Origin: a virus
Lineage: Duplodnaviria > Caudoviricetes
Strand: one strand, 5' to 3'
DNA length: 64,000 nt
Virus record (IMG/VR): IMGVR_UViG_3300033069_001745
Span: 1-64,000 of that record
Shown: piece after piece, positions 1 through 64,000 of the stretch
Layout: each line of letters starts with the position of its first letter
Numbering within the stretch: position 1 is the stretch's first letter
The notes under the pieces: generated by a model
What the model was told of the DNA's origin: nothing
The model's input: the letters and a program-made list of their open reading frames with translations, nothing else
Databases searched by the model: none
Program-made: the position numbers and the translations under genes

Positions 1-28
1 ACCAGGACGACCACGGTCGCGACCGGGC

Positions 29-412
29 TCACCGGGCACCGTCCTTCGGCTCGCGCAAGTCGATGACCAGCTCGGGCGGCGGGGGCAGCGGCGGCAGCGT
101 CGAGGGGTGCGCGTGGCGGGCCCGCTGGTTCGCCTCGGCGACCCGCGCCTCGATCTCGCTCGCACGGATCTCGGCGAGGAGCCGGTCGAGGCCGGCCTCG
201 ACGGCGGGGGTGCCCCACGGGATCCGGTCGACATCGGTGAGCCGCTCGTACTCGAGCCGGTCGGCGCGGGCCTCGGCCTCATCTGCTCGGACCTCCGCGG
301 CGAAGCGGCGCATGCGGGCCCGGTCAAGGTCGGCCTGGCATCGCACCTGCCGGTGCAGGGCGCCGAGCAGGCCGCTCGCCGCGCAGCAGGCGACGAGGAT
401 GATCGTGTTCAT
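29..412 (-). CDS. Hypothetical protein with N-terminal hydrophobic anchor; paralog of 1052-1387
   Basis: 127-aa ORF; MNTIILVACCAAS...YERLTDVDRIPWGTPAVEAGLDRL...RVAEANQRARHAHPS aligns with the 1052-1387 product. Confidence 0.7.
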   Translation of the reverse strand: MNTIILVACCAASGLLGALHRQVRCQADLDRARMRRFAAEVRADEAEARADRLEYERLTDVDRIPWGTPAVEAGLDRLLAEIRASEIEARVAEANQRARHAHPSTLPPLPPPPELVIDLREPKDGAR

Positions 413-666
413 CGGCCCGTCTCCTCGTCGCTCGATGTGGGGCGGGGGGCTCGGGCGCGGCGGGCCGCGGCCATCTCGTCGAGGATGTCGGCGATGACCT
501 GATACTCGTGCTCGGTGAGCGGCATGAGCATCCAGTCCGAGATCGGGTCGGGGGCGTAGTCGCGCATCACAGGACCCCGATCTCGGCGGCGGCGGTGCGG
601 GCCGGCGAGCCCGATCAGGGCGACGGTCGCGAGGGCGAGGGCGGTGAGGATCTTGCGGGGGTTCAT
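409..666 (-). CDS. Small membrane protein
   Basis: 85 aa, N-terminal TM segment, 4-bp overlaps with both neighbours. Confidence 0.6.
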   Translation of the reverse strand: MNPRKILTALALATVALIGLAGPHRRRRDRGPVMRDYAPDPISDWMLMPLTEHEYQVIADILDEMAAARRARAPRPTSSDEETGR

Positions 667-1055
667 CGGGTTCTCCTGAAGCTTGCGAGGGTGAAGATGG
701 TGATCAACGCAACCATGGCGAGCGTTGCGTAGGTGATGGTGTTGACGGTGCCTTCGAGGCCGTCGAACGGGTTGGGCCAGCCCACCGACCCGAGAGCCTT
801 GTGGGCCTGGTCACCGAGCGAGAGGGTGCCGGTGGCGTGGATGTCACCGATGCCCACTCCCGCCGGACCCGACAGGCCAACTGCGGCCTGACCGATCCGC
901 CCCGCCGAAGCGGGCTGGGTGATGGTTGGGGGCTCTTGGGTGGTGCGCATCGACACCTCCCGACTCAGCACGGCGTTCGCTATGGCGGCCACGAGGATCA
1001 AGACGAAGGCGCTCCACAGCACGAAGCGCAAGGTGCGCAGGAATCGAGTGATCAT
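663..1055 (-). CDS. Membrane protein with two TM segments
   Basis: 130 aa, hydrophobic N- and C-terminal segments, coupled overlaps. Confidence 0.65.
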   Translation of the reverse strand: MITRFLRTLRFVLWSAFVLILVAAIANAVLSREVSMRTTQEPPTITQPASAGRIGQAAVGLSGPAGVGIGDIHATGTLSLGDQAHKALGSVGWPNPFDGLEGTVNTITYATLAMVALITIFTLASFRRTR

Positions 1056-1387
1056 GACTCCTCCTCGCCCGGGAACGAGGGATGAGCCAGCCGAGCCTTC
1101 CGGTTCGCCTCAGCCACCCGATCGACGCTTTCGATCGAATGAATGGCGTCCATCAAGCGATTGAGTCCGGCATCCACCGACGGTGAAGACCAGTCGATGA
1201 GATCCATGTTCGTCATGCGCTCGTAGGCGGCTTTGTTTGCTTCGTCCCGGGCTCGCTTGAGCGCGGTCTGGGTGTTCGACAGCCGATCCTTGAGGCGCCG
1301 GATGGTCTCGTCCGCCCGGACCGAAGCCAGTAGGTGGCCGAGCCCCGCCGAAGCGGCGCAGCAGATGAGCAAGATGAGCGAGTTCAT
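1052..1387 (-). CDS. Hypothetical protein; paralog of 29-412
   Basis: ATG at 1387 overlaps the upstream TGA (TGATG); MNSLILLICCAAS...YERMTNMDLIDWSSPSVDAGLNRL...RVAEANRKARLAHPS. Confidence 0.7.
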   Translation of the reverse strand: MNSLILLICCAASAGLGHLLASVRADETIRRLKDRLSNTQTALKRARDEANKAAYERMTNMDLIDWSSPSVDAGLNRLMDAIHSIESVDRVAEANRKARLAHPSFPGEEES

Positions 1388-2220
1388 CACTGCGCCACCC
1401 CCATCTCGGCGGCCGCCTGGCGAACGGTGTCGAGCAACGGCAGGTGCTTGCCTTGGCGGTAGCACGTCCAGGCCCGGAAGCCCTGGGAGAGCAACACCTC
1501 GACGGCGGCCCACGCCTGGTGGCTCACCGACGAAGCGAGCGCCTGGGCATCCCGGGGACCGTTGGTGCCGTACTGCTCCCACAAGGAACGCACCTGGAGG
1601 AACCCGTAGGACGGGCCATAGGTGGAGTTTGTGAGATCCTTGTCACCTACCTGAGTAGGGACGCGTGACGACTCGCACTGCGCCAGCGCTGCGAGGGTGA
1701 TAAGATCATCGCCCCGCATCCCCTGGACGTAGAGGTTGGCGACGACGCTGTGCCAGCTCATGGTGACGCCGTCGGCCTCGGTTTCTCCGAGCCAGGCATC
1801 CACGTTCACCACGGAAGCAGGCGGGGCGAGCACCGGGTCGGCCAGATCGCAAGAAATAACAATCTCATCGCCGGGGTGGATCAGCGAGAGGTTGCCGATG
1901 TGCGGGTTGCGTTCGCTGACCTGATCGAGCGTGAGCCCGTTGGCCCGGGCGATGCTCCACGCCGTGTCACCTCGTTGTACGGTGACCGCGGCGCATCCCT
2001 CGGGGGCGAGTCGAGCGGCGTCGGCCGGAGTAGTGAGCGCGAGCCCAGCGGCGAGCATGGCGCATGCCGTGGTTCCGACCCCGGCAACGGCCCAGCGCCA
2101 CTTCTTCGAGATCGGCTCCGGGATCGGTTCGGGGGTCGGCTTGAGGTTCGGTGCGTCGAACCACATCGGGTCCACGGATGTATCGAACGTCCCATCGGGC
2201 GTAAGGTCGGGTGTAGCCAC
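1387..2220 (-). CDS. LysM domain plus Rpf/lysozyme-like transglycosylase, membrane-anchored or exported
   Basis: GTG start with GGAGG; TM segment; LysM VTVQRGDTAWSIARANGLTLDQVSERNPHIGNLSLIHPGDEIVI; C-terminal LAQCES...YGFLQV...QGFRAWTC. Confidence 0.8.
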   Translation of the reverse strand: MATPDLTPDGTFDTSVDPMWFDAPNLKPTPEPIPEPISKKWRWAVAGVGTTACAMLAAGLALTTPADAARLAPEGCAAVTVQRGDTAWSIARANGLTLDQVSERNPHIGNLSLIHPGDEIVISCDLADPVLAPPASVVNVDAWLGETEADGVTMSWHSVVANLYVQGMRGDDLITLAALAQCESSRVPTQVGDKDLTNSTYGPSYGFLQVRSLWEQYGTNGPRDAQALASSVSHQAWAAVEVLLSQGFRAWTCYRQGKHLPLLDTVRQAAAEMGVAQ

Positions 2221-2427
2221 AGTGCTTCCTCCACTGTTCGGACGCGACCCCGGGTGGAGCTGGTACCTCTGCCCGGGGCCGATCGTCTTGGGTTGACGCT
2301 CTATCCATCGGCACACCGGCCGCCGGACTTGAGCGAAATCTGGAAGATAGTCCGAAAGACCTACGCCTTGGCTCTAAGCATCCTGATGGGATGCTGTCGG
2401 AGTGCCCGGGGGACGCCGAAAGCGGTG

Positions 2428-3234
2428 ATGGTTACTCTGCCGCTCGGGAAGCCTTCCATCCCCGCCTCGCTGGCCAACGCGTACGGCAACGGTGCGTTGC
2501 CCATCGACGAGCTGGTGCCGGTCGGGGAAGGGTTGTTGCTTCACCGCGACTGCGCCCATGCCTGGCTGGCGCTCGTCGAGGCAGTTCAGCAACGCTACGG
2601 CTGGACTCTGGACGGCACCGAGGGTTACCGGAACGAGCAGATACAGAAATCTATTTTCTTGAATCGGTATTCGACGACCCCGATCGCCGGTTCCCGGGAC
2701 ATGAGGATCTACGAGGGCCAGGTTTGGTACCTCCGCATCGGGTTCGACCTGGCTGCCGTCCCGAAGACCTCCAATCACGGCTGGGGCTACTCGATCGACG
2801 CGTGCGCCAACCACGGCGGCCGGGTCAAGTTCACTGACGGGGAGCTGGCTCAACTCGTCGAGGTGGCACCGGAGTTTGGCTTCTTGTGGGAAGTGAAGTC
2901 CGAGCCCTGGCATCTGGTCTACGTCCTCGATCACCCCTGGCCCCCGATTGCGGTGCCCCTCCCCGAGCCTGAGAAAGAAGAAGAGATGGCAAACGGCTTT
3001 CAGATCCTTGATGACTCGAACAACATCACGATCTTCATCTACGGCAACCCACAGTCGGTGAACATGGGTAACCTTCCCAACGTTCATGGCTTGGTGCACC
3101 GCTCCGGCCAAATCCCCCTGCTCAATGCGGATTCCAACCCGATTCCTGCCAGCGAAGTAGCGGAGTTCGCTCGCCGGTGGGCGGAAGCCAACCAGAAGAC
3201 GCAGACCATCCGCGTGGTGGTGGATGGCTCCTGA
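2428..3234 (+). CDS. M15B/VanY-like zinc peptidase, probable endolysin
   Basis: Motifs EGYR, SNHGWGYSID and EPWH; start re-called at ATG 2428 within track ORF 1750-3234. Confidence 0.8.
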   Translation: MVTLPLGKPSIPASLANAYGNGALPIDELVPVGEGLLLHRDCAHAWLALVEAVQQRYGWTLDGTEGYRNEQIQKSIFLNRYSTTPIAGSRDMRIYEGQVWYLRIGFDLAAVPKTSNHGWGYSIDACANHGGRVKFTDGELAQLVEVAPEFGFLWEVKSEPWHLVYVLDHPWPPIAVPLPEPEKEEEMANGFQILDDSNNITIFIYGNPQSVNMGNLPNVHGLVHRSGQIPLLNADSNPIPASEVAEFARRWAEANQKTQTIRVVVDGS

Positions 3235-3916
3235 GGCCCGCTCCCGTCAGCTCCCGACCCGATGCTTCATGCATGTTGATGCCCCGGGGGCCATGACGCG
3301 CCAGATGGCCCAGGCGGCAGTGCACGAAGCTCGGGCTCGGGCCCCCAAGGTGAGCGGAGATTCCTCGGTCGGGTTCATGCCCATCTGGGGTGACGGCTTC
3401 TTCGGCATCTCCTGGACGAAGACCCACGTCTGGTTTCAGGAGATGGGTATTCGCCCGTTCACCATGAATGCCCTGGCGGGCAAGACGGTCCCTATGTGGA
3501 TCACCGATGACACCGGGACAATTCGATCGAAGAACCCCAAAGCCCGTACCCGGATCACCGTAGATGGTCGTACCCAGGCGCTGATCTTCCGGAAGGCTGC
3601 CTTGCCCGGGCAGCGCAAGACGGTAACTCGCCGGGTCGGGGGCGAGATGCGAGAAGTCTCGGTGCCCCGCTCCTACCCCGGTGCCCCGGGGCGCATCTCT
3701 CGTCGTGAGCCCGCACCGCCCAACACGTCGGCGGGCAAACTGGCCGGGCAGATCGCCAAGGGCAACGTCGGGGTGCGTTGGCGCCACCCGGGGATGGACG
3801 GCAAGCACTTTCTGCGCGAAGGGCTCACCCGGGCCGCCGAGCGGTTCGGCATCACCCCGGGACCGATTTCCTACGCCACCCAAGCCGACCGACCCCAGCG
3901 CACACCCAGCATCTGA
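3224..3916 (+). CDS. Virion morphogenesis (neck/head-tail) protein, putative
   Basis: 230-aa basic ORF just before the tail terminator and sheath; function from position only. Confidence 0.5.
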   Translation: MAPEARSRQLPTRCFMHVDAPGAMTRQMAQAAVHEARARAPKVSGDSSVGFMPIWGDGFFGISWTKTHVWFQEMGIRPFTMNALAGKTVPMWITDDTGTIRSKNPKARTRITVDGRTQALIFRKAALPGQRKTVTRRVGGEMREVSVPRSYPGAPGRISRREPAPPNTSAGKLAGQIAKGNVGVRWRHPGMDGKHFLREGLTRAAERFGITPGPISYATQADRPQRTPSI

Positions 3917-3922
3917 GGCACC

Positions 3923-4543
3923 ATGTTCTTGCTGAAGACCAACACCCTGGTCGTGAAGGCGCTCCGCCAGACCTTCAACGGTGCCTATCCCGTGCACGAC
4001 CTCCGGGACATGCACGTTAGTCTGGAATTTCCGGTAGAGAAGCTTAACTATCCCTGTCTTTGGGTCGACTTTGAGCCCTCTACTGAATTACTGAACGCCG
4101 GAATCGGGCACGTCGAGTACGCACCGTGGACCAACGGCTCGACGAACATGGTCGAGCGCTGGCGCTTCCAGGGCGTGATCTCGATCACCGCCGTGGCGTT
4201 CTCGTCGGCGGTGCGAGACAAGATGGTCGACGAGCTGATGCGAGTCTGTGCCTTCGCCCGCTCCGATCCCGCTGCCACTCCGTTCCGGGCGGCCATCGAG
4301 AACAACGACCTCATCGGCCTGAGTATCTCGTGGGACAAGCTCGGGATCGGGCAGAAGTCCGCCTCTTCGGGTACCCCGTGGGGTTCTGACGAGTGGCTCT
4401 ACGAGGCGACGGTGCGTCTGAACGCCATTGGAGAGATCGTCTCTGACCCGACCACCGGCGATCTGGTGCCTCTGGCTTCGGTGGTGGTGTACCCCCGAAT
4501 CGAAGGTGATCCCGATCTCCCCGGAGGAGACGGTTGGTCATGA
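3923..4543 (+). CDS. Tail terminator/completion protein, putative
   Basis: 206 aa, immediately upstream of the sheath; synteny. Confidence 0.6.
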   Translation: MFLLKTNTLVVKALRQTFNGAYPVHDLRDMHVSLEFPVEKLNYPCLWVDFEPSTELLNAGIGHVEYAPWTNGSTNMVERWRFQGVISITAVAFSSAVRDKMVDELMRVCAFARSDPAATPFRAAIENNDLIGLSISWDKLGIGQKSASSGTPWGSDEWLYEATVRLNAIGEIVSDPTTGDLVPLASVVVYPRIEGDPDLPGGDGWS

Positions 4544-4602
4544 GCCTGTTTGCTCGAATGGGTAGCCCGACCAAGAGGTGAGCCCCACCCCGGGAGGATC
4601 AC

Positions 4603-6048
4603 GTGGCTTTGGATTTCGCAACCTACCGCCCACCCGGCGTGTACGTCGAGGAAGCGGCCTCCACGGTTGCGAGTACCGTGGGTACCCAGTCGACGGTGGT
4701 GGCCCTGGTCGGCCCGAGCATCGGGTACCGGACCTACACCGAGGTTGTGACCCTTCTGGGCACCGACCCCACGGCACTCACCAAGCTCGGCATCAACGCG
4801 TCGTCGGTGGTGGTCACCAGTCTCGATGGGTCGACGACCTACGAGGCGATCAACGACTACATCACCACGGGCAACAACGGTCCGGACAACAACCCAGCCA
4901 CCCAGCTCGACAACGGCCTGACGCTTGCCCGCATCATCAACGGGACCATCCCCGGGAACAGTGCGGTGCGCGTCACCTACCGCTACACCGATGCCGCCTA
5001 CTACTCTGCCGTGCGGGTGGGCGACTTCGAGGTGGTCAAGGACCTCTACGGTGAGCCGATCGACCCGGCCTCGGGCTCGATCCTCTCGCCGCTGTCCATG
5101 GGGGCCAAGATCGCCCTGGAGAACGGCGCCCGAGAGTTGGTGCTCGTTGCGGTCCCGGGTACTTCGTCGGCCAACCCGGATGACTTCCCGGCGGCCTTTG
5201 CCAAGATCGCCAACCTCTACGAGGTGGGCGTGGTCGTCCCGCTGACCGATGGCCTCACTTCGGGTTCGAGCTTCAACGCGATCGCTTCCCACCTGCGCAA
5301 CCACTGCGAGTCGGCGTCGGCGGACGGGTTCTACCGCGTCGGGGCGCTCGGCATCGACATCGGCTATAGCGGGTCCCCGACCACGGTGGCCGAGGTGGCC
5401 CCGTCGAGTCGCCTGATCGTTGCCTGGCCCAACCGGTTGCTCTACTACAACACGTTCAGCAACCAGGCCACTGAGGTGGGCGGGCAGTACCTCGCCGCGG
5501 CCTACGCCGGGCGCCTGATCAGTCGAGGGGTGCAGCACAGCCTGACCCGCAAGACGATCTCGGGTTTCGCCGGGATCTCGGCGTCATCGCTGTCGACGAT
5601 GACCAAGGCGGCCAAGGATGGTTGGTCGTCGAGCGGCGTGTCGGTCACCGAGCTGACCCGCTCCAACGCCTTGATCGTGCGACACGGTACTTCGACCGAT
5701 GTTTCTTCGACCGCCACTCGGGAGATCAGCATCACCCGGGCCAAAGACCAGATGGTGCGCCTGATCCAGGACTCCATCGATGCCGCGCAGATCGTCGGCT
5801 CCCCGCTCACCAACACGTCGGTGGTGCAGATCAAAGCCATCGTGGGCGGGGTGCTGAGTAACTGCAAGGACTCCGAGATCATCGTCGACTACTCGAACCT
5901 CGTGGGTCGAGTGCGCCCCGGCGAGCCCCAGATCATCGAAGTGAAGTTCGCGTACCGCCCCGCCTGGCCGCTCAACTACATCCTGGTGTCGTTCTCGATC
6001 GACACGACCACCGGGACAACCGAGTTCGACGCCGGTACCTCCGTCTAG
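4603..6048 (+). CDS. Contractile tail sheath protein
   Basis: 481 aa; N-terminal YRPPGVYVEE and C-terminal IIEVKFAYRPAWPLNYILVSF are typical sheath motifs. Confidence 0.9.
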   Translation: MALDFATYRPPGVYVEEAASTVASTVGTQSTVVALVGPSIGYRTYTEVVTLLGTDPTALTKLGINASSVVVTSLDGSTTYEAINDYITTGNNGPDNNPATQLDNGLTLARIINGTIPGNSAVRVTYRYTDAAYYSAVRVGDFEVVKDLYGEPIDPASGSILSPLSMGAKIALENGARELVLVAVPGTSSANPDDFPAAFAKIANLYEVGVVVPLTDGLTSGSSFNAIASHLRNHCESASADGFYRVGALGIDIGYSGSPTTVAEVAPSSRLIVAWPNRLLYYNTFSNQATEVGGQYLAAAYAGRLISRGVQHSLTRKTISGFAGISASSLSTMTKAAKDGWSSSGVSVTELTRSNALIVRHGTSTDVSSTATREISITRAKDQMVRLIQDSIDAAQIVGSPLTNTSVVQIKAIVGGVLSNCKDSEIIVDYSNLVGRVRPGEPQIIEVKFAYRPAWPLNYILVSFSIDTTTGTTEFDAGTSV

Positions 6049-6067
6049 GTGATAGGGAGAATCTGAC

Positions 6068-6553
6068 GTGCCTCAGCCAACCGTACGCGTCGTTGGCGGT
6101 GGATTCACCACCTTCAACTACAAAGGTAAGCCGCTTGCATTCCTTGAGGCGTTGACCGATACCGGTCAGAAGCCGTACCAGGGCAATGCCTATCAGCCGA
6201 TCTATGCCCTCGGTGATCTGCGCGCCCGGGAGATCGTGACCCAACCAGTGCTCGGGGTGGGGAGCCTCACGTTGCGCCTTCGTGAGCTGTGGAATGAGCC
6301 GGTGTGGTGGCAGCTCGCTGATTTGTCCGGAACGGACACCATCACCGATGTGTGGGATAAGCTCCGCCAAGAGCCGAGCTTCGTGACCTGCACCAAGATC
6401 ATCACTCCGCCTACGGGTGTCGGCCCGGCTCGCATCATCAACTACCGCAATTGCGTGATCACGAACATCGATGACACTGAGAATATCCAAGTTGGAGATC
6501 TCTCAGTAGCCAAGAACATCGATCTCATCTACACGCACAAAGAGCGGGGTTAA
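6068..6553 (+). CDS. Tail tube protein
   Basis: 161 aa directly after the sheath; beta-rich; ...INYRNCVITNIDD. Confidence 0.8.
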   Translation: MPQPTVRVVGGGFTTFNYKGKPLAFLEALTDTGQKPYQGNAYQPIYALGDLRAREIVTQPVLGVGSLTLRLRELWNEPVWWQLADLSGTDTITDVWDKLRQEPSFVTCTKIITPPTGVGPARIINYRNCVITNIDDTENIQVGDLSVAKNIDLIYTHKERG

Positions 6554-6567
6554 CCCTAGGAGCGAAC

Positions 6568-7065
6568 GTGTCGAGTATTCCGGTGGAACCTGAAGAAGGC
6601 GACTTCGCTAGTGTCTTCGCCCCGCCGGAAGAACAGGCACCTCCCGTCGTTGAGGAGCCGTTCCCCGACGAATGGAAGCTCCCGTTCCAGGGCTTGCTCT
6701 TGATAGGCAAGCTAGAAGGGGAGTTCGACTGGCTCGGGCACCACTTCCTGATCCGGACGCTGACCACGAACGAGATTCTGGAGGTGGGCCTCGTGACGGC
6801 TCGCTACCAAGGCTCGTCGGGCGAGTCGTGGGCTTACATGACGGCCATTGCCGGAACGTGTCTGGTGAGCATCGATCGCCAACCCATGCCGTTTCCCATG
6901 GTGCAGACCGGGGCGAGCGAGGTGCAGTCGCGCTTCGACTGGGCTCGCACGTCGCTCTATCAACCCGCCATTGAAGAGGTGTACAAGCAGTTCGCCGTGC
7001 TTCAGGCCAAGGTCGATGAGGTTGTAGCCCAGATGGGAAAATCTTTCGGCTCGACGGCCGGGTAG
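6568..7065 (+). CDS. Tail assembly chaperone (short form)
   Basis: Lies between tube and tape measure; ends with a slippery heptamer. Confidence 0.8.
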   Translation: MSSIPVEPEEGDFASVFAPPEEQAPPVVEEPFPDEWKLPFQGLLLIGKLEGEFDWLGHHFLIRTLTTNEILEVGLVTARYQGSSGESWAYMTAIAGTCLVSIDRQPMPFPMVQTGASEVQSRFDWARTSLYQPAIEEVYKQFAVLQAKVDEVVAQMGKSFGSTAG

Positions 7066-7463
7066 ATCCCTGGTTGGAGAGCCATCTTCGTCTCGCTGAA
7101 CGCCGAGGGCTCCTACGGGGCCCGGGGATGTCTCCGGTCCAGGTGGCCGCTCTGGACCTTCTCCTGGCGATCGACAGCGTGCACGAGCGGCGTAGGCGCC
7201 AGGAGGAGACCCGCCTGGCTGTCATGGACAAGGACCCGGACATGCTTCGCGTCTGGTTCCCCACGTGGTTCCCGGCCGAAGATCGCGTGGTGCGCACCGA
7301 CGAGGACGCCGATGCGATCATGGCGCACGAGATGTCAGGGGCCCCGATCGAGTGGGTGGCAGGCGAGACCCCCGAGGTAAGCGCTGAAGACGTGGAGGCG
7401 TTGATTGCCTCGCTGACCCAGGGCTCCGCCAACCTGGGCGATATCAGCACCTCGTGGGAGTGA
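7035..7463 (+). CDS. Tail assembly chaperone, -1 frameshift extension
   Basis: G GGA AAA heptamer at 7035-7041; the -1 frame (GKIFRLDGRVDPWLESHL...) stays open to 7463. Confidence 0.8.
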   Translation, partial: GKIFRLDGRVDPWLESHLRLAERRGLLRGPGMSPVQVAALDLLLAIDSVHERRRRQEETRLAVMDKDPDMLRVWFPTWFPAEDRVVRTDEDADAIMAHEMSGAPIEWVAGETPEVSAEDVEALIASLTQGSANLGDISTSWE

Positions 7464-7467
7464 TCCG

Positions 7468-9876
7468 GTGGCTACACCCGACAACTCGGTAACCCCGCCC
7501 TCGGATATGGCCGTTCTCTCAAAGAACGTCCAAGAATTAACCTCGGTAATCAAGACCTTCATTACGCAAAACTCTGTTGCCGGGGTGGTTGGGCAACGCG
7601 AGGCCGCCCAGGGTCTGCTCGACGTGCGCACCCAGATGGACATACAACGCATGTTCGGGATCGGCCGAGACCGCACACAGGCGGCGGCGGCCCAATCGCT
7701 CCTGGCTCAGGTGCAAGGCCAGAGCGCTCTATGGACGCCACCTTCTGCCCAGACGAGTGATCCTTACGTGCAGTCTTCACCAGAGGTGAGACAACGCCAT
7801 AAGAAGAACGTCGAGGATGCATCGCTCAGAGCGGCTCAGGCATCTCGCGTTCAACAGGAGGATGACCATGGTGTCTATGACACGCAGTCGAAAATTGACT
7901 TTCCAACTAACTGGTCGGCAGGCCGCCACGGTGGTGCTGCTAACCTACGCGGCCAGGTATCTGCCCGGGTAGCGCAATACATCAATAACAAGGTGGGATC
8001 GTATCCCGTCTACGATCAGGTCCTCGTACCTGAAGATCGCAATGTCCAGGTGGGGCACAAGCTCGGTCGAGTACGTCAGCTCAAGGCTGGCGAGGCCGCC
8101 AAGCGGGTGTTCCTCGACCCGGAGACGCAGAAGGTCGTTGAGGAGTCGACCGCCAAGGCGGCAATGAAGACTGCCAACCGGGCGGCCGCCATCTCTCGTG
8201 GGGTGGCCGAGTTTGGCGAGTCGGGCTCTCTGCTCGGCGGGGTTCAAGCAGCGCTCCCCCAACTCGGCAAGGTGGCTGGCGCCGCCGGAATGGTCTACAC
8301 CGTCGGGCAGCAGGCATACAAGCAGGTGCTCGCCCAGACAGAGGCGAACCGACCTTATGAGCAAGTGCTTGGCACCAGCGGCGGGGCAACCAACTGGAGT
8401 GCCTACCGGGAGCGACTTAACAAGAATCTCTTTCGCATCGGTAACAATCTAAGTCTAAATCCACTTGGTGGAGCAGCGAACGAGATCTACGAGCGGTCAT
8501 TGCAAATGTACGCCGGTGATTCTTCCGGACGTAGAGAGTCCATGCAGACTGCGGCCGATCTTGTGCGCAGCACCGGTATGGATACTGGTCAGATCTATAA
8601 GGCATTCGAGATAGCTCAAAAGCAGGGCATGGATGGTCTTGCCCAGATCGGCAACGCCTTCAAGGATGTAACGAAGGCAGCTAAAGAAGCGGGCATGAAC
8701 GCCGAGGAAGCCCGCGATCGCTTCAACGCTACTTACGCCGACATCTCGAAATCGATGAACGGAGTCGGCGCAGTCCAGGTAGCGCAAGCACAAACCTCAA
8801 CGCTTACTTCACTAGGACCACAATTCACTGATGTTGCCATCGACAACGGGCTCACCTCTGATGTGATGACTGCCAATGCCATGGGTATTGGTCTTGTTGA
8901 ATATCAGTCGATGAAGAAAGACACCAAGGGCGGATCGGTAAAAATCGACGCAGCGAAGTCTAAACTTCGCCGTGACAGTGCTATGAGTCTCGGGGGTTCT
9001 GCCTTCGCTAGAACCATGAACGAACTTGGCTTGGACTCCAACCAAGAACTGAGCCCATCTGATCGCAAGAAGGTTGCTGCATCCCTACAGAATAATATGG
9101 GTATGACAGATGAGGCACTCGCCTCGTGGATGAATTCTATTGGTGGGTTTAGTGGTGTAACACCAGCTAATGCCTATGAGATGTACATCAACTCTATCAG
9201 TGGCGCTACCGATACCAGCGAAGAGACCAATAAAATCAGGGGTGAACTTACCCCACAATCAATAAACGAGAGCGATGTAAAGTCTAAGTTCAAAGACGAT
9301 ATCGGTTTGTCAGAACAAGATGCCAGATTCGTCAAGGCAGCCGTCTATGACGATGATGAAATCTCTCGCCAGAATATAGAGAAGCGTAAAGGCAAGAGGG
9401 TAGACGCTCTACGGTATGCCGAAGTTCTCAACGAAACTGGTGAAACGAATCCACTAGCTGAGAAACTGCTTAAGAACTACGATGCTAGCCGTAGATATCG
9501 AGTGCAGACGAAAGATGGCACGAAGATTGTCAATACTGGTGAATTAATGGAGCATTTCAGCGACCAATTGATGCGCAACGACGTTGAAATCGTCAAGGGT
9601 CAAGATAAAGGTCAAACTGTCGCTGAAGCCTTTGGCGTAGACCCAGAGAACTTCACGACCTGGGGAGAGACTGCTTCGTCTTCGCAGGAGAAGTCCCCGG
9701 TCAAGGGCGGCAAGGATGATGGCAAGGCAATGACCGGAACCATCACCATCAAGCCTGACGAGCGACTGGCGCGCCTGCTCGCTATCGAGGCCACTGGGGG
9801 CTCGGGCATCCGGGTGGAAGGGGTTCCCTCCAGCGGGCGCAACACTACGGCCGACTCTCGCCCGACGGGGGGCTGA
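7468..9876 (+). CDS. Tape measure protein
   Basis: 802 aa, Ala/Gly/Gln-rich helical protein directly after the chaperones. Confidence 0.8.
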   Translation: MATPDNSVTPPSDMAVLSKNVQELTSVIKTFITQNSVAGVVGQREAAQGLLDVRTQMDIQRMFGIGRDRTQAAAAQSLLAQVQGQSALWTPPSAQTSDPYVQSSPEVRQRHKKNVEDASLRAAQASRVQQEDDHGVYDTQSKIDFPTNWSAGRHGGAANLRGQVSARVAQYINNKVGSYPVYDQVLVPEDRNVQVGHKLGRVRQLKAGEAAKRVFLDPETQKVVEESTAKAAMKTANRAAAISRGVAEFGESGSLLGGVQAALPQLGKVAGAAGMVYTVGQQAYKQVLAQTEANRPYEQVLGTSGGATNWSAYRERLNKNLFRIGNNLSLNPLGGAANEIYERSLQMYAGDSSGRRESMQTAADLVRSTGMDTGQIYKAFEIAQKQGMDGLAQIGNAFKDVTKAAKEAGMNAEEARDRFNATYADISKSMNGVGAVQVAQAQTSTLTSLGPQFTDVAIDNGLTSDVMTANAMGIGLVEYQSMKKDTKGGSVKIDAAKSKLRRDSAMSLGGSAFARTMNELGLDSNQELSPSDRKKVAASLQNNMGMTDEALASWMNSIGGFSGVTPANAYEMYINSISGATDTSEETNKIRGELTPQSINESDVKSKFKDDIGLSEQDARFVKAAVYDDDEISRQNIEKRKGKRVDALRYAEVLNETGETNPLAEKLLKNYDASRRYRVQTKDGTKIVNTGELMEHFSDQLMRNDVEIVKGQDKGQTVAEAFGVDPENFTTWGETASSSQEKSPVKGGKDDGKAMTGTITIKPDERLARLLAIEATGGSGIRVEGVPSSGRNTTADSRPTGG

Positions 9877-9879
9877 ACC

Positions 9880-10836
9880 ATGGTGGCCACCCTCGACGGC
9901 ATCCCGTTCGACGTCGACCCGCACACCGTGACGTGGGACTACCGCGTGCACATCGCTGATCGCCCCTATCTCGGGGGCAAGGTCATCCAAGTGCACGGAG
10001 CCACCATCGGGGACATCACCATCACTGGGCAGTTCGGTTCCGGCGTACTCCTTGATCAGCAGCTCGGCTTGCTCGATCGAGTGAAGCGCATCGGGAACCG
10101 GCGCCTGGAGCAGCTTCGATCTCCGAATATTAAATTCTCTTGGCCCGAGCAGCGTTGGGACATGGATGTGATCGTGGTGGGCTTCGGCTCGCTAGAGCAC
10201 GAGGTGGGCCAGATCAGCCCGAACTGGCAGATCACCATGACCCCGGTTACCGGCACCGACTCACTCAAGTCGGCCGCCGTCTCGAACTTCATCGACAGCC
10301 TGGCCAACGGCATGGGGTGGCGCCCGGGGAAGTACAACGGCGGCACACCCGAAGAGATCCAGGCGCTCATGGCGGCTACCGGGTCGAGCAACTTCCAGCA
10401 GTACGTGCAGAAGGCGTTCGGGATCGGCACCGGCTCGGCTACTGGGTCGAGCGCCGCTTCGAGCACGGCAAGCGGCTACCCAACCACGGGGACCCTGAGC
10501 TTCGAGCAGGTCACCCGGATCGCCGCGAACGCCGGATTCGTTAACACCGACTTGCGCATCGCTGTGGCTATCGCCCGAGCAGAGTCGTCGTTCCGTCCCG
10601 ATGCCCTAGGGGACAGCGACCAATCTATCGGACTCTGGCAGATTTACACCGTGGTATGGGGTGATCGATTCGGGACGAAAGATGAATTGAAGATTCCTGA
10701 GCGTAATGCATCTGGCGCCTATCAGATCTACCGTTCCCGGAATCAGACGTTTACTGCCTGGAGCACCTACACGAATGGTGCCTACCTTCAGTATCTTGAC
10801 GACGCCAAGGCCACGGCCGACAGAATGGGGTTGTGA
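9880..10836 (+). CDS. Baseplate/tail protein with C-terminal lytic transglycosylase (SLT-like) domain
   Basis: AIARAESSFRPDA...SIGLWQI...AWSTY in the C-terminal third. Confidence 0.75.
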   Translation: MVATLDGIPFDVDPHTVTWDYRVHIADRPYLGGKVIQVHGATIGDITITGQFGSGVLLDQQLGLLDRVKRIGNRRLEQLRSPNIKFSWPEQRWDMDVIVVGFGSLEHEVGQISPNWQITMTPVTGTDSLKSAAVSNFIDSLANGMGWRPGKYNGGTPEEIQALMAATGSSNFQQYVQKAFGIGTGSATGSSAASSTASGYPTTGTLSFEQVTRIAANAGFVNTDLRIAVAIARAESSFRPDALGDSDQSIGLWQIYTVVWGDRFGTKDELKIPERNASGAYQIYRSRNQTFTAWSTYTNGAYLQYLDDAKATADRMGL

Positions 10837-11051
10837 GCATGTCCGAAGACTCCTGGGGCGCTGACGTGCCCATCTCTATGCCCAACCCGCTCCGCAAGGA
10901 CCTCCCGAAGATGATCAGCCTCGGGGTGGGATGGGCCATGACTTCCGGAGGGATCGCTCACGACCTCGACGACCCGACGTGGGAAGAGGTGGCCACCCCA
11001 GGGTTCGCCCCGCTGGTCACCGAGCCTTCGAGGTTGAACAATGCCTCCTAG
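10833..11051 (+). CDS. Small tail/baseplate protein, hypothetical
   Basis: 72 aa with coupled overlaps in the tail operon. Confidence 0.5.
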   Translation: MSMSEDSWGADVPISMPNPLRKDLPKMISLGVGWAMTSGGIAHDLDDPTWEEVATPGFAPLVTEPSRLNNAS

Positions 11052-11592
11052 TCCGGCCAAGAACGGATCGTTCTCCGTCTCCGGGTACGGCTCAATTGAC
11101 GTGCTCGTGACCCGGATCACCCATGGGGTGAAGTTCATCGCTGATACCACCGGGGCCCGGGGCCATCGAACTGTCATGCCCAAGCGACTCACCTCGGGCT
11201 CGTGTGAAGTGACCATCCTCCACACGAAACGCTCGGAGTACCAGGAAGTCAACGAGTGGCTGAAGGTGTACGCCGAGACCATCGCCAACCCCGACGGCAA
11301 CATGGGAGTGATGCGAGTGCGCTGCCCGGTCGTTCGATTCGATCGCCTGTGCATCCCGTCGACCGGCATTCGCTTCGGGGCGGCCTGGTCCGAGTTCACC
11401 TGGGAACAAACCATCGGTTTCGCCGGGGCCTCTGACCCTATTGATCTCACCAGTGATTTGAACGATGTGCTGAGCACAGCGTGGAGCCCGGGGTTCTCGC
11501 AGTTCTCCCAGGCGGTCGTCGGTGGTGGTGATCTCGTGGGCAACACAACCGAAGACGCCTTGTATAACTCCATGAAATCATTGTCGATGTAG
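11041..11592 (+). CDS. Baseplate/tube-initiator-like protein
   Basis: 183 aa, beta-rich, in the baseplate cluster. Confidence 0.6.
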   Translation: MPPSPAKNGSFSVSGYGSIDVLVTRITHGVKFIADTTGARGHRTVMPKRLTSGSCEVTILHTKRSEYQEVNEWLKVYAETIANPDGNMGVMRVRCPVVRFDRLCIPSTGIRFGAAWSEFTWEQTIGFAGASDPIDLTSDLNDVLSTAWSPGFSQFSQAVVGGGDLVGNTTEDALYNSMKSLSM

Positions 11593-11608
11593 ATTGGGGA
11601 GGTGAAAC

Positions 11609-14224
11609 ATTCCTACGCTTATCTATTCACCGGGCATTCGCGTCTTCATCGCCACCGCCCAGAACGGCACCATCGAAGTCTCCGATGACATCGCCTCGGG
11701 CTCGCTCTCACTGAAGCTCGGGCGGGCGGGCGGCCACAAGCTCGTGATGTCGTTGACCAATCAGGGGCGAAAGTACGATGGAGTGTTCACCCCGAACGAT
11801 CGCGTCGTCGTCTTCCTGAAGCGCATCCGCTGGCTCCAAGTGATGTCGGGCTACCTCGACTCGGTCCCGATGCTCAACGCCTACGCCCAGAGCATCAAGG
11901 TGGAAGCGAGCTGCACGCTCAAGCGACTCCTCTACTCGCTCTACGACCCGGGCTCGCAAGACTTCGCGGACTTGATCAGCGGCGGTCCGCAAGGGGTCGA
12001 CAACGGCTACACCGACTCCAACATGAGCAAGAGGATCATCGACGTGCTCACGCAGGTCGCCGGGTGGGAAGAGAGCAAGATCCACATAGGGGCGATCCCG
12101 GCCAACTGGTTCGAGAGCCTTTCCGATCTGTACAACACCATCTCCCCAGGCTTCAACTCGGAGTATGACCTGGGCACCGTCATTTCTGGGACCAGCCCGC
12201 TTCGTTACTCAGCGCTCACTACGACCGACACCATCCCTGGAGCGGGGATTCTCCCGAAGCGCTCGGGGCGGGTAGGTGTGGTCGGCCTCGATAGCCCGAC
12301 CCCGCCGCAGTTCGATCTCACTTACGAGGTGGGCTACACCCCGAACGACCCGTGGTACGCGTCCATGCGTTGGCCCTACCGCACCGACGACTCCACCGAC
12401 GCGGCGGCCGCCGGACTCACCCAGGACGAGAAGAACGAAGCCAAGCTCTGGTGGCGCAACCACAAGATCATGGTGGTGAACCCGAAGAACAACAAGGCGG
12501 TGGTGCTCCGCCCGGCGTTCTGGGGACCATCATCGCTCACTGGCCGAGACATCGACATCTCCCCCGAGGCGCTGAGCTACCTCGGTATGAACTCCGGCGA
12601 GTGGGTGCAGATCGGTTGGGCCCCGACCGAGCAGAACTCCAGCGCGGGCTCTACCCGATACCTCGGCCCGTTCGAGCCCCCGTCGTCCACCACCACGTCT
12701 ACGACCAATCCGAGCATCGCTGACGTGTTGGCCGGGCTCCCGCCTGACGCTTCTCCCGAAGAGATTGCCGCACGCATCAACGGAGCGGGCACCCTGGGCG
12801 AGGACGGGGTTGTCTTCGCTGCCCGAGACAACATGCAGCCCAACGCCGCGGCGGCCATGGACTTCGTGAAGCGGTACTGGCCAGCGGTTCCCAGCATCGG
12901 GGGCTATCGCACTCCCGAGTACAACGCCCAGATCGGTGGCGCCCCTAACTCGGACCACACTACCGGCCTCGCCATTGATATTTCTACCGGTAATGGCTCT
13001 GTCGAGCCAACAGAAGATCAAGTTGCACTAGGTAACTCCATTGCCTATTGGTTCTGCATGAACCCGAAGGTGTTTGGGGTACGCATCGTCATCTGGAACA
13101 ACATGATCTACTCCACTGCCGGGGCGGCCGCCTACGTCAGTGCGAGCTATGGGAACAGCCTCAACCTGAACCACCGCAACCACGTGCACGTGAGCTTCAC
13201 CAACACCGGCCAGACCTCGATGGGCCCGGCCGGTGACCCGTTCCCCGTGGCACCGAACGACTTCATGCGCACAGCGGCGACCGGGAACGCCCCGCACAGC
13301 GACCGAGTGAGCGCCATCACGCTGCCCACCACGTCCGTGACGACCTCCGGCGTGGGGGATAGCGGCCAGACGGGCTCCAGCACGCTCCTGGCCACGTTCA
13401 TGACCACTGTGGGACGGGCAGAGAGCGCTTCGTTGACGGGCAAGCGCCAACTCCTCAACGACCGCCCGGTGATGCCGCTGGTCAGCGAGCTGATGGCTGC
13501 CGGGCAACGAGACTGGTGCTCGGCACCCAACGGTGACCTCATCGCTTGGTGGCCCGACTACTTCAACATCGAGGGCACGTCCTCTCGGATCGTGGTTCAG
13601 ACGATCGAGCTGGACGGCTTTAACGTGCAATGGTCGGATCGCCCGATGGTGACCCATCAGTTCGTCGTGGGGAACCGTTCCATCGGGGAGTTTGCCGCTC
13701 CCTCGGGAAGCTCCAGTGTGATCACACCCGGCGATGTCGACTTGCTCATGCGCCAGGCGATGACCCACGGCATTGCCACCATCGACTTCCCCGAGATCCT
13801 CAAGGCGGTGCTGAACACCACCGGCCCCGGGACGGGCTGGACTGACCCCAACGCTATTTACAATCGCTTTGGGGCCCGGGTGAACACCCAGGAATTCAAG
13901 TGGGCCGCCTCACCTCAGGCAGAGTTCTGGGCAGCAGTTCACCTATTCCGTATGTCTTGGGCCTCGCAATTCTCTTCGCAACCTCGTATTGGTTTCATGC
14001 CGGAAATCTTCCCGGGCATGATCATGCAGATACCTGAGTACGGCATGCAGTGCTACGTTGATCAAGTCGAGCATTCGTGGAACCTCGGTCCTGACGGTGA
14101 CGGATTCTCGACAACGGTCTCCATCGTTGCCCCATCGACCATCGGGGACCAGCCGACGCTCATCGGGCTCCCGAAGGGCGGGCGCTGGGTCGGGGAAGAA
14201 GCCATCACCCAGAACGCCCACTAG
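11609..14224 (+). CDS. Baseplate hub protein with inserted DPBB/RlpA-like and M15-like peptidase domains; probable ATT start
   Basis: Frame is open from ATT 11609 (IPTLIYSPGIRVFI) with GGAGG 6 nt upstream and an in-frame TGA at 11603; motifs WGPSSLTGRDIDISPEAL and GGYR...SDHTTGLAIDI...HRNHVHVSF. Confidence 0.75.
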   Translation: MPTLIYSPGIRVFIATAQNGTIEVSDDIASGSLSLKLGRAGGHKLVMSLTNQGRKYDGVFTPNDRVVVFLKRIRWLQVMSGYLDSVPMLNAYAQSIKVEASCTLKRLLYSLYDPGSQDFADLISGGPQGVDNGYTDSNMSKRIIDVLTQVAGWEESKIHIGAIPANWFESLSDLYNTISPGFNSEYDLGTVISGTSPLRYSALTTTDTIPGAGILPKRSGRVGVVGLDSPTPPQFDLTYEVGYTPNDPWYASMRWPYRTDDSTDAAAAGLTQDEKNEAKLWWRNHKIMVVNPKNNKAVVLRPAFWGPSSLTGRDIDISPEALSYLGMNSGEWVQIGWAPTEQNSSAGSTRYLGPFEPPSSTTTSTTNPSIADVLAGLPPDASPEEIAARINGAGTLGEDGVVFAARDNMQPNAAAAMDFVKRYWPAVPSIGGYRTPEYNAQIGGAPNSDHTTGLAIDISTGNGSVEPTEDQVALGNSIAYWFCMNPKVFGVRIVIWNNMIYSTAGAAAYVSASYGNSLNLNHRNHVHVSFTNTGQTSMGPAGDPFPVAPNDFMRTAATGNAPHSDRVSAITLPTTSVTTSGVGDSGQTGSSTLLATFMTTVGRAESASLTGKRQLLNDRPVMPLVSELMAAGQRDWCSAPNGDLIAWWPDYFNIEGTSSRIVVQTIELDGFNVQWSDRPMVTHQFVVGNRSIGEFAAPSGSSSVITPGDVDLLMRQAMTHGIATIDFPEILKAVLNTTGPGTGWTDPNAIYNRFGARVNTQEFKWAASPQAEFWAAVHLFRMSWASQFSSQPRIGFMPEIFPGMIMQIPEYGMQCYVDQVEHSWNLGPDGDGFSTTVSIVAPSTIGDQPTLIGLPKGGRWVGEEAITQNAH

Positions 14225-14234
14225 GAGCACCACG

Positions 14235-14612
14235 ATGACGATGGATTCTCCGTACGCCGTCAACGCACCGTCATCGCAGAGCGCGAAGGCGGTGCGTATC
14301 GACATGATCTCGGGGGACCTCGCCCACGTGATCGACGGCCTGGGTCAGATGTCGACGGTCTCCCTCGCCTCCCGCTTGGCCAAGGGCGGGCGCCCCCAGG
14401 TCAACGAAATCTGGACGATCACTCGCAACCCCACCACCAACGCGTGGGAGTTCACCACGTGTCTCTTCTCGCAGAACCCGATCATCTCGGCGGACCTCCC
14501 GGTAGGGAGCGCTCTCGATCAGATGGTGGCCGCCTTGGCTGCCCAAGGGCTCGTCACCGACCAGGCGAACCGGGTCATCGATTGGACGGACTGGATGCCT
14601 GTCCTGCCCTGA
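14235..14612 (+). CDS. Baseplate spike/puncturing-associated protein, putative
   Basis: ATG 14235 with GGAG; lies between the hub and the gp25-like gene. Confidence 0.55.
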   Translation: MTMDSPYAVNAPSSQSAKAVRIDMISGDLAHVIDGLGQMSTVSLASRLAKGGRPQVNEIWTITRNPTTNAWEFTTCLFSQNPIISADLPVGSALDQMVAALAAQGLVTDQANRVIDWTDWMPVLP

Positions 14613-14664
14613 AGCTGTCGCTATCGCGGCCCCGACGCCGAAGGGGCGTGAGGGTGAGGATGCG

Positions 14665-15093
14665 ATGAAGACGTTCAAGGTGGCCGATGGCGACCTTGTG
14701 CTCGGGCAGGGAGGCTTCGTCTCGATCACTGGCCAGGCCAAGGTTCGCCAAGACCTTGGCATCTCCATGCGTGAACCGCTGGGATGTGATCGCTTCCACC
14801 CTCGCTGGGGCTCGATCCTCCCCAACTACATCGGTGAGCCCATCACCATTCGTATCTCCGATCTCGTCGAGGCGGAGGTGTATCGCCTGGTTCGGAACTA
14901 TATGACGGTCAAGGCGAATGAGATGCAGTCGGAATTCCTCCGGGGCAATAAGTCGAGCTTCGGGTCTGACGAGATCGTCACGAACATCAGCAAGGTTGAT
15001 GTAGCCTGGAACTTCGACCGCATCTTCGTCCGGGTCGGGCTCGAACTTTCATCGGGGCAGCAAGTCGCTCTGGTGACCACTATGGAGGCGTAA
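14665..15093 (+). CDS. Baseplate wedge protein, gp25/GPW-like
   Basis: 142 aa; QDLGISMREPLGCDRFHPRWGSIL resembles gp25-family motifs; upstream of J. Confidence 0.75.
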   Translation: MKTFKVADGDLVLGQGGFVSITGQAKVRQDLGISMREPLGCDRFHPRWGSILPNYIGEPITIRISDLVEAEVYRLVRNYMTVKANEMQSEFLRGNKSSFGSDEIVTNISKVDVAWNFDRIFVRVGLELSSGQQVALVTTMEA

Positions 15094-15094
15094 A

Positions 15095-17716
15095 TTGCCC
15101 TCGGTTGAGGATATCGCCGGTAAGATCCGTTCGACTTTGCGATTGACTGATCCCGATCTCGATACGACGATCGGCACCCCGGTACGCAAGATCATCGACG
15201 CCGTCTCCGAAGCCATCGCTGAGGCATCCACCGATGCCTACCTTGTGTCGTACCAGTACGACATCGATACGAAGTCCGGGGCGGAACTCGACGATTTCAC
15301 CCGGCTCTTCGGGTTCTCCCGACTCTCGGCCCGCCGGGCGACGGGGCTCATCACCTTCGAGCGCACCACCCCGGCGACGCAGCCCATCGTGATCCCGGCC
15401 AATACGCAGGTGGTCACCGACTCGCTCCCTCAGGTGGTGATCGCCACGGTGACTCCGGCGGTGTTCGCCATCGGCACCGAGCAGGTCACCGTGCCCGCCC
15501 AGGCGGTTACTGCGGGATCGGCGGGCAACATCCCGGCCCACTCGGTCGGGCGAGCTATCGCGTTGATCCAGGGAGTCAGCTCGTTCAGCAACACCCAGTC
15601 GTTCACTGGCGGGGCGGACGCCGAGACCGACGATGCCTACCGTTCTCGATTCAAGAGAACGGTATTCCGTAGTTTGGCCGGTACAGAGTGCCAACCCCCA
15701 GGCACACAGGTTCTCGTTCCCAAGGGGTTCTCCCCAGGTACAAATAAAATAGAGTGTGGTTATCAACCGATTGAAACCCTCTCTATCGGAGATTTGGTCG
15801 TTGCTGCTAAAAGGGGTGCAATTCTCCCACGTGGAGGAACTATAACCGGAATCACCTCTCGCAACTTTTCTGGTCAACTCATAACTGTGAAGAGCCAGGA
15901 TGGCAGAACTTCCAGGTATACCCCGAACCATCGTTGTATTGCTCGGATAATTCCAGCCCTGGATGGTAAGGCTATTCTGTATATGATGAAGAGAGGTGAT
16001 TCATACAGGGTAGGAAAAACCACCATGCGCTTGGGACATCGTCAAGATGCCGCTGGCTTGACAATGAGAATGAAGATGCAGGATGCTGATGCTATCTGGG
16101 TTCTCGATGTATTCGACACAAACGAAGAAGCATATTTGGCAGAACATCTTTGCTCATGGCAATTCGGGGTTCCTTCTGTTCAATTTATGAAGTCGAGCCA
16201 AGAGCGAGATGGCAAGCAGGAATTCCTAGATGCCTTTTGGCAGAAGATGGGGAGTTTGGAGTCCAAGGCATCTGAGTGCCTAGCATCATATGGAAGGATG
16301 ATAGAATATCCATTCCGTGAGCGAGGATCAGATAGGCAAATCTGGAGCCGGATAACAGAGGTTCGAGCCTGCAATCTGATAGATGGCATGGAGTTCATGG
16401 ACGCCGACAGGATGATGGATGAGCGCCCATGTCCGGTTCGTTATGCTTCTATTTCTGTCTCAAGAGAATTCTACGAAGGTCCAGTCTGGTCGCTGGATGT
16501 TGACAGGAATGAATACATTGCTGATGGGTTTGTAACTCACAACTCGATGTATTTGGCGACGGCATTGGAGCACCCGAGTGTTACGCAAGCCAATGTTGTC
16601 GGGGCGGTAAAGCGGCACCGAGAGCAAATCCAGATCACCAGCGGTACCGGCACTAGCTCGATCTTCGCCGCGAAGCACATCTACCCCGATACCTCGGCAC
16701 TCGGTACCACCATCGCCTCGGGGGACATCCTCACGCCTGGGGTGCACTACACCTTCAGCGCTAACCTCAACCCGCCCACGGTGACCTCGCTCAGCACGAG
16801 CGCATGCCCCGACGGCATCTACGATCTGGAGTTCGACTACCTCTCGTCGGCCAGCCGGAACGACCCTGAAAGTTTTATTTCCAACCGGGTCGACATCTGG
16901 ATCAGAGGGCAGCGGCCTACCGAGGCCGTCGAGACGATGGTCTTCAGCTCGGGGCGGACGTTCAACGCCACCCCGGGCTCGACGCTGAACAAGGACAACT
17001 GGGTTCGGGAGAGTGGCGTCACCCCCTCGGTGGACAACTTCTACCTGCCGTTCGGGTTCGCCCCGATCATCGAACCCGGCCCGACGATGAGCATCAACGG
17101 CGTCACCTACATCAAGAACCAGCACTACTGGCTCGTCGAGAACACCACGCCCAACGGGATGTCCAACCGAGGCGGGCTTTCGGGGGTCGAACTACTCTCG
17201 GTGACTAACGGTCTAGCTCTGGCCGAGCCGCCCAACGCGCACCACTGGTCCCAGGACTACACCTTCGACGCCGCCCCTCGTGACGTGGACGTAGCAGTGC
17301 AGCGGTGGCGCCTCATCACCAACGATCTGTGGGTGCACGCCGCCCGACGTATCAAGCTCCGGGCCTACTTCGCCGTCATCCTCAACCCGGGCTACGTCGC
17401 CGCGGCCGTCGAGAGTGCGGTCTACACGGCGCTCCAGACGTTCACCCAAGAGGTGAGCTTCCGGAGCGTGCTCCAGGCGTCCGATGCTCTGGCGGTGGTT
17501 CACGCCGTCCCCGGGGTAGATGCGGTGCGGTTCACCACCAGCACCGACAATGCCGTGAACTACGCCTGGCAACGGGTAGCGCCCAGCGGTGCCGTCTTGG
17601 AGACCTACGCGACGAGCGGGCGCGCCATTGACATCGAATGCACTGACGATACGGTCATCGACCTTGATGCGGTATCGCTCATTGTGAAGGCTCCGAATAC
17701 CTGGAGCACTGTCTAA
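15095..17716 (+). CDS. Baseplate J-like wedge protein interrupted by an intein
   Basis: LSARRATGLITF, VPAQAVTAGSAGNI, FTGGADAETDDAYRSR; intein between E198 and S484. Confidence 0.85.
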   Translation: MPSVEDIAGKIRSTLRLTDPDLDTTIGTPVRKIIDAVSEAIAEASTDAYLVSYQYDIDTKSGAELDDFTRLFGFSRLSARRATGLITFERTTPATQPIVIPANTQVVTDSLPQVVIATVTPAVFAIGTEQVTVPAQAVTAGSAGNIPAHSVGRAIALIQGVSSFSNTQSFTGGADAETDDAYRSRFKRTVFRSLAGTECQPPGTQVLVPKGFSPGTNKIECGYQPIETLSIGDLVVAAKRGAILPRGGTITGITSRNFSGQLITVKSQDGRTSRYTPNHRCIARIIPALDGKAILYMMKRGDSYRVGKTTMRLGHRQDAAGLTMRMKMQDADAIWVLDVFDTNEEAYLAEHLCSWQFGVPSVQFMKSSQERDGKQEFLDAFWQKMGSLESKASECLASYGRMIEYPFRERGSDRQIWSRITEVRACNLIDGMEFMDADRMMDERPCPVRYASISVSREFYEGPVWSLDVDRNEYIADGFVTHNSMYLATALEHPSVTQANVVGAVKRHREQIQITSGTGTSSIFAAKHIYPDTSALGTTIASGDILTPGVHYTFSANLNPPTVTSLSTSACPDGIYDLEFDYLSSASRNDPESFISNRVDIWIRGQRPTEAVETMVFSSGRTFNATPGSTLNKDNWVRESGVTPSVDNFYLPFGFAPIIEPGPTMSINGVTYIKNQHYWLVENTTPNGMSNRGGLSGVELLSVTNGLALAEPPNAHHWSQDYTFDAAPRDVDVAVQRWRLITNDLWVHAARRIKLRAYFAVILNPGYVAAAVESAVYTALQTFTQEVSFRSVLQASDALAVVHAVPGVDAVRFTTSTDNAVNYAWQRVAPSGAVLETYATSGRAIDIECTDDTVIDLDAVSLIVKAPNTWSTV
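15689..16543 (+). mobile_element. Intein (285 aa) with GIY-YIG-like endonuclease domain
   Basis: Starts CQPPGTQV; block B TPNHR; ends YIADGFVTHN followed by Ser; central ILYMMKRGDSYRVGKT...EEAYLAE; visibly lower GC. Confidence 0.85.
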
Positions 17717-18330
17717 TGGCCGACAGCATTCAGGGAGAGCAGCGTCCTGGGTATGCCCCGCTTCGACCGGGGATCGAGGAAGCCACCGGGCTTCTCATCG
17801 CACCGCAGACCGTCGAGCGGCGCATGCGCCACTTCCCCGAAGAGGTGTACGACACCTCACCGAACACGCACCTGTACCGCTTCGTGGCGGCCTTGGTGGG
17901 CGATTCGGGGGCGGGGCAGCTCAAGAAGCGCCTGGTGATGCAGCGGTTGGCGTCAACGCTCCAGGGCACGCACTTCTACGACCTCGACCGGTTCTACGGT
18001 GCTCTGCTCGGGCTGGACCGCCACATCGGGGAGCAGCTCTCCTCCGACCCCTACACCACGCCCCAGACCACCGATGCGTGGCAGCGCATGGCCGACCGGG
18101 ACGGTTCGTATCGCTCCCGCATCGAGCAATTCGCCCGGGCCATCAACTACGGGGCCACTGCCGTTGGTCTGGAGTTGATCGCGGAGGCCATCCTCGGCGC
18201 TGATGTCGAGATTGCAGAGAGCTTTGAATGGGCTGACGTGCGAGCCCAGTCCTACAGCCAAGTGGAGTCCCTCGGCACCTACGGTGATTTGGAGGCGTAC
18301 ACCTATGGTGACCTTGAGGTGCAAGCATGA
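17716..18330 (+). CDS. Baseplate wedge (tail I/gp7-like) N-terminal module
   Basis: 204 aa; FPEEVYD...HFYDLDRFYG...YRSRIEQFARAINYGAT; follows J. Confidence 0.7.
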   Translation: MADSIQGEQRPGYAPLRPGIEEATGLLIAPQTVERRMRHFPEEVYDTSPNTHLYRFVAALVGDSGAGQLKKRLVMQRLASTLQGTHFYDLDRFYGALLGLDRHIGEQLSSDPYTTPQTTDAWQRMADRDGSYRSRIEQFARAINYGATAVGLELIAEAILGADVEIAESFEWADVRAQSYSQVESLGTYGDLEAYTYGDLEVQA

Positions 18331-18348
18331 TGGGGATAGGTGATCACG

Positions 18349-21300
18349 GTGGCTGTTGACTTCAGGGCGCTCTATCTCCAGAAGTACCCAGCGGGCGGGA
18401 CCACGCTCTATGTCAGCGCGTCCGGCAACGACTCGAACCCCGGAACTCAGGCCAGCCCCAAGCGCCAGATCCAATCCGCCATCAACGCCATGCCTTCAGG
18501 CGGCGGCATCATTTACGTTGGTGACGGTAACTACGACGGTTTTTCGTTCTACGCCCGGAACTTCAGTGCCAATAGCTGGTGTCACGTCATCTCCCAGAAT
18601 TACCTGGGGGCAAAGATCGGCGGTGGTATCGGATTCACTCAGAGTAGCTTCGCTGGCATCTTCGGTCTCGAAGTCAACCCGAACAACCAGGGTGTCAACT
18701 GCGTCAGCATCCAGACGACGACGCACAACATCGCAGTGTGGCGGTGCTGGACCCGTAACGGCCAGGTCGGCATCGGTGCCATGGGCAACCAGGGCGACAG
18801 CTCAGCGGCGTGCAACAACGTCTACATCTGCTACAACATCGTCAGCGACAACGCCAAGGCCACGGTTGACCCTTTCGGCTCCAGTGGTATCAGCTTCTAC
18901 GACCCGTGGCAGAAGGCGATCTTCCCAGCGAGCACGGGCCCCGACCAGTACGGCTACAGCAATTACATCGTCGGAAATCTCGTCGTCTGGAACTACCAGA
19001 ACGGCGAATATGTAGACGGTAATGGCATCATCATCGACGATGGCAACCACACGCAGAACTATGGTGGCCCGTCGGGCAATGTCTACACCGAACGTACCCT
19101 CGTCATGGGTAATCTCACCGTCAAGAACGGTGGGCGAGGTATCCAGATCTTTGAGACGAGAAATGTTGACGTCGCCTTCAACACCTCGGCGTACAACAGT
19201 TGGAGGAAGAACGATTCTGCCTTCTACGGCGAAATCGGGTATAACGCAGCCTGGGGCGGGCGCATGCTGCACAACCTCTCGTACCCCGATGCCAACAATG
19301 CCTATTGGTTCAGCTACTACAACGCTGATGACATCGAGAACACCGGCAACGTGTTCCTGCGGGGCCCGCAGTACAACGCCAACGGCAACTACCCAGCGAT
19401 TGACCGTACTGCTGACGGGCTGAACTACTTCAAGAACAACGCTCCGACGGTCTCGTCTGAGTGGTCGGGGATGACCTTCACTCAGGCCGACCAGTGGCGC
19501 CCTGACGGCGGCTCGGGCGGGATCAACAAGGTCACACTCTCCCAGACGCTCTACGACGCCTTCTCGCCCTGGCCCGACATGTTCGGTGACCTGCGCCCGG
19601 CTCGCACCACGGGATGGGCCACCGGGTTCTCCGAGAGCACAGGCGGTACGGGGACCAACCCCGGCCCGGTGGCTGCGTTCACCGTGTCGAATCTCACCCC
19701 GGGTACCGGCGAGGCCGTCCAGTTCACCGACACCTCGACCGGTAGCCCGACCTCGTGGAACTGGAACTTCGGCAACGGCGCTTCGTCGACTTCCCAGAGC
19801 CCGAGCTATACCTTCACCACGGCGGGCACCTACACGGTCGTCTTGACCGCGACGAACACCAATGGGTCGTCACAGTCCACCCAGTCCGTCGTGGTCTCCG
19901 AGACCACCCAGGGCCCGGGGCTCGTCACGCACCCCGCCCTGGGCAAGCCTGGTCACTTGCTGACCTCAACTCAGGTCAGCACGACCAACTCGGGCCACCC
20001 GATCTATCGCATCAGCTATCAGATGACCTCGATCACGGGGACGATCGTCTCTGCCTCGGGTCTCGTGGCGGTGCCGTCGGGTACCGCCCCGAGTGATGGT
20101 CGACGGGTGATCCTGGCGGGCCACGGGGCCACCGGCACCAACGATGCGGCAGCGCCGTCCTATAGCCCGAACACTGGGGCGTTCTCGGGCTCGGTAGGCG
20201 ATGTGGACGCCTGGCTCAACGCCGGGTTCATCGTGGCCCAGGCCGACTACGAGGGTCTCACCTACGGGGGCGACAGCAGCTTGCCCCACCCGTACATGGT
20301 GGGTGTCTCCGCCGGGCGTTCACTCCTCGACTGCGGCATCGCCTGCTCCGGTCTGACCACCGTCCGGCGCTCGGCCGCCTCGGTGGGCTTCTCCCAGGGT
20401 GGACACGCTTCGCTCTTCGCCGGTGAGCTGGCCGACACCTACGCGGTGACCGATTCGGGTTCGGTCGAGTTCAACGTTCCCGCATTTCCTTCGGGAACCC
20501 CGATCAACGTCACCACGCTCGGGGTCTCGGCGTCATCGGGGGCCAACCAGCAGACCGCCATTCAGAACGCGTTGAACAACGCGGCGAGCGGGTCGATCAT
20601 CCAGTTCCCCGCCGGGACCTATTTGCACTCCGGCGTGCTCCAGATCAACAAGCCACTCACCATCTTCACGACGGCCGGGGCCATCTTGCGCGGTACCGAT
20701 CCGCTCAACATGGCGATCCAGGTCAATGCCGATGACGTTCGCATCGAGGGGTTCACCGTCGAGGGCGTTGGCACCTCGCGTGAGAGCAACGACGACACCC
20801 GAGGCGGCATCGCCATCTTGGGCCGGGCCCGTACGGTCATCAAGGGCTGCACGATCAAGAAGTCGAGCGCTGCCGGTCTGTACATCGACGGGGCCAGCGA
20901 TTACTACATCATCAACAACAGCGTGCAGAACACGCTCTCTGACTCGATCCACAACACCGGTTCGTCGCACCACGGCTACGTGCTGAACAACACCGTCACC
21001 GGTTCGGGCGATGACAACATCGCTATCGTCAGCTACGGCGGCCAGGACTGCAACAACATCACCGTGTTCGGAAACACCGTGACCGGTGGCAACGCCCGTG
21101 GTCTCTCGGTCGTCGGTGGGCGCGACTGCATCTTGCAGGGCAACACCGTCACCAGCTCGTCAGCGGCGGGCATCTACATTGCTTCCGAGCCTAGCTATTC
21201 GACGGAAGGCGTCTCGAATATCATCATTCGAGATAATGCGCTCTCTGGGTGTAATACCGACGTAGCCAGAAACCACGGCGGCATCTTCTTGTGGGGTGGC

Positions 21301-24300
21301 CGACCGGGCAAGCCCGTCAACAACGTCCATATTCACAACAACACCATCTCCGGCACGATCGCCGGTGGTGCCCACATGGTGGTGCAGGGCGATCAGGTCA
21401 CGGCGACCACGATGACCAACAACGCCACGTCGGGGGCGAAGCAGCATCGCTACATCGAGGCAGCGGCGGGCCAGTGGTCGGCTGCCGGGAACACCCACAA
21501 TGGCTCACCTGTGGCCGACGTAGGTACCGCGATCCCTCCGGCGAACGCATCGACCCCGACCCCGATCTTCACGCAATTCTGTGCCGTCGGCTTTGATCCG
21601 GTCGTTACTTCGCACTACGTCAATCTGATCTACCAAGCCCAGGGTTCACCGCAATACCTGGCATCCATCATCTACGGATCATGGATCGAGAACAGCTCTC
21701 TGACTCGTACGGTCGTGCTCTCTTCGGGGGCATCGAGCAACCTACCTAACCTCTTGACGTGGGACTTCAACACCACGGCATCCAACATCAACTTCGGTAA
21801 CGGGTCGTTCATCGCGAACCCGACCACCGCCGGAGGCGGCTGGGGCGCCGCCATGACCAAGAACACCCCGGGGCAGCGCAAGGCCCGTCCCAGTCGGGTC
21901 TATGCCCCGAACGGTGGCTTGGGCGGCGGTTCAACCTGGCTCTCCGCCGCGCAGACGGCGGGCACCAACGCATCGTTGGTCACCGGCTCGGGTGGCCACG
22001 AGATCATCATGGTCTCCGACGCCATCGCCTGGGTGACGAGCACACTGAACAGCCAGGGTGGCGGCGGTGGTCCCCAGGTCCCTGCGGCCAACTTCTCATG
22101 GACGCCGACGAGCCCACAGCAGAACGAGTCGGTGCAGTTCACTGACACGTCGACCAACGCGCCAACATCGTGGTTGTGGCAGTTCCCCGAGCCCGGTCAG
22201 GGCGAGGCGCAGTGGGCCACGTCGACCCAGCGCAACCCCACGAGGACCTACACCACCACTGGCACCAAGACGGTCATCCTGACCGCCACCAACACCGCCG
22301 GGTCTTCGACATCGACCAAGACCCTCACTGTGGTGGCTCCCGGTCCGCCGGTGGCCAACTTCACCACGACCCCAACGGTGGGTACGGTCGGCCAGTCAGT
22401 GCAGTTCACCGACACCTCATCGGGCTCGCCCACGTCGCGCTCGTGGGAGTTCGGTGACGGCACCACCTCGACGGCCCAGAACCCGACGAAGACCTACAGT
22501 GCGGCGGGCACCTACAACGTCTCGCTGACCGCTGCCAACGGCCAGGGGTCGCACACCGTCTCTCGTACGTTCACCGTCAACCAGCCGTCGGTGGTGGACG
22601 TCTACCAGGCGGAGAACGCCCAGATCGTCAGCTCGATGTATCCCGGCGACCCCGAGGGCATGCACGTCGTCTCCGAGGCCCCGGGATACACCGGCACGGG
22701 CTACATGGGTTACTGGGGCCAGCCCAACGAGATCCTTCGATTCTCCATCCCCGGGGCCACCGCTGGGCAATATTCGGTGAAGTGGCGCTATCAGAAGTGT
22801 GATTTCGATACCCCGACCAGTTTGCAACTGTGGGTAAACGGCGCTCAAGTGAGCGTTGTGCAATTCAGTCGAACGGGTACCGACTGGCTCGGAAACACCT
22901 GGATTGAATCTCCTGCATTGACACTCAATTTCCAGTCGGGTACCAACACCGTCGAATTGCGACACGTCGATCAGGACTGGCTCTACGTCGATCTCGACTA
23001 CATGTCGGTGCAGTCCCTCACGCCGCCTGGGAACCCGCCGGTGGCCAGCTTCACCCGGACCCCGACCGGGGCGGTGGAGACCGGGGTGAACATCAGCTTC
23101 ACCGACACCTCGACTGGTAGCCCCACTTCCTGGAACTGGGACTTCGGGGATGGGACCACGGCGACCTCCCAGAACCCGACCAAGACCTACACCGGGGCCG
23201 GGAGCTACACCATCACGCTCCAGGCGGTCAACCAGTACGGCACGGCGAGCACGACATCCACGATCACCGTCACTTCGCCCCCGCCGGTGCCCCAGCCTCC
23301 GGTGGCAGCATTCTTGGCGTCGGCCACCCAGGTCACGGTTGGCCAGGTCGTCACGTTCACCGATCAGTCGACCAACGCTCCGAACTCCTGGCACTGGAAC
23401 TTCGGGGATGGTGTGACGACGACGGCGCACAACCCGACACACGCCTGGACGGCCCCCGGGACGTACTCGGTCACTCTTATCGCGGCCAACACCGACGGCT
23501 CCGACGATGTCTCTCGACAGATCATCGTCATCGCTCCGCCGGTCCTCGAACCCGGCGACCCAATTCCGATCAACCGCTTCGAGTTCACCGTGATGCCCAA
23601 GCGGGGCCTCTCGCTGGCCGAAGAGGTGAACCTGCGCCGAGTGCTCTCGTTGTTCAAGCCCGCTGCAACCCGGTTGCACGTGCAACCTCTCGGGGATGCG
23701 GCGATCGACGACGTGCCGGTGATCCGGGTTGCTGCCGACTCCGAATGGTGGGAGGTGGTGGGCTCGGTCGTCACCCGTCCCGGTACGGAGTGGGCCTACG
23801 CCGATCCGGGTGACGTGACCACGCCTCGGGAGCAGCCCCGGCCCCCGTTCGCCTCCTACCAGGGTGAGCACTGGTCTTATGCGGGCGACGTGGCCAACAT
23901 CGTGGCCTACGCCGATGACGTGGGTCAGCTCCGACAAAACTATTTCCAGCGGGTTGCCTACGCCGACGGGACCTTCTTCGATTTCCGCCCCGACCTCGGG
24001 TGCCGGTGGCCCCAGGACGCCATCACCGAACTGTTGGCCAGTGACGGCGCCCTCGTTGCTCACCCCTTGGCCATCGAGCACACCTCGGGGAAAGAGCGGT
24101 GGGTGGATAGGGTCGGTCCCGTCCGGACACGAACCTCAATCTCTACCTCAGGTATACTCCCGCTGTATTTCAACGGGGTTTCGATTGAGGATTTGGCCCA
24201 GCGGGCCGACTCCATCTTCTCCGTGCATCGGCGTCAGGCCGGAGTACCCCAGCGGTTCTGGAGCACCACCGAGCGTCCCAAGCACGATCCGATCATCGAG

Positions 24301-27300
24301 TGCCTGGAGATTCGCCTCCGGTCGTCCCAGCGAGTGAACCGGGTCAAGTTCGAGCTGGCCCACTTTCCTCAGCGGGCGTGGTGTGAAGCATGGTCGGACG
24401 CCACCGAGAGCTGGCGCCCAGTGTGGACCTCCAACATCGTCGACTCGATCCCGTCCAACCTCGTGAACCGAGTCGATTCCATCGACCACCTGCACCCTCA
24501 GCATTCGCTATCGGGACACTGGGTGGAGTACGACCTCACGATCGATCCCACGGTGGCCTCTCGCTGGCGTCTGCGGTTGCAACGCCTGGCTACCGGGACT
24601 CCGCCCCTCAATGCGGCGGGCAAAGAGTCGGACTACAGCCTGGGCGTGCGAGGGTTCGACCTGAGCTACCACATCGCTGACCGAATCGACATCCCCCGCT
24701 TGCCGGTGGGGGAGCCGGTGGGTACTTCGGTCGACCCCCTCGGCAGTCGCATGCTCTACTCGGTGCGCGAGCGCCTGGCCCCGTTGGCAATCGACGGCGA
24801 CTCTTCAACGGCGTGGCTCTCCGAGCCCCAACCCACGGCACGAGCAGTCGTCAACTTCTATGCCGATGTGCGCACCTCGGGTGGTGACGGTCAGATCATC
24901 GACCGTTGGTACCTCGACCCGATCAAGCCGGGGCCAACCCTCAACCTCTACTACAGCAACGACACCGCCCTGGGCCGCCACCCAGCCGTTGACACGCCGC
25001 TCGGGATCGAGAAGGTCGAGGCCGAAGGGCTGTACACCGCCATTGACGACGGCATCAGCTTCGACGGCGCTGCCCCCGCCTACTTCCTCATCGATAATTC
25101 GCTGATCCAGTTTGATCACACGCGTGATTGGTGGATCGGGGTCGAGGTGCAGCCGCGATTCTCCGGTGACAACGCCGACAGCGCGATCTTCAGCTTCGAC
25201 CAGTTCACCTGCCAGTTCTCCGATCAGTCGATCGTCTTTGCCACCCCGGGCGGCGGTGACACCGTGCTCCCGCTGTCGTGGTCCGATGGGCAGGTGATTC
25301 GCCTCGTCGTGGAGTACCGAGCGAGCCAGCGCACCATCTCGATCTCCGCCCAGGTGACCTACGGCGATATCGAGTCGATCACCCAAACACTCCCGATGAC
25401 GCTCGTCGGATCGATCCACACTCTGCGCATCGGGGTCGACCCCGGTCTCTCCATCCCGCCGGATTTTGTCATCCGCAAGCTGGTCATCAACCAAAGCGGA
25501 TTGGAAGACCTAAATGATTTCCTGAGCGATCCTGACGGGTACGTCGTCAAGGCCGTGCATGCGGTGGTGGACACCGGGCGCACCAACGGCGCCATCCTCC
25601 GGATGCACCGGAACTTCGTCGACCCGGAGAGCAACCCCTTCGGGTTGGTCGGCGGTCCAGGAAACGGGTTCGCCGCACTGCGCTGGACCCCGATCCCCCG
25701 AGACTACCGCCTTCAGAAGGGGTGGCTCGACATCCCGCCGATCAAGGCGCGGTTCTGGAAGTTCGAGTTCAGCCAGCTCGTCATTGAGCCCATCGAGGTG
25801 CGCATGCCCCTGCACCGGGCGGTGCAGGTGTTCCCTCAGGTGGCGCAGAGCACCCACGTGGTGACTCGCGAAGACCCGACGATCGACATCCCGGCCTTTG
25901 ATGAGTTCTCTCGGCAGTGGCGCACCTACAGCGACACGCCTTCGCTCACCCCCGAGCCCGACCAGACGAAGATCATGCCGACGGCGTTGCTCTATTCCTC
26001 GGACCCCAGTGGCGTGCAGCGCTTGCGCTCGCAGTCGTGGTCACACGGGTTCACCGATTGGCACGTCGGCTCGGATCGTCCCCGGTTCCTCCAGGAGGGC
26101 GTGCACACTTACGACACGATCATCTACGAGCAGGCGGAGAAGATCGGCTTCTTCGTCGGGCTCAAGGAGATTCGAGCGGCCCGTACCTCGCACCGCGGGG
26201 TGGACAACCCGATGGTGATCAACGAGCGCCTCCACGACGCCACCCGGCTGGCGGTCAACCAATGGTCGCACACCGCAGGCAACCTGTGGTCGGGCTCTTC
26301 GATCACCAACCCGGCGGTTGTCGAGTCGGCCATCATCCCGACTCGTACCCGCATCAGCGCCTTGCAGTTCGCTGCCCAGATTTCCGACCCGGTGCAGCTC
26401 CTGCCCGATGACCAGTTCCGCTCGCCCCGTCTGACGGACTACAACTGGACCGATCCTCAGGGCTGGCAGCAGATCGGGGATGCCTGGATCGAGTACCGCA
26501 CCTACGACCAGCAGGTGCTCATCCGCCGGGCATATCTCCCGCCGGTCACGGCGGACCCCCTCGATCAAGGGATCGTTCGTGACATTGTGCACCCGGTGTT
26601 CTCCACCCGTGGCGCCCCCGAGAGCATCCTCCCCAGTGACTTTCCGGGAACCGTTTTCTACAGCATGGATTTCGATGCGCCAAACGGTACCGACCCGGCG
26701 ACGCTCCCACATGCTAATTTCAAGTCGTCTTCTACTGGTGGTTATCTTACCATCCAGAATAATCGCCTCAAGAGCGTCTACGGAACGGCGGCAGCGTACG
26801 GTGCTGTCAATCAATTCGCAACTACGCAACTACCTACCAAGGATATCTCCGCAGTCTTTGACGTAACGGTTGGCGATACCTCTCGTGAACATTTTGTGTT
26901 GCTCCTATGGAATCACGATTTCGTTGCGGCTGGGTGGGTATTACGAATCGAACCATCAAGCAACCAAATAAGACTGTTAACTCAGTCCGGCGGTGTTATG
27001 ACGGCTGTCGCTGTCGCTCCGGTCACGATGGTGTCTGGAGAGACGTGGCGGATTCGCTTGGAGCACCGGAACAACCAAGTCAAGGTTCGTACCTGGACCG
27101 GGCTCATCGAACCGACGGCCTGGAATATCTCCTACAACTCCTCTTGGGTTCCCGCCACGACCTACGGCGTGCAGTTCTTCTTCTACGGAGGTAACGCTGC
27201 CCGGGGCGCCACGGAGAACCCCGTGTACATCGACAACCTCGTGCTCTCGGACAAGTGGTGGGACGGAACCCCGCCGATCCCGGTGGTCGACGCCGGGGGT

Positions 27301-28221
27301 ATCCAGAGCCCACTGGTGAAGACCAGCCCCAACGGCCTCATCCACGCCGCGGCACGCATCACCGCCATCACCGATCTCACCAACCAGCTCTGGGTGCAGA
27401 TCGTGGACGAGGACGACGAGGTGCTCGTCGAGGAACCCATCGTGGCCAAGCGGGGCGACACCGTGGAGTGGACCGCGAGCTACTTCTTGGGCGATTACGG
27501 GAAAGAATCTTTCTACCTGCCCGAGTTTGGGTACCGCACCATCGTTGACGAGCCAGTGCGCCTGGTGTTCGCCCGGGAAGACGAGCTGGTCGATCAGGGA
27601 ACCAACCCTGAGCCAGTGGTGCCGGGCTACCTGTTCCGGGTGCGCCTCATCCAGAAGGGTCCGAGCACCGACACCTGGATGGTGGACCGCCTCTCGCTCT
27701 TCGACGAGTCGTTGGTATGGGAGTTCTCCGTGGACGGCGGGAACAACTACATCCCCGCCTACACGATCAAGAACAACCCCCACGGGCTCTTGACCTTCCC
27801 TCGGCCAGGTAACGCCCTACGCTGGCGTCTGACCGCCTACCGGGCCAACCTGCATCTCTCGGCGGTGCAGATCCGGCCCCAGTACGTCAACCACCCCACG
27901 CACCGGTTCTCCAACCCTCAGCGGGGACCCAACGTGTCGGTCTACGACCAGTGGCTCCCGATCCAGGAGGACCCGGAGTTCAAGCGGTGGTCGCGTCCGG
28001 TACCCCAGTATTGGTGGCTCGAAGGTTCGAGCTTCAACACCAACGTCCCGGTCGATGGCTTCACCTACTCGAACGAGTATTCGGACTCCTACGAGCGCGA
28101 GGTGATCGACAACATTCGCGTCACCTTCAGCGACTCCACGAGCCGTGAGGTGCACTACATCCGCCTGATTGAAACGGCGCTGGGTGTACCGGTGGACACC
28201 GCAACGATCACGTTGCTCTAA
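18349..28221 (+). CDS. Giant (~3290 aa) baseplate/receptor-binding protein: beta-helix, 5 PKD, lipase, second beta-helix, CBM35-like, then structural tail domains
   Basis: GTG 18349 preceded by AGGTGAT (track start 18340 is in the same frame); repeated FTDTS..SPTSW.W.FG.G PKD motifs; GFSQGG nucleophile elbow; YQAENA...GYTGTGY CBM35-like. Confidence 0.85.
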   Translation: MAVDFRALYLQKYPAGGTTLYVSASGNDSNPGTQASPKRQIQSAINAMPSGGGIIYVGDGNYDGFSFYARNFSANSWCHVISQNYLGAKIGGGIGFTQSSFAGIFGLEVNPNNQGVNCVSIQTTTHNIAVWRCWTRNGQVGIGAMGNQGDSSAACNNVYICYNIVSDNAKATVDPFGSSGISFYDPWQKAIFPASTGPDQYGYSNYIVGNLVVWNYQNGEYVDGNGIIIDDGNHTQNYGGPSGNVYTERTLVMGNLTVKNGGRGIQIFETRNVDVAFNTSAYNSWRKNDSAFYGEIGYNAAWGGRMLHNLSYPDANNAYWFSYYNADDIENTGNVFLRGPQYNANGNYPAIDRTADGLNYFKNNAPTVSSEWSGMTFTQADQWRPDGGSGGINKVTLSQTLYDAFSPWPDMFGDLRPARTTGWATGFSESTGGTGTNPGPVAAFTVSNLTPGTGEAVQFTDTSTGSPTSWNWNFGNGASSTSQSPSYTFTTAGTYTVVLTATNTNGSSQSTQSVVVSETTQGPGLVTHPALGKPGHLLTSTQVSTTNSGHPIYRISYQMTSITGTIVSASGLVAVPSGTAPSDGRRVILAGHGATGTNDAAAPSYSPNTGAFSGSVGDVDAWLNAGFIVAQADYEGLTYGGDSSLPHPYMVGVSAGRSLLDCGIACSGLTTVRRSAASVGFSQGGHASLFAGELADTYAVTDSGSVEFNVPAFPSGTPINVTTLGVSASSGANQQTAIQNALNNAASGSIIQFPAGTYLHSGVLQINKPLTIFTTAGAILRGTDPLNMAIQVNADDVRIEGFTVEGVGTSRESNDDTRGGIAILGRARTVIKGCTIKKSSAAGLYIDGASDYYIINNSVQNTLSDSIHNTGSSHHGYVLNNTVTGSGDDNIAIVSYGGQDCNNITVFGNTVTGGNARGLSVVGGRDCILQGNTVTSSSAAGIYIASEPSYSTEGVSNIIIRDNALSGCNTDVARNHGGIFLWGGRPGKPVNNVHIHNNTISGTIAGGAHMVVQGDQVTATTMTNNATSGAKQHRYIEAAAGQWSAAGNTHNGSPVADVGTAIPPANASTPTPIFTQFCAVGFDPVVTSHYVNLIYQAQGSPQYLASIIYGSWIENSSLTRTVVLSSGASSNLPNLLTWDFNTTASNINFGNGSFIANPTTAGGGWGAAMTKNTPGQRKARPSRVYAPNGGLGGGSTWLSAAQTAGTNASLVTGSGGHEIIMVSDAIAWVTSTLNSQGGGGGPQVPAANFSWTPTSPQQNESVQFTDTSTNAPTSWLWQFPEPGQGEAQWATSTQRNPTRTYTTTGTKTVILTATNTAGSSTSTKTLTVVAPGPPVANFTTTPTVGTVGQSVQFTDTSSGSPTSRSWEFGDGTTSTAQNPTKTYSAAGTYNVSLTAANGQGSHTVSRTFTVNQPSVVDVYQAENAQIVSSMYPGDPEGMHVVSEAPGYTGTGYMGYWGQPNEILRFSIPGATAGQYSVKWRYQKCDFDTPTSLQLWVNGAQVSVVQFSRTGTDWLGNTWIESPALTLNFQSGTNTVELRHVDQDWLYVDLDYMSVQSLTPPGNPPVASFTRTPTGAVETGVNISFTDTSTGSPTSWNWDFGDGTTATSQNPTKTYTGAGSYTITLQAVNQYGTASTTSTITVTSPPPVPQPPVAAFLASATQVTVGQVVTFTDQSTNAPNSWHWNFGDGVTTTAHNPTHAWTAPGTYSVTLIAANTDGSDDVSRQIIVIAPPVLEPGDPIPINRFEFTVMPKRGLSLAEEVNLRRVLSLFKPAATRLHVQPLGDAAIDDVPVIRVAADSEWWEVVGSVVTRPGTEWAYADPGDVTTPREQPRPPFASYQGEHWSYAGDVANIVAYADDVGQLRQNYFQRVAYADGTFFDFRPDLGCRWPQDAITELLASDGALVAHPLAIEHTSGKERWVDRVGPVRTRTSISTSGILPLYFNGVSIEDLAQRADSIFSVHRRQAGVPQRFWSTTERPKHDPIIECLEIRLRSSQRVNRVKFELAHFPQRAWCEAWSDATESWRPVWTSNIVDSIPSNLVNRVDSIDHLHPQHSLSGHWVEYDLTIDPTVASRWRLRLQRLATGTPPLNAAGKESDYSLGVRGFDLSYHIADRIDIPRLPVGEPVGTSVDPLGSRMLYSVRERLAPLAIDGDSSTAWLSEPQPTARAVVNFYADVRTSGGDGQIIDRWYLDPIKPGPTLNLYYSNDTALGRHPAVDTPLGIEKVEAEGLYTAIDDGISFDGAAPAYFLIDNSLIQFDHTRDWWIGVEVQPRFSGDNADSAIFSFDQFTCQFSDQSIVFATPGGGDTVLPLSWSDGQVIRLVVEYRASQRTISISAQVTYGDIESITQTLPMTLVGSIHTLRIGVDPGLSIPPDFVIRKLVINQSGLEDLNDFLSDPDGYVVKAVHAVVDTGRTNGAILRMHRNFVDPESNPFGLVGGPGNGFAALRWTPIPRDYRLQKGWLDIPPIKARFWKFEFSQLVIEPIEVRMPLHRAVQVFPQVAQSTHVVTREDPTIDIPAFDEFSRQWRTYSDTPSLTPEPDQTKIMPTALLYSSDPSGVQRLRSQSWSHGFTDWHVGSDRPRFLQEGVHTYDTIIYEQAEKIGFFVGLKEIRAARTSHRGVDNPMVINERLHDATRLAVNQWSHTAGNLWSGSSITNPAVVESAIIPTRTRISALQFAAQISDPVQLLPDDQFRSPRLTDYNWTDPQGWQQIGDAWIEYRTYDQQVLIRRAYLPPVTADPLDQGIVRDIVHPVFSTRGAPESILPSDFPGTVFYSMDFDAPNGTDPATLPHANFKSSSTGGYLTIQNNRLKSVYGTAAAYGAVNQFATTQLPTKDISAVFDVTVGDTSREHFVLLLWNHDFVAAGWVLRIEPSSNQIRLLTQSGGVMTAVAVAPVTMVSGETWRIRLEHRNNQVKVRTWTGLIEPTAWNISYNSSWVPATTYGVQFFFYGGNAARGATENPVYIDNLVLSDKWWDGTPPIPVVDAGGIQSPLVKTSPNGLIHAAARITAITDLTNQLWVQIVDEDDEVLVEEPIVAKRGDTVEWTASYFLGDYGKESFYLPEFGYRTIVDEPVRLVFAREDELVDQGTNPEPVVPGYLFRVRLIQKGPSTDTWMVDRLSLFDESLVWEFSVDGGNNYIPAYTIKNNPHGLLTFPRPGNALRWRLTAYRANLHLSAVQIRPQYVNHPTHRFSNPQRGPNVSVYDQWLPIQEDPEFKRWSRPVPQYWWLEGSSFNTNVPVDGFTYSNEYSDSYEREVIDNIRVTFSDSTSREVHYIRLIETALGVPVDTATITLL

Positions 28222-28231
28222 CCGATCGAAA

Positions 28232-28266
28232 TTTTCCACTTGGTTTCCACAGTTTGATGTGGATAA
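28232..28266. promoter_or_regulatory. Three DnaA-box-like 9-mers
   Basis: TGTGGATAA (28258-66) is the exact reverse complement of TTATCCACA; TTTTCCACT (28232-40) and GTTTCCACA (28243-51) each have one mismatch to TTWTNCACA. Confidence 0.5.
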
Positions 28267-28271
28267 CATGG

Positions 28272-28302
28272 GGGAACCTCCCACCGGCTGAAGGGGGTTC
28301 CC
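28272..28302 (+). terminator. Stem-loop after the tail operon
   Basis: GGGAACCTCC pairs with GGGGGTTCCC (10-bp stem, one G-T pair). Confidence 0.45.
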
Positions 28303-28306
28303 ACCC

Positions 28307-28609
28307 ATGTCCATCGAACTGCACCTGAACCAGCAAATCCTCGCCCTGCGGGTCATCGAGCGCGCCCTGCACTCCCCCGAGGGCTGGAGCTTCCGTGTCG
28401 GCGGGTGCACCGAGCACGTCCAGGTCATCACTTCCCCAGACGCGGTGGCCCTGTGGGGTACGCTCGACCCCGGCGGAGCAGAGATCCTGCACGTCGAGGT
28501 GTACCATGACGACGACCTCCTCCTGGTGCGTCCCTTGGAGGTGCCCGACCCCGAGCGGAAGGTGGAGATCGAGTGGGTGTTCGCTCTGGAGCACTACGTG
28601 GACCGGTGA
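28307..28609 (+). CDS. Hypothetical protein
   Basis: 100 aa; GTGA overlap with the helicase gene. Confidence 0.65.
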   Translation: MSIELHLNQQILALRVIERALHSPEGWSFRVGGCTEHVQVITSPDAVALWGTLDPGGAEILHVEVYHDDDLLLVRPLEVPDPERKVEIEWVFALEHYVDR

Positions 28610-30168
28610 CCGGGCCGTTCTACAGCTCTCCTCGCCTTTACCTCTTCCAGGCGAAGGCCGCGGCGACTAGCTATCTTCGTGATAATAATCTGATTATTTA
28701 TTCCACGGGGATAGGCAAGACCCACATCGCAATGATGACCTCTGCCCTCTTGGCAGAGGATGGTCTCATCGACCACATCCTGGTGGTGTGCGAGGCGAAC
28801 AAGGTCACCGAATGGATCGGTGACTACCGCACCTACTGTAACTTCGAGCGGGTCGAGGGGTATCTAGGGAGCAATCGCCTCCAGCTACTGGTCGATCCGC
28901 CCGACGTGCTGGTCACCACCTACGAGACCTCGCGCAACGACATGGCCCAGAAGCGCCCGGGCAAGCCCCGAGCCCTAGACAGTGGTCCGCTGACCGGAGT
29001 GTTCCAGAACCGGCGGGTACTGGTGATCTACGACGAAGCCAGTCGTCTCAAGAACCGGTCCTCGGGTATCTATCGCCACCATGAGCACTTCTTGGGCCAG
29101 ATGCGCAAGCACGGTGAGGTGCGCACGATGGCACTTACCGCCACTCCGGTGGAGTCGAGCCCGGAGAACGTGTTCAACATCGCTCGCTTGCTCGACCCTA
29201 CAGCGTGCTCGGTGGCCGAGTTCGAGCGACTCTACGTCAAAGGCGGCCGGGATCTTTACGGCAACGCTTTCGGCTACCACCACATCGGGGACCATGACCG
29301 CGTGTGGCCAGGTGAGCCGACGCTCTACGAGCGCATCGCCCATCTCGTGCAGGTGAAGGACAAGTTCGATCTGGACGTGATCGACGAGTTCCCCCACCAG
29401 GTGGAGACCTTCGAATGGGTCGAGCTGCCAGCGGCCACCAAGAAGGTGTACACCAGCTTGGTCAAGACCGATGAGCAGTTCGGCGGCGGCGGGCTCATGG
29501 CGCTTCGCCAGTTCGCGTGCCACCCGGCTTCGCTCCTGACCTCACAGAGCGACCTGGCGGTCTGGGCCCAGCAGAACCTGGGCGAGATCATAGCCAAGCT
29601 GGCGGCGCCCAAGCTGGATGCTCTCCTGCACCATCTGGACCGCTTGGTGCGCGAAGAGGGCCGCAAGGTGGTGGTGTTCACCTTCTTCGGCCAGTCAGTG
29701 CTTCCGTTGATCGTCGGGGCGCTCACCAAGGCGGGCTACTCGGTGGCCCAGTGCCATGGACAGCAGTCGGCCCAGGAGCGTGACGACGAGCGGACTCGTT
29801 TCCGCTCCGGCCCGGCCCAGGTCTACGTTTCCTCCGACGCGGGCTCCCGAGGGGTGAACCTGCCCGAGGCGTCGGTGGTCATCAACTACGAGATGCCCAG
29901 CTTGCACGCTATCTATGAGCAACGCATCAACCGTATCCACCGCATTGACTCCGAGCAAGAATCAGTGCTTGCCTTGACGCTCATCTCCCGGGGAACCGTC
30001 GAAGAAGCTCTGGCCCAGGTGGCCATGGAGCGCAACGCCTGGTTCGACACCTTCGTGTCGGCCACCGAGGCAGCGGGAGTCTCGGTGCAGCGGCCTACGG
30101 CCGAGCTGCGTCGGTCCTTGATGGCCGAAGCGATCCGGCAACCGGTGACCGAAGAGCCTCAGGGCTAG
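28606..30168 (+). CDS. SNF2-like superfamily 2 helicase
   Basis: Walker A STGIGKT; DEAS; LTATP; SRGVNLPEAS; QRINRIHRID. Confidence 0.85.
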   Translation: MTGPFYSSPRLYLFQAKAAATSYLRDNNLIIYSTGIGKTHIAMMTSALLAEDGLIDHILVVCEANKVTEWIGDYRTYCNFERVEGYLGSNRLQLLVDPPDVLVTTYETSRNDMAQKRPGKPRALDSGPLTGVFQNRRVLVIYDEASRLKNRSSGIYRHHEHFLGQMRKHGEVRTMALTATPVESSPENVFNIARLLDPTACSVAEFERLYVKGGRDLYGNAFGYHHIGDHDRVWPGEPTLYERIAHLVQVKDKFDLDVIDEFPHQVETFEWVELPAATKKVYTSLVKTDEQFGGGGLMALRQFACHPASLLTSQSDLAVWAQQNLGEIIAKLAAPKLDALLHHLDRLVREEGRKVVVFTFFGQSVLPLIVGALTKAGYSVAQCHGQQSAQERDDERTRFRSGPAQVYVSSDAGSRGVNLPEASVVINYEMPSLHAIYEQRINRIHRIDSEQESVLALTLISRGTVEEALAQVAMERNAWFDTFVSATEAAGVSVQRPTAELRRSLMAEAIRQPVTEEPQG

Positions 30169-30201
30169 CTCTACTCTAAAGAATTTAGAGTCTGAGCTAG
30201 C
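30164..30201. terminator. Hairpin terminator between convergent genes
   Basis: GCTAGCTC-T-ACTCTAAA gaa TTTAGAGT-CT-GAGCTAGC. Confidence 0.65.
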
Positions 30202-30211
30202 TCACTGAGCG

Positions 30212-30424
30212 TCAGCCCCGGACCTTCCAGGTGGTCATCCAGTCCTCAGGGGTGTGTCCACCCCAGCGGCCACAGCCGCAGTTCCAATCAACCTCGCATT
30301 CACAACCGGGGTTCGCGTCGAGCCAATCCTCCTCTTCGGGAGTGGTTGCGGCCACCCCGTGCTCCAGGGCGTAGGTGCGCTCCCACTCGTCGAGTTCGGC
30401 GTCCGTCAACAGTTCGTTGTCCAT
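30212..30424 (-). CDS. Small acidic Cys-containing protein
   Basis: MDNELLTD...CECEVDWNCGC; GAAGG upstream of the ATG. Confidence 0.55.
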   Translation of the reverse strand: MDNELLTDAELDEWERTYALEHGVAATTPEEEDWLDANPGCECEVDWNCGCGRWGGHTPEDWMTTWKVRG

Positions 30425-30845
30425 GCCTTCACGGTACCCCCGGAGCATCCTCGGGTCAACCTTCTCCAAGAAATTTATTCTTCTACAGTCCGGTTCCCCG
30501 CGATGGCCTCAGCGAGAGTGGGAAGACATCATCCTGCGGAGCCGGTCCAGGGTGAGGGTCGGGGCACACCGATGATGGAGGACCCAGAGAGGACGCCGGA
30601 GGCGTCTAGGAGGGTCCCTCAGGTACCTCGGGCGGTGATCGAACCCCAGACCATCCCGACGAGCCCCGAGCTGAACGACCAGGGTGGCCGCCTGGAGCAA
30701 CTTCCGGTGGATCGTCTTTAGTAGTAATTACCTAAAAGAAAACGACTCCTGGCGATCCACCGGAAGTTTGGGTTGAGAGCAGCCGAGCGAGCCAGGTTGA
30801 GCGATCCATCAGCTTGCTTCGGAGCCGGAGGGGGAGTAGAACGAG

Positions 30846-30882
30846 CAGAGCCCGGTGACCTGTGGAAGATCACCGGGCTCTG
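30846..30882. terminator. Perfect 13-bp stem-loop
   Basis: CAGAGCCCGGTGA-N11-TCACCGGGCTCTG followed by AAATTTGTT. Confidence 0.65.
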
Positions 30883-30913
30883 AAATTTGTTCCTGCGAAA
30901 GAACAGACACAAA

Positions 30914-31075
30914 GAAGGATGAACTTCAATGCGTCAGACAAACACGAAGGAGCTTCAGTGCGTCCTAGACCAGAGGTGAACCGTCCTAGACCAGAGGTGA
31001 ACCTCAGTGCGTCCTAGACCAGAGGTGAACCTCAGTGCGTCCTAGACTCGGAAGGAGCTTCAGTGCGTCCTAGAC
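30914..31075 (+). repeat. Iteron-like direct-repeat array
   Basis: CGTCCTAGAC at 30961, 30982, 31010, 31038 and 31066 (spacing 21, 28, 28, 28); TCAGTGCGTCCTAGAC four times; degenerate copy at 30914-30939. Confidence 0.85.
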
Positions 31076-32259
31076 AATCTACCGCAGATCTGGTAACGGG
31101 CGCAAGCCCTAGGCCACCGAAACCTCGACTCGACACCGATCATCACTGCGACGTGATGGGGTGGTTCGAGCGCCCGGGGGACGAGAAGCTCGTGCTGAAG
31201 CGACTCTTCTGCCGCCAGACCACCTGCCGGACCTGCTGGGAGATCAGGGTTCCGGTCCTCCTGGAGGACGTAGATTTTCTTTTCTTCGAGCCGGATGAGA
31301 TGCCGAAGAAGAAGAACTGGCATCACTACGTGTTCCCGCCCATGCACCACCGCAAGCGCCGGGACACGTGGGTGGGGTGCTTCGAGCCCGCCGACGCCGA
31401 AGAGCGTCAGAGCATCCTGGATCGGTGGTCCGACCGGAAGCGCAAGAGCTTGCCCGATGTGTCCTACTTCTGGATCGAGGACCTCGAAGACCGCATGTGG
31501 CTCTTCGCTGACCAGGACATGTCACTGCGCAAGTTCGGCAAGCGCCGGGCCTTCGAGTGCCTCCTCTACCCGGCGAGCTGGTCAGGCTTCGGGCCTTGGA
31601 ACCAGCTCGAAGAGATTGTCAAGCCGGGGTACAAGACTCGCTCGGCCACCTTCGAGCTGCGCGACTACGCTGTGATCACCAACTGGCGTGAGCGAGACCC
31701 CAACCGCGAGAAGCACACGCTGGTGGCGGTGGTGCCGAGCGGGGTGGCCGGTGAAGCCAACCGGCTGGCTTGGGAAGCCCGGGGCGTAGATGACGGCGAC
31801 TCCCAGCCCGAGGGCCAACCCTCGCTGGTCGGGAACATCCCCGACGACCTCTCCGCGAACGAGGTGGTGGTACACCTCGACCAGGCCCGCTCCACGATGA
31901 TCAAGCGCAAGATGGGGATGACCGACGAGCGGGTGCGCTGCCTCAGCATCTCGGCCGCTCGGTACAACCTGCGCCGGGTTGCCGCCGGGGCGGAAGACTT
32001 CGTGCTCCCGGGCTCCATGGTGGACGAACCCATGCCGGTGATCGAGCCCGAGGTTTCGAGCTTCCGGCCGGTAGTGGTTCCTGGGGGCACCCCGGCTCCT
32101 CGGGCTGGGTCTGGGCCGTCAGGAGCATCACCGCCGAGGTTCGGTCGGGTACCGAAGCCTCAGGCGAGCCCGGCCAAACAGCGAGCCTTGCTGCGCTGGT
32201 GGGCAGGCCAGGACGCCCGACCTCTGACGGCATCACACCGGGTGGTGCTCAGGGAATGA
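31063..32259 (+). CDS. Hypothetical protein with N-terminal Zn-ribbon (C...FCxxxxCxxC), possible origin-binding protein
   Basis: 398 aa; GAAGGAG RBS and GTG start lie inside the last repeat; HCDVMGWF...LFCRQTTCRTCWEIR. Confidence 0.65.
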   Translation: MRPRQSTADLVTGASPRPPKPRLDTDHHCDVMGWFERPGDEKLVLKRLFCRQTTCRTCWEIRVPVLLEDVDFLFFEPDEMPKKKNWHHYVFPPMHHRKRRDTWVGCFEPADAEERQSILDRWSDRKRKSLPDVSYFWIEDLEDRMWLFADQDMSLRKFGKRRAFECLLYPASWSGFGPWNQLEEIVKPGYKTRSATFELRDYAVITNWRERDPNREKHTLVAVVPSGVAGEANRLAWEARGVDDGDSQPEGQPSLVGNIPDDLSANEVVVHLDQARSTMIKRKMGMTDERVRCLSISAARYNLRRVAAGAEDFVLPGSMVDEPMPVIEPEVSSFRPVVVPGGTPAPRAGSGPSGASPPRFGRVPKPQASPAKQRALLRWWAGQDARPLTASHRVVLRE

Positions 32260-32554
32260 GGTTTTCTTTGATGTACTTTATTTGTTCCGAGTAATCGACT
32301 GTGTCGGCCTCATCATTGATAATGATGAGCGCGTTCATATGTCGATCCGAAAGCCAGCTCGGTCGACATTCAGATGGGATAGTGTCGGAGCATCCATCAA
32401 CAGAGAGATCATCGTCGTCACACTCCGCCGCCCCGGCGGCGTGGACGAGCACACCGAGGCAGCACGCGTTGATGTCTCCGGAGTGCGCGATGTACCCGAG
32501 GGCTGACTGCGTGTGGAGGTAGTTGCCGCTCTCTAGTGCATCCAGGGCGAACGA
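32249..32554 (-). pseudogene. Probable degraded or start-less phage gene (DALESGNY...CCLGVL type)
   Basis: Frame is open from 32554 after TGATGA with no canonical start before the DALESG...CCLGVL motif. Confidence 0.35.
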
Positions 32555-32592
32555 TCATCACTGTGCCGCAGACCTGGCACGTCCAGGTCGGT

Positions 32593-32904
32593 TCAATGCC
32601 CATCGTCGGTCCCCATGGCCGCCGCGGCTTGCTTCACGCGATCGGAGCGCATCGTGTCGAGTGACTCTTCAACGGTGGCTCGAAGCTGATCTGAGGTGAG
32701 CCCCCAGGGGGAGCGGATGTTGCACCCCCGGTTGATGATGGTCTCGGGGAGCGCCCCCGGGATGGCCAACGAGAGGTAGAGCATGGTGCCATCGGTCGGG
32801 GTGGGGAAGACGGTGGTCTCCCAGAACACGCCGTCCCCGTTGTCCAACTCCTCCATCCACGATTCGATCCAGTTGTTGATGCGCGCCAACAAGCGCTCGG
32901 CCAT
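32593..32904 (-). CDS. Hypothetical protein
   Basis: MAERLLARINNW..., GGAG RBS, 103 aa. Confidence 0.65.
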   Translation of the reverse strand: MAERLLARINNWIESWMEELDNGDGVFWETTVFPTPTDGTMLYLSLAIPGALPETIINRGCNIRSPWGLTSDQLRATVEESLDTMRSDRVKQAAAAMGTDDGH

Positions 32905-33092
32905 GGGTACTCCGTTCGGGAAAGACAAAGGCCCCCGGACACTGGTCCGAGGGCCTCTATCCGGTTGAAGAAGCGCCGGATATTGGATTACCGAGCGGGG
33001 ATCGCTAACCCGTCGGCATCGGAACCTGCGCTTGTTGGGCACTCTAGTGCCATTCCCTCCTTCCGGCAAGGCAACTCATGATCAACCGGTAG

Positions 33093-33122
33093 TTGACAAG
33101 CCGGGCGCCGGGGTGGCAAGAT
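33093..33122 (+). promoter_or_regulatory. Housekeeping-sigma-type promoter
   Basis: TTGACA-N18-CAAGAT at the start of a rightward operon. Confidence 0.5.
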
Positions 33123-33156
33123 GATCTGGTCCCTCAAGGTTGAAGGAGCACACGAG

Positions 33157-33468
33157 ATGACGGTGACCTACCGCAGAGCGAAGACGGGTGACTGGGTGGC
33201 CTACGGCCCGGTCAGCGAGGTGCGCGAAGGCCCCGTGCGCATCCGCAAGAAGGACGGCTCGGAGAAGATCGACACCGTGGTGCGCCTGGGTGCGCCGTTC
33301 GCCACTGCCCAGGGCGACTACGTCTATGGCTACCTGGCCCCGAAGTCCACGAGTGACAGCGGCCGCTCGAACCGCTCGCGAGCGCCCCACGGGATGATCG
33401 AGTGTGACGAGTGCGGCGACTTCGTGCGCCCCGGTACCCGATGCTGGGAAACCGGGGCGATGCACTGA
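33157..33468 (+). CDS. Hypothetical protein with C-terminal Zn finger
   Basis: GAAGGAG RBS; ECDECG...RCWETG..H. Confidence 0.7.
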   Translation: MTVTYRRAKTGDWVAYGPVSEVREGPVRIRKKDGSEKIDTVVRLGAPFATAQGDYVYGYLAPKSTSDSGRSNRSRAPHGMIECDECGDFVRPGTRCWETGAMH

Positions 33469-33725
33469 TGACCAGCAAGCGTGAGATCGGGGTGTTGCTG
33501 TTCAACGTGCACTCGGGCAAGCATCCCGGAACGTGGCGTTGGTCCGAGCCCCTCCAGTCCGTGGTGTATCTTCCTGCGAACCTGCGGGATCGTGATCAGT
33601 GGTTCCCGTTGATCGAACGCAAGAACAACCTGGAAGGTGCGTTGAGCATGGCTTTGCTTCATGCCTTTCAGGGGCATCACGCTGAATCTCAGCGCAAGAG
33701 AAAGGTGGAACCTCGTGGAGGTTGA
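33468..33725 (+). CDS. Hypothetical protein
   Basis: TGATG coupling; 85 aa. Confidence 0.55.
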   Translation: MTSKREIGVLLFNVHSGKHPGTWRWSEPLQSVVYLPANLRDRDQWFPLIERKNNLEGALSMALLHAFQGHHAESQRKRKVEPRGG

Positions 33726-33945
33726 CGATCTGCTGGATAGCACGGAGCTTGCCGCTCTTCTCGGGGTGACCCGACAGAGCCTGAGTAGCATGCGAGCCCG
33801 GCCGGAGCGCCATCCCCGCATCGCCAACCTCCCTGCACCATTCCGCACGGTGTCCCGAGTGCCGCTGTGGCTCCGGTCTGACATCGAGCGCTGGATGGAA
33901 GACATGAGCGAGACCAGTCATCGCCGCACCGGGCGATCTTCCTAG
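33715..33945 (+). CDS. AlpA/excisionase-like HTH protein
   Basis: LLDSTELAALLGVTRQSLSSM...LPAP...LWLRSDIERW. Confidence 0.75.
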   Translation: MEVDDLLDSTELAALLGVTRQSLSSMRARPERHPRIANLPAPFRTVSRVPLWLRSDIERWMEDMSETSHRRTGRSS

Positions 33946-33975
33946 CGGAAATTCTTTTCTGAGATCGGGCTGACC

Positions 33976-35925
33976 ATGACCACCACGTTTGCCGAGGCGG
34001 AGCTACGCCTGGCCGCCACGCTCCCGGGTTACCAGGAGCGACCCCAGCAACAGGCGCTGGCCAAAGCTGTCGAGGAGTCCATCGCTGATGGCTCGACGCT
34101 TCTTTCGGAAGCTGGTTGCGGAGCTGGTAAGAGCCTTGCCACGCTTATCCCAGCCATCCTTTCTAAGAAGCGCACAATCTTCTCGACGGCGACGAAATCC
34201 TTGCAGGATCAAGTGGCGAATAAGGATTTGCCGTTCTTGCAGGAGAATCTCGGGGAATACTTCTCGTTTGCTCTCTTGAAGGGGCGATCGAACTACCTCT
34301 GTCTCGAAGCGGCCCGGGGCCCGGAAGCTCAGCGAATCCCCGGGATCATCGACATCTTGGACCGCACCGAGGACGACGAGTTCCAGGGGGAGCGCGACGA
34401 CCTCGGGATGGAGGTGTCCAACTCGGACTGGGCCACGCTCACCGTGTCGAGCGAAGAGTGTCCGGGGGCATCGATGTGCCCGTGGGGCAAGGAGTGCTAC
34501 GCCGAGCGGGCTAAGGAGCGAGCCCTGGCGGCTGACGTGGTGGTGACCAACCACGCCATGTTGTGCATCGAAGCGATGCTCGGTGCCTCCGGAGCCCCCG
34601 GGGCCATGTTGGGCGACTTCGAGGTATTGGTGGTCGACGAGATCCACGAACTTGATGGCTACGCCCGCAACGCCTGGACTGCTCGATTGACTGAGCGGAG
34701 CTTTACCCAGATTTGTTCAAATATCCGGGTATGGATGCGCCAGAACACTGACGACGCCGAGATGGACGGGCTCTTGGGAGCGGTGTCCTTCGCGACGAAG
34801 GACCTGTGGGCAATCTTGGCGGAGAATGAGGGCCGCATGCGCCAGAGCGACGTGTTGCGGTTCGAGGACGAGTGGGTGGCGGTCATCGAGTCGCTTCAGG
34901 CTGTGCTCGCCCACTTCCAGGACTGGGAGGGCAAGGGTCGTGACCGCGTCGAGGTGTCGCGCTGGCATCGGCTGTACCGCCGGGTGGAGAACCTCATCGC
35001 TCGCTTGGTGGACATCGTGCTCACCTCGGACCGGGAGATCGTGCGCTCGGTCGAGCACGAGACGATGCGGCGGGGCGATGGGGTGATCACTGTGCTCAAG
35101 TCGGCCCCGGTGGAAGTGGGACCGATTCTCAATAAGGCGCTGTGGCCCCGGGCCACGTCGATCCTGGTGTCGGCCACCGTGCAGGTCGACGGGGGCTTCG
35201 AGTACCCCGCTCGCCAGCTCGGGTTGACCGACTACCGCTCGCTCGACGCCGGGACGCCGTTCGACTTCCGCACCCAGGCGTTGCTCTACGTGCCCCGGCA
35301 CCTCCCGGCCCCCGATGCGGCCACCCGGGAAGCCTGGGCATCTATGGCGTTGGTGGAGATGCGCTCGCTGGTGCGGGAGTCCGAAGGCCGAGCGCTCTTG
35401 CTGTTCACCTCGATTGCCCAGATGCGCACCGCTTATCGGGCGCTCTCGCACATGCTGCCCTACACCTGCCTGATGCAGGGCGAGGAACCGAACAAGGTCC
35501 TGGCCCGCAAGTTCAGCGAGGATGTGCACTCGGTGCTCTTCGCCACCCGTTCGTTCTTCACCGGCATCGACATCCAAGGTGAGTCGCTCTCGCTGGTGGT
35601 GATCGACAAGCTCCCCTTCGCCATCCCGACCGACCCGCTGGTCTCGGCGCAGACCGAGTTGATCGAGGCCCGGGGCGGCAACGCGTTCTCCGACTACATC
35701 ATTCCCGAGATGACGCTCCCCCTTGTGCAAGGGTTCGGGCGCCTGATCCGGACGGTCTCGGACCGGGGCGTGGTGGCCATCTTGGACTCGCGCCTGCTCA
35801 CCAAGGGCTACGGCCGCCGCATCTTGAAGTCACTCCCCCCAGCGCCGCTGACCGAGCGGTTCGAGGACGTGGCTGTGTTCTTCCACCCCGAGGCCGATCT
35901 GGGGAGTCATGGTGCGATTGCATGA
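33976..35925 (+). CDS. dinG: DinG/YoaA-family ATP-dependent helicase
   Basis: EAGCGAGKS; LKGRSNYLC; Fe-S Cys cluster; VVTNHA; DEIH; QGFGRLIR...DRGVVAILDSR. Confidence 0.9.
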   Translation: MTTTFAEAELRLAATLPGYQERPQQQALAKAVEESIADGSTLLSEAGCGAGKSLATLIPAILSKKRTIFSTATKSLQDQVANKDLPFLQENLGEYFSFALLKGRSNYLCLEAARGPEAQRIPGIIDILDRTEDDEFQGERDDLGMEVSNSDWATLTVSSEECPGASMCPWGKECYAERAKERALAADVVVTNHAMLCIEAMLGASGAPGAMLGDFEVLVVDEIHELDGYARNAWTARLTERSFTQICSNIRVWMRQNTDDAEMDGLLGAVSFATKDLWAILAENEGRMRQSDVLRFEDEWVAVIESLQAVLAHFQDWEGKGRDRVEVSRWHRLYRRVENLIARLVDIVLTSDREIVRSVEHETMRRGDGVITVLKSAPVEVGPILNKALWPRATSILVSATVQVDGGFEYPARQLGLTDYRSLDAGTPFDFRTQALLYVPRHLPAPDAATREAWASMALVEMRSLVRESEGRALLLFTSIAQMRTAYRALSHMLPYTCLMQGEEPNKVLARKFSEDVHSVLFATRSFFTGIDIQGESLSLVVIDKLPFAIPTDPLVSAQTELIEARGGNAFSDYIIPEMTLPLVQGFGRLIRTVSDRGVVAILDSRLLTKGYGRRILKSLPPAPLTERFEDVAVFFHPEADLGSHGAIA

Positions 35926-36085
35926 GCTGATCACCAAGTTGACCGAGATCCAGAAGCGGATGATCGGCAGTGAAGACCCCGAAATAATTATCTTGGGGGA
36001 TCATCAAGTGCTGGGGGTGGTGGCGTACTACCCCGCTGACGATGACTTCGACGCCTGGGTCTCGCTCGAAGGGGCGGACCGGTGA
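35912..36085 (+). CDS. Small hypothetical protein (57 aa, below the track cutoff)
   Basis: VRLHELITKLTEIQ...; fills the gap with coupled overlaps. Confidence 0.55.
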   Translation: MRLHELITKLTEIQKRMIGSEDPEIIILGDHQVLGVVAYYPADDDFDAWVSLEGADR

Positions 36086-36318
36086 TCCATCACGTGCCGT
36101 GGTCCGCCCCCGCTCCGGTGACGGTACGGGATCTGGTCACCAAGCTGGAGGCGCTCATGGTGCTGTACCCCGAGCTGGCTGATGCCTGGATCGAGGCCGC
36201 GGCGGGACTGCACACCGTGGTCACCGGGGTGACGCACCTCGACACTGATCCCTCCTGGATGCGTCACGCTGTGGTCTCCTTTCGTCATGAATCTCCGTAC
36301 AATTGGGGTGCAGCTTGA
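36082..36318 (+). CDS. Small hypothetical protein
   Basis: 78 aa; GTGA overlap. Confidence 0.55.
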   Translation: MIHHVPWSAPAPVTVRDLVTKLEALMVLYPELADAWIEAAAGLHTVVTGVTHLDTDPSWMRHAVVSFRHESPYNWGAA

Positions 36319-36560
36319 CCGTCAAGTATTTCCGCCGTCCTCCGAGGGAATACTCTGGGCATATTCATACCCCGAGTGATTACCTTCTCTTCCCGGGATC
36401 TCCTCGTGATCAAGATGTCGCCTTCTGCGATGAATGTTGCCAATGGATCATCTGGAAGCAAGTGGGTGACATCATGGGTGCTGGATGGTGGGAGGCGATC
36501 AGCAAGCGGCGAGCCCGGAGGTTGATCCGTTACGGAGGTGACCCGGCCGTGGTGGAGTGA
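36315..36560 (+). CDS. Small hypothetical protein
   Basis: TTGA overlap; 81 aa. Confidence 0.5.
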   Translation: MTVKYFRRPPREYSGHIHTPSDYLLFPGSPRDQDVAFCDECCQWIIWKQVGDIMGAGWWEAISKRRARRLIRYGGDPAVVE

Positions 36561-36637
36561 TTGCCGCTCCCGGGGGAGAGGCTCAGCTAGAGTGGTGCTC
36601 GGCGGAGAGCGCGAGACCGCCATCGTGCTCGATGCTC

Positions 36638-36689
36638 GGGTGAGCGAGTCGCGGTAGGTGTACCGTCCTCCTGTCGCACTCGCTCACCC
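36638..36689. other. Long intergenic hairpin (terminator or structured leader)
   Basis: GGGTGAGCGAGT pairs with ACTCGCTCACCC (perfect 12-bp stem). Confidence 0.55.
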
Positions 36690-36706
36690 AACCTTCTTCC
36701 CGCCCG

Positions 36707-36961
36707 ATGACGAACGAGAACTCCGTACGTTGGCCCGTGGCTCCCCTGTGGGATGTGGCCGAGGCAACGTCAGCTCATCACCTAGCGGAGCTGCTCGGGG
36801 TGTCTGATCGCACCGTGGTGCGGTGGCTGGTCGTCGGGTTGCTCGACACGCAAGCGGACCGTATGGCGGTGCGCTTGGGGTATCACCCGAGCATGCTGTG
36901 GCCCGAGTGGTTCGATGTTCTGCCCTGCCATCTGCGTCCTCGCCTCTTCGAAGAGGCGTAG
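36707..36961 (+). CDS. HTH DNA-binding protein (XRE/Ner-like)
   Basis: HLAELLGVSDRTVVRW...RLGYHPSMLWPEW. Confidence 0.7.
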   Translation: MTNENSVRWPVAPLWDVAEATSAHHLAELLGVSDRTVVRWLVVGLLDTQADRMAVRLGYHPSMLWPEWFDVLPCHLRPRLFEEA

Positions 36962-36980
36962 ACGTACGAAAGGTGGGTTC

Positions 36981-37403
36981 ATGAAGAGAGTGTTGGCGTT
37001 TGTGTCGCTGGTGGTGGGGCTCGTATTGCTCCTCGCTGGCCCGGCGGCGGCCGACGGTGAACCCGTCGCGGCCAAGACGGGCACCGTGATCACCATGTCG
37101 ATCATGGTCTGGACAGTGCTCCAGGGCACGGTTCTGCCCATCGTGGTCGGGCTGCTCACCCGAGTCGAGGCCCCCGACGTGGTCAAGGTGCTGCTCAACC
37201 TGTTCTTGAACGCCCTGGGCGCCGTGGTGGCCACCATCACCGTGGTGGATGGGGTTGCCGTGCTCTCGACGACTACCCTCGTGACCGCCATCTTGGGCTA
37301 CATTTCGTCGATTGCTGTGCACTACGGCTTTTACCGCCCGTTCAGTGTTACCGGTTCGACCCCCGAGACCAACAGTCTGTGGCCAGAACGTGGTCTTGGT
37401 TGA
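36981..37403 (+). CDS. Holin-like membrane protein
   Basis: 140 aa with a signal-like N-terminus and about three TM segments. Confidence 0.6.
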   Translation: MKRVLAFVSLVVGLVLLLAGPAAADGEPVAAKTGTVITMSIMVWTVLQGTVLPIVVGLLTRVEAPDVVKVLLNLFLNALGAVVATITVVDGVAVLSTTTLVTAILGYISSIAVHYGFYRPFSVTGSTPETNSLWPERGLG

Positions 37404-37410
37404 TCTGGGG

Positions 37411-37439
37411 TTGACACTCTAAGGATTCTTCGGTAGGGT
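37411..37439 (+). promoter_or_regulatory. Housekeeping-sigma promoter, probably leaderless
   Basis: TTGACA-N17-TAGGGT; ATG 6 nt downstream of the -10 with no RBS. Confidence 0.65.
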
Positions 37440-37445
37440 GATCAC

Positions 37446-38141
37446 ATGAACACCGCACAGATCATCCCGGCGGCCCTGGAGCAGGATCTTGTCGAGGGCA
37501 AGATCGTCTCCTTGGCCGACCTCCGCAAGGTCCTGGCTCGCCCGGCGAGCACGGTTGTCGAAACGGTCACGGTTGCCCTTCCGGCGGCAGTGACCGCGGA
37601 AGAGTCCGCTGCCCTGGAGCGCCTGCCTCTGGTCTACGGCACCGTGGTGCCCGACACGAAGCGGCAGCTCTCGGGGGCGGAGCTGACTGCGCTCCACGGT
37701 GAGCGGACCACGCTCGATGTCATCGAGAAGATGGTCAAGGCTCGCAAGGAAGACATCCGCGACACCATCGTGAACCACTTCGACGAGCGCCTGCGGGAGG
37801 ACGGCGACACCGAAGGGGCCTTCATCGACGACCGGGGCCACTTCACGGTGGCTGCTCACCAGAACATCGACGGGACCAAGAAGTGCTGGTCCTGGGAGGT
37901 GCGGGAGGGCTCCGGCGGGGACATCTCCGAGACAGCTCTCAAGGCGCTCGCTGACGACCCGGACTCGCCGCTCACCCATGACGACTACTTGGCCATGACG
38001 ACCCCGGTGCGCCTGGTCGATGAGCACAAGCTGATGCTGCACCTGCGCAAGCGGCCCGAGCTGGTGGGGGAGCTGTCCAAGGCCATCTCCGCCAAGGGTG
38101 TCCCGGTGGGCTCGCTGTACGTGCGGGCTGCGAAGAAGTGA
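37446..38141 (+). CDS. Conserved-looking hypothetical phage protein
   Basis: 231 aa with normal codon usage, downstream of a promoter. Confidence 0.7.
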   Translation: MNTAQIIPAALEQDLVEGKIVSLADLRKVLARPASTVVETVTVALPAAVTAEESAALERLPLVYGTVVPDTKRQLSGAELTALHGERTTLDVIEKMVKARKEDIRDTIVNHFDERLREDGDTEGAFIDDRGHFTVAAHQNIDGTKKCWSWEVREGSGGDISETALKALADDPDSPLTHDDYLAMTTPVRLVDEHKLMLHLRKRPELVGELSKAISAKGVPVGSLYVRAAKK

Positions 38142-38572
38142 CCGGTCCGGCTGCGGCACCTCAACCTCCCGAGGTGCCGCAGAAGTTCCCAACCGACCCC
38201 TTCGTGCGCATCGTGCTGGTGGATCGAGACATCGATCCGTCGGCACGATTGTTCGCGGGTATAAGCATGGATCGATCACCGACGTTCTCGGTCTCCGAGG
38301 TGGCGAAGGTGTTCTTCGCCCGGACCGATCACTGGGTACGCTGGCGGGAGCGGGTGGGTGACCTCTCCGACACCGATGGAACCCCGATCGGACAACGAAC
38401 CCAGCACGGGGCCCGGTTCTACGACCTGGCCGACGTGGAAGCAGTGTTGCACGCCGCGGCGGCCCATGGGGCGATCACCGGGGCGCAGCTCTACACCGGG
38501 CTCAAGATTGCCCACGCAATCTCGCTCAGCTATGGGATTCTTACGGCGTCGGATAACGCCAACCTGATCTGA
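38138..38572 (+). CDS. MerR-like HTH DNA-binding protein
   Basis: FSVSEVAKVFFARTDHWVRWRE...GARFYDLADVE. Confidence 0.7.
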   Translation: MTGPAAAPQPPEVPQKFPTDPFVRIVLVDRDIDPSARLFAGISMDRSPTFSVSEVAKVFFARTDHWVRWRERVGDLSDTDGTPIGQRTQHGARFYDLADVEAVLHAAAAHGAITGAQLYTGLKIAHAISLSYGILTASDNANLI

Positions 38573-38593
38573 CCGAGTCCTGGGGAAATATTT

Positions 38594-39208
38594 ATGTCTG
38601 AGTGCCGTCGCCTTGTCGATGAAGGTGTAGTCGCGTTCCCGTGCAGCCTGGGGTTGCCCGAGGGCCACGCCGGGCCCTGCGCAGCCAAGGAGAAGCCCGG
38701 ATCGATGCGCCGCCGGGCGCTCTGGGTGGAGGAGAACTTCCCGCCGGACTCGGGCTACGTCGAGCCGCGCCGTTCGGTGGAGTTCATGGTGGAGGAGGGG
38801 AGCATCTCCGATCCCCCGCGTCCCCGGACGCAACGTACCCCTGATCGGCCCTACGTTCCCGAACCCGAGCCCACCCCGGAGCCGGAACCCGCCCCCGAGC
38901 CCGTCCCTACGTTCACCCCCGAACCGGTGAACGGACACGAGCAAATGGTGGCTGATTTTCGGGCCAGCGATGCGGAGGAGCTGGCCGAGGAGGTACGAGT
39001 GCTCATCGCCAGCCGGGCAGCCGAACGTGATGCTGTGCTGCGCTCCTTGGTGCTCTTCGTGCCATCGGCCATGCTCCCCAGCGCCCGGGCCCATCTGGAC
39101 GCTGCGTACCGACTCATCGACTTGTGCACGAACATTGCTGACGTGTGCGCCCTGAGCCGGTGGGGGAGCCCGGTGACCCAGGAGGTAAGTGGGGATGCGT
39201 CCCGCTGA
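38594..39208 (+). CDS. Hypothetical protein with Pro-Glu linker
   Basis: 204 aa; CSLGLPEGHAGPC; PEPEPTPEPEPAPEP. Confidence 0.6.
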   Translation: MSECRRLVDEGVVAFPCSLGLPEGHAGPCAAKEKPGSMRRRALWVEENFPPDSGYVEPRRSVEFMVEEGSISDPPRPRTQRTPDRPYVPEPEPTPEPEPAPEPVPTFTPEPVNGHEQMVADFRASDAEELAEEVRVLIASRAAERDAVLRSLVLFVPSAMLPSARAHLDAAYRLIDLCTNIADVCALSRWGSPVTQEVSGDASR

Positions 39209-40088
39209 TCAGCGCTGGTTGGTCATCGACGGGACCAACCTGGGGATGCGTGCCGTGTTCGCCATGGCGGGCAAGACCCTCTCCGGCGGCGGGGAGAACA
39301 CCGGTCCCCTCCTGGTGTTCGCCCGGATGGTGCACCGGTACTGTCGTTTCGTCGACCCGACACACGTGGCGGTGTGTTGGGACAGCGGCCCCTCCTGGCG
39401 GGCCGACATCGACCCCGAGTACAAGGCCAACCGCCCGACCCACAGTGATCTCCCGAACCGCCGGGACTCGTTGCGCCTCATGCGCCAGTGGCTGGCCTTC
39501 GCCAACGTCTACCAGCTCGTCATGGCCGGGTTCGAGGCCGACGACCTCGTGGCCGGAGTGGTCAACGCGCTCCGGCCGGGACCTGAGCGGCCTCAGGTAG
39601 TCATGGTCTCGGGGGACAAGGATCTGCTCCAGCTCGTCGAGCAAGGGTGGGTGCGCCAGATACGCCCGACCCAGGGTATGACTCCCGAGGAGGAGTTGTG
39701 GGACGAAGCACGCGTGGCCTTGAAGACTGACGTAACCCGTGATGATCTGGTTCTGGCAAACGCTCTCGTGGGCGATACTTCCGATAACATTTCTGGGATT
39801 GCCGGTATCGGTCCGAAGCGTGCTGCTAGCCTCGTCAAAGCTAGTCGGGGCCGAATCGAGGACCTGATGGAACAACCGCGGTGCACAATGCATCGGGACT
39901 TGGTTGAGCGGAACATCGCACTGATGGACCTCCGCCATCCCCAGGTCATTCCGATGATTCCTGATGTACCCGAGTTTCGTCCGACCTCGCATGACGGCAT
40001 CGGCTGGGCGGCATACCAGACGTTCTTGCGCGACCACCGTCTGAGTACGCTGACCGAGCTAGTGGTCGGGCGAGAGGGAGTCTTCTAA
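39195..40088 (+). CDS. 5'-3' exonuclease / flap endonuclease (PolI N-terminal-like)
   Basis: VIDGTN; VCWD; YKANR; FEADD; SGDKDLLQL; LVGDTSDNISGIAGIGPK. Confidence 0.9.
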   Translation: MRPADQRWLVIDGTNLGMRAVFAMAGKTLSGGGENTGPLLVFARMVHRYCRFVDPTHVAVCWDSGPSWRADIDPEYKANRPTHSDLPNRRDSLRLMRQWLAFANVYQLVMAGFEADDLVAGVVNALRPGPERPQVVMVSGDKDLLQLVEQGWVRQIRPTQGMTPEEELWDEARVALKTDVTRDDLVLANALVGDTSDNISGIAGIGPKRAASLVKASRGRIEDLMEQPRCTMHRDLVERNIALMDLRHPQVIPMIPDVPEFRPTSHDGIGWAAYQTFLRDHRLSTLTELVVGREGVF

Positions 40089-40450
40089 TGGCCGGGTTTC
40101 GTGGTTACCGCAGTGATCTGTCCGACACCGTGGTGCAGCCGGAGGATCATGTGCGTCTGCGCATGACCGCCAAGGGTCAGGACGGGGTGTTGCACGAGGC
40201 GCAGATCGACATCGCGTGGAGCGAGCTGGAGTCGGTGCTTCCGACGCTCCATGACGGCTCGACGCTGGATCTGAAGGTGTACGGCAAGCGGGGGCGCCGT
40301 CCCGGTACCAAGGTGGCCAAGAACGCCACCAAGAGCGCCCCGGCGGCTGCGGCATCGGTCGAGGTGGCTACGGCAGAAGCGGCAGCATCGACTCTCGGTG
40401 ATGCCCCTCAGCCGCCCCGCATCAATCCGTCGTTCGCCACCCAGGGCTGA
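40088..40450 (+). CDS. Hypothetical protein
   Basis: 120 aa with an Ala/Lys-rich tail; TAATG coupling. Confidence 0.6.
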   Translation: MAGFRGYRSDLSDTVVQPEDHVRLRMTAKGQDGVLHEAQIDIAWSELESVLPTLHDGSTLDLKVYGKRGRRPGTKVAKNATKSAPAAAASVEVATAEAAASTLGDAPQPPRINPSFATQG

Positions 40451-40554
40451 ACGATCGAGCAAGTCGTCAACTCTCGGTGTGTCATGTGACGATTGCCGCG
40501 TCTTGACGTTACAGAAGGGTTACGCTCTTCCGCACCCTAGGTGTGGAGAAGCGC

Positions 40555-41247
40555 ATGCGAGCCGTTCTTCCGCGACTTTTCGTCGTTTTGCTGATCGGGG
40601 TGTTCGGAGCGAGATCGGTGACCTTGGTGTCAGCCGATGACTCGTCACCGAGCACCCCGACGGCGTTGGTGCCCACCCCCGCTGATCTAGCGCACGAGCA
40701 GATCACCCAAGCGCTCGCTGTTATCTGGGTGGCCGAGCTGGAAGCCCAAGCTGCGGCCGAGGTACTAGCTCAGGCGCAAGAGATCGAGCGCGTGGAGCAG
40801 GAACGCCTAGCGGCCGAACAAGCCGAAGCTGAACGGGCGGCCGCCGAGGAGGCGCAGCGGGCTCAAGAAGAGCTTCGCCGGGCATCCATCGCACCCCAGG
40901 CCCAGCGGCGTACTACAGGCCGCTGGGAAGGCTGTGGAGCGCCCATGACGGCGGACCAAGGCGAGATGGAAGCCATCGTGCGGTGGGCCGCTGAGCAGTA
41001 CGGTGTCTCGGCAGCACAGCTCCTGCGTATACCACCTCGTGAATCGGGATGGAATCCCGATGTTCAGAACTGTTCTTCAGGTGCCTGCGGGCTATTTCAG
41101 CATCTTCCACAATACTGGGCAGGAAGAGCAGAGGCTATTGGTATGCCTGGGGCAGACTGTCGTGATCCACGGGCCAACGCTCTGGCGGCAGCCATGATGT
41201 TCGCATCCTCAGGGTTCAGGCCCTGGGCGCCCAGCGGACCGTACTGA
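40555..41247 (+). CDS. Exported coiled-coil protein with SLT-like lytic transglycosylase domain
   Basis: Signal peptide; EAERAAAEE coiled coil; RESGWNP...GACGLFQH...FRPW. Confidence 0.75.
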   Translation: MRAVLPRLFVVLLIGVFGARSVTLVSADDSSPSTPTALVPTPADLAHEQITQALAVIWVAELEAQAAAEVLAQAQEIERVEQERLAAEQAEAERAAAEEAQRAQEELRRASIAPQAQRRTTGRWEGCGAPMTADQGEMEAIVRWAAEQYGVSAAQLLRIPPRESGWNPDVQNCSSGACGLFQHLPQYWAGRAEAIGMPGADCRDPRANALAAAMMFASSGFRPWAPSGPY

Positions 41248-41263
41248 CGTTCGCTACATCGGG

Positions 41264-41292
41264 TTGAACGGCGGCCGGGTTGGGGGTACTAT
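41264..41292 (+). promoter_or_regulatory. Promoter of the replication operon
   Basis: TTGAAC-N17-TACTAT. Confidence 0.5.
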
Positions 41293-41360
41293 GCCACCCG
41301 CACGGGGGATCTTCTCGAAAGGCTGGTCCCCTTTATAGACTCCTGAAATAAGGATGCATC

Positions 41361-41762
41361 ATGCGCAACTTCCCGTGCGTGGTTGACGAATCGACCTCAT
41401 CGACCTCGTCAACTCTGGTGACGACGGTCTCGGTGCGGTCCGTACCGTCGGCGTCGCGGCTACACCTGCTGACCGAGGCGGAGCGCTGGGAGTGGCAACA
41501 CCTCCGGGACTTCGTGGTGGCCGAGATCCAAGCCAGACGGGGAGCGCAGACCTACGACCCAACCAAGCTGGTGGGGATCTTCAAGAGCTTCGCCAAACGC
41601 TGGGGGTCTGACGCCGGGCCGATCTCTCGCTACATCTTCGACGTGTGCGATGGGTTCTGGCTCGGGAAGGCGGTCACCGTGAACTCCTGGTGCAAGGCCA
41701 CTGATCCGTATTTCGCCAAGCCGATCGCTGAACGCTTGGAAGAGATTCGGAATTACCGCTAG
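41361..41762 (+). CDS. Hypothetical protein upstream of the helicase loader
   Basis: 133 aa; positioned before dnaC-like and dnaB. Confidence 0.65.
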   Translation: MRNFPCVVDESTSSTSSTLVTTVSVRSVPSASRLHLLTEAERWEWQHLRDFVVAEIQARRGAQTYDPTKLVGIFKSFAKRWGSDAGPISRYIFDVCDGFWLGKAVTVNSWCKATDPYFAKPIAERLEEIRNYR

Positions 41763-41800
41763 ACAAGCGGCACAAACAACAAACAAATCGAACTTCGTGG

Positions 41801-42709
41801 TTGAAGAAGATGCTGTACGAACTTCCTGAGCTTCCGCCTGTCGTGCGGACACTGCGCAACGATGAAAGCGATCGCCTGAATCGTTTGCGACCTGACCTTC
41901 CTCGGTCTCCCGATCAGTGCTCGATCTGTCATGGTACGGGCACGTTCAAATGGTTCGGGTGGTACACTCGTGACCCAGCGCTGATGTACTCGACGGTTGA
42001 CTATGCCTGTCGGTGCGACGACCATTGGATATTGCAGCGATGGCTGACTTTCCGAGGCATACAGGGATTGCATCAGAAGATGGATTGGCCCGATCTCTTC
42101 GGGCTCACCGCAGAGTCGTATGCGGCCTCGAATGAGTACGTGAAGAACTGGCCCCGGTATCGCAGCTACGGGATGGGCTTCTTCCTCCACGGTGATCATG
42201 GGGCGGGCAAGTCTTCGGTGGCTGCGGTGATGCTCAAGTCGATCATGGCGACCCACGGTGCCGATGGATTCTTCACGACGTTTGCCGAGATCATCGACAT
42301 GGTGCACGAGGGGTACCGGGATCAGGAGCACAAGGATTGGTTCCAGGCCCGGGTGCGATCGGCCGAGGTGCTCGTGCTCGACGACATCGGGCGAGAGCAC
42401 CAACAGAGCCAGTACCGGAGCAATGCCGAACTGCGGGCGATCGCCACGGCGACGGCCCGGAGCATGATTGACGACTTACTCCGGTTCCGTACTCATGCCA
42501 TGAAGCCGACCTTCATCACCTCGAACTTCTCGCTCGACGAAATCGGACAGAAGTACGGTGATAACATCCTTTCGTTGATGCACGAGGGAATGCAGCAATG
42601 CTTCTTCACCACGCCGGAGGGGGATTACCGGAAGAAGACTCAGGATCTTCGGCGGGCCAACATTGAACTCGGGCTCATTCAGCCGTTTATGATGTCGGTG
42701 GTCTCGTGA
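41801..42709 (+). CDS. DnaC/IstB-like helicase loader ATPase
   Basis: CSIC...CRC Zn motif; HGDHGAGKS; VLVLDDIGRE; TFITSN. Confidence 0.85.
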   Translation: MKKMLYELPELPPVVRTLRNDESDRLNRLRPDLPRSPDQCSICHGTGTFKWFGWYTRDPALMYSTVDYACRCDDHWILQRWLTFRGIQGLHQKMDWPDLFGLTAESYAASNEYVKNWPRYRSYGMGFFLHGDHGAGKSSVAAVMLKSIMATHGADGFFTTFAEIIDMVHEGYRDQEHKDWFQARVRSAEVLVLDDIGREHQQSQYRSNAELRAIATATARSMIDDLLRFRTHAMKPTFITSNFSLDEIGQKYGDNILSLMHEGMQQCFFTTPEGDYRKKTQDLRRANIELGLIQPFMMSVVS

Positions 42710-44004
42710 GTCGTTTGGCCGAGGTCTCCTTGGTCCAGAACCTCACTGACGAAGACAGCTTGGCGTACTTTGTGCGCGAGGGACTCGACCTCAGCTTGAT
42801 CTCCACCGATGCCTTGCGGGCGGTGGTCGCCTATGCCGAGGACTACTACACCAAGAGCGGGTACCGCACCGCTCCCACGGTGGCGGTGCTGCGGGAGAAG
42901 TTCGGGGACGAACTCGATCACCACGAGGTGAACCTCGACGCTGAGCCCGAGGCCACCATCGAGTGGGCCATCGAGGAGCTGAAGGGCTCATGGATCTACG
43001 CCGAGTCCTCGACGTGGACCAAGGACTTCATCCTCGACGTGGCCAAAGCTTCGGCGGCCGAGCGACCCGACGCCCTGGCCAGGCATGCCGATCTGCTCTT
43101 GCGTATCTCGAACGGCTTGGATAGCCGGATCTATCGCTCCGGGGTACGCGAGGGCTCCCAGACCGCCCTGAGGAATTACGAGGACCGGGCCGGGACGAGC
43201 GAGATTCGCGGCCTACGTTTCGGGCTCGAACAAGTAGACCGGCACACCTTTGGTGTGCATGGTGGTGAGCTAGCAATTGTAGCTGCGGGGCCAAAGATTG
43301 GGAAGAGCTTTTTCTTGGCTCACACTGCTTTGACAGAGTGGAACAATGGTCGTGATGTTATCCTCTTTACACTGGAGAACACCATCGACATGACGTGGGA
43401 TCGCATCGCTTGCATGGCGTGTGGCGTGTCCTACCGCGCCTGGCAGGCGGGAAGCGCAACCCCCGAGGACCTGGAACGTATCCACCACTGGCTGGCGCAC
43501 GTGGAGACCCGGAGCAACCAGTTGATCGTGGCCCAACCACCCCCGGGGCGCCGGAGCTTCGATGCCATGTTGGGGGAGGCCCGGGTGCACGGGGTGCAGT
43601 CGGTGCTCGTCGATCAGCTCACTTTCGTCGAGATGCCTGATCCCCGCAAGGCCAAGACCGAGCGCATCGGTGACGCTCTGCACCGGCTCAAGGCGCAGCT
43701 CAACCATGGCCGGGGCGAACCGCTCTCTTGCGTACTCGCTCATCAAGTGAACCGCGAGGGGGTCAAGTCGGCCGAGCGAGCGGGGCATCTGGAGATGTAT
43801 TTCATGGCCGACTCGGCCGAGATCGAGCGCACGGCAGACATGGTCTTCGGGATCTACGCCAGCCGCGACGACAAGGCGGTGCGCCGGGCCAAACTCCAAG
43901 TGCTCGCCGCCCGACGGTTCGACCCGAGGAACTGGGACTGCCGGTGGAACGTGGATCTGGGGATCTACAGCGCCATCAACGAGTTCACCATCAGTGCCTC
44001 GTGA
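42706..44004 (+). CDS. dnaB: DnaB-like replicative helicase
   Basis: AGPKIGKS; FTLE; LVDQL; AHQVNRE; SAEIERTAD. Confidence 0.9.
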   Translation: MSRLAEVSLVQNLTDEDSLAYFVREGLDLSLISTDALRAVVAYAEDYYTKSGYRTAPTVAVLREKFGDELDHHEVNLDAEPEATIEWAIEELKGSWIYAESSTWTKDFILDVAKASAAERPDALARHADLLLRISNGLDSRIYRSGVREGSQTALRNYEDRAGTSEIRGLRFGLEQVDRHTFGVHGGELAIVAAGPKIGKSFFLAHTALTEWNNGRDVILFTLENTIDMTWDRIACMACGVSYRAWQAGSATPEDLERIHHWLAHVETRSNQLIVAQPPPGRRSFDAMLGEARVHGVQSVLVDQLTFVEMPDPRKAKTERIGDALHRLKAQLNHGRGEPLSCVLAHQVNREGVKSAERAGHLEMYFMADSAEIERTADMVFGIYASRDDKAVRRAKLQVLAARRFDPRNWDCRWNVDLGIYSAINEFTISAS

Positions 44005-45098
44005 AGCCGACCCCGAATTTCCGCCGGGGGTCTGAGCCACCCGTTTACACCCGCTCCGGTGGGGGTGTGCCCTTCGCCACGTCCTTGATGTCGCTTGATG
44101 AGAAGCGCATGTTGGCCCGCCAGCTCCTGGCCGAGTTCGGGGTCACCTCGGTCACCGAGCGGGGCAACGAGATGATTGTGTCGTGCCCGCTGCCCTTCGG
44201 TGGGCATAGCAACGGTGATCGCAACCCTTCGGCCGCCTTTAACTTCGAGAAATTAACTTTCAATTGTTTGGGGTGTCAGAATAGCGGCGGGCTTCTGTGG
44301 TTCATTGGTGCCTGCCGTGGGGAAGAGTCCGAGCAGACTCGCCAGTGGCTCACCACCCAGATGGGGCATGACGACAGCGAGGAGGGCGTGCAGAAGCTCC
44401 TTGACTGGATCGACGCGGTCTACAGCCCCGAGATCGGTCTGGCGGCCCAGGTAATGCCCAAGATGTCGCTGCGGACGCTCGACCCCTGGTTGAAGCTGCA
44501 CCCGTGGGTTACTGAGGTGCGTCGGGTACCGGCCGAGACCGCTATGGCCTTCCGGGTGGGCTACGGCGAGTTCCGTACTCGGGTGGGTGACGACTGGGTC
44601 TCGTCGCACCGAGTGGTGCTCCCCCACATCTGGCGGGGTGATCTGGTGGGTTGGCAGACGCGGCGTCTCATTGATGACGGTACGCCGAAGTATCTTTCAT
44701 CGCCGGATTTCCCGAAGGATTTGACGATCTTCAATCACCATCCCCGGCAGTCGGTGGTAGTGGTGGAGTCCATGTTGAGTGTGCTCACCAAGTACCACCT
44801 CGATCCCCACATCGAGGCCACCTTCGGGGCCAAGGTCACCGATCGCCAGATCGAGCTGCTATCCGACCATCGAGATGTCACGTTATGGCTTGATAATGAT
44901 CAGGCGGGGTGGATTGCCACCCAACATCTTGGTGATGCGTTGGAGCGATACCTCCCGGTGTGGGTGGTACCATCGCCTTACGCGGCCGATGTTGGTGATC
45001 TGGACGACAGCACCTATCGCGAGCTGCTCGATCAGCGAATCCCCTATGCGCTGTGGCGCCCACCGGACGCCCTGACACCCTGGAGCCACTCATGCTGA
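44001..45098 (+). CDS. DNA primase (Zn finger plus TOPRIM)
   Basis: SCPLPFGGH...FNCLGC; VVVVES; WLDNDQAG; start is GTG 44001 or ATG 44088. Confidence 0.85.
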   Translation: MKPTPNFRRGSEPPVYTRSGGGVPFATSLMSLDEKRMLARQLLAEFGVTSVTERGNEMIVSCPLPFGGHSNGDRNPSAAFNFEKLTFNCLGCQNSGGLLWFIGACRGEESEQTRQWLTTQMGHDDSEEGVQKLLDWIDAVYSPEIGLAAQVMPKMSLRTLDPWLKLHPWVTEVRRVPAETAMAFRVGYGEFRTRVGDDWVSSHRVVLPHIWRGDLVGWQTRRLIDDGTPKYLSSPDFPKDLTIFNHHPRQSVVVVESMLSVLTKYHLDPHIEATFGAKVTDRQIELLSDHRDVTLWLDNDQAGWIATQHLGDALERYLPVWVVPSPYAADVGDLDDSTYRELLDQRIPYALWRPPDALTPWSHSC

Positions 45099-45229
45099 GG
45101 AAGTTCGGCACCGGTAAGATCATCCGCACCCCGAAGGTGGCGCAGCAGTTCCCTACGCCCACCCTCGAAGAGATCCAGCGGGACGGCGACGAGGACGAGA
45201 AGAAGACACCTGAGCAGGCAGAGTCGTGA
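45092..45229 (+). CDS. Small hypothetical protein (45 aa)
   Basis: MLRKFGTGKII...; overlaps both neighbours. Confidence 0.5.
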   Translation: MLRKFGTGKIIRTPKVAQQFPTPTLEEIQRDGDEDEKKTPEQAES

Positions 45230-46149
45230 CCTCGCCTACCGTCTTCCTCTGCGATACGTGCGCATCAGACGCCAAGGTCACGGGGGCGGAGCTGGTGGGC
45301 ACCCTGGGGTTGGATTCACTGTGCTCCTGGTGCGGGCAGTTGGCCTCAACCGTCTATACCGCCAAGGTGCTCGAACCGCTGCTCGGGCAGTATGGGCAGA
45401 TGGCGGCGTCGTGGTCGCTTGATCTCGATCTGGTCAACCGGGTCATCTGGGATGTGAACGGGTACTACCGAGAGCTGGGGGTTGACCCGCATGCCCCTCG
45501 GGAGACGCTACGAGAGGCGTATCGAGCCCGGGGGCGCCATGACGATCGACTCACCTACATCGCCAAGGTGCTCCTGAACCGGGAGACCCGCCGGGAGTAC
45601 GACGCACTCCAGATCGGCCAGTTGTGGTTCGATCCGTGGCTGTCTGCCGTGGTGCGCGATGCTGTGCTGGACGACGCCGTGCCGTCGTCCGAGCCCGATC
45701 CTCCCGAGCGTGAAGCTGCCGTTCGCCAGGAGCTGCGGGACCGCGAAGACCACCCCGTGGACCTCCGTCCTTCGGCTCAGGAGACGAGCAACGTCATGGC
45801 CGAGTGGGACGCTCACTGGGGCCATTACACGTTGTGCATCGGGCCCCGGGCGTGGCTGATGGCCCGCTGGCGCCTGATGCTGGCCATCGCTGCTCGATCC
45901 CTGGGGGTGCGTATCCCCGGGGTGCTCAAGGTCGGGGTGATGCGTTCCGAGGAGTCCTGGCAGGTGGTCGTGCAGCGCAGCGGGCCGATTTTCTTCCTCA
46001 ACGTGGACGTGGTTGCCACGACGGAGCTGGCGGAGGCTGCTATCGTCTCTCTTCGTTGGGATGCCGACGGGCGAGCGAGCGTGCGACACACTGCACCATG
46101 CCACCAGACTCATGCCGACGAACCAATGCACTACGCTGAACACCGCTGA
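45226..46149 (+). CDS. Protein with Zn finger and DnaJ-like J-domain lacking HPD
   Basis: CDTC...CSWC; YYRELGV....LREAYR....VLLNRETRREYD. Confidence 0.7.
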   Translation: MTSPTVFLCDTCASDAKVTGAELVGTLGLDSLCSWCGQLASTVYTAKVLEPLLGQYGQMAASWSLDLDLVNRVIWDVNGYYRELGVDPHAPRETLREAYRARGRHDDRLTYIAKVLLNRETRREYDALQIGQLWFDPWLSAVVRDAVLDDAVPSSEPDPPEREAAVRQELRDREDHPVDLRPSAQETSNVMAEWDAHWGHYTLCIGPRAWLMARWRLMLAIAARSLGVRIPGVLKVGVMRSEESWQVVVQRSGPIFFLNVDVVATTELAEAAIVSLRWDADGRASVRHTAPCHQTHADEPMHYAEHR

Positions 46150-46274
46150 ATTTCCCTGAACACAGAATTTCCCGCTGAGTACCGCTGATCATCCTTCGTG
46201 CAGTGAACATTGCTGATTTCGCTGAGCTTTAGCTGATTGTGCTGACTTCTTCTGCGCGCTGCTGATCACCCTGA
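46135..46274 (+). repeat. GCTGA/CCTGA array with about 10-bp periodicity
   Basis: Motifs at 46135, 46145, 46155, 46174, 46184, 46212, 46221, 46232, 46241, 46261 and 46270. Confidence 0.8.
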
Positions 46275-46294
46275 AACCCAAGGACACCCTGATT

Positions 46295-47206
46295 ATGAGC
46301 GCACCATCCTTCCGCCGTGGTGGCGATGCCGCCGAGGAAGCCAACAAGTTCACTTCGTTCAACCGGGAGAAATTCTTCTCGCTCGCTGACGGTGATAGCT
46401 GCTACGTGCGGTTCGTCACGGACGAGAACGAGTGGATCACGGTGGACCAGTACGCCTTCTTGCCCACCAAGCCAGCTCCGGCTGACTTCTCGGGTACGTG
46501 GCCCAAGAGCATGCCCGCTGTGTCGCGCTCCGACCCGGCCTTCGCCAACGTGTACAGCAACGACTACGTTGCGGAGTTCATGCGTGACGAGAAGGGCGTG
46601 CCCTACAAGACCACTGCCCGTTCCTGGGCTTATGCCTGCATGCGTGAGCAGGTCATCGAGAACGGTCGTGTCTCGGGGTACCGGGACAAGACGCGTGAGG
46701 TGAGCTTCGAGCGCGACGGCAAGACGGTCACCGAGACGATCAAGGACATCGTCATCATCAACATGGGGTGGAAGAATTTCTTTTCTCCCCTCAAGGGATT
46801 CGCTCGCGCCTACGGCACCGTTGTGGATCGCGACTACTGGATCGAGCGCCGGGGATCGGGAGTATCGACCACATACTCGATCGTGCCCATGGACGCCATC
46901 CCGGGCTACGACCTGCGCGACCCCGAAGTCGCCAAGCTCTACCCCATCGGTCAGCCGCTGGAGGATCTGGTGATCTCCCGCTCCAACGACGAGTATTACG
47001 CCCGTTTCTTCGATCATCGGGTGTCCGCTCCGGCGCAGAACAACTCGAACGGTGCTGCTCCGCAGGCTGCCCCGGCACCGACTCAGGCCGGACCTCCGCA
47101 GGCGTTGCCCCAGCAACCGACGAACGACATCGACCAGAGCCGTCTTCGGGCGCTCCAGGATCGAGTCATGGGGTACGCTCCGCCCGCTGCGCCCCAGGGC
47201 GCCTAG
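46295..47206 (+). CDS. Single-stranded DNA-binding protein (gp32-like), putative
   Basis: FFSLADGDSCYVRF; DYWIERRGSGVSTTYSI; low-complexity C-terminus; adjacent to the polymerase. Confidence 0.7.
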   Translation: MSAPSFRRGGDAAEEANKFTSFNREKFFSLADGDSCYVRFVTDENEWITVDQYAFLPTKPAPADFSGTWPKSMPAVSRSDPAFANVYSNDYVAEFMRDEKGVPYKTTARSWAYACMREQVIENGRVSGYRDKTREVSFERDGKTVTETIKDIVIINMGWKNFFSPLKGFARAYGTVVDRDYWIERRGSGVSTTYSIVPMDAIPGYDLRDPEVAKLYPIGQPLEDLVISRSNDEYYARFFDHRVSAPAQNNSNGAAPQAAPAPTQAGPPQALPQQPTNDIDQSRLRALQDRVMGYAPPAAPQGA

Positions 47207-47307
47207 ACCCACCGAGGGCCAAGGGGGTTCCCAGGAGGGCGGTGGGGCTGTTACCTCCGCTCTCCTGGGATCACTTCGTTCGTTCGACGCGCCTGGAAGA
47301 GGTTTCG

Positions 47308-50300
47308 GTGGAGTATCAGCGGTGGATCTTGTCGCTCATGCCGTTGGGCGGCTCGACGTTCTCGATGAACGGACATACCTATGCATCCCCGAGCCTCTTC
47401 GAGGACGACCACGGGATGCGGACGCTGGCCCTGCGCCGGGAGCCCGCCGGGTTCCTCATTCCGGTGCATCTCTGGGTACGGGCGTTCACCGACACCCCGA
47501 CCATCATCGCCTTCACCGACGACACGGCGTGGTATGGCATCACAGTGCAACAGTGGCTCGACGAGCGCACCGAGAACCGGGTGGATGCCACCTACGCCAT
47601 TGCCCCGGAGAAACTCCGAAGGTTCGATTACTTGCCGTCTTTCAAGGATTTCGTGCTTCTTGGGAAAGAGTCGATTGCTCCGAAATCTTCGTTCGTCCAT
47701 CTCCATTCACATAGTGAATTCTCAGCGTTAGACGGGTACTCGCATGTTTCGGAAATGGTTGCGGAAGCTGTACGCAATAATCAACCTGCCCTGGCGCTGA
47801 CCGATCACGGTGTCTGTTCGGGACATCCCGCCTTACAGATCGAGGCGAAGAAGGCCGGAATCAAGCCTGTCTATGGCATCGAGAGTTATTTTGTTGACGA
47901 TCGATTCTTCCGACCGATGCGGAAACCGGCCAAGACGCAGTTCAAGGACGAGGACGAGTATCAGCGTCTGATTCGGCAGTGGGAAGAGGAGCAGAAGCGG
48001 GGGAAGGACTACTGGCACCTCGTGCTGTGGGCCCAGACCGAGGAGGGCTTACGAAACCTCTGGGCGGCCAGCTCCGAGGCCCAGCGGGAGGGCAAGTACC
48101 GGGGCAAACCCCAGATGGATTGGAGCACCCTGGAGCGCCACGCCGAGGGGCTCATGGTGTCTACCGCGTGCTTGCGGGGCCCGCTGTCGGCCGCCTTGCT
48201 CAACGAGAACCACGAGCTGGCCAACCAGCGCCTGGGGCGCTTGATCGACATCTTCGGGGGCCGAGTGCACCTAGAGATCCATACCAACCAGATGCCCGAG
48301 CAGAAGCTCCTGAACGAGCGCCTGATCACGATGGCCCGAGACTTCTCGCTACCCGTGGTGGCGGTGAGCGACTCGCACTATCCCACCGCCGAGCACAAGC
48401 TGTGCCACAAGGTGTGGATCGCTGTGCAGACCGACTCCGATCTGCAAGACGATGCCGACCTGTTCGCCGGGGACGAGGACTACCACTTGCTCTCCGAGCA
48501 GGAAGCTCGACACTCGTTGAGCTACCTCCCGCCCGCCGTGGTGGACGAGGCCATCAGCAACACCTCGTTGGTGGCCGAGCAGTGTGACGCCACGATTCGA
48601 TCCCGAGGCTCGGCTCCCGTGTTCTCCAAGCGCCCGACGAGGGAGGAGTCTCAGCGCCGGGACGTGGAGCGCCTCACCGAGATTTGCCTGAACAACTGGC
48701 ACAAGACGGTGGGCAAGAAGTTCCCCCAGGAGATCTATGAAGAGCGGTTTGCTCGTGAAATGAAGCTCCTGGTTAATAAGGATTTCTGTGGATACTTCCT
48801 TATGGTTTCGAATTACTGCCGCCATGCACGGGACAACGGGGTATTAGTCGGCCCCGGAAGGGGCAGTGGTGGAGGCTGTTTGGTCGCTTATTTAGCGAAC
48901 ATAACTGAGATAGACCCGGTTGAAGCCGAACTCATCTTCGAGAGATTCCTCACCTCGGGGCGTAAGGGGCTTCCTGATTTTGACGTCGACTTCCCATCTT
49001 CCATGCGCGAATGGTTGACCAACTTCATTATCGACTACCACGGCGAGGATCACGTGGTGCGGGTGGGGACACACACCTACCTCCGCAACAAGGGAGCGGT
49101 GCGCTCGCTGGCCAAGGTGCTCGGGTCGACGATCCAGATTCACTTCCCGGACATTGAGATGATCTGTGCCATCATCGACGAGGCCGAAGCCGACTCGGCG
49201 GGCTTGGGGCGGGCCTGGGATGAAGTGTGGACAGCGTTCCCCCAGGAGTACGAGCAGTGGTCGAGCAAGTATCCACTCTTGTTCGAGATGGCGGAGAAGA
49301 TCGTGGGGCGCCTCTCCACCTACGGCCAGCACCCGGCGGGCGTGGTGATCGCCACCGATGCCCCGCTCAAGGGTGAAGTGCCGATGCGCTACACCCCGAG
49401 CGGTCACGCGGTGTCCGAGTGGAACATGGAAGCGCTGGAGTCGATCGGGTTGGTGAAGTTCGACCTCCTGACCATCCGTAACCTCGACACGCTCCAGGAG
49501 GGCGTGGACATCGACTCCCGCCTGGCCCAAGAGGCCGCCTCGTTCGGGGCTCGGGTGGCCGAGGAGACCGGGGAGCGCATCGACTTCTACTCCTGGACCG
49601 CCGAGTACGACGACCCCGAGGTATGGGACGCCATCTGTGCCGGTGACACACTGGGGATGTTCCAGATCGAGACCTACGCCGGTACCGCCATGTGTCGGCG
49701 CTACAAGCCCCGGTCGATCCAGGAGCTGGCCGACGTGATCACGCTCATCCGCCCCGGCCCCATGCGATCCGGCCTGACCGACACCTTCCTGCGCCGTCGT
49801 CACGGTGAGGAGGAGGTGACCTTCCCTCACCCACTCCTGGAACAGGTGCTCTCGAAGAGATACGGCACGATTATTTACCAGGAGGACATCCTCAGCGTCT
49901 GCATGATTCTCGCTAAATACGACGAGAACGAAGCGGACGAGGTTCGAAAGATTCTCGGGAAGAAGAAGGTCGAGGAAGCGAAAGAAGCCGGTTTAAAGTT
50001 CGTCCATCGCTGTGAGGAGAACGGTGTTCCTCGATCTGTTTCCGAACCCCTTTGGGAGCAGATGGAGGAGTTCGCCAAGTATAGCTTCGGTAATGCGCAT
50101 GCATTTGGATATGCCACTATAGCCTTCTGGTGCGTCTCAGGTGCAACTAAGATATATGATTGGGACAATAAAGAGTATATTAGTGTCTCCAAGGCATTCA
50201 AGCGTGGTGTTGACCATGTAGCTTGCTTCGATGAGGAAACTGGCAAGACCATCCGGGGTAAAGTTAAGAAGGTTATACGAACCAATGATCTTCACTCTAA

Positions 50301-51255
50301 GACTATGGGGTGGGTTGTCAGAACCAAGTCTAATAAGAGGCTTGAGTGTAGTATAGATCATAGGATTCTTACGCCAGACGGTTACAAGAAGGTTTCTGAA
50401 TTACTTCCTGGAGATATGGTTGCTAGCGAGAAGCGCGTCTCTGTGATGACTGACGAGAGGCGCCGGGCTATCGCTGAGGGGGTGCGTCGTCACTGGGAGG
50501 GGATGAGCCAGGATGATAAGAGATTAAGAATTGAGCGCACTAAGGAATCGCTGCCTACTGAATTACGTTCAACCGCTGCGAAACTTGGATGGTCTCGCAT
50601 GGATAGCGATGAACGTGAAAGTCGCGTTAAGAAATTGGTAGAGTCTGCGACAGGAGGTACTTGGGGTGCTTGTCGCAGGGGCGTGGTTGAAAAGTGTGGT
50701 CACCGGTACGCGTCCAGTAACGAGAGATTTATATGTGAATGGTTCAATCTACATGGGATAGATCATGAGTCTCAGGTTTGGGTTGGATCAGGGTTTGCTG
50801 ATTGGCGTGTGAAGGGTGTATTCATAGAGTTTGATGGATTGGATAGACATGAGTCATACTTCGAGAATAAGTTTGGTGATGATCCGTATATTGTAATCAA
50901 GGATATCAATTACGTAGACCATGACTTACACTTCTTTCTTGAAGAGGATATTATGCGTTCTGGTGGGTTTGTCACGTTTGAGCCAATTGTCAGTATCACT
51001 CCATCTAAACCGATTATTATGTATGACATAGTCATGGAGCAGGCTCCACATAATTTCTTGGCGGATGGAATAGTGGTACACAACTGCGCGTGGCTAAAGG
51101 TCCGGAAGCCGCTGGCCTTCCTCACGGCGGTGCTCTCGACGGCTGACGCCAAGCGCATCCCGGACTTCATCGAGGAGGCGCGCCAGCGAGGGATCACGCC
51201 ACTTCCGCCCGACATCAACACCTCGGATCGACGGTTCTCGGTGGTGCGCCGGTGA
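47308..51255 (+). CDS. dnaE: DNA polymerase III alpha (DnaE), N-terminal gene: PHP and catalytic core, intein-containing
   Basis: VHLHSHSEFSALDG; LTDHG; GPGRGSGGG; LPDFDVDF; HPAGVVI; KFDLL; start re-called at GTG 47308. Confidence 0.92.
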   Translation: MEYQRWILSLMPLGGSTFSMNGHTYASPSLFEDDHGMRTLALRREPAGFLIPVHLWVRAFTDTPTIIAFTDDTAWYGITVQQWLDERTENRVDATYAIAPEKLRRFDYLPSFKDFVLLGKESIAPKSSFVHLHSHSEFSALDGYSHVSEMVAEAVRNNQPALALTDHGVCSGHPALQIEAKKAGIKPVYGIESYFVDDRFFRPMRKPAKTQFKDEDEYQRLIRQWEEEQKRGKDYWHLVLWAQTEEGLRNLWAASSEAQREGKYRGKPQMDWSTLERHAEGLMVSTACLRGPLSAALLNENHELANQRLGRLIDIFGGRVHLEIHTNQMPEQKLLNERLITMARDFSLPVVAVSDSHYPTAEHKLCHKVWIAVQTDSDLQDDADLFAGDEDYHLLSEQEARHSLSYLPPAVVDEAISNTSLVAEQCDATIRSRGSAPVFSKRPTREESQRRDVERLTEICLNNWHKTVGKKFPQEIYEERFAREMKLLVNKDFCGYFLMVSNYCRHARDNGVLVGPGRGSGGGCLVAYLANITEIDPVEAELIFERFLTSGRKGLPDFDVDFPSSMREWLTNFIIDYHGEDHVVRVGTHTYLRNKGAVRSLAKVLGSTIQIHFPDIEMICAIIDEAEADSAGLGRAWDEVWTAFPQEYEQWSSKYPLLFEMAEKIVGRLSTYGQHPAGVVIATDAPLKGEVPMRYTPSGHAVSEWNMEALESIGLVKFDLLTIRNLDTLQEGVDIDSRLAQEAASFGARVAEETGERIDFYSWTAEYDDPEVWDAICAGDTLGMFQIETYAGTAMCRRYKPRSIQELADVITLIRPGPMRSGLTDTFLRRRHGEEEVTFPHPLLEQVLSKRYGTIIYQEDILSVCMILAKYDENEADEVRKILGKKKVEEAKEAGLKFVHRCEENGVPRSVSEPLWEQMEEFAKYSFGNAHAFGYATIAFWCVSGATKIYDWDNKEYISVSKAFKRGVDHVACFDEETGKTIRGKVKKVIRTNDLHSKTMGWVVRTKSNKRLECSIDHRILTPDGYKKVSELLPGDMVASEKRVSVMTDERRRAIAEGVRRHWEGMSQDDKRLRIERTKESLPTELRSTAAKLGWSRMDSDERESRVKKLVESATGGTWGACRRGVVEKCGHRYASSNERFICEWFNLHGIDHESQVWVGSGFADWRVKGVFIEFDGLDRHESYFENKFGDDPYIVIKDINYVDHDLHFFLEEDIMRSGGFVTFEPIVSITPSKPIIMYDIVMEQAPHNFLADGIVVHNCAWLKVRKPLAFLTAVLSTADAKRIPDFIEEARQRGITPLPPDINTSDRRFSVVRR
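50131..51084 (+). mobile_element. Intein (318 aa) with NUMOD3-like repeats and a DUF559/Vsr-like endonuclease
   Basis: Starts CVSGATKI; block B SIDHRILT; ends NFLADGIVVHN followed by Cys; SSNERFICEWF...FIEFDG; low GC. Confidence 0.9.
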
Positions 51256-52082
51256 CCGCCCTGGAAGAGCCCGAGCTGCGCTACACCGTGCGCTACGGCA
51301 TCACCGACATCGCTGGGGTGGGTGACAGCGCCTACGAGGCCATCTTGGCTGGGCGGCCCTACACCAGCTTCACCGACTTCCTGGAGCGCCGGGGCACCAA
51401 GTGCAACTCGGCCGACATCGATCGCTTGGTGCGCATCGGGGCGTTCGACTCACTGCACCCTGATCGAGCCAAGCTCATCGCGGAGTGGGAGTGGGTCAAG
51501 CGTCAGTCGGAGAATCTCTGCCGCTGGCGCAACGAGAGCCACCTGGGGGTCAAGGGGTTGCCGTGCACCCGAGACTGGTCGGACGTGCCGGTGGAGCTGA
51601 AGCGTGACGGGACCCCGAAGAAGAACCAGAAGGGTCCCCCGAGCAAGTGCACCCGGGCGTGCTGGAAGTATGAGCCAATCGAGCCACCCGACCTGGGCAG
51701 TGTGGCACCATTGACCGAGAGCGATGTGCGGGGGATCGAGCGGGAGATGCTGGGTGTGTACCTATCATCCACCCCGTTCGATGACCTCGACCCCAAGCTG
51801 GTGGAGGAGTGTCACCGAAGCGCTGACCTCGATGCGGCCAGTGCTGGCCAGCGGGTGATGGTGTGCGTGCAGATCGAGTCGTGCTCTACGCGCAACGATC
51901 GCAACGGCAACCCGATGGGTTTCCTCGGGCTCCTGACTCATGACGGCACCAAGCTCCGGGCGGTGTGCTTCTACCGCAAGTGGGCCCAGATCAGGATCGA
52001 TGTCTACGTGGAGCGCCTGATGTTCGGGGTGCTCTCCAAGACCGATCGGGGCTGGGTGGTCGAGGGGCTCATGCCCGCCTAG
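51252..52082 (+). CDS. dnaE: DnaE C-terminal part (HhH and OB fold) as a separate gene
   Basis: VRYGITDIAGVG; RIGAFDSL; EREMLGVYLSSTP; NGNPMGFL; GTGA overlap. Confidence 0.85.
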   Translation: MTALEEPELRYTVRYGITDIAGVGDSAYEAILAGRPYTSFTDFLERRGTKCNSADIDRLVRIGAFDSLHPDRAKLIAEWEWVKRQSENLCRWRNESHLGVKGLPCTRDWSDVPVELKRDGTPKKNQKGPPSKCTRACWKYEPIEPPDLGSVAPLTESDVRGIEREMLGVYLSSTPFDDLDPKLVEECHRSADLDAASAGQRVMVCVQIESCSTRNDRNGNPMGFLGLLTHDGTKLRAVCFYRKWAQIRIDVYVERLMFGVLSKTDRGWVVEGLMPA

Positions 52083-52130
52083 TAAACAATTCTTTTCCAC
52101 GATCGAACTGCATGCAAAGGATTCTTCCCT

Positions 52131-53306
52131 GTGGCTACCCCGTCCGCGAACCGTGCCTTCGAGAGCTTCTTGTCCAAGTTCGAGAAGTCTCACCTCACTC
52201 CGCTGACCGAGGCGGAGACCCGTGCTCCGTACAAGGTTATTTCGACTGGATCTTTCGCCCTTGATTATGCTCTTGGTGTTGGTGGGTGGGTTGAGGGTCG
52301 CTTAGTCGAGATTTGGGGCAATGACTCGATCGGGAAGACGACGTTCTCTTTAGTGAGTGTTGCCGAGGCGCAGAAGGCGTATCCGAAGAAGCAAGTCGCT
52401 TTCATAGATATGGAGCAGACCTTTGATCTGGGGTTGGCCAAGGGCGTAGGGGTAGACACCTCTCGGCTCTGGGTGTTCACTCCGTCGTCGGCGGAAGCGG
52501 TGGCCGACGCGGTGAAGGACATCATCAGCTCGGGGTTCTTCTCCATGGTGGTGCTCGACTCGGTGGGGGCGATGATCCCCGAGGCCGAGAAGGAGAAGGA
52601 CGCCGACGAGGCAGTGGTGGCCATCCAGGCCAAGATCGTGACTCGCATGGTGAAGATCGCTGCTGTGGAGTGCGCCAAGACGGACACCATCTTCATCCTG
52701 CTCAATCAGGTGCGCTCGTTGATCGGGGCCATGAGGGGCCCGACTACCACGACTGGCGGCGGGTGGGCGCTTAAGCACGTCACCACCCACAAGGTGCAGC
52801 TCTCGCGCACCGGTACCAAGCCCTACGAAGTGCGGATAGACGGCGAGGATCGCGTCGTGGGCTACGAGCTGCGGGCGAAGGTTGAGCGCAACAAGGTGGC
52901 CCCGCCCCATCGCATCGCCACGTTCAACCTGTTCAACCAGGCCACGGATCGCTACGGCCCCCGGGGCGTAGATCGAGTTGACGAGGTGATCACCCTGGGA
53001 ATGCGAAGAGATGTCGGGATGATCCAGCACAGTGGGTCGTGGTACACCCTGGTCACCACGGGCGAGCAAGTGCAGGGCCTCGACAAGATGAAGGATCTTC
53101 TGCGATCCCAACCCGGGGAGATGGTCAAGATTCGTGAGGCGGCGGTATCTGCGGTGGCCCACGAAGTGCACGCCGAAGACGAAGATCCTGACGACGAGCC
53201 CGAAGAATCGGCAGAGAGCGACGAGGCTGAACGGTTGGAGAGGATCGTGGCCAAGGCCGTCCCGCAGTTCCGCAAGGGTGATCCGAGCGACGAGGCGGAG
53301 GACTGA
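52131..53306 (+). CDS. recA: RecA-like recombinase
   Basis: ISTGSFALDYALGVGG; GNDSIGKTT; AFIDME; VVLDSVGAM; LLNQVR; GGGWALK. Confidence 0.92.
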   Translation: MATPSANRAFESFLSKFEKSHLTPLTEAETRAPYKVISTGSFALDYALGVGGWVEGRLVEIWGNDSIGKTTFSLVSVAEAQKAYPKKQVAFIDMEQTFDLGLAKGVGVDTSRLWVFTPSSAEAVADAVKDIISSGFFSMVVLDSVGAMIPEAEKEKDADEAVVAIQAKIVTRMVKIAAVECAKTDTIFILLNQVRSLIGAMRGPTTTTGGGWALKHVTTHKVQLSRTGTKPYEVRIDGEDRVVGYELRAKVERNKVAPPHRIATFNLFNQATDRYGPRGVDRVDEVITLGMRRDVGMIQHSGSWYTLVTTGEQVQGLDKMKDLLRSQPGEMVKIREAAVSAVAHEVHAEDEDPDDEPEESAESDEAERLERIVAKAVPQFRKGDPSDEAED

Positions 53307-53668
53307 TGGCCCGGCGTGATATCACGCGCCAGCTCTCGGATCGCCACGAGGCTGATGCGGCGAAGTTCTTCGGCGGCCGGGTACCGAGGGGCTCCGGGAA
53401 TCAATGGAGGGACCCTCTCGACGGGCGTCAGAACCGCATGGAGCAGCGCGTGGCCTTCGCCTGGGATGCGAAAGCCACGGAGAAGCAGTCGATCGGCGTG
53501 AGTCTGGCGATGTGGGACAAGACGGTTGAGCAGTCACACGGGGAGCGCCCGATGCTTTTGCTGCGTTTCTACGGCCCCGGGCTGCGGGTGGACCAGGATC
53601 TGGCGGTGATCGGATGGGATGACCTCCAGGAGCTTCTGGAGATCGTCAACGGAGGTGAGGAGCGGTGA
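53306..53668 (+). CDS. PD-(D/E)xK nuclease, Holliday-junction-resolvase-like
   Basis: HE....FGG....GSG....D...DAKAT. Confidence 0.7.
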   Translation: MARRDITRQLSDRHEADAAKFFGGRVPRGSGNQWRDPLDGRQNRMEQRVAFAWDAKATEKQSIGVSLAMWDKTVEQSHGERPMLLLRFYGPGLRVDQDLAVIGWDDLQELLEIVNGGEER

Positions 53669-54453
53669 CTGCCGCCCGACCGGCCTTCCGCAAGTTCGTG
53701 GTGGAGATGGACAAGGGGACGGTGCTGATACCTCTCTTGCACAGCTATCTCTTCGACGCGAAATTCCCCAAAGACTTTTCCGTAGACTTTCACTATCACT
53801 CGATGCATCGAGCGCCCGATGGATGGTTCCATCCGTCTACCCACCCCATCTGGCCCGCCCGGAAGCTCTGGCTCCACTGTCGGTACCCCGAGGCTACGAT
53901 CTTGACCTCCAAGGAGTACATGGGCACGCTGTCGGTCACCATGGGTACTGCCGTGCATTCGTTCATCCAGATGTGCCTGGATGACATGGGGGTTCTGGAA
54001 GCGGCTGAGGTTCCCGCCGTGGATGACGAGCTTCACTCTCGGGGCTCGATGGATGGTGTATTGAAACTCCCTGCCGGGCCATTCGGTGGTATCAATCGGC
54101 AGTTACTAGAATTTAAGACGAGCAATTTAGCGAAGCTCGGACGACTAAAGAGTCTCGATCTCGAAGCGTTCAAGAATACCTGGCCGGAATACTACCTCCA
54201 GGTGCAGGAGTACATGCGGGTCTCGGGGCTACGAGTGGCGGTGGTGCTCTTCATGGCGCTCGGCTACCCGTGGGAGCTGCGAGAGTTCCACGTGCCTTAT
54301 GACGAGCGCATCGCAGCGTCGCTCAAGGAGAAGTACCGCATCGCTCTGGGCCCCGACCTGCCCCAGCCGTGCTGTGCCCCGGGGTCGTCGGTGGCTGCCT
54401 CGTGCCCGATGCGTACCGTGTGCCCGGTGGCGGGTGGGGTGCTTCCGTCATGA
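53665..54453 (+). CDS. Cas4/RecB-like PD-(D/E)xK exonuclease
   Basis: GTAVH; GSMDG; LEFKT; QVQEY; C-terminal CC.....C....C. Confidence 0.8.
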   Translation: MTAARPAFRKFVVEMDKGTVLIPLLHSYLFDAKFPKDFSVDFHYHSMHRAPDGWFHPSTHPIWPARKLWLHCRYPEATILTSKEYMGTLSVTMGTAVHSFIQMCLDDMGVLEAAEVPAVDDELHSRGSMDGVLKLPAGPFGGINRQLLEFKTSNLAKLGRLKSLDLEAFKNTWPEYYLQVQEYMRVSGLRVAVVLFMALGYPWELREFHVPYDERIAASLKEKYRIALGPDLPQPCCAPGSSVAASCPMRTVCPVAGGVLPS

Positions 54454-54986
54454 TCATCGCCGGGTTCGACCAGAGCCTGAATGCGTGCGGGTACGTCTTC
54501 GTACGCCTCGACGGCTTGAAGGTTCATCCAATCACCGCCGGAACGCTCAGTGGAGATGACGGGGTGCACCCGGCGGTAGCTCTGGGGTGGTCAAAGATGG
54601 TTCAGCCGCTCGTGCAGGCGGAGAACTTGCAGATTCAGGTGCGCGATCTGCTTATGGAGCACGAGCCCAGCCTGGTGTGCTTGGAGCGGCCTCCGATACG
54701 ACGCCCCGGGATCGAGCGGGAATCCAGCTTGCTGTCCGCTGGGGCGGTGGTGGGTGCCGCCTTAAGCCTGGATATCCCGTTCACCGACGTGGGAGCCCAG
54801 GCGGCCAAGCGCCGCCTCACCGGTTTCGCCAACGCCGGGAAGTCCCAGGTGCGGAAGGCGTTCATCCAGAAGTGGCCTAATTTATCCGAGCGGATGATAC
54901 GAACTGCTGACCAGCGTGATGCATGGTTGGTTGTGTGGGAGCATCTCTCCGGGTGGCGCGAGCAGTTCGAGTGTGAAGGCGGGTGA
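54450..54986 (+). CDS. ruvC: RuvC-like Holliday junction resolvase
   Basis: IAGFDQS...GY; CLERP; AKRRLTGFANAGKSQV; DQRDA. Confidence 0.8.
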   Translation: MIIAGFDQSLNACGYVFVRLDGLKVHPITAGTLSGDDGVHPAVALGWSKMVQPLVQAENLQIQVRDLLMEHEPSLVCLERPPIRRPGIERESSLLSAGAVVGAALSLDIPFTDVGAQAAKRRLTGFANAGKSQVRKAFIQKWPNLSERMIRTADQRDAWLVVWEHLSGWREQFECEGG

Positions 54987-54992
54987 GGGGCG

Positions 54993-55700
54993 ATGAGTGA
55001 TCCTCAGGGGTTGCGAGCCTCAGGGCAGACCCAGGTTGACGAGGTGGTGCACGCCGAGTCGATGCTGGCCGATGCCGAGATCGAGGTGGATGGACTCCCT
55101 CATCTGCCCGAGGAAGGCCACCAGGCCCAGTTTCGCACCCCGGGGTTCTCCCGGATGCGCACCGATTGGACCGGGCCCGACGGAGCCCTAGTGCGCCGCA
55201 TGTTGCACGAGATCGACGAACACATCGTGCACGAGTTCGCGGACGCTTACGTAGTGATGAACGATCTGTTCGAGATCGTGCGTACCCCCGAGCTGGACGC
55301 CACCGGCATGCCGATGCGTGACGCTGTGGGACTCATCATCTGGAAGCGCAAGCCCAACGGTTCGTGGGACGAGGACTGGAACCGACTCACCCGAGCCCAG
55401 AAGGAGAACTTCCTCTTCGCCATCACGACCAGGCTCTTTGCCTGGGAGCAACGGGCGGCCGAGCGCTGGACGGAGTCGATGGTGGCCAAGGGGGTATGGG
55501 AGGAGGCGTTCTCCGTGGCCTACACCGGTCCCCAGACGGCGGGCCGCCCGACGATCGAGGATCGCACCGCTACGGCCAAGGCAGCGTCGGCCGAGGATCG
55601 GTACTTCGCCATCTTCTCGGCGGCCTATTCCCGCAGGGCTGACGCCATTGTTCGCTGTATGCGAGATCTCGGTCAGCGACTCAAGGACACCTTGATCTAG
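54993..55700 (+). CDS. Hypothetical helical protein
   Basis: 235 aa, in the operon. Confidence 0.7.
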   Translation: MSDPQGLRASGQTQVDEVVHAESMLADAEIEVDGLPHLPEEGHQAQFRTPGFSRMRTDWTGPDGALVRRMLHEIDEHIVHEFADAYVVMNDLFEIVRTPELDATGMPMRDAVGLIIWKRKPNGSWDEDWNRLTRAQKENFLFAITTRLFAWEQRAAERWTESMVAKGVWEEAFSVAYTGPQTAGRPTIEDRTATAKAASAEDRYFAIFSAAYSRRADAIVRCMRDLGQRLKDTLI

Positions 55701-55755
55701 CGAGTTCCCCGGGATGCCGTCGGATTCGTGACGAATTCTGGCATTATGCTCGTCG

Positions 55756-56487
55756 GTGAGTCGGTTACCTTCCGCTGGTGCCCTGTCTTCGGGCTTGACT
55801 GTCGCTGTGCTGCGAGAGCTATTCCGCAACCTCGCACTATTTCGATCTACGTATGAAGACCACGGCGTTGATACCGTGAAGTACGGAAAGCTTGAGATCA
55901 CAATCTGGGATATGGAGTACCTTTACTCTATCCTCGATCAGCTCCCATCACGTCAGCACCAAGCTATTGAGTTCTGTTTGGTACGCCAATTCAAGGAACG
56001 TGAAGTTGCCTTGATGATGGGAGTATCAGAGACAAATCCGGTTGCGATGTATGCCACCTCGGGTCTGGAGAATATTCTCCAGATGATCAATAAGGGGCAA
56101 CTCTTATACTTCCGGAGTGACGATTTCCAGCCCCCAGAGGTAGTCCGGGATCGCCTCCCGACGGGGCTGCTCGGGGTCTGGGACCCGGGATCGTGCCTCT
56201 CGCCCTGGGGTTTGTGGTCGCGTCTCTACTTCCAACAGGAGAGGTTCCAGCATGGCCAGGATGCGCTACGGTGTGAATCGTCAGCTCGAAGACCAGGCGG
56301 ACGAGATCCTGCGCTTGAGCCTGAAGTCGGCCAAGACGCACAGCGAGAAGAAGGATGTCCTGACCCCGTGGAAGGCGCAGGATCGCATCTCGCGAGAGGT
56401 CTACGTGGCGTCTGGGACCCCAGATCCAGCTATTCGCCGTGGGGTATTTGGTCGGGTATACAATCCGGTGCACCGGCATCTCAATAG
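55756..56487 (+). CDS. Sigma-70 region-4-like HTH protein with C-terminal extension overlapping the next gene
   Basis: LDQLPSRQHQAIEFCLVRQFKEREVALMMGVS. Confidence 0.7.
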   Translation: MSRLPSAGALSSGLTVAVLRELFRNLALFRSTYEDHGVDTVKYGKLEITIWDMEYLYSILDQLPSRQHQAIEFCLVRQFKEREVALMMGVSETNPVAMYATSGLENILQMINKGQLLYFRSDDFQPPEVVRDRLPTGLLGVWDPGSCLSPWGLWSRLYFQQERFQHGQDALRCESSARRPGGRDPALEPEVGQDAQREEGCPDPVEGAGSHLARGLRGVWDPRSSYSPWGIWSGIQSGAPASQ

Positions 56488-56626
56488 CCGGGAGGGTATA
56501 GCGCCACCGCTCAAGAACATGGCGGCCATTGACATGGACACGCTACAGTCGCACGTGGAGCGATACTCGACCAGGGAGGACTTCCCGGTGGACCCTCGGG
56601 CATCGTTCGACTCTGCTGAGGAGTGA
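56252..56626 (+). CDS. Hypothetical protein
   Basis: GAGAGG RBS; 124 aa; GTGA coupling to the next gene. Confidence 0.65.
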   Translation: MARMRYGVNRQLEDQADEILRLSLKSAKTHSEKKDVLTPWKAQDRISREVYVASGTPDPAIRRGVFGRVYNPVHRHLNSREGIAPPLKNMAAIDMDTLQSHVERYSTREDFPVDPRASFDSAEE

Positions 56627-57357
56627 CCACCATGCCGATCTCGGTGAACACCATCTCCGTGTTGAAGGAGACATCGGACCTGACGATGCCGGTGACGCCC
56701 CAGAGCGCCTTCATCATGCGCATCGGCGGCCGAGACATCCCGCTCGGGCTCGCCCGGGGGCACTGTGTGATCTGCAACCACCCGTGCCAGTCGGCCATCG
56801 AGTGGTCTCTGGTCCGACGCCGGTCGTTGCAGACCATCAACAAGATGTTGCCCGAGGGCACCGATCGCATCGACATGCCTCACGTGGTGAGTCACCTGCG
56901 GACGTGCATGCTCAGTCGAGACGGCTATGCCGCCCTGCGTCACTGGGTGGAGCGCGAGGCCGAGGGGTACGACACCCCCGGAGCCCGGGCGACGGATCTG
57001 CTCGACGATCTGCTGACATCGGCGGAGAACTTCATCGAGTCGGGGGCCATGGAGGCGAACATGAAGCCGAGCGATGCCATCGCCATCGTGAAGATGGCCA
57101 TGTCGCTCGATGAAGACGTGCAGGCGATCGGGGAGGAGACCTACACCGAAGCCTTTGCCACCTACCTCGATGCGGTGCGCGAGCACACCACCGAGGAACA
57201 GCAACGAGCCATCGCCCGGGCGCTGGCCACCAACCCGGTGCTCCGTAGGCTGGCAGGCCAGGAGAGCCACGACGTGATGGTGGTGGAAGCCACGGCGGAG
57301 CTGGTGGAGTCCACGGGCCGACGTTCCTCGTGGAACACCGAGGGGTACGAAGGATAG
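56623..57357 (+). CDS. Zn-binding HTH-like protein (possible terminase small subunit)
   Basis: HCVICNHPCQSAIE...HLRTC followed by a helical region. Confidence 0.55.
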   Translation: MTTMPISVNTISVLKETSDLTMPVTPQSAFIMRIGGRDIPLGLARGHCVICNHPCQSAIEWSLVRRRSLQTINKMLPEGTDRIDMPHVVSHLRTCMLSRDGYAALRHWVEREAEGYDTPGARATDLLDDLLTSAENFIESGAMEANMKPSDAIAIVKMAMSLDEDVQAIGEETYTEAFATYLDAVREHTTEEQQRAIARALATNPVLRRLAGQESHDVMVVEATAELVESTGRRSSWNTEGYEG

Positions 57358-57380
57358 AGAAATAATTTCTTCTGTAGGGG

Positions 57381-57410
57381 TTGACGAGGCTCTGTCAGGA
57401 AGCTTAGAGT
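57381..57410 (+). promoter_or_regulatory. Housekeeping-sigma promoter
   Basis: TTGACG-N18-TAGAGT. Confidence 0.6.
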
Positions 57411-57453
57411 TAGGACATCCACCAACCACCAACCCTTGACCGGAGTGTGTGCG

Positions 57454-58458
57454 ATGTTTCTTGCTGCCGAACCCGAACTGACCATCGATGACCTGCGGGC
57501 CATGCTCGGCTCCGAGGCGGTGACCACCGTCGTGCGGGCCAACGAGATCTACGTTGATCTCACCAATACGGGGACGATTTCGTTCCGTCGTGACAGCGAT
57601 TCCCGGACGATCGATGTGCCCGCCAACAGTACTTCGATCTCCCACCTGGCCGACATGCTCAACGTTCCCGGGAAGTTCCTCTCCCGTCAGGACTCGGGTC
57701 TTCAGGAGCTGATCCTGCGGGAGCTGATCGCCCGGCGCAACGAAGAGCTTCGGGTGGCCTACGTGCCCGACCAGGGGATCTCGTCGTTCCACGGGCTCAA
57801 CGATCTCGTGATCACCAACCTCCAGGTCGTCTCGACGGCTGGGAAGATCTTCCCCGGGGACGCGGAGATTGTGAACCTCTACGCCACCCCTGATCTGTTC
57901 ACCTTCGAGGTGGTTGCGTCCGACGTGATGCCCGAGGCTCGCCTGGGCGATCCCCAGATCGACGACATCACCAAGGCCGGGTTGCGCTTCGAGCTGGAGT
58001 CCAAGGGTGCACCCCGGGTGATGCCTTTCCAGTACCGCCCGGTGTGCACCAACGGCATGGTGACCCGCAAGGATGCCCATGCGCTCGATGCCCGGGGGCA
58101 GAGTGTGGATGAGGTGCTCGATGAGCTGGAGCGCCAGGCCCAGTTGGCCTTCGCCCGGGTGGAGCACGAGGTACAGGCATTCTATGACCTGCGCAACGTC
58201 CCGGTGGAGAACCCCGAGCGGGTGCTGGCTCGGGTGGCCAACGAGCACGGCTTGTCCAGCCTCATGCGGGTGCGTCTGATCGAGCGGGCGGCGGAGCTGG
58301 AGAGCCCCACCATGTTCGACGTGATCGGGCTCATCACCAACGCGGCCAACGATCCCCGAGTGAAGCCCGCCATGCGCCACCGGCTCCAGACGGTGGGCGG
58401 TGCGGTGGCTGTTGACTCGCATTCCCGGTGCGGCCACTGCTCGTCGCGGCTCAACTGA
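57454..58458 (+). CDS. DUF932-family protein
   Basis: YRPVCTNGMV motif; C-terminal RCGHC. Confidence 0.7.
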   Translation: MFLAAEPELTIDDLRAMLGSEAVTTVVRANEIYVDLTNTGTISFRRDSDSRTIDVPANSTSISHLADMLNVPGKFLSRQDSGLQELILRELIARRNEELRVAYVPDQGISSFHGLNDLVITNLQVVSTAGKIFPGDAEIVNLYATPDLFTFEVVASDVMPEARLGDPQIDDITKAGLRFELESKGAPRVMPFQYRPVCTNGMVTRKDAHALDARGQSVDEVLDELERQAQLAFARVEHEVQAFYDLRNVPVENPERVLARVANEHGLSSLMRVRLIERAAELESPTMFDVIGLITNAANDPRVKPAMRHRLQTVGGAVAVDSHSRCGHCSSRLN

Positions 58459-58498
58459 TCGCCGCTAGGAACTGCACGGATCGAGGTACGCTCGGTCC

Positions 58499-58906
58499 GT
58501 GCAGTTTCGCGTTTTGGGTCGAACCGAAGATGGGCAAGATGAAGAGATTTCCCTTTCGCCTGGACAAGCCAACCATTGGGCTCGCACGGCGTTAGTAGTG
58601 GCCTTTCCCATGTTGCGAGACTTTCGGGTTGTTGCTGATGCTCCCGGGGAACCGGAGATGGCCCGGGGCGGCGTGGGAGACTTCGTGGTCTTGAACGACG
58701 GGACCCCGTGGGTGCAGCCCGGGCCAGCCTTCCGGGCGATGCATGTGCCCATCCCGGTGCGCTCATCTGATGACATCATGCGGCTGCGGGAGACGCTGCG
58801 GCGCATCCTGATGCAACGCATCGAGTTCGACGAGGACGACGGAGCCGAAGAGCTTGTGGACGTTCTCCTGACCACGATCGCGACTGTGGAGGTAGCACCA
58901 GCATGA
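58499..58906 (+). CDS. Hypothetical protein
   Basis: 135 aa; GAGG RBS. Confidence 0.6.
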   Translation: MQFRVLGRTEDGQDEEISLSPGQANHWARTALVVAFPMLRDFRVVADAPGEPEMARGGVGDFVVLNDGTPWVQPGPAFRAMHVPIPVRSSDDIMRLRETLRRILMQRIEFDEDDGAEELVDVLLTTIATVEVAPA

Positions 58907-59352
58907 GTGGACTCATCTTGCCCCCGGGAGCCCGTAAGGAAGAGCAGGGCGGGGTGGACTCCAGCATCGACCTCTACGACAGCGACATCCTGCGCATCGA
59001 GAAGGTGCTTGATCGGCTCAACGCCGAGGATGTTGGCAAGCCGCGAGACATCGAAAGCCTCATGAAGAAGATCATCGATCTCTTTCACGACATCGGGCTA
59101 CGGGTGGACGTGAGCGTCTGGACTGCGGCGGACAACCGAGGCCAAGAGGTGGAGGGAACCTACATTCCGTCCATCACCATCAATGGCCGTGTTGATTCAG
59201 ATCATCAATTCGATTATGACCGCATGGTGCATGAAGTAACCAATGACATCTTAGAATTGGGTCACGACGGGATTATCAATACGAAGACGATGAGCCAGGA
59301 GACCAAGGATCTACTGGCGGCCCACGGTGGCGGCCGTTGTACCTGCCACTGA
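58903..59352 (+). CDS. Hypothetical protein
   Basis: 149 aa; ATGA overlap. Confidence 0.65.
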   Translation: MSGLILPPGARKEEQGGVDSSIDLYDSDILRIEKVLDRLNAEDVGKPRDIESLMKKIIDLFHDIGLRVDVSVWTAADNRGQEVEGTYIPSITINGRVDSDHQFDYDRMVHEVTNDILELGHDGIINTKTMSQETKDLLAAHGGGRCTCH

Positions 59353-59361
59353 TGGCGGTCT

Positions 59362-61413
59362 ATGCTCCCCGACCCAAAGATCCTGCTGCCTGACGACCCG
59401 CCGGACATCATCGAATTCGCTACTTCACCGAGATATCTCGGGCGCAAGATTTACCCACGTCAAGCCACGCTTCTGAAGGCGATATTCCTTCAGAGCGAAT
59501 TGTTCACTTCATACGACATGGCGGTGCTCGAAGAGTGGGCCACGATGGAGTTCCGGCTTCCACCGAAGGAAGGTTGGGACGTCGAGAAGCCCTACCGCTT
59601 CGTCGGGATGGCGGGTATCCAACCCGACATCTTGGAGCGCGTCGACATCAACCGGGCCGACGGGCGCAAGTGGTTCCGTGAGGTTCTGGCGGTGATCGGG
59701 CGTCGCGGCGGGAAGGGTTACATCGGGGCAATCTCCGGGGCCTACGTGATGTGGCACTATCTCTGCCACGTTGACCCGCAGGAGCACTATTCGATCGCCA
59801 AGGACAAGCGCTTGGCCGCCCTGGTGTTCGCCGGGAAGAAGCTCCAGGCGGTGCAGAACCAATGGCGTGACCTCGTGAACGTGATCATCGCCGCCCCGTG
59901 CTTCCAGCCCTTCATCTCCCAGTCGCTCGGGGAGAGCCTCACCGTGCACTCGAAGGTATCCCTCGGGCGCCGGGAAGAGTTGGCCGCCCAGGGTGTGCAT
60001 ACCTCGATGGACCTAGCCAGCTTCGAGGTGCTCCCCAAAGAAGCGACAACCATGGCTGGCCGCGGCCCTGCGGCCTATTTACTTTTCTTCGATGAAATGG
60101 CTCACGTAATTGCTACGGGTGCCTCTCGCTCGGCCGAAGAGCTATACACCACCGCAACTCCGGCACTAGATCAGTTCGGGGTAGACGGCTTTATCTACGC
60201 CGGTTCTTCACCCTGGCAGATGATCGGGCAGTTCTATGATCTGTGCCAGGACGCTTTGCAGGTTGAGTTGGATACGTTGGAGCCGGTATACCCGGAGAAA
60301 TTACTCGTCCAGCTTACGTCTTGGGACATTTACAAAGATTATGAGCGGGCACACAAGATCATGCGAGTCCCGGGGACCGACAAGGCGTACACATTCCTGG
60401 CGCGACACGACCCGTCTCCGAAGACCAACATCTCGTTGGCCCATCACTATGTGTTCAATGCCGAGTTGGAGCCGGTGCGGGCCAAGGCGTTCGACCCCAT
60501 CGATCGCCCCATCCAGGCGTACGACGACCAGATGAAGCGGCTGGAGCGGGCGAACCCCGATACCTTCGCAGTGGAGCGCCGGTCACGCTGGGCATCGGTC
60601 CTCGACACCTACCTCAACGCCGACCTCGTGGATCGGATGTTCGAGCCCTACGACGGGTTCAACCTGCGGATGCAGGACAAGGGCGTCTTGGCCAACACCT
60701 ACGTGGCCCACGGGGACCCGAGCTACTCCAACGCCAACTTCGGCTGGGCCATCGCCCACCGAGTGGGCCCGGACGCCGATGGGCTCTACCACGTGGTGTT
60801 CGACAAAGTGCACTTCTGGGCCCCGTGGAGCTTCGACGATGGTCGGGTCGACTACATCCAGATCGAGAAAGAGATCGTGACAGACCTGATCAACTTCGTT
60901 CCGTCCATAGTGACGTTCGACCAGTTCTCCTCGGGTCCGATCATGGCCCAGATACGTCAAGAGGTACACAAGCGCAACTTGCCAAAGCGTGTAACGATTG
61001 ATGAGCGCACGGCAACTGCCCCGCAGAACTGGGCGGTGGCGGAGTGCTTTAAGACTGCACTAGGTATGAATTTGATCCACTCTCCATACCAGGAGCAATT
61101 GGAATTGGAGTGCAAATTCCTCCAACGGAAATCGAATCGGGTTGATCACCCAACGATGGGGCCAGTGCAAACGAAAGACGTCTTCGACGCGGTCTCCAAC
61201 TGCGTGTTCACCCTGATCGGACAGCAGATGGAGGCGTTCATGGAGGGGTTCCGGGGCGTGGGCATCCATGCGGTGGCTCAGTCGCTTGATGGTTCGTCGG
61301 CCATGATGGATCACGACCGCGAGATACATCAGAGGCTGTCGTCGTCGCTGAGGCGCACCCAAGGGTTGTACGGCGGGGCCAGCCCAACCCGCCGGAGCGG
61401 GTGGAGGCCATGA
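59362..61413 (+). CDS. terL: Terminase large subunit
   Basis: IGRRGGKG Walker A; LFFDEMAH Walker B; AHGDPS and TFDQF nuclease motifs; TKDVFDAV. Confidence 0.88.
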   Translation: MLPDPKILLPDDPPDIIEFATSPRYLGRKIYPRQATLLKAIFLQSELFTSYDMAVLEEWATMEFRLPPKEGWDVEKPYRFVGMAGIQPDILERVDINRADGRKWFREVLAVIGRRGGKGYIGAISGAYVMWHYLCHVDPQEHYSIAKDKRLAALVFAGKKLQAVQNQWRDLVNVIIAAPCFQPFISQSLGESLTVHSKVSLGRREELAAQGVHTSMDLASFEVLPKEATTMAGRGPAAYLLFFDEMAHVIATGASRSAEELYTTATPALDQFGVDGFIYAGSSPWQMIGQFYDLCQDALQVELDTLEPVYPEKLLVQLTSWDIYKDYERAHKIMRVPGTDKAYTFLARHDPSPKTNISLAHHYVFNAELEPVRAKAFDPIDRPIQAYDDQMKRLERANPDTFAVERRSRWASVLDTYLNADLVDRMFEPYDGFNLRMQDKGVLANTYVAHGDPSYSNANFGWAIAHRVGPDADGLYHVVFDKVHFWAPWSFDDGRVDYIQIEKEIVTDLINFVPSIVTFDQFSSGPIMAQIRQEVHKRNLPKRVTIDERTATAPQNWAVAECFKTALGMNLIHSPYQEQLELECKFLQRKSNRVDHPTMGPVQTKDVFDAVSNCVFTLIGQQMEAFMEGFRGVGIHAVAQSLDGSSAMMDHDREIHQRLSSSLRRTQGLYGGASPTRRSGWRP

Positions 61414-61676
61414 GCAGCAGCAACGGTGGCAGCGAGATGTCGGTGGTGCAGTCGTGGCACCACATCGACCATGCGCTCTTGGAAGAGGGCCCGCTGGCCA
61501 ATTGCGTGCTGGAGATCCCGGCAACCCTGCCCTTGCATCTAGTGGTCTCGTGGCGGGGCCAGGAGAGCAACAAGCTGAGCGACTCGATCTACCGCCGGGT
61601 GGATGTGGGTAAGTATGCGTCGCGCAACGACCATGGCCAGGTGCGCTACCAGTATCAGCAGGACGTACCTCGCTGA
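61410..61676 (+). CDS. Hypothetical protein
   Basis: GGAGG RBS; 88 aa. Confidence 0.55.
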   Translation: MSSSNGGSEMSVVQSWHHIDHALLEEGPLANCVLEIPATLPLHLVVSWRGQESNKLSDSIYRRVDVGKYASRNDHGQVRYQYQQDVPR

Positions 61677-61728
61677 CCTGGCGCTTCCCCAAGCAAGCTT
61701 GCTAGAGTCGCCTAAGTAAGCTTGGTGT

Positions 61729-62076
61729 GTGGAGGATGCAGTGCCCCCGGGACAGACCGTACGACCTCGGCCGAAGTGTGAACGATGCGGTCACCCGTTG
61801 TCGTTTCACCCCACCCAGGGCCCGGACGCGAGCTGTCAGGCCGTCGGGTGCTCGTGTGCCTCCTACCAGGGCTGGACCTGGACGTGGGCCAAGACAGCGC
61901 CCCTCGACGAGGCGCTGACCCGACTGGGGCTACTCCGCCTCAACGAACTGGAGCAAGTTGCCCCGAAGCGGTTCCTGCACGAGGTGCCTACCCGGGAGCT
62001 GCACACCGAGTCCAAGGCCGAGACGATGGAGTGGCGCATCGACCGCCAGTGGTTGGATCGTCAGGCCAGGCCGTGA
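61729..62076 (+). CDS. Hypothetical Cys/His-rich protein
   Basis: CERCGH...H...C..GCSC. Confidence 0.6.
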   Translation: MEDAVPPGQTVRPRPKCERCGHPLSFHPTQGPDASCQAVGCSCASYQGWTWTWAKTAPLDEALTRLGLLRLNELEQVAPKRFLHEVPTRELHTESKAETMEWRIDRQWLDRQARP

Positions 62077-62636
62077 GTGACGTTCCTCTCGAACCCACTT
62101 ACGCCTGGATCGCTCTGTGCACCACGGGAGACAACCCCCGGCTCGACCATGTACTCGAAGTGGCCGCCGTGCTCACCGGTCCCGATCTGGTCGCTATCAA
62201 GTCGCTCGCCCTGGTGGTGAACCCCGAGCTTGGTCGACACGGAGCGCACTGGGAGGATCGCTTGGGCCCCGAGCGCAAGCACCGCTTCTCACGCTCGGGG
62301 CTGTTGCGCGAGGTGTCTTACGGTTCCTCGCCCGCCTACATCGATGAGGCGTTCGCTTCCCTCCTGGTTGGCGGGAAATTTATTTGTGCTGGGTACGAGC
62401 CCCAGATGATCTACGCCTTCGCTCGGGAGCAGATGTCTGGGCTGGCGAGCAAGCTTCAGCACCGCTTCTGCGATCTCTCGTCCATGCGGGTGTTCATCGG
62501 TGATCTCGTGCAACGAGAGGACCTTCTGGCGGACTTCGGGGAACGTCCGGGTCGAGCTATGCTCGCTGTCCAGGATGCATTGAGCGAAGCTCGCATCTAT
62601 GCGAGCTATCTTGCTGCGGTGCCCTTGGGGGAATGA
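62073..62636 (+). CDS. Oligoribonuclease (Orn/DEDDh)-fold protein with substituted catalytic residues
   Basis: WIALCTTG..P..D.VLEVAAVLT..DL; SGLL..V; M..L...LQHRFCDLSS, colinear with Orn as recalled. Confidence 0.75.
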   Translation: MSDVPLEPTYAWIALCTTGDNPRLDHVLEVAAVLTGPDLVAIKSLALVVNPELGRHGAHWEDRLGPERKHRFSRSGLLREVSYGSSPAYIDEAFASLLVGGKFICAGYEPQMIYAFAREQMSGLASKLQHRFCDLSSMRVFIGDLVQREDLLADFGERPGRAMLAVQDALSEARIYASYLAAVPLGE

Positions 62637-62765
62637 GCTACCAAGGTACTCTGGGACAGTTCATGAGATTGCACGAGATATCTATCTCGCCAATCCACCA
62701 CTGCACTCTTTGCCCGAGGTATTGTCTCGCCCGACAAGGTTGAGGGGTGAAGGAGGACCAGCGTC

Positions 62766-63077
62766 GTGTTTGACGTTGAGGCACAGCAGTCATGGTTCCA
62801 TCAGAGCGCGTGTCGGGAGGTGGAAACGGACGTGTTCTTCCCGACATCAACGGGGCCGATGTCGAGCAGACGAGCCAAGGCGATCTGTGCTACGTGCGGG
62901 GTGCGAGTCGAGTGCCTGGTCTTCGCCCTGCGCCACCGCGAGGTGGAAGGCATCTGGGGTGGATTGACCGAGCGGGAGCGACGTTCGGTCATGCGCCGGG
63001 CAGGTGGCGCTTCGGTGGTGCGTCAAGAGGATCGTCACGTGGTCATCGAGCGCATCCGAATGATTGCCAGGGACTAG
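62766..63077 (+). CDS. whiB: WhiB-family transcriptional regulator
   Basis: SAC...D.FFP...AKAICATC.VR.EC..FAL....GIWGGLTERER. Confidence 0.92.
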   Translation: MFDVEAQQSWFHQSACREVETDVFFPTSTGPMSSRRAKAICATCGVRVECLVFALRHREVEGIWGGLTERERRSVMRRAGGASVVRQEDRHVVIERIRMIARD

Positions 63078-63649
63078 TACCCCAGGAGCTGCCGTGCCTT
63101 GGGATCTCGGTAGCGGCTCGGCACGGGCCCGCTCTGGTCCTGGTACTTGGACCGGAGTCGGGCATCGCCGTAGGCAACGACTGCCGGGCCGGTGAGCTGG
63201 ATGAAGGCGATCTGTGCAATCGACATCCCGGCATAGAGCCGGATCGGCCGGGGAGCACAGTTGTACATCTCCAAGGTGATCCGGCCGCTGAAACCGGGGT
63301 CGATGAAGCCTGCGGTGGCGTGCACCAGGAGCCCGAGCCGGGCCAGGCTGCTCTTGCCCTCCAGGCGGGCCGCGATGGTGTCACCGACAGTGATCTTCTC
63401 GGCAGTGGTCCCGAGCACGAAGCGGCCCGGGGCAATCACCATCACGTCAGCGTCATAAGCCACGTACTCCTCGATGCCGGGTACCCCCTCGATGGGGTCG
63501 ACTGGCTCGGTGAAGCGCGTGTCGTACTCCATGAAGCTGCCCCCGAGGGTCAGATCAATCGAAGCAGGCTGGACCCGGGTGATGTCGAGCGGATCGATAT
63601 AGATGCTGCCCATATTGATCTTGTTGAGTATTTCATTGTCGTGGAGCAT
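63074..63649 (-). CDS. dcd: dCTP deaminase
   Basis: VQPASIDLTL; EGKSSLARLGL.VH.TAGFIDPGFSG.ITLE; IAQIAF; SKYQ. Confidence 0.92.
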   Translation of the reverse strand: MLHDNEILNKINMGSIYIDPLDITRVQPASIDLTLGGSFMEYDTRFTEPVDPIEGVPGIEEYVAYDADVMVIAPGRFVLGTTAEKITVGDTIAARLEGKSSLARLGLLVHATAGFIDPGFSGRITLEMYNCAPRPIRLYAGMSIAQIAFIQLTGPAVVAYGDARLRSKYQDQSGPVPSRYRDPKARQLLGY

Positions 63650-63720
63650 TGCCGCATGTTACCGGATGTTGTGAGCCATGCTGGGGTAACCTGGCGAGAC
63701 CGCCGAGGGAGGGGTTCAGC

Positions 63721-64000
63721 ATGGAAGATGACGAGATCAAGGCACTGATCGCCGCGGCTATCCGGGACCACGAAACCCGTTTCTCGCACCCGGTGATCAT
63801 GACCAATGTCGACCCCAGCGGGCGCTTCCGGGTCTCGGTCGATTACACCGACGTGACCCCCGCCCCGACACCTGATCCCGGCCCCGATCCCGAGCCCACT
63901 CCTGATCCCACTCCTGATCCCGAGCCCGAGCCAACGCCCGATCCGGAACCCACGCCCGATCCGACTCCTGATCCTATCCCGGAACCCGTTCCGGCGATCA
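63721..64000 (+). CDS. 5' part of a protein with Pro-Thr-Pro-Asp/Glu linker repeats, truncated by the window end
   Basis: MEDDEIKAL...PTPDPGPDPEPTPDPTPDPEPEPTPDP; GGAGG upstream. Confidence 0.65.
   Translation, partial: MEDDEIKALIAAAIRDHETRFSHPVIMTNVDPSGRFRVSVDYTDVTPAPTPDPGPDPEPTPDPTPDPEPEPTPDPEPTPDPTPDPIPEPVPAI

Follow-up and report, generated by a model that had tools for sequence, protein, structure and literature searches.

Catalytic modules, CBMs and PKD linkers are typically combined in secreted bacterial polysaccharide-degrading enzymes, and beta-helix folds also occur in non-catalytic adhesins. Among viruses, the beta-helix tailspikes used here for comparison (i.e., those of P22, Sf6 and HK620, the CBA120 TSPs, phi29 gp12 and Dettilon gp208) have one catalytic helix per chain, with the anchor at the N-terminal and the enzyme at the C-terminal end. 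Esterases and lipases on virions have precedents (PMC5380687; Peru-2 preprint), and lysis of mycolic-acid hosts by their phages requires LysB esterases, which breach the mycolic layer (PMC6116005). In the window analyzed here (the whole stretch of 64,000 nucleotides), ORF reading identified a single unbroken ORF (P0001; 18340..28221, + strand, 3293 aa) in which this arrangement is reversed, with the putative enzymes in the N-terminal and the anchor in the C-terminal part.

The true start of P0001 is likely the GTG at 18349, as proposed by the first-pass annotation, because an SD-like AGGTGA lies 6 nt upstream and the proteins of relatives align from residue 4 on. Every domain listed by that annotation was present, in the same order, in this one ORF (18340/18349-28221), and the domain starts agreed (PKD at nt 19666, 22081, 22345, 23038 and ~23296; CBM35 at 22600-23019). 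The enzyme cassette is 5.2 kb long and encodes three putative sugar- or ester-cutting enzyme domains, one nested in another; E-values for the domain matches of P0001 were all far beyond chance. Its features are as follows.

18340..28221, + strand: giant ORF P0001, 3293 aa, probable start 18349
18397..19659, + strand: beta-helix 1 (aa ~20-440), DUF1565/Pel9A-like, right-handed, putative polysaccharide lyase; 44 homologues
19666..19914, + strand: PKD domain 1; Pfam PKD/PKD_4, PDB PKD matches for aa 439-521
19924..20445, + strand: N half of the LIP-family alpha/beta-hydrolase (aa 529-702), aligned column for column with 51 LIP proteins
20446..21561, + strand: nested beta-helix 2 (aa 703-1074), RbmB/AlgE/GH28-like fold, in the hydrolase loop that joins helix alphaC to the following core strand
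21562..22074, + strand: C half of the LIP-family hydrolase (aa 1075-1245), with core strand, cap helices and His1220
22081..22338, + strand: PKD domain 2; Pfam, PDB
22345..22584, + strand: PKD domain 3; Pfam, PDB
22600..23019, + strand: CBM35-like module (aa 1421-1560); PF16990
23038..23274, + strand: PKD domain 4; Pfam, PDB
23296..23538, + strand: PKD domain 5; Pfam, PDB

Comparison with related loci indicates that the enzyme array is a cassette inserted in baseplate gene A (DUF7297) at codon 204|205, since a separate 204-aa ORF corresponds to residues 1-204 of P0011 and P0001 resumes, with residue 1738, at P0011 residue 205. The flanking features are as follows.

17716..18330, + strand: gene A N-terminal fragment (DUF7297 / phrog_2813), a separate ORF of 204 aa, 55% identical to P0011 1-204
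18328..18348, + strand: junction, read from the sequence, with TGA stop, TGG GGA, TAG stop, SD-like AGGTGA, GTG at 18340 and GTG at 18349
23551..24129, + strand: gene A C-terminal fragment (aa 1738-1930), resuming at P0011 residue 205; weak DUF7297 match
24136..26640, + strand: first part of gene B (aa 1933-2767), homologous to an actinophage minor tail protein, phrog_2840
26641..27294, + strand: variable slot (aa 2768-2985), with no counterpart in P0002, P0003 and P0011
27295..28221, + strand: gene B conserved C-terminal domain (aa 2986-3293) and stop codon, by identity to relatives

The 204-aa ORF (E 1e-74 against P0011 residues 1-204) also matched the beginning of Phrappuccino gp87 and of the gene A proteins in L005-L015, and covered positions 9-156 of the 449 positions of the DUF7297 profile (E 2e-32); aa 1738-1930 of P0001 weakly matched positions 171-241 of the same profile. 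Phrappuccino gp87, P0011 and 11 IMG/VR loci have a contiguous gene A (about 430-455 aa), whereas here it is split and does not form one protein. As the 204-aa ORF and P0001 are in the same frame but separated by two stops, readthrough is unlikely and the cassette appears to have its own translation start. Behind the enzymes, the gene A C-fragment is fused to the next gene, minor tail gene B, which has homologues in Phrappuccino (gp88), Bxz1, Myrna and Pupper. Its conserved C-terminal domain showed 55-62% identity to P0002, P0003 and P0011 and 30-38% identity to the IMG/VR loci; the variable slot, occupied by a different segment of ~580 aa in L008, gave no Pfam, PDB or convincing Atlas match. 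P0001 directly follows Baseplate_J and the gene A N-fragment, in the same synteny as Phrappuccino gp85-gp88, which bears out its earlier assignment to the baseplate.

As the contig is a metagenome-derived fragment, and as repeated PKD domains might in principle cause misassembly, we considered whether P0001 might be a chimeric assembly or a mis-joined ORF. This is extremely unlikely: the 9.9-kb reading frame is unbroken, base composition is uniform, the PKD copies are only 63-76% identical to each other at the DNA level, and the junctions between PKD domain 5 and the gene A C-fragment and between hydrolase, beta-helix and hydrolase are also found in the independent assemblies P0002, P0003, P0008 and P0235 at 42-64% identity. 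The position of the array N-terminal to its anchor, with PKD linkers between, makes proteolytic release conceivable, and the enzyme with the best structural match, RbmB, disperses biofilms; the array could thus be missing from the infecting particle, either cleaved off in assembly or acting mainly at release (as a receptor-destroying or biofilm-dispersing activity that frees progeny). We regard this as highly improbable, as the array forms one translation product with two baseplate proteins, whose homologues carry annotations as structural virion proteins or minor tail proteins, and as neither a protease site nor a separate ORF was seen; moreover, an enzyme that stays tethered could act at entry as well as at release, so that this alternative overlaps with the explanation we favor.

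Beta-helix 1 scored 19.2 bits against DUF1565 in Pfam, below the cut-off of 20.3, and its 44 homologues carry Beta_helix PF13229, DUF1565 PF07602 or PF22842. All residues invariant in this family (D31, N166, S182, N213, D226-G-N-G, D233, N263, N281 and N312) are kept. The relative P0091, which is 47% identical in this region, was modelled as a beta-helix with matches to PL9 (5olr and 1ru4, E ~1e-5). Beta-helix 2 matched Pfam Beta_helix (PF13229) above cut-off (67.8 bits, aa 845-1022), showed the features of a beta-helix fold and keeps every polar residue that is invariant in its cellular homologues; RbmB was its best structural match, with near-ties across the polysaccharide lyase (PL), epimerase, GH28 and tailspike classes.

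The first-pass annotation had placed the second beta-helix after the hydrolase. Both domains are present, but the beta-helix lies inside the hydrolase (aa 529-702 plus 1075-1245), which is split 18 residues after the nucleophile Ser685, so that the whole 372-aa helix sits in a loop. P0003, P0008 and P0002 have their insertion at this point as well, and at least 5 relatives have a hydrolase without the insertion, the exact junction being 702|1075; in the model of P0091, this junction falls between a helix (654-669) and a strand (675-681). Nesting of this kind points to coupled action on a single chain more than to stepwise action on separate layers, which the first-pass annotation had considered.

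The N half of the hydrolase contains the oxyanion HG at 595-596 and Ser685 in GFSQGG (nt 20392-20394), and the C half a core strand followed by D1086 (nt 21595-21597), a Gly-rich site (G1192/G1193) and His1220 (nt 21997-21999). When rejoined, the halves aligned to 51 LIP proteins with Ser685 and His1220 in columns that are 100% conserved. The score of the N half against PF03583 was 16.7 bits, below the cut-off of 23, because the split blocks a full-length match; this profile was passed by the relatives P0002, P0008 and P0003 (75.2, 45.9 and 30.7 bits, respectively). The fold is assigned from the predicted model of P0091, which has an uninterrupted hydrolase 61-64% identical to that of P0001, rather than from the two halves in P0001 itself; this model showed an alpha/beta-hydrolase fold (mean pLDDT 82.9), and its top 12 Foldseek matches were all of the LIP type (3h2j, 2veo, 3guu, 9jcb, 3zpx and 4ezi among them; E 3e-11 to 2e-9). 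The best match was the Xanthomonas cell-wall-degrading esterase LipA (3h2j), with CalA (2veo/3guu) and lpg1103 (4ezi) among the others.

The canonical catalytic Asp belongs to a "QGxxDxxV" motif that follows the penultimate core strand. Its column is 98% Asp across the LIP family, but has Gly (Gly1192/1193 in P0001) or a gap in every phage copy, P0001 included. All phage copies share an Asp or Glu one strand earlier (D1086 in P0001), and Ser, this D/E and His are kept in every alignable phage-type copy at 27-70% identity (about 9 distinct copies after removal of near-duplicates). On the two grounds of its conservation and its position at a strand end, D1086 is probably the relocated catalytic acid. 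Of the catalytic residues, Ser685 and His1220 are thus kept, while the canonical Asp is lost and D1086 is the candidate substitute. The domain previously called a lipase is a real alpha/beta hydrolase, but this name is too specific for a LIP-family member with an esterase (LipA) as best match and no canonical Asp.

Loss of this Asp in all phage copies would also fit a non-catalytic adhesin, in which the beta-helices, CBM35, PKD domains and a degenerate hydrolase serve as multivalent binding modules of a receptor-binding fibre. Moreover, the adhesin PfbA is among the beta-helix structural matches, such adhesins score nearly as high as enzymes, and both beta-helix 1 and the LIP domain are below Pfam cut-offs in P0001. 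We nevertheless consider this explanation unlikely, as conservation of Ser, His and the alternative acid down to 27% identity would be unexpected for a dead enzyme, and as both beta-helices keep all polar residues that are invariant in cellular homologues. In addition, these modules are reshuffled in relatives found in other metagenomes, which also have further ones, e.g., extra lipase copies and the bona fide enzyme GH46 chitosanase (221 bits), which argues for selection on enzymatic content; more distant relatives are without the array.

The five PKD spacers expected from the first-pass annotation were found by Pfam at the positions given there (PKD_4, 242 bits; second PKD model, 187 bits; PF00801/PF18911, above cut-off), with PDB matches to PKD domains down to E 4e-14. 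The CBM35 (PF16990) was marginal, with 28.9 bits on the isolated segment against a cut-off of 28 and 20.2 bits in the whole-protein scan, and had a weak PDB match to the CBM35 of CsxA (2vzp); the orthologous modules in P0002 and P0003 reached 35-38 bits. Pfam scans of whole P0001 and of its segments, with E up to 1, found no cohesin or dockerin, so that the term "mini-cellulosome" holds as an analogy only.

Among cultured phages, 227 matched the sheath or gene B, and all but 4 of these infect the mycolic-acid genera Mycobacterium, Gordonia or Rhodococcus. The source is best explained as an uncultured, contractile-tailed phage distantly related to the large myoviruses of these genera, and its host is probably actinobacterial. 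Taken together with the need of such phages for LysB, with the presence of true lipases (CalA and CalA-like enzymes) in the LIP family, and with cellular homologues of the domains in Actinomycetota, Streptomyces and a Mycobacterium MAG, these host genera would be consistent with an esterase that acts on lipid, i.e., a LysB-like virion enzyme cutting mycolyl or acyl esters in a lipid-rich actinobacterial outer layer while the beta-helices cut glycans such as arabinogalactan or a glucan capsule. On the other hand, identity to the closest cultured phages, those of mycolic-acid hosts, is only 25-34%, which does not establish the host; the best structural match is a cell-wall esterase and no lipase; and a polysaccharide substrate, probably acidic, is suggested by CBM35 together with the two helices (PL9-like and RbmB/AlgE-like). 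Action on lipid is therefore improbable. A LysB-type cutinase was not found in the contig, but as this is only 57% complete, its absence is not informative.

Overall, we think it reasonably probable that P0001 is a peripheral baseplate protein carrying a depolymerase/esterase array that works by the mechanism proposed here. Domain identities, nesting, gene split, conservation of putative catalytic residues and tail-module position are shown directly. In this mechanism, a cassette with its own ribosome-binding site and start codon would have been inserted between codons 204 and 205 of gene A, whose first 204 residues would be produced as a small protein of their own. The remainder of gene A, fused to gene B, would form the C-terminal 1550 residues that anchor P0001 in the baseplate, presumably re-associating with the 204-aa fragment, and the N-terminal 1737 residues would stick outward as a flexible chain (PL9-like beta-helix, LIP esterase with nested RbmB/AlgE/GH28-like beta-helix, CBM35 and five PKD spacers). 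When the particle meets its host, a surface polysaccharide would be bound by CBM35 and in the grooves of the beta-helices, both beta-helices would cut its backbone by lyase or hydrolase chemistry, and the esterase would strip acyl substituents via Ser685, His1220 and the relocated acid D1086. Nesting may couple the two active sites, as it would keep the esterase pocket next to the glycanase groove and allow de-esterification and chain cleavage on the same polymer, which would open the way to the cell wall for the baseplate.

The virus particle thus probably digests the surface coat of its host, and the best reading of the array is a virion-borne depolymerase/esterase for an acylated, probably acidic, surface polysaccharide, which may be an EPS or capsule that probably contains uronic acid. 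Stripping of capsule or EPS by the virion, as put forward in the first-pass annotation, is favored because bacterial-type carbohydrate-active and esterase domains keep their conserved polar residues, and tail-module position is consistent with it; virion presence, catalysis and substrate are what we infer.

Compared to known systems, P0001 appears to be an unusual variant of virion-associated depolymerases, and to call it an undescribed system was an overstatement. Unlike the tailspikes, its chain (3293 aa) combines two different helices, an esterase, a CBM35 and five PKD spacers, and its compact helix of ~360 aa resembles bacterial RbmB/AlgE modules more than a tailspike. With the LIP/CalA family (PF03583; Xanthomonas oryzae LipA, Candida antarctica lipase A, Legionella lpg1103), the hydrolase shares a core with helical cap, a GxSQGG elbow, an oxyanion HG and a C-terminal His; it differs in having Gly for the canonical Asp with a conserved Asp/Glu one strand earlier, in lacking the conserved Cys pair, in the insertion of a 372-aa beta-helix after helix alphaC, and in being built into a phage structural protein instead of being secreted. 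Among the esterases that occur on virions together with depolymerases is the GDSL lipase/esterase P2_42 of Vibrio phage Peru-2, found with tailspike P2_41; others are the SGNH deacetylase tailspikes of Vi phages, the predicted lipases of Cellulophaga phages and the C-terminal lipase/esterase of phi11 Tal. Such pairs share with P0001, if this is indeed on the virion, an esterase or lipase on the particle beside a pectin-lyase-fold protein (PMC5380687; Peru-2 preprint), but those esterases are of GDSL/SGNH type and, in Peru-2, separate from the tailspike, whereas the LIP enzyme of P0001 encloses a glycanase-like helix in the same fold unit. As in the large actinophage myoviruses (Phrappuccino gp87/gp88; Bxz1, Myrna, Pupper), to which the 204-aa ORF and the C-terminal 1550 residues are homologous, the same order follows Baseplate_J; in those phages there are two ordinary genes without enzyme domains, while here gene A is split and its C-fragment fused to gene B. 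Finally, P0001 resembles secreted modular CAZyme chains and cellulosomes in its beads-on-a-string catalytic modules, CBM and PKD linkers, but, unlike cellulosomes, it has no cohesin/dockerin or signal peptide logic, and the chain is covalently part of a predicted virion protein.

The domains that the first-pass annotation had read along one baseplate protein, i.e., two beta-helices, an alpha/beta hydrolase, a CBM35-like module and five PKD spacers, all lie within P0001, a single unbroken reading frame that holds the whole array and adjoins a contractile-tail module, as follows:

4603-6048, sheath, contractile-tail module
11744-14224, structural protein of 826 aa bearing an M15 peptidase (Peptidase_M15_3, internal at aa 355-420), contractile-tail module
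15095-17716, Baseplate_J, tail module, upstream of the 204-aa ORF
17716-18330, 204-aa ORF between Baseplate_J and P0001
18340..28221, + strand, P0001, 3293 aa

Pfam identified five PKD domains, a Beta_helix domain (aa 845-1022) and a CBM35 in P0001 (the latter with a marginal score here and a clear one in orthologues), and the domain starts that had been proposed from the sequence agree with the Pfam domain starts. Beta-helix 1 (aa ~20-440) of P0001 fell below the Pfam cut-offs; its 44 homologues carry Beta_helix/DUF1565/PF22842 signatures, and the polar residues invariant across 27 of them are all kept in P0001. The same region in the AF2 model of P0091, a 47%-identical relative from another metagenome, adopts a beta-helix fold with structural matches including PL9 lyases. 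The domain list is thus borne out by the Pfam calls together with the beta-helix 1 homologues, their residue conservation and the P0091 model.

The proposed order of a hydrolase followed by a second beta-helix held only in part: both domains are present, but BLAST comparison with uninterrupted relatives placed beta-helix 2 inside the hydrolase. Among relatives recovered by a whole-length search, the hydrolase is uninterrupted in P0091, P0178, P0200, one P0003 copy and two P0002 copies, and P0001 residues 702 and 1075 align to consecutive residues of P0091 (670 and 671, respectively), so that P0001 703-1074 represents an insertion. When the hydrolase halves were rejoined by excising the insert, they aligned column for column with 51 proteins of the LIP family (PF03583; secretory lipases/esterases), and an alignment anchored on P0091 gave an identical mapping of the hydrolase. 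The hydrolase fold was seen in the AF2 model of the uninterrupted relative P0091 (mean pLDDT 82.9, hydrolase mostly >90); in this model the insertion point falls in the loop that leads from helix alphaC (654-669), which directly follows the nucleophile Ser653, to the next core strand, at 675-681. The best PDB matches of the model were all LIP-type, i.e., the Xanthomonas oryzae cell-wall-degrading esterase LipA, Candida antarctica lipase A, CalA-like lipases and Legionella lpg1103.

P0001 lies on an 81-kb IMG/VR virus contig with an estimated completeness of 57%. That the array is an assembly artefact is a rival explanation that we regard as very unlikely. The identical insertion point is filled in three array-type relatives from other metagenomes, i.e., P0003 (372 aa), P0008 (~430 aa) and P0002 (a larger insert), which indicates that the nested unit is a conserved module and not an accident of this contig. 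We know of no described case of a beta-helix nested in an alpha/beta-hydrolase, within a limited check of the literature.

Ser685 (GFSQGG) and His1220 of P0001 align with hydrolase residues that are 100% invariant across the LIP family. At the site of the LIP catalytic Asp, a column that is 98% Asp, P0001 and every phage-type copy have Gly (1192/1193 in P0001) or a gap, and the conserved Cys pair of the LIP family is absent from the phage copies in the alignment. The D1086 position is Asp or Glu in all phage-type copies (27-70% identity; motif V-G/A-F/I-D/E-P) and Ala in the cellular LIP family, and its P0091 equivalent, D682, ends the strand after the insertion point in the AF2 model. A catalytic acid moved to the preceding strand occurs in other alpha/beta-hydrolases, e.g., pancreatic lipase and some haloalkane dehalogenases. 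From the conservation of D1086, its position at the strand end and this known migration of the acid elsewhere, we infer a putative Ser685-His1220-Asp1086 triad.

Beta-helix 2 was modelled with pLDDT >90, and phage tailspikes and GH28 enzymes lie only a few Z units below its top structural matches. The beta-helix core of the insert (P0001 717-1060) has free-standing homologues of ~400 aa with 40-45% identity, and seven residues (D868, H871, D891, D892, R920, E950 and H979) are invariant in beta-helix 2 and in all of these homologues. A scan of genome contigs with beta-helix 2 gave no match and one of viral contigs gave a single distant match. A purely adhesive role of the array is a less likely alternative; the invariant residue set common to the free-standing homologues argues that beta-helix 2 is a putative enzyme rather than a scaffold.

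The array was also found to interrupt a structural gene. In 11 IMG/VR loci and in the cultured actinophage Phrappuccino (gp87, gp88), a DUF7297 baseplate gene (gene A, ~430-455 aa) and a minor tail protein gene (gene B, ~1190-1780 aa), separate or fused, directly follow Baseplate_J and carry no enzyme domains. The 204-aa ORF matches residues 1-204 of P0011, a relative without the enzyme array (55% identity, E 1e-74), and P0001 residue 1738 resumes at P0011 residue 205; on the Pfam DUF7297 profile, the 204-aa ORF covers positions 9-156 and P0001 matches weakly from ~171. At the junction, the sequence is TGA-TGG-GGA-TAG, after which come an AGGTGA motif and two GTG codons (18340 and 18349). Stop-codon readthrough linking the 204-aa ORF to P0001 was rejected, as two in-frame stops lie between them; these exclude simple readthrough, and the cassette thus has a start of its own. 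The junction between PKD5 and the C-terminal fragment of gene A is found in P0002 and P0003 as well, and the 204-aa ORF found no match in either. As judged from this shared junction and the missing match, the split of gene A is ancestral to the array-bearing clade.

The adjacent Baseplate_J has 873 aa as compared to ~605-610 aa in its IMG/VR relatives, and ~275 aa in its middle (insert about 15722-16543) have no counterpart in three of these loci (L005, L006 and L014); Pfam detected no intein domain in it at E <= 0.01. A separate candidate, that the ~605-aa gene of the relatives is missing from the window, was rejected, as that gene is the Baseplate_J at 15095-17716.

Array-type relatives differ in the modules that they carry. 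P0003 (3755 aa) combines beta-helix 1, an uninterrupted hydrolase, the nested unit, a GH46 chitosanase (221 bits), CBM35 and PKD domains, P0002 (4640 aa) carries three hydrolase copies and duplicated helices, and P0008 represents a further array variant. The GH46 domain of P0003, a close relative of P0001 outside the window, is full (aa 1729-1936) and is a hint that this phage group also targets polymers containing glucosamine. Four PKD spacers of P0001 (19705-19835, 22387-22517, 23080-23210 and 23338-23468) are 63-76% identical in DNA sequence across 131 nt, and PKD spacers may have served as recombination joints for module shuffling in P0002, P0003 and P0008. Gene B holds a second variable slot (P0001 aa 2768-2985; window 26641-27294), which is absent from P0002, P0003 and P0011 and is filled by a different, larger segment of ~580 aa in the locus L008. 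Neither Pfam nor PDB gave a match for this slot, and the Atlas yielded no more than a weak lead (DUF6645, score 0.92); the slot could be a module for host specificity or receptor binding. If the array domains are active, the exchange of enzyme modules (extra lipase copies, GH46 chitosanase) within this small group of related phages could be used to study host-range evolution by shuffling.

Among cultured phages, matches to the sheath and to the C-terminal half of P0001 reached only 25-34% identity, and the phages matched were nearly all large myoviruses infecting Mycobacterium, Gordonia and Rhodococcus. For the array, megablast gave no nucleotide match in cultured phages, a single-protein scan of viral contigs gave no match, and no tRNAs were found. 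A lipid-directed, LysB-like role of the array is a less likely rival reading, which this kinship and the lipase-type matches of the hydrolase would favour; a LysB-type cutinase, sought as a host marker, was not found in the contig, an absence that is uninformative at 57% completeness. The 826-aa protein at 11744-14224, with endolysin/tape-measure-like PHROG matches, is likely a peptidoglycan hydrolase associated with the virion and would thus complement the P0001 surface enzymes. A replication module (helicases, DnaB, DnaE-type polymerase, RecA) lies downstream of the tail module; its DnaE-type DNA polymerase III alpha subunit (46768-51255, 1495 aa) may carry an intein (Intein_splicing at aa 1162-1439, sub-threshold with 34 bits where 35.8 is the cut-off).

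We propose that P0001 would be fixed to the periphery of the baseplate by its C-terminal 1550 residues and the separate 204-aa fragment, with the N-terminal 1737 residues forming a flexible chain of enzymes, and that the nesting would keep the pocket of the esterase next to the groove of the glycanase. Action of the array mainly at release is a rival explanation that we regard as unlikely. The PL9-like helix, the RbmB/AlgE/GH28-like helix, CBM35 (a module type often binding uronic acids) and the esterase resemble a pectin- or alginate-type degradation set and, with the esterase nearest a cell-wall esterase, point to a surface polysaccharide that is acylated and probably acidic as the substrate. 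Catalysis, coupling of the sites, virion incorporation, copy number, substrate and host are what we infer for this arrangement. A bolder reading, which we regard as improbable, is that the nested unit is a two-active-site machine (a LIP esterase with a migrated acid and an enclosed lyase/glycosidase) working on one acyl-glycan or glycolipid chain of the actinobacterial outer barrier, e.g., mycolyl or other acyl esters on arabinogalactan-type or EPS glycans, and that the cassette is a mobile module splitting a baseplate gene whose fragments reassemble non-covalently. If true, the phage particle could breach a lipid-glycan envelope from outside, and we know of no virion enzyme doing so in phages of mycolic-acid bacteria.

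It is poorly understood how particles of actinobacterial phages pass the capsule and the lipid-rich layers outside the cell, and a virion-borne esterase would be a concrete candidate for this crossing; the array domains are also candidates for enzymes that degrade biofilm or EPS. If active, they would give one phage tail protein an unusually rich payload of enzymes, and would represent a natural design coupling de-esterification to glycan cleavage, and an example of a structural gene that tolerates a 5-kb insertion via split-and-reassemble.

Depolymerases and esterases associated with virions are well known. Virion lipases are mostly predicted rather than tested (PMC5380687), and in Vibrio phage Peru-2 a GDSL esterase accompanies a beta-helix tailspike, the two being separate proteins (Peru-2 preprint). 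New in P0001 are the combination of three enzyme-type domains, a CBM and PKD spacers in one baseplate protein, the nesting of a whole beta-helix in a LIP hydrolase with a putatively relocated acid, and the position of the array as an insert that splits a structural gene.

Follow-up and report, generated by a model that had tools for sequence, protein, structure and literature searches.

RNA decay and c-di-GMP turnover both end with one essential enzyme, Orn (oligoribonuclease). What, then, is the task of a phage gene whose product is recognisably an Orn but has lost every catalytic residue? Such a gene, hereafter pseudo-Orn, lies at positions 62,073-62,636 (+ strand) of a 64-kb stretch of DNA ("the window"), which makes up the first 64 kb of an IMG/VR virus record that is 81 kb long and has an estimated completeness of 57%. 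Within the window, this large myovirus of actinobacteria carries tail sheath and baseplate genes, a WhiB gene, a dCTP deaminase gene and, at 46,768-51,255, a gene for a DnaE-type (Pol III alpha-like) polymerase with a PHP domain and an intein. The GTG start of pseudo-Orn shares 4 nt (GTGA) with the TGA stop of the preceding 115-aa ORF, and its GC content by codon position (0.69/0.45/0.71) is coding-like and matches that of the neighbouring genes. The encoded protein, labelled P0001, has 187 residues and forms a single domain in the AlphaFold (AF2) model, which contains no extra domain. Metagenomes of wastewater, groundwater and rivers, produced by several studies, contain near-identical copies; the SNPs seen in other metagenomes (62,099 T>G and 62,507 C>A) are both synonymous, a number too small to be weighed.

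P0001 is a genuine Orn-family protein with the Orn-type DnaQ fold across its full length. The NCBIfam oligoribonuclease model NF003765 matched residues 11-180 (E = 2.7e-6) and gave E = 5e-20 and 2e-15 for the first two homologues, with all three proteins scoring under the curated equivalog cut-off of 106 bits (27 bits for P0001). Neither Pfam RNase_T nor the PHROGs produced a match to P0001, and a phmmer search of the PDB returned weak matches only, yet these were colinear and full-length (2gbz, E = 0.013, residues 10-181 against 11-182). Searched exhaustively with HMMER, 1.84 billion representatives yielded 83 relatives of P0001, and a profile of 85 relatives matched Orn/REXO2 at E = 1e-51 as against 1e-11 for DnaQ/PolC. 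The AF2 model is highly confident (pLDDT 95.4), and its best 40 Foldseek matches in the PDB are all Orn/REXO2 (TM 0.78-0.84), headed by Mycobacterium smegmatis Orn (TM 0.82). Structural alignment with VIA-align gave Z = 22.9 and an rmsd of 2.0 over 174 residues for Vibrio cholerae Orn, and placed Orn structures in general (Z 20-23) well above DinG, RNase T and epsilon (Z 15-16.5). The neighbours of P0001 in the ESM Atlas are viral clusters of exonuclease and oligoribonuclease. Given the NF003765 match, the family profile, the AF2 model and the structure matches, the homology to Orn is more than chance. With the structures of actinobacterial Orn, P0001 shares only about 20% identity. An earlier, sequence-only reading had described the gene as an intact ORF whose product is colinear with Orn and keeps its fold, and had proposed a comparison with Orn by AlphaFold and Foldseek; the present results bear that description out.

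The loss of the active site, which that reading had also noticed, is equally plain. The five DEDDh columns were read from 89 family members aligned with MAFFT, of which 72 carry D-E-D-H-D; in P0001 the pentad D12, E14, D112, H158 and D163 is replaced in full, by A14, C16, I113, G160 and A165. The motifs WIALCTTG, GYEPQMIY and GRAMLAV, through which the replacements were first seen, are all present in the protein. On the + strand, the Exo I remnant WIALCTTG (62,106-62,129) has A14 and C16 in place of the Asp and Glu that are invariant in the 72 intact relatives. In the Exo II remnant GYEPQMI (62,391-62,411, +) GSxV has become GYxP, the phosphate-cap Ser is E109 and the catalytic Asp is I113. 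The Exo III remnant GRAMLAVQD (62,550-62,576, +) holds G160 and A165, together with R161, A162, Q167 and D168, which are invariant in the clade described below.

The residues that position the substrate are changed as well. Orn is obligately dimeric, and its active site takes Y129 and R130 from the partner subunit (PMC6613908, PMC9676404). Its 5'-phosphate cap (S108, Y129, R130 and S135) corresponds to E109, H130, R131 and S136 in P0001, its L18 wedge to D20, and its 3'-OH cap and base pocket (H66, M62/T65 and V59/W61) to F72, R71 and R68, so that two pocket positions are now Arg. When compared with the cap residues defined in PMC6613908 and PMC9676404, the segment H130-R131...S136 (62,460-62,480, +) is cap-like in P0001 and not in the ten other members of its clade. 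Cap positions vary across the clade, and nine of its eleven proteins have Asp in place of the cap Tyr. The pocket His at the H66 site is found in 72/72 intact relatives as against 5/11 clade members. The alignment shows no counterpart of the Orn dimer's salt bridge R130-E139 (PMC9676404), position 131 being variable and position 140 being V, R, L, T or H.

Together with ten other phage proteins, all from wastewater and other metagenomes, P0001 forms a clade marked by the motifs PRLDH, NPxLGRHG and GYxP. The other members are 42-53% identical to P0001, and the mean identities within the clade are 48-62%. A complete DEDDh pentad is found in none of the 11, as against 72/89 in the wider family, and the pattern of loss differs among lineages. 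The five columns read DEDGD in L005, SEDHD in L006 and P0088, DEAHD in P0089, DKTHD in P0005, EKHHD in P0087, AEHHN in P0003, HVHHD in P0006 and P0090, QITGD in P0004 and ACIGA in P0001; several members retain four of the five residues and others none. In a quick ML tree the clade and two further degenerate sequences form one group (SH-aLRT = 85) beside the intact relatives, with P0001 as the most divergent member on the longest branch (0.85). Because every ancestral pentad residue survives in some lineage, the ancestor of the clade probably still carried D-E-D-H-D, and the residues were probably lost several times independently. Such differing patterns are expected if catalysis could already be spared at the origin of the clade.

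The nearest intact relative, P0008, shares 43% identity with P0001 and is detected by Pfam RNase_T. In its phage, a related one (L011), it follows a terminase, a small gene and a Zn/HTH gene of about 110 aa, which is the arrangement seen around pseudo-Orn. The presence of intact P0008 at the syntenic locus shows that the pseudo-enzyme arose in place from a phage Orn, a putatively active, phage-borne diribonuclease at this same locus. Among GenBank phages, megablast and tblastn revealed no close relative of the gene or of the locus, and pattern scans of IMG/VR and of GTDB genomes found no relatives, and so pointed to no prophage copy and no host. Nor does the 81-kb record, itself only about 57% complete, contain a second intact Orn/RNase_T gene.

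A gene that has lost all its catalytic residues could simply be decaying towards loss under neutral evolution, and the long branch of P0001 and its loss of Pfam detection are in line with such a fate. However, codon models (IQ-TREE, GY+F3X4) gave omega = 0.106 with six sequences and 0.101 with eight, and fixing omega at 1 was strongly disfavoured (2ΔlnL of about 349). Pairwise NG86 estimates range from 0.13 to 0.4, with dS saturated between most pairs, so omega is known only roughly in absolute terms; the clade is also small, with 11 clusters and DNA for eight of them. Between the same genome pairs, the dN of pseudo-Orn to other phages (0.43-0.63) is comparable to that of dCTP deaminase (0.38-0.50) and WhiB (0.46-0.74); the omega estimates for TerL and the dCTP deaminase are unreliable owing to saturated trees. 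Moreover, the ORF is intact in 11 lineages despite saturated synonymous sites, and P0001 retains 41 of the 45 positions that are invariant in the other ten members, its deviations being I/V, A/S, V/L and one gap. Together with the confident model and the new conserved motifs, these data reject neutral decay, which the sequence-only reading had named (as dN/dS near 1) among the outcomes that would speak against it; as an explanation of the gene it is largely refuted and keeps hardly any probability. Pseudo-Orn is under clear purifying selection, and since this holds despite the lost catalytic residues, the gene would now have some non-enzymatic job. The suggestion that selection favours something other than cleavage is supported. 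The reading had also proposed to see whether homologues share the substitutions under purifying selection; the degeneracy is shared by the homologues, with exact losses that vary by lineage.

Which parts of the protein are under selection can be seen by separating the old substrate pocket from the rest. Following PMC6613908 and PMC9676404, we defined 16 dinucleotide-contact positions (the DEDDh residues, M15, L18, W61/V58, V59, M62, H66, S108, F111, Y129, R130 and S135). Among the intact relatives these are strongly conserved, with a mean entropy of 0.84 bits as against 2.53 bits for the rest of the protein, whereas in the pseudo-Orn clade the relation is inverted (1.90 bits in the pocket and 0.98 bits elsewhere; permutation p < 5e-5, Mann-Whitney p = 4.5e-5). 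Eleven of the 25 most variable positions of the clade are pocket positions. The median pairwise dN is 1.07 for pocket codons and 0.45 for the others at a median dS of about 1.1, indicating near-neutral evolution of the old pocket. Pairwise dN was used here because a pocket-only ML omega of 0.21, obtained from 15 codons with branch lengths re-fitted on those codons, is not comparable.

Outside the pocket, by contrast, about 25 residues do not vary within the clade yet are rare in intact relatives. They include R23, L24, H26, N50, L53-G-R-H-G57, R79, Y108, P110, R148, D150, R158, Q167, Y179 and P184. Of the 11 members, 10-11 have R23, L24 and H26, as against fewer than 20% of intact relatives. 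H56 is replaced, by Gly or Arg, in two members. Two of the motifs form clade-specific loops on the + strand: PRLDH (P22-H26; 62,136-62,150) lies just past the wedge position, and NPxLGRHG (N50-G57; 62,220-62,243) contains a three-residue insertion relative to REXO2/Orn when the family profile is aligned to REXO2. The string LGRHG..W was also considered as the RHG motif of histidine phosphatases and dropped, the fold being different and the His missing in 2/11. Along the chain the new loops lie immediately beside the segments of the old wedge, Exo II and Exo III, and so they probably ring the former cleft. The variable old pocket and the constrained remainder imply that selection acts on the fold and on the new loop motifs and not on the old pocket; old constraints have been lost and new ones gained, which points to a new function and neither to decay nor to the simple retention of ligand binding. 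The earlier proposal that a fold kept without its metal ligands binds the ligands of Orn uncut is not upheld by this distribution.

The neighbourhood of the gene offers some hints on what the new function could be. The large terminase gene (59,362-61,413, +; PHROG 2, E = 2.5e-10) heads a conserved run consisting of TerL, a gene of about 90 aa, a Zn/HTH gene and the Orn-like gene. The enzyme shares 31-33% identity with the terminases of cluster C mycobacteriophages and Stormageddonvirus, and no exonuclease or Orn-like gene is annotated after the terminase in two of the phages with related terminases, Gordonia phage RedWattleHog and Mycobacterium phage NuevoMundo. The Zn/HTH gene (115 aa; 61,729-62,076, +) has homologues directly upstream of the Orn-like gene in L002, L003, L009, L011 and L016, and nearly every contig with enough upstream sequence has a gene of this kind (about 110 aa) ahead of the Orn-like gene, often overlapping it or closely spaced. 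In its product a Cys/His cluster (CxxC...SFH...C..GCxC) at the N terminus is followed by a weakly Xis/MerR-like C-terminal half; the fold matches are weak (pLDDT 68, best Z 5.7) and include excisionase, MerR and small-terminase DNA-binding domains, which we treat as a lead only. Downstream, a WhiB-like transcription factor (62,766-63,077, +; Pfam Whib, E = 2.5e-22) is the usual neighbour in phages of the clade. It adjoins pseudo-Orn in L003 and L016, where 8-15 nt separate the two genes, and in L009, where they overlap by 4 nt; in L002 it is nearby. The link of pseudo-Orn to both proteins is one of gene order, and a complex prediction for two copies of pseudo-Orn and one Zn/HTH protein (score 0.04, mark 0.32) speaks neither for nor against binding.

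With some reserve, we think it probable that pseudo-Orn is a conserved phage pseudo-nuclease that works as a binding or adaptor module. In one small clade the DEDDh site and the dinucleotide pocket of the phage Orn at this locus were freed from constraint, and the protein acquired its invariant loop motifs (PRLDH, NPxLGRHG, GYxP, R148/D150, R158, Q167 and Y179). The protein would act by binding and not by cutting, and would do so through the new loops, rich in Arg, His and Tyr, rather than through the ancestral pocket. The conserved order of the Zn/HTH, pseudo-Orn and WhiB genes leads us to favour, at modest confidence, a small cassette for the control of host or phage transcription, in which pseudo-Orn would be an adaptor or regulator. 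A protein partner and a phosphate-bearing ligand or nucleic-acid end seem about equally plausible. The function of P0001 may also differ from that of its clade relatives, because it has the longest branch and is the only member with the cap-like H130-R131...S136.

Signal sponges are known among phage-encoded proteins, and the sequence-only reading had proposed that pseudo-Orn could be one of them: a dead Orn that keeps its pocket and soaks up pGpG, pApA or the cyclic-oligonucleotide signals of immunity, in the service of anti-defence or c-di-GMP control. The confident fold, the purifying selection and, in P0001 itself, the cap-like H130, R131 and S136 with Arg at positions 68 and 71 would all suit such a protein. 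However, a sponge for a common signal should conserve its pocket, which in this clade comprises the most variable positions and changes at nearly the synonymous rate; the cap Tyr has mostly become Asp, the cap Ser of P0001 is Glu, and the L18 wedge and H66 are lost. No known sponge family appears among the Pfam, PHROG, PDB and BFVD matches, although a new sponge fold could escape such lists, and the gene follows the terminase and adjoins regulators instead of lying in an obvious early anti-defence block. The Orn pocket, moreover, suits linear 5'-phosphorylated 2-mers and not rings (PMC6613908). We consider a sponge unlikely on these grounds. The same reading had offered, as a second possibility, the poisoning of host Orn, in which dead heterodimers with the host's essential enzyme would raise nanoRNA and pGpG. 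The retained Orn fold and the obligate dimer with its borrowed Y129 and R130 (PMC6613908, PMC9676404) give this idea a basis, but the low identity to actinobacterial Orn and the interface salt bridge that has no counterpart make such poisoning, as judged from the sequences, highly improbable.

We also weighed two further explanations. Pseudo-Orn could serve the DnaE-type replicase of the phage itself as an epsilon-like, non-catalytic accessory subunit, as the polymerase encoded in the window and the annotation of intact Gordonia and Rhodococcus phage relatives as 'DnaQ-like DNA polymerase III subunit' might suggest. We find this distinctly unlikely: the family profile and the structural comparison both prefer Orn (Z = 22.9) to epsilon (2gui, Z = 15.1), there is no C-terminal alpha-binding tail, as the chain of P0001 stops at residue 187, directly behind the Exo III helix, and the gene lies 11 kb from dnaE within the conserved terminase-to-WhiB run. 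Alternatively, the protein could still be a hydrolase that uses other residues, such as R55, H56 and Y108 of the new motifs, since invariant Arg, His and Tyr have appeared beside the old active-site segments. Yet H56 is not retained throughout, no acidic metal ligands are conserved, and we are aware of no metal-free catalysis by this fold. The coexistence of members with four of the old residues and members with none also fits poorly with one shared chemistry, and we hold continued catalysis to be very improbable.

The reading as a binding or adaptor module remains the one we prefer. In a bolder reading the dead Orn would be a host-takeover or counter-defence factor that either binds a nucleotide signal or nanoRNA through its remodelled Arg-rich face, with the cap-like H-R...S of P0001, or blocks a host nanoRNase or an Orn-dependent step, with the effect that c-di-GMP- or dinucleotide-dependent transcription would be reprogrammed or actinobacterial cyclic-nucleotide immunity blunted. 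We regard this as unlikely. If the partner of pseudo-Orn were a nucleotide signal or a host factor of RNA decay or transcription, the protein would represent a new kind of takeover or counter-defence protein of actinobacterial phages; otherwise it is a well-documented example of a phage pseudo-enzyme, from a clade that is small and uncultured. Pseudo-enzymes are not rare in large phages. The clade is an unusually clear case of an enzyme becoming something else, with an intact relative at the locus, lineage-specific losses, a near-neutral pocket and new invariant motifs, and we found no conserved, catalytically inactive Orn in the papers searched, which dealt with Orn, nanoRNases, diDNases or pseudonucleases.

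Compared with known systems, P0001 is closest in fold to Orn/REXO2 (NF003765; PDB 6N6A, 7WIK, 9F7M and 6N6I), with which it shares the full-length architecture (Z 20-23, TM of about 0.8), colinear motifs and a length of about 185 aa. The wider phage family of P0001 retains the DEDDh residues, the phosphate cap and the V/M/H pocket of the actinobacterial type (PMC9676404). P0001, however, differs in its five replaced catalytic residues, in the absence of the wedge Leu, H66 and the cap Ser, and in the new LGRHG loop insertion and GYxP motif, and the corresponding pocket positions are unconstrained across its clade. In sequence, its nearest relatives (30-43% identity) are the intact phage Orn-like exonucleases, namely P0008 and genes of Gordonia, Rhodococcus and Microbacterium phages annotated as 'exonuclease', 'DnaQ-like' or 'orn', including the exonuclease of Microbacterium phage FuzzBuster (BFVD). 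The motifs W..[DE]R[LM] and HRA are common to both groups, but the intact proteins have D-E-D-H-D, the cap residues and a Pfam RNase_T match, and are devoid of LGRHG and GYxP.

The sponges Tad1, Tad2 and Acb2 share with P0001 only the proposed logic, in which a small phage protein would bind a nucleotide and leave it undegraded; no similarity in sequence or fold to P0001 was found, and the candidate pocket of P0001 is not conserved among its homologues. DEDD pseudo-exonucleases are already known in eukaryotes: Exuperantia of Drosophila and PML-1's PXL domain have a DEDD fold that is devoid of catalytic residues and has been kept as a non-catalytic binding module (PMC13659232). P0001 resembles them in being a DEDD fold without catalytic residues that is under selection, and they set a precedent for reading it as a binding module. 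However, Exuperantia and PML-PXL belong to unrelated eukaryotic lineages, have a two-domain EXO-SAM organisation and bind RNA, whereas P0001 is a single-domain, Orn-type phage protein.

Degenerate versions of the DEDDh set, the catalytic pentad of Orn, are also found outside the LGRHG clade, the group of 11 metagenomic phage proteins to which pseudo-Orn (62073-62636, +), the Orn homologue of the window, belongs. Within the wider Orn-like family of phages, another six proteins (P0009, P0015, P0017, P0036, P0046 and P0058) carry such sets, for instance DQAYD, KATLG and SASYE, and hence the loss of catalysis is recurrent in this family.

In nearly all contigs that extend far enough upstream, and in intact and dead lineages alike, the Orn-like gene is directly preceded by a conserved gene for a Zn/HTH protein of about 110 aa (61729-62076, +), the stop of which overlaps the start of pseudo-Orn. 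This protein has a Cys/His cluster, CxxC...SFH...C..GCxC, and its C-terminal half shows a weak likeness to the DNA-binding domains of Xis, MerR and small terminase proteins. HNH endonuclease genes are inserted next to pseudo-Orn in two contigs of clade phages: in L006 (62-544) the HNH gene occupies the slot directly upstream, which holds the Zn/HTH gene in other contigs, and in L017 (817-1311) the slot directly downstream, where WhiB is usually found.

Several independent studies of wastewater, groundwater and rivers yielded metagenomic contigs with 99-100% identity to the region 59362-63700, indicating a widespread phage with an almost clonal population. In one run, the dCTP deaminase gene showed a single SNP that changes the protein (63327 A>T, Leu to Gln), together with a 1-nt insertion and a 1-nt deletion that compensate each other. 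Directly after this gene, and on the opposite strand to it, an ORF (63649-63999, +) becomes a Pro/Asp/Glu/Thr-rich repeat (PDPEPTPDPTPDP...) and runs past the window end.

The WhiB cassette is preceded, at a distance of a few kb, by a gene (55756-56487, +) for a 243-aa protein that matches sigma-70 region 4 (Pfam E 1e-5) and may be a phage sigma-like factor. The product of the 3293-aa ORF at 18340-28221 (+) combines two beta-helix regions with five PKD domains and a CBM35-like module, and is probably a giant depolymerase of the tail fibre or baseplate. The gene at 46768-51255 (+) encodes a DnaE-type Pol III alpha that possesses PHP, NTPase and finger domains and is interrupted close to its C-terminal part by an intein-like insert; the HHH_6 domain, normally next in Pol III alpha, is found in the following ORF (51252-52082, +).
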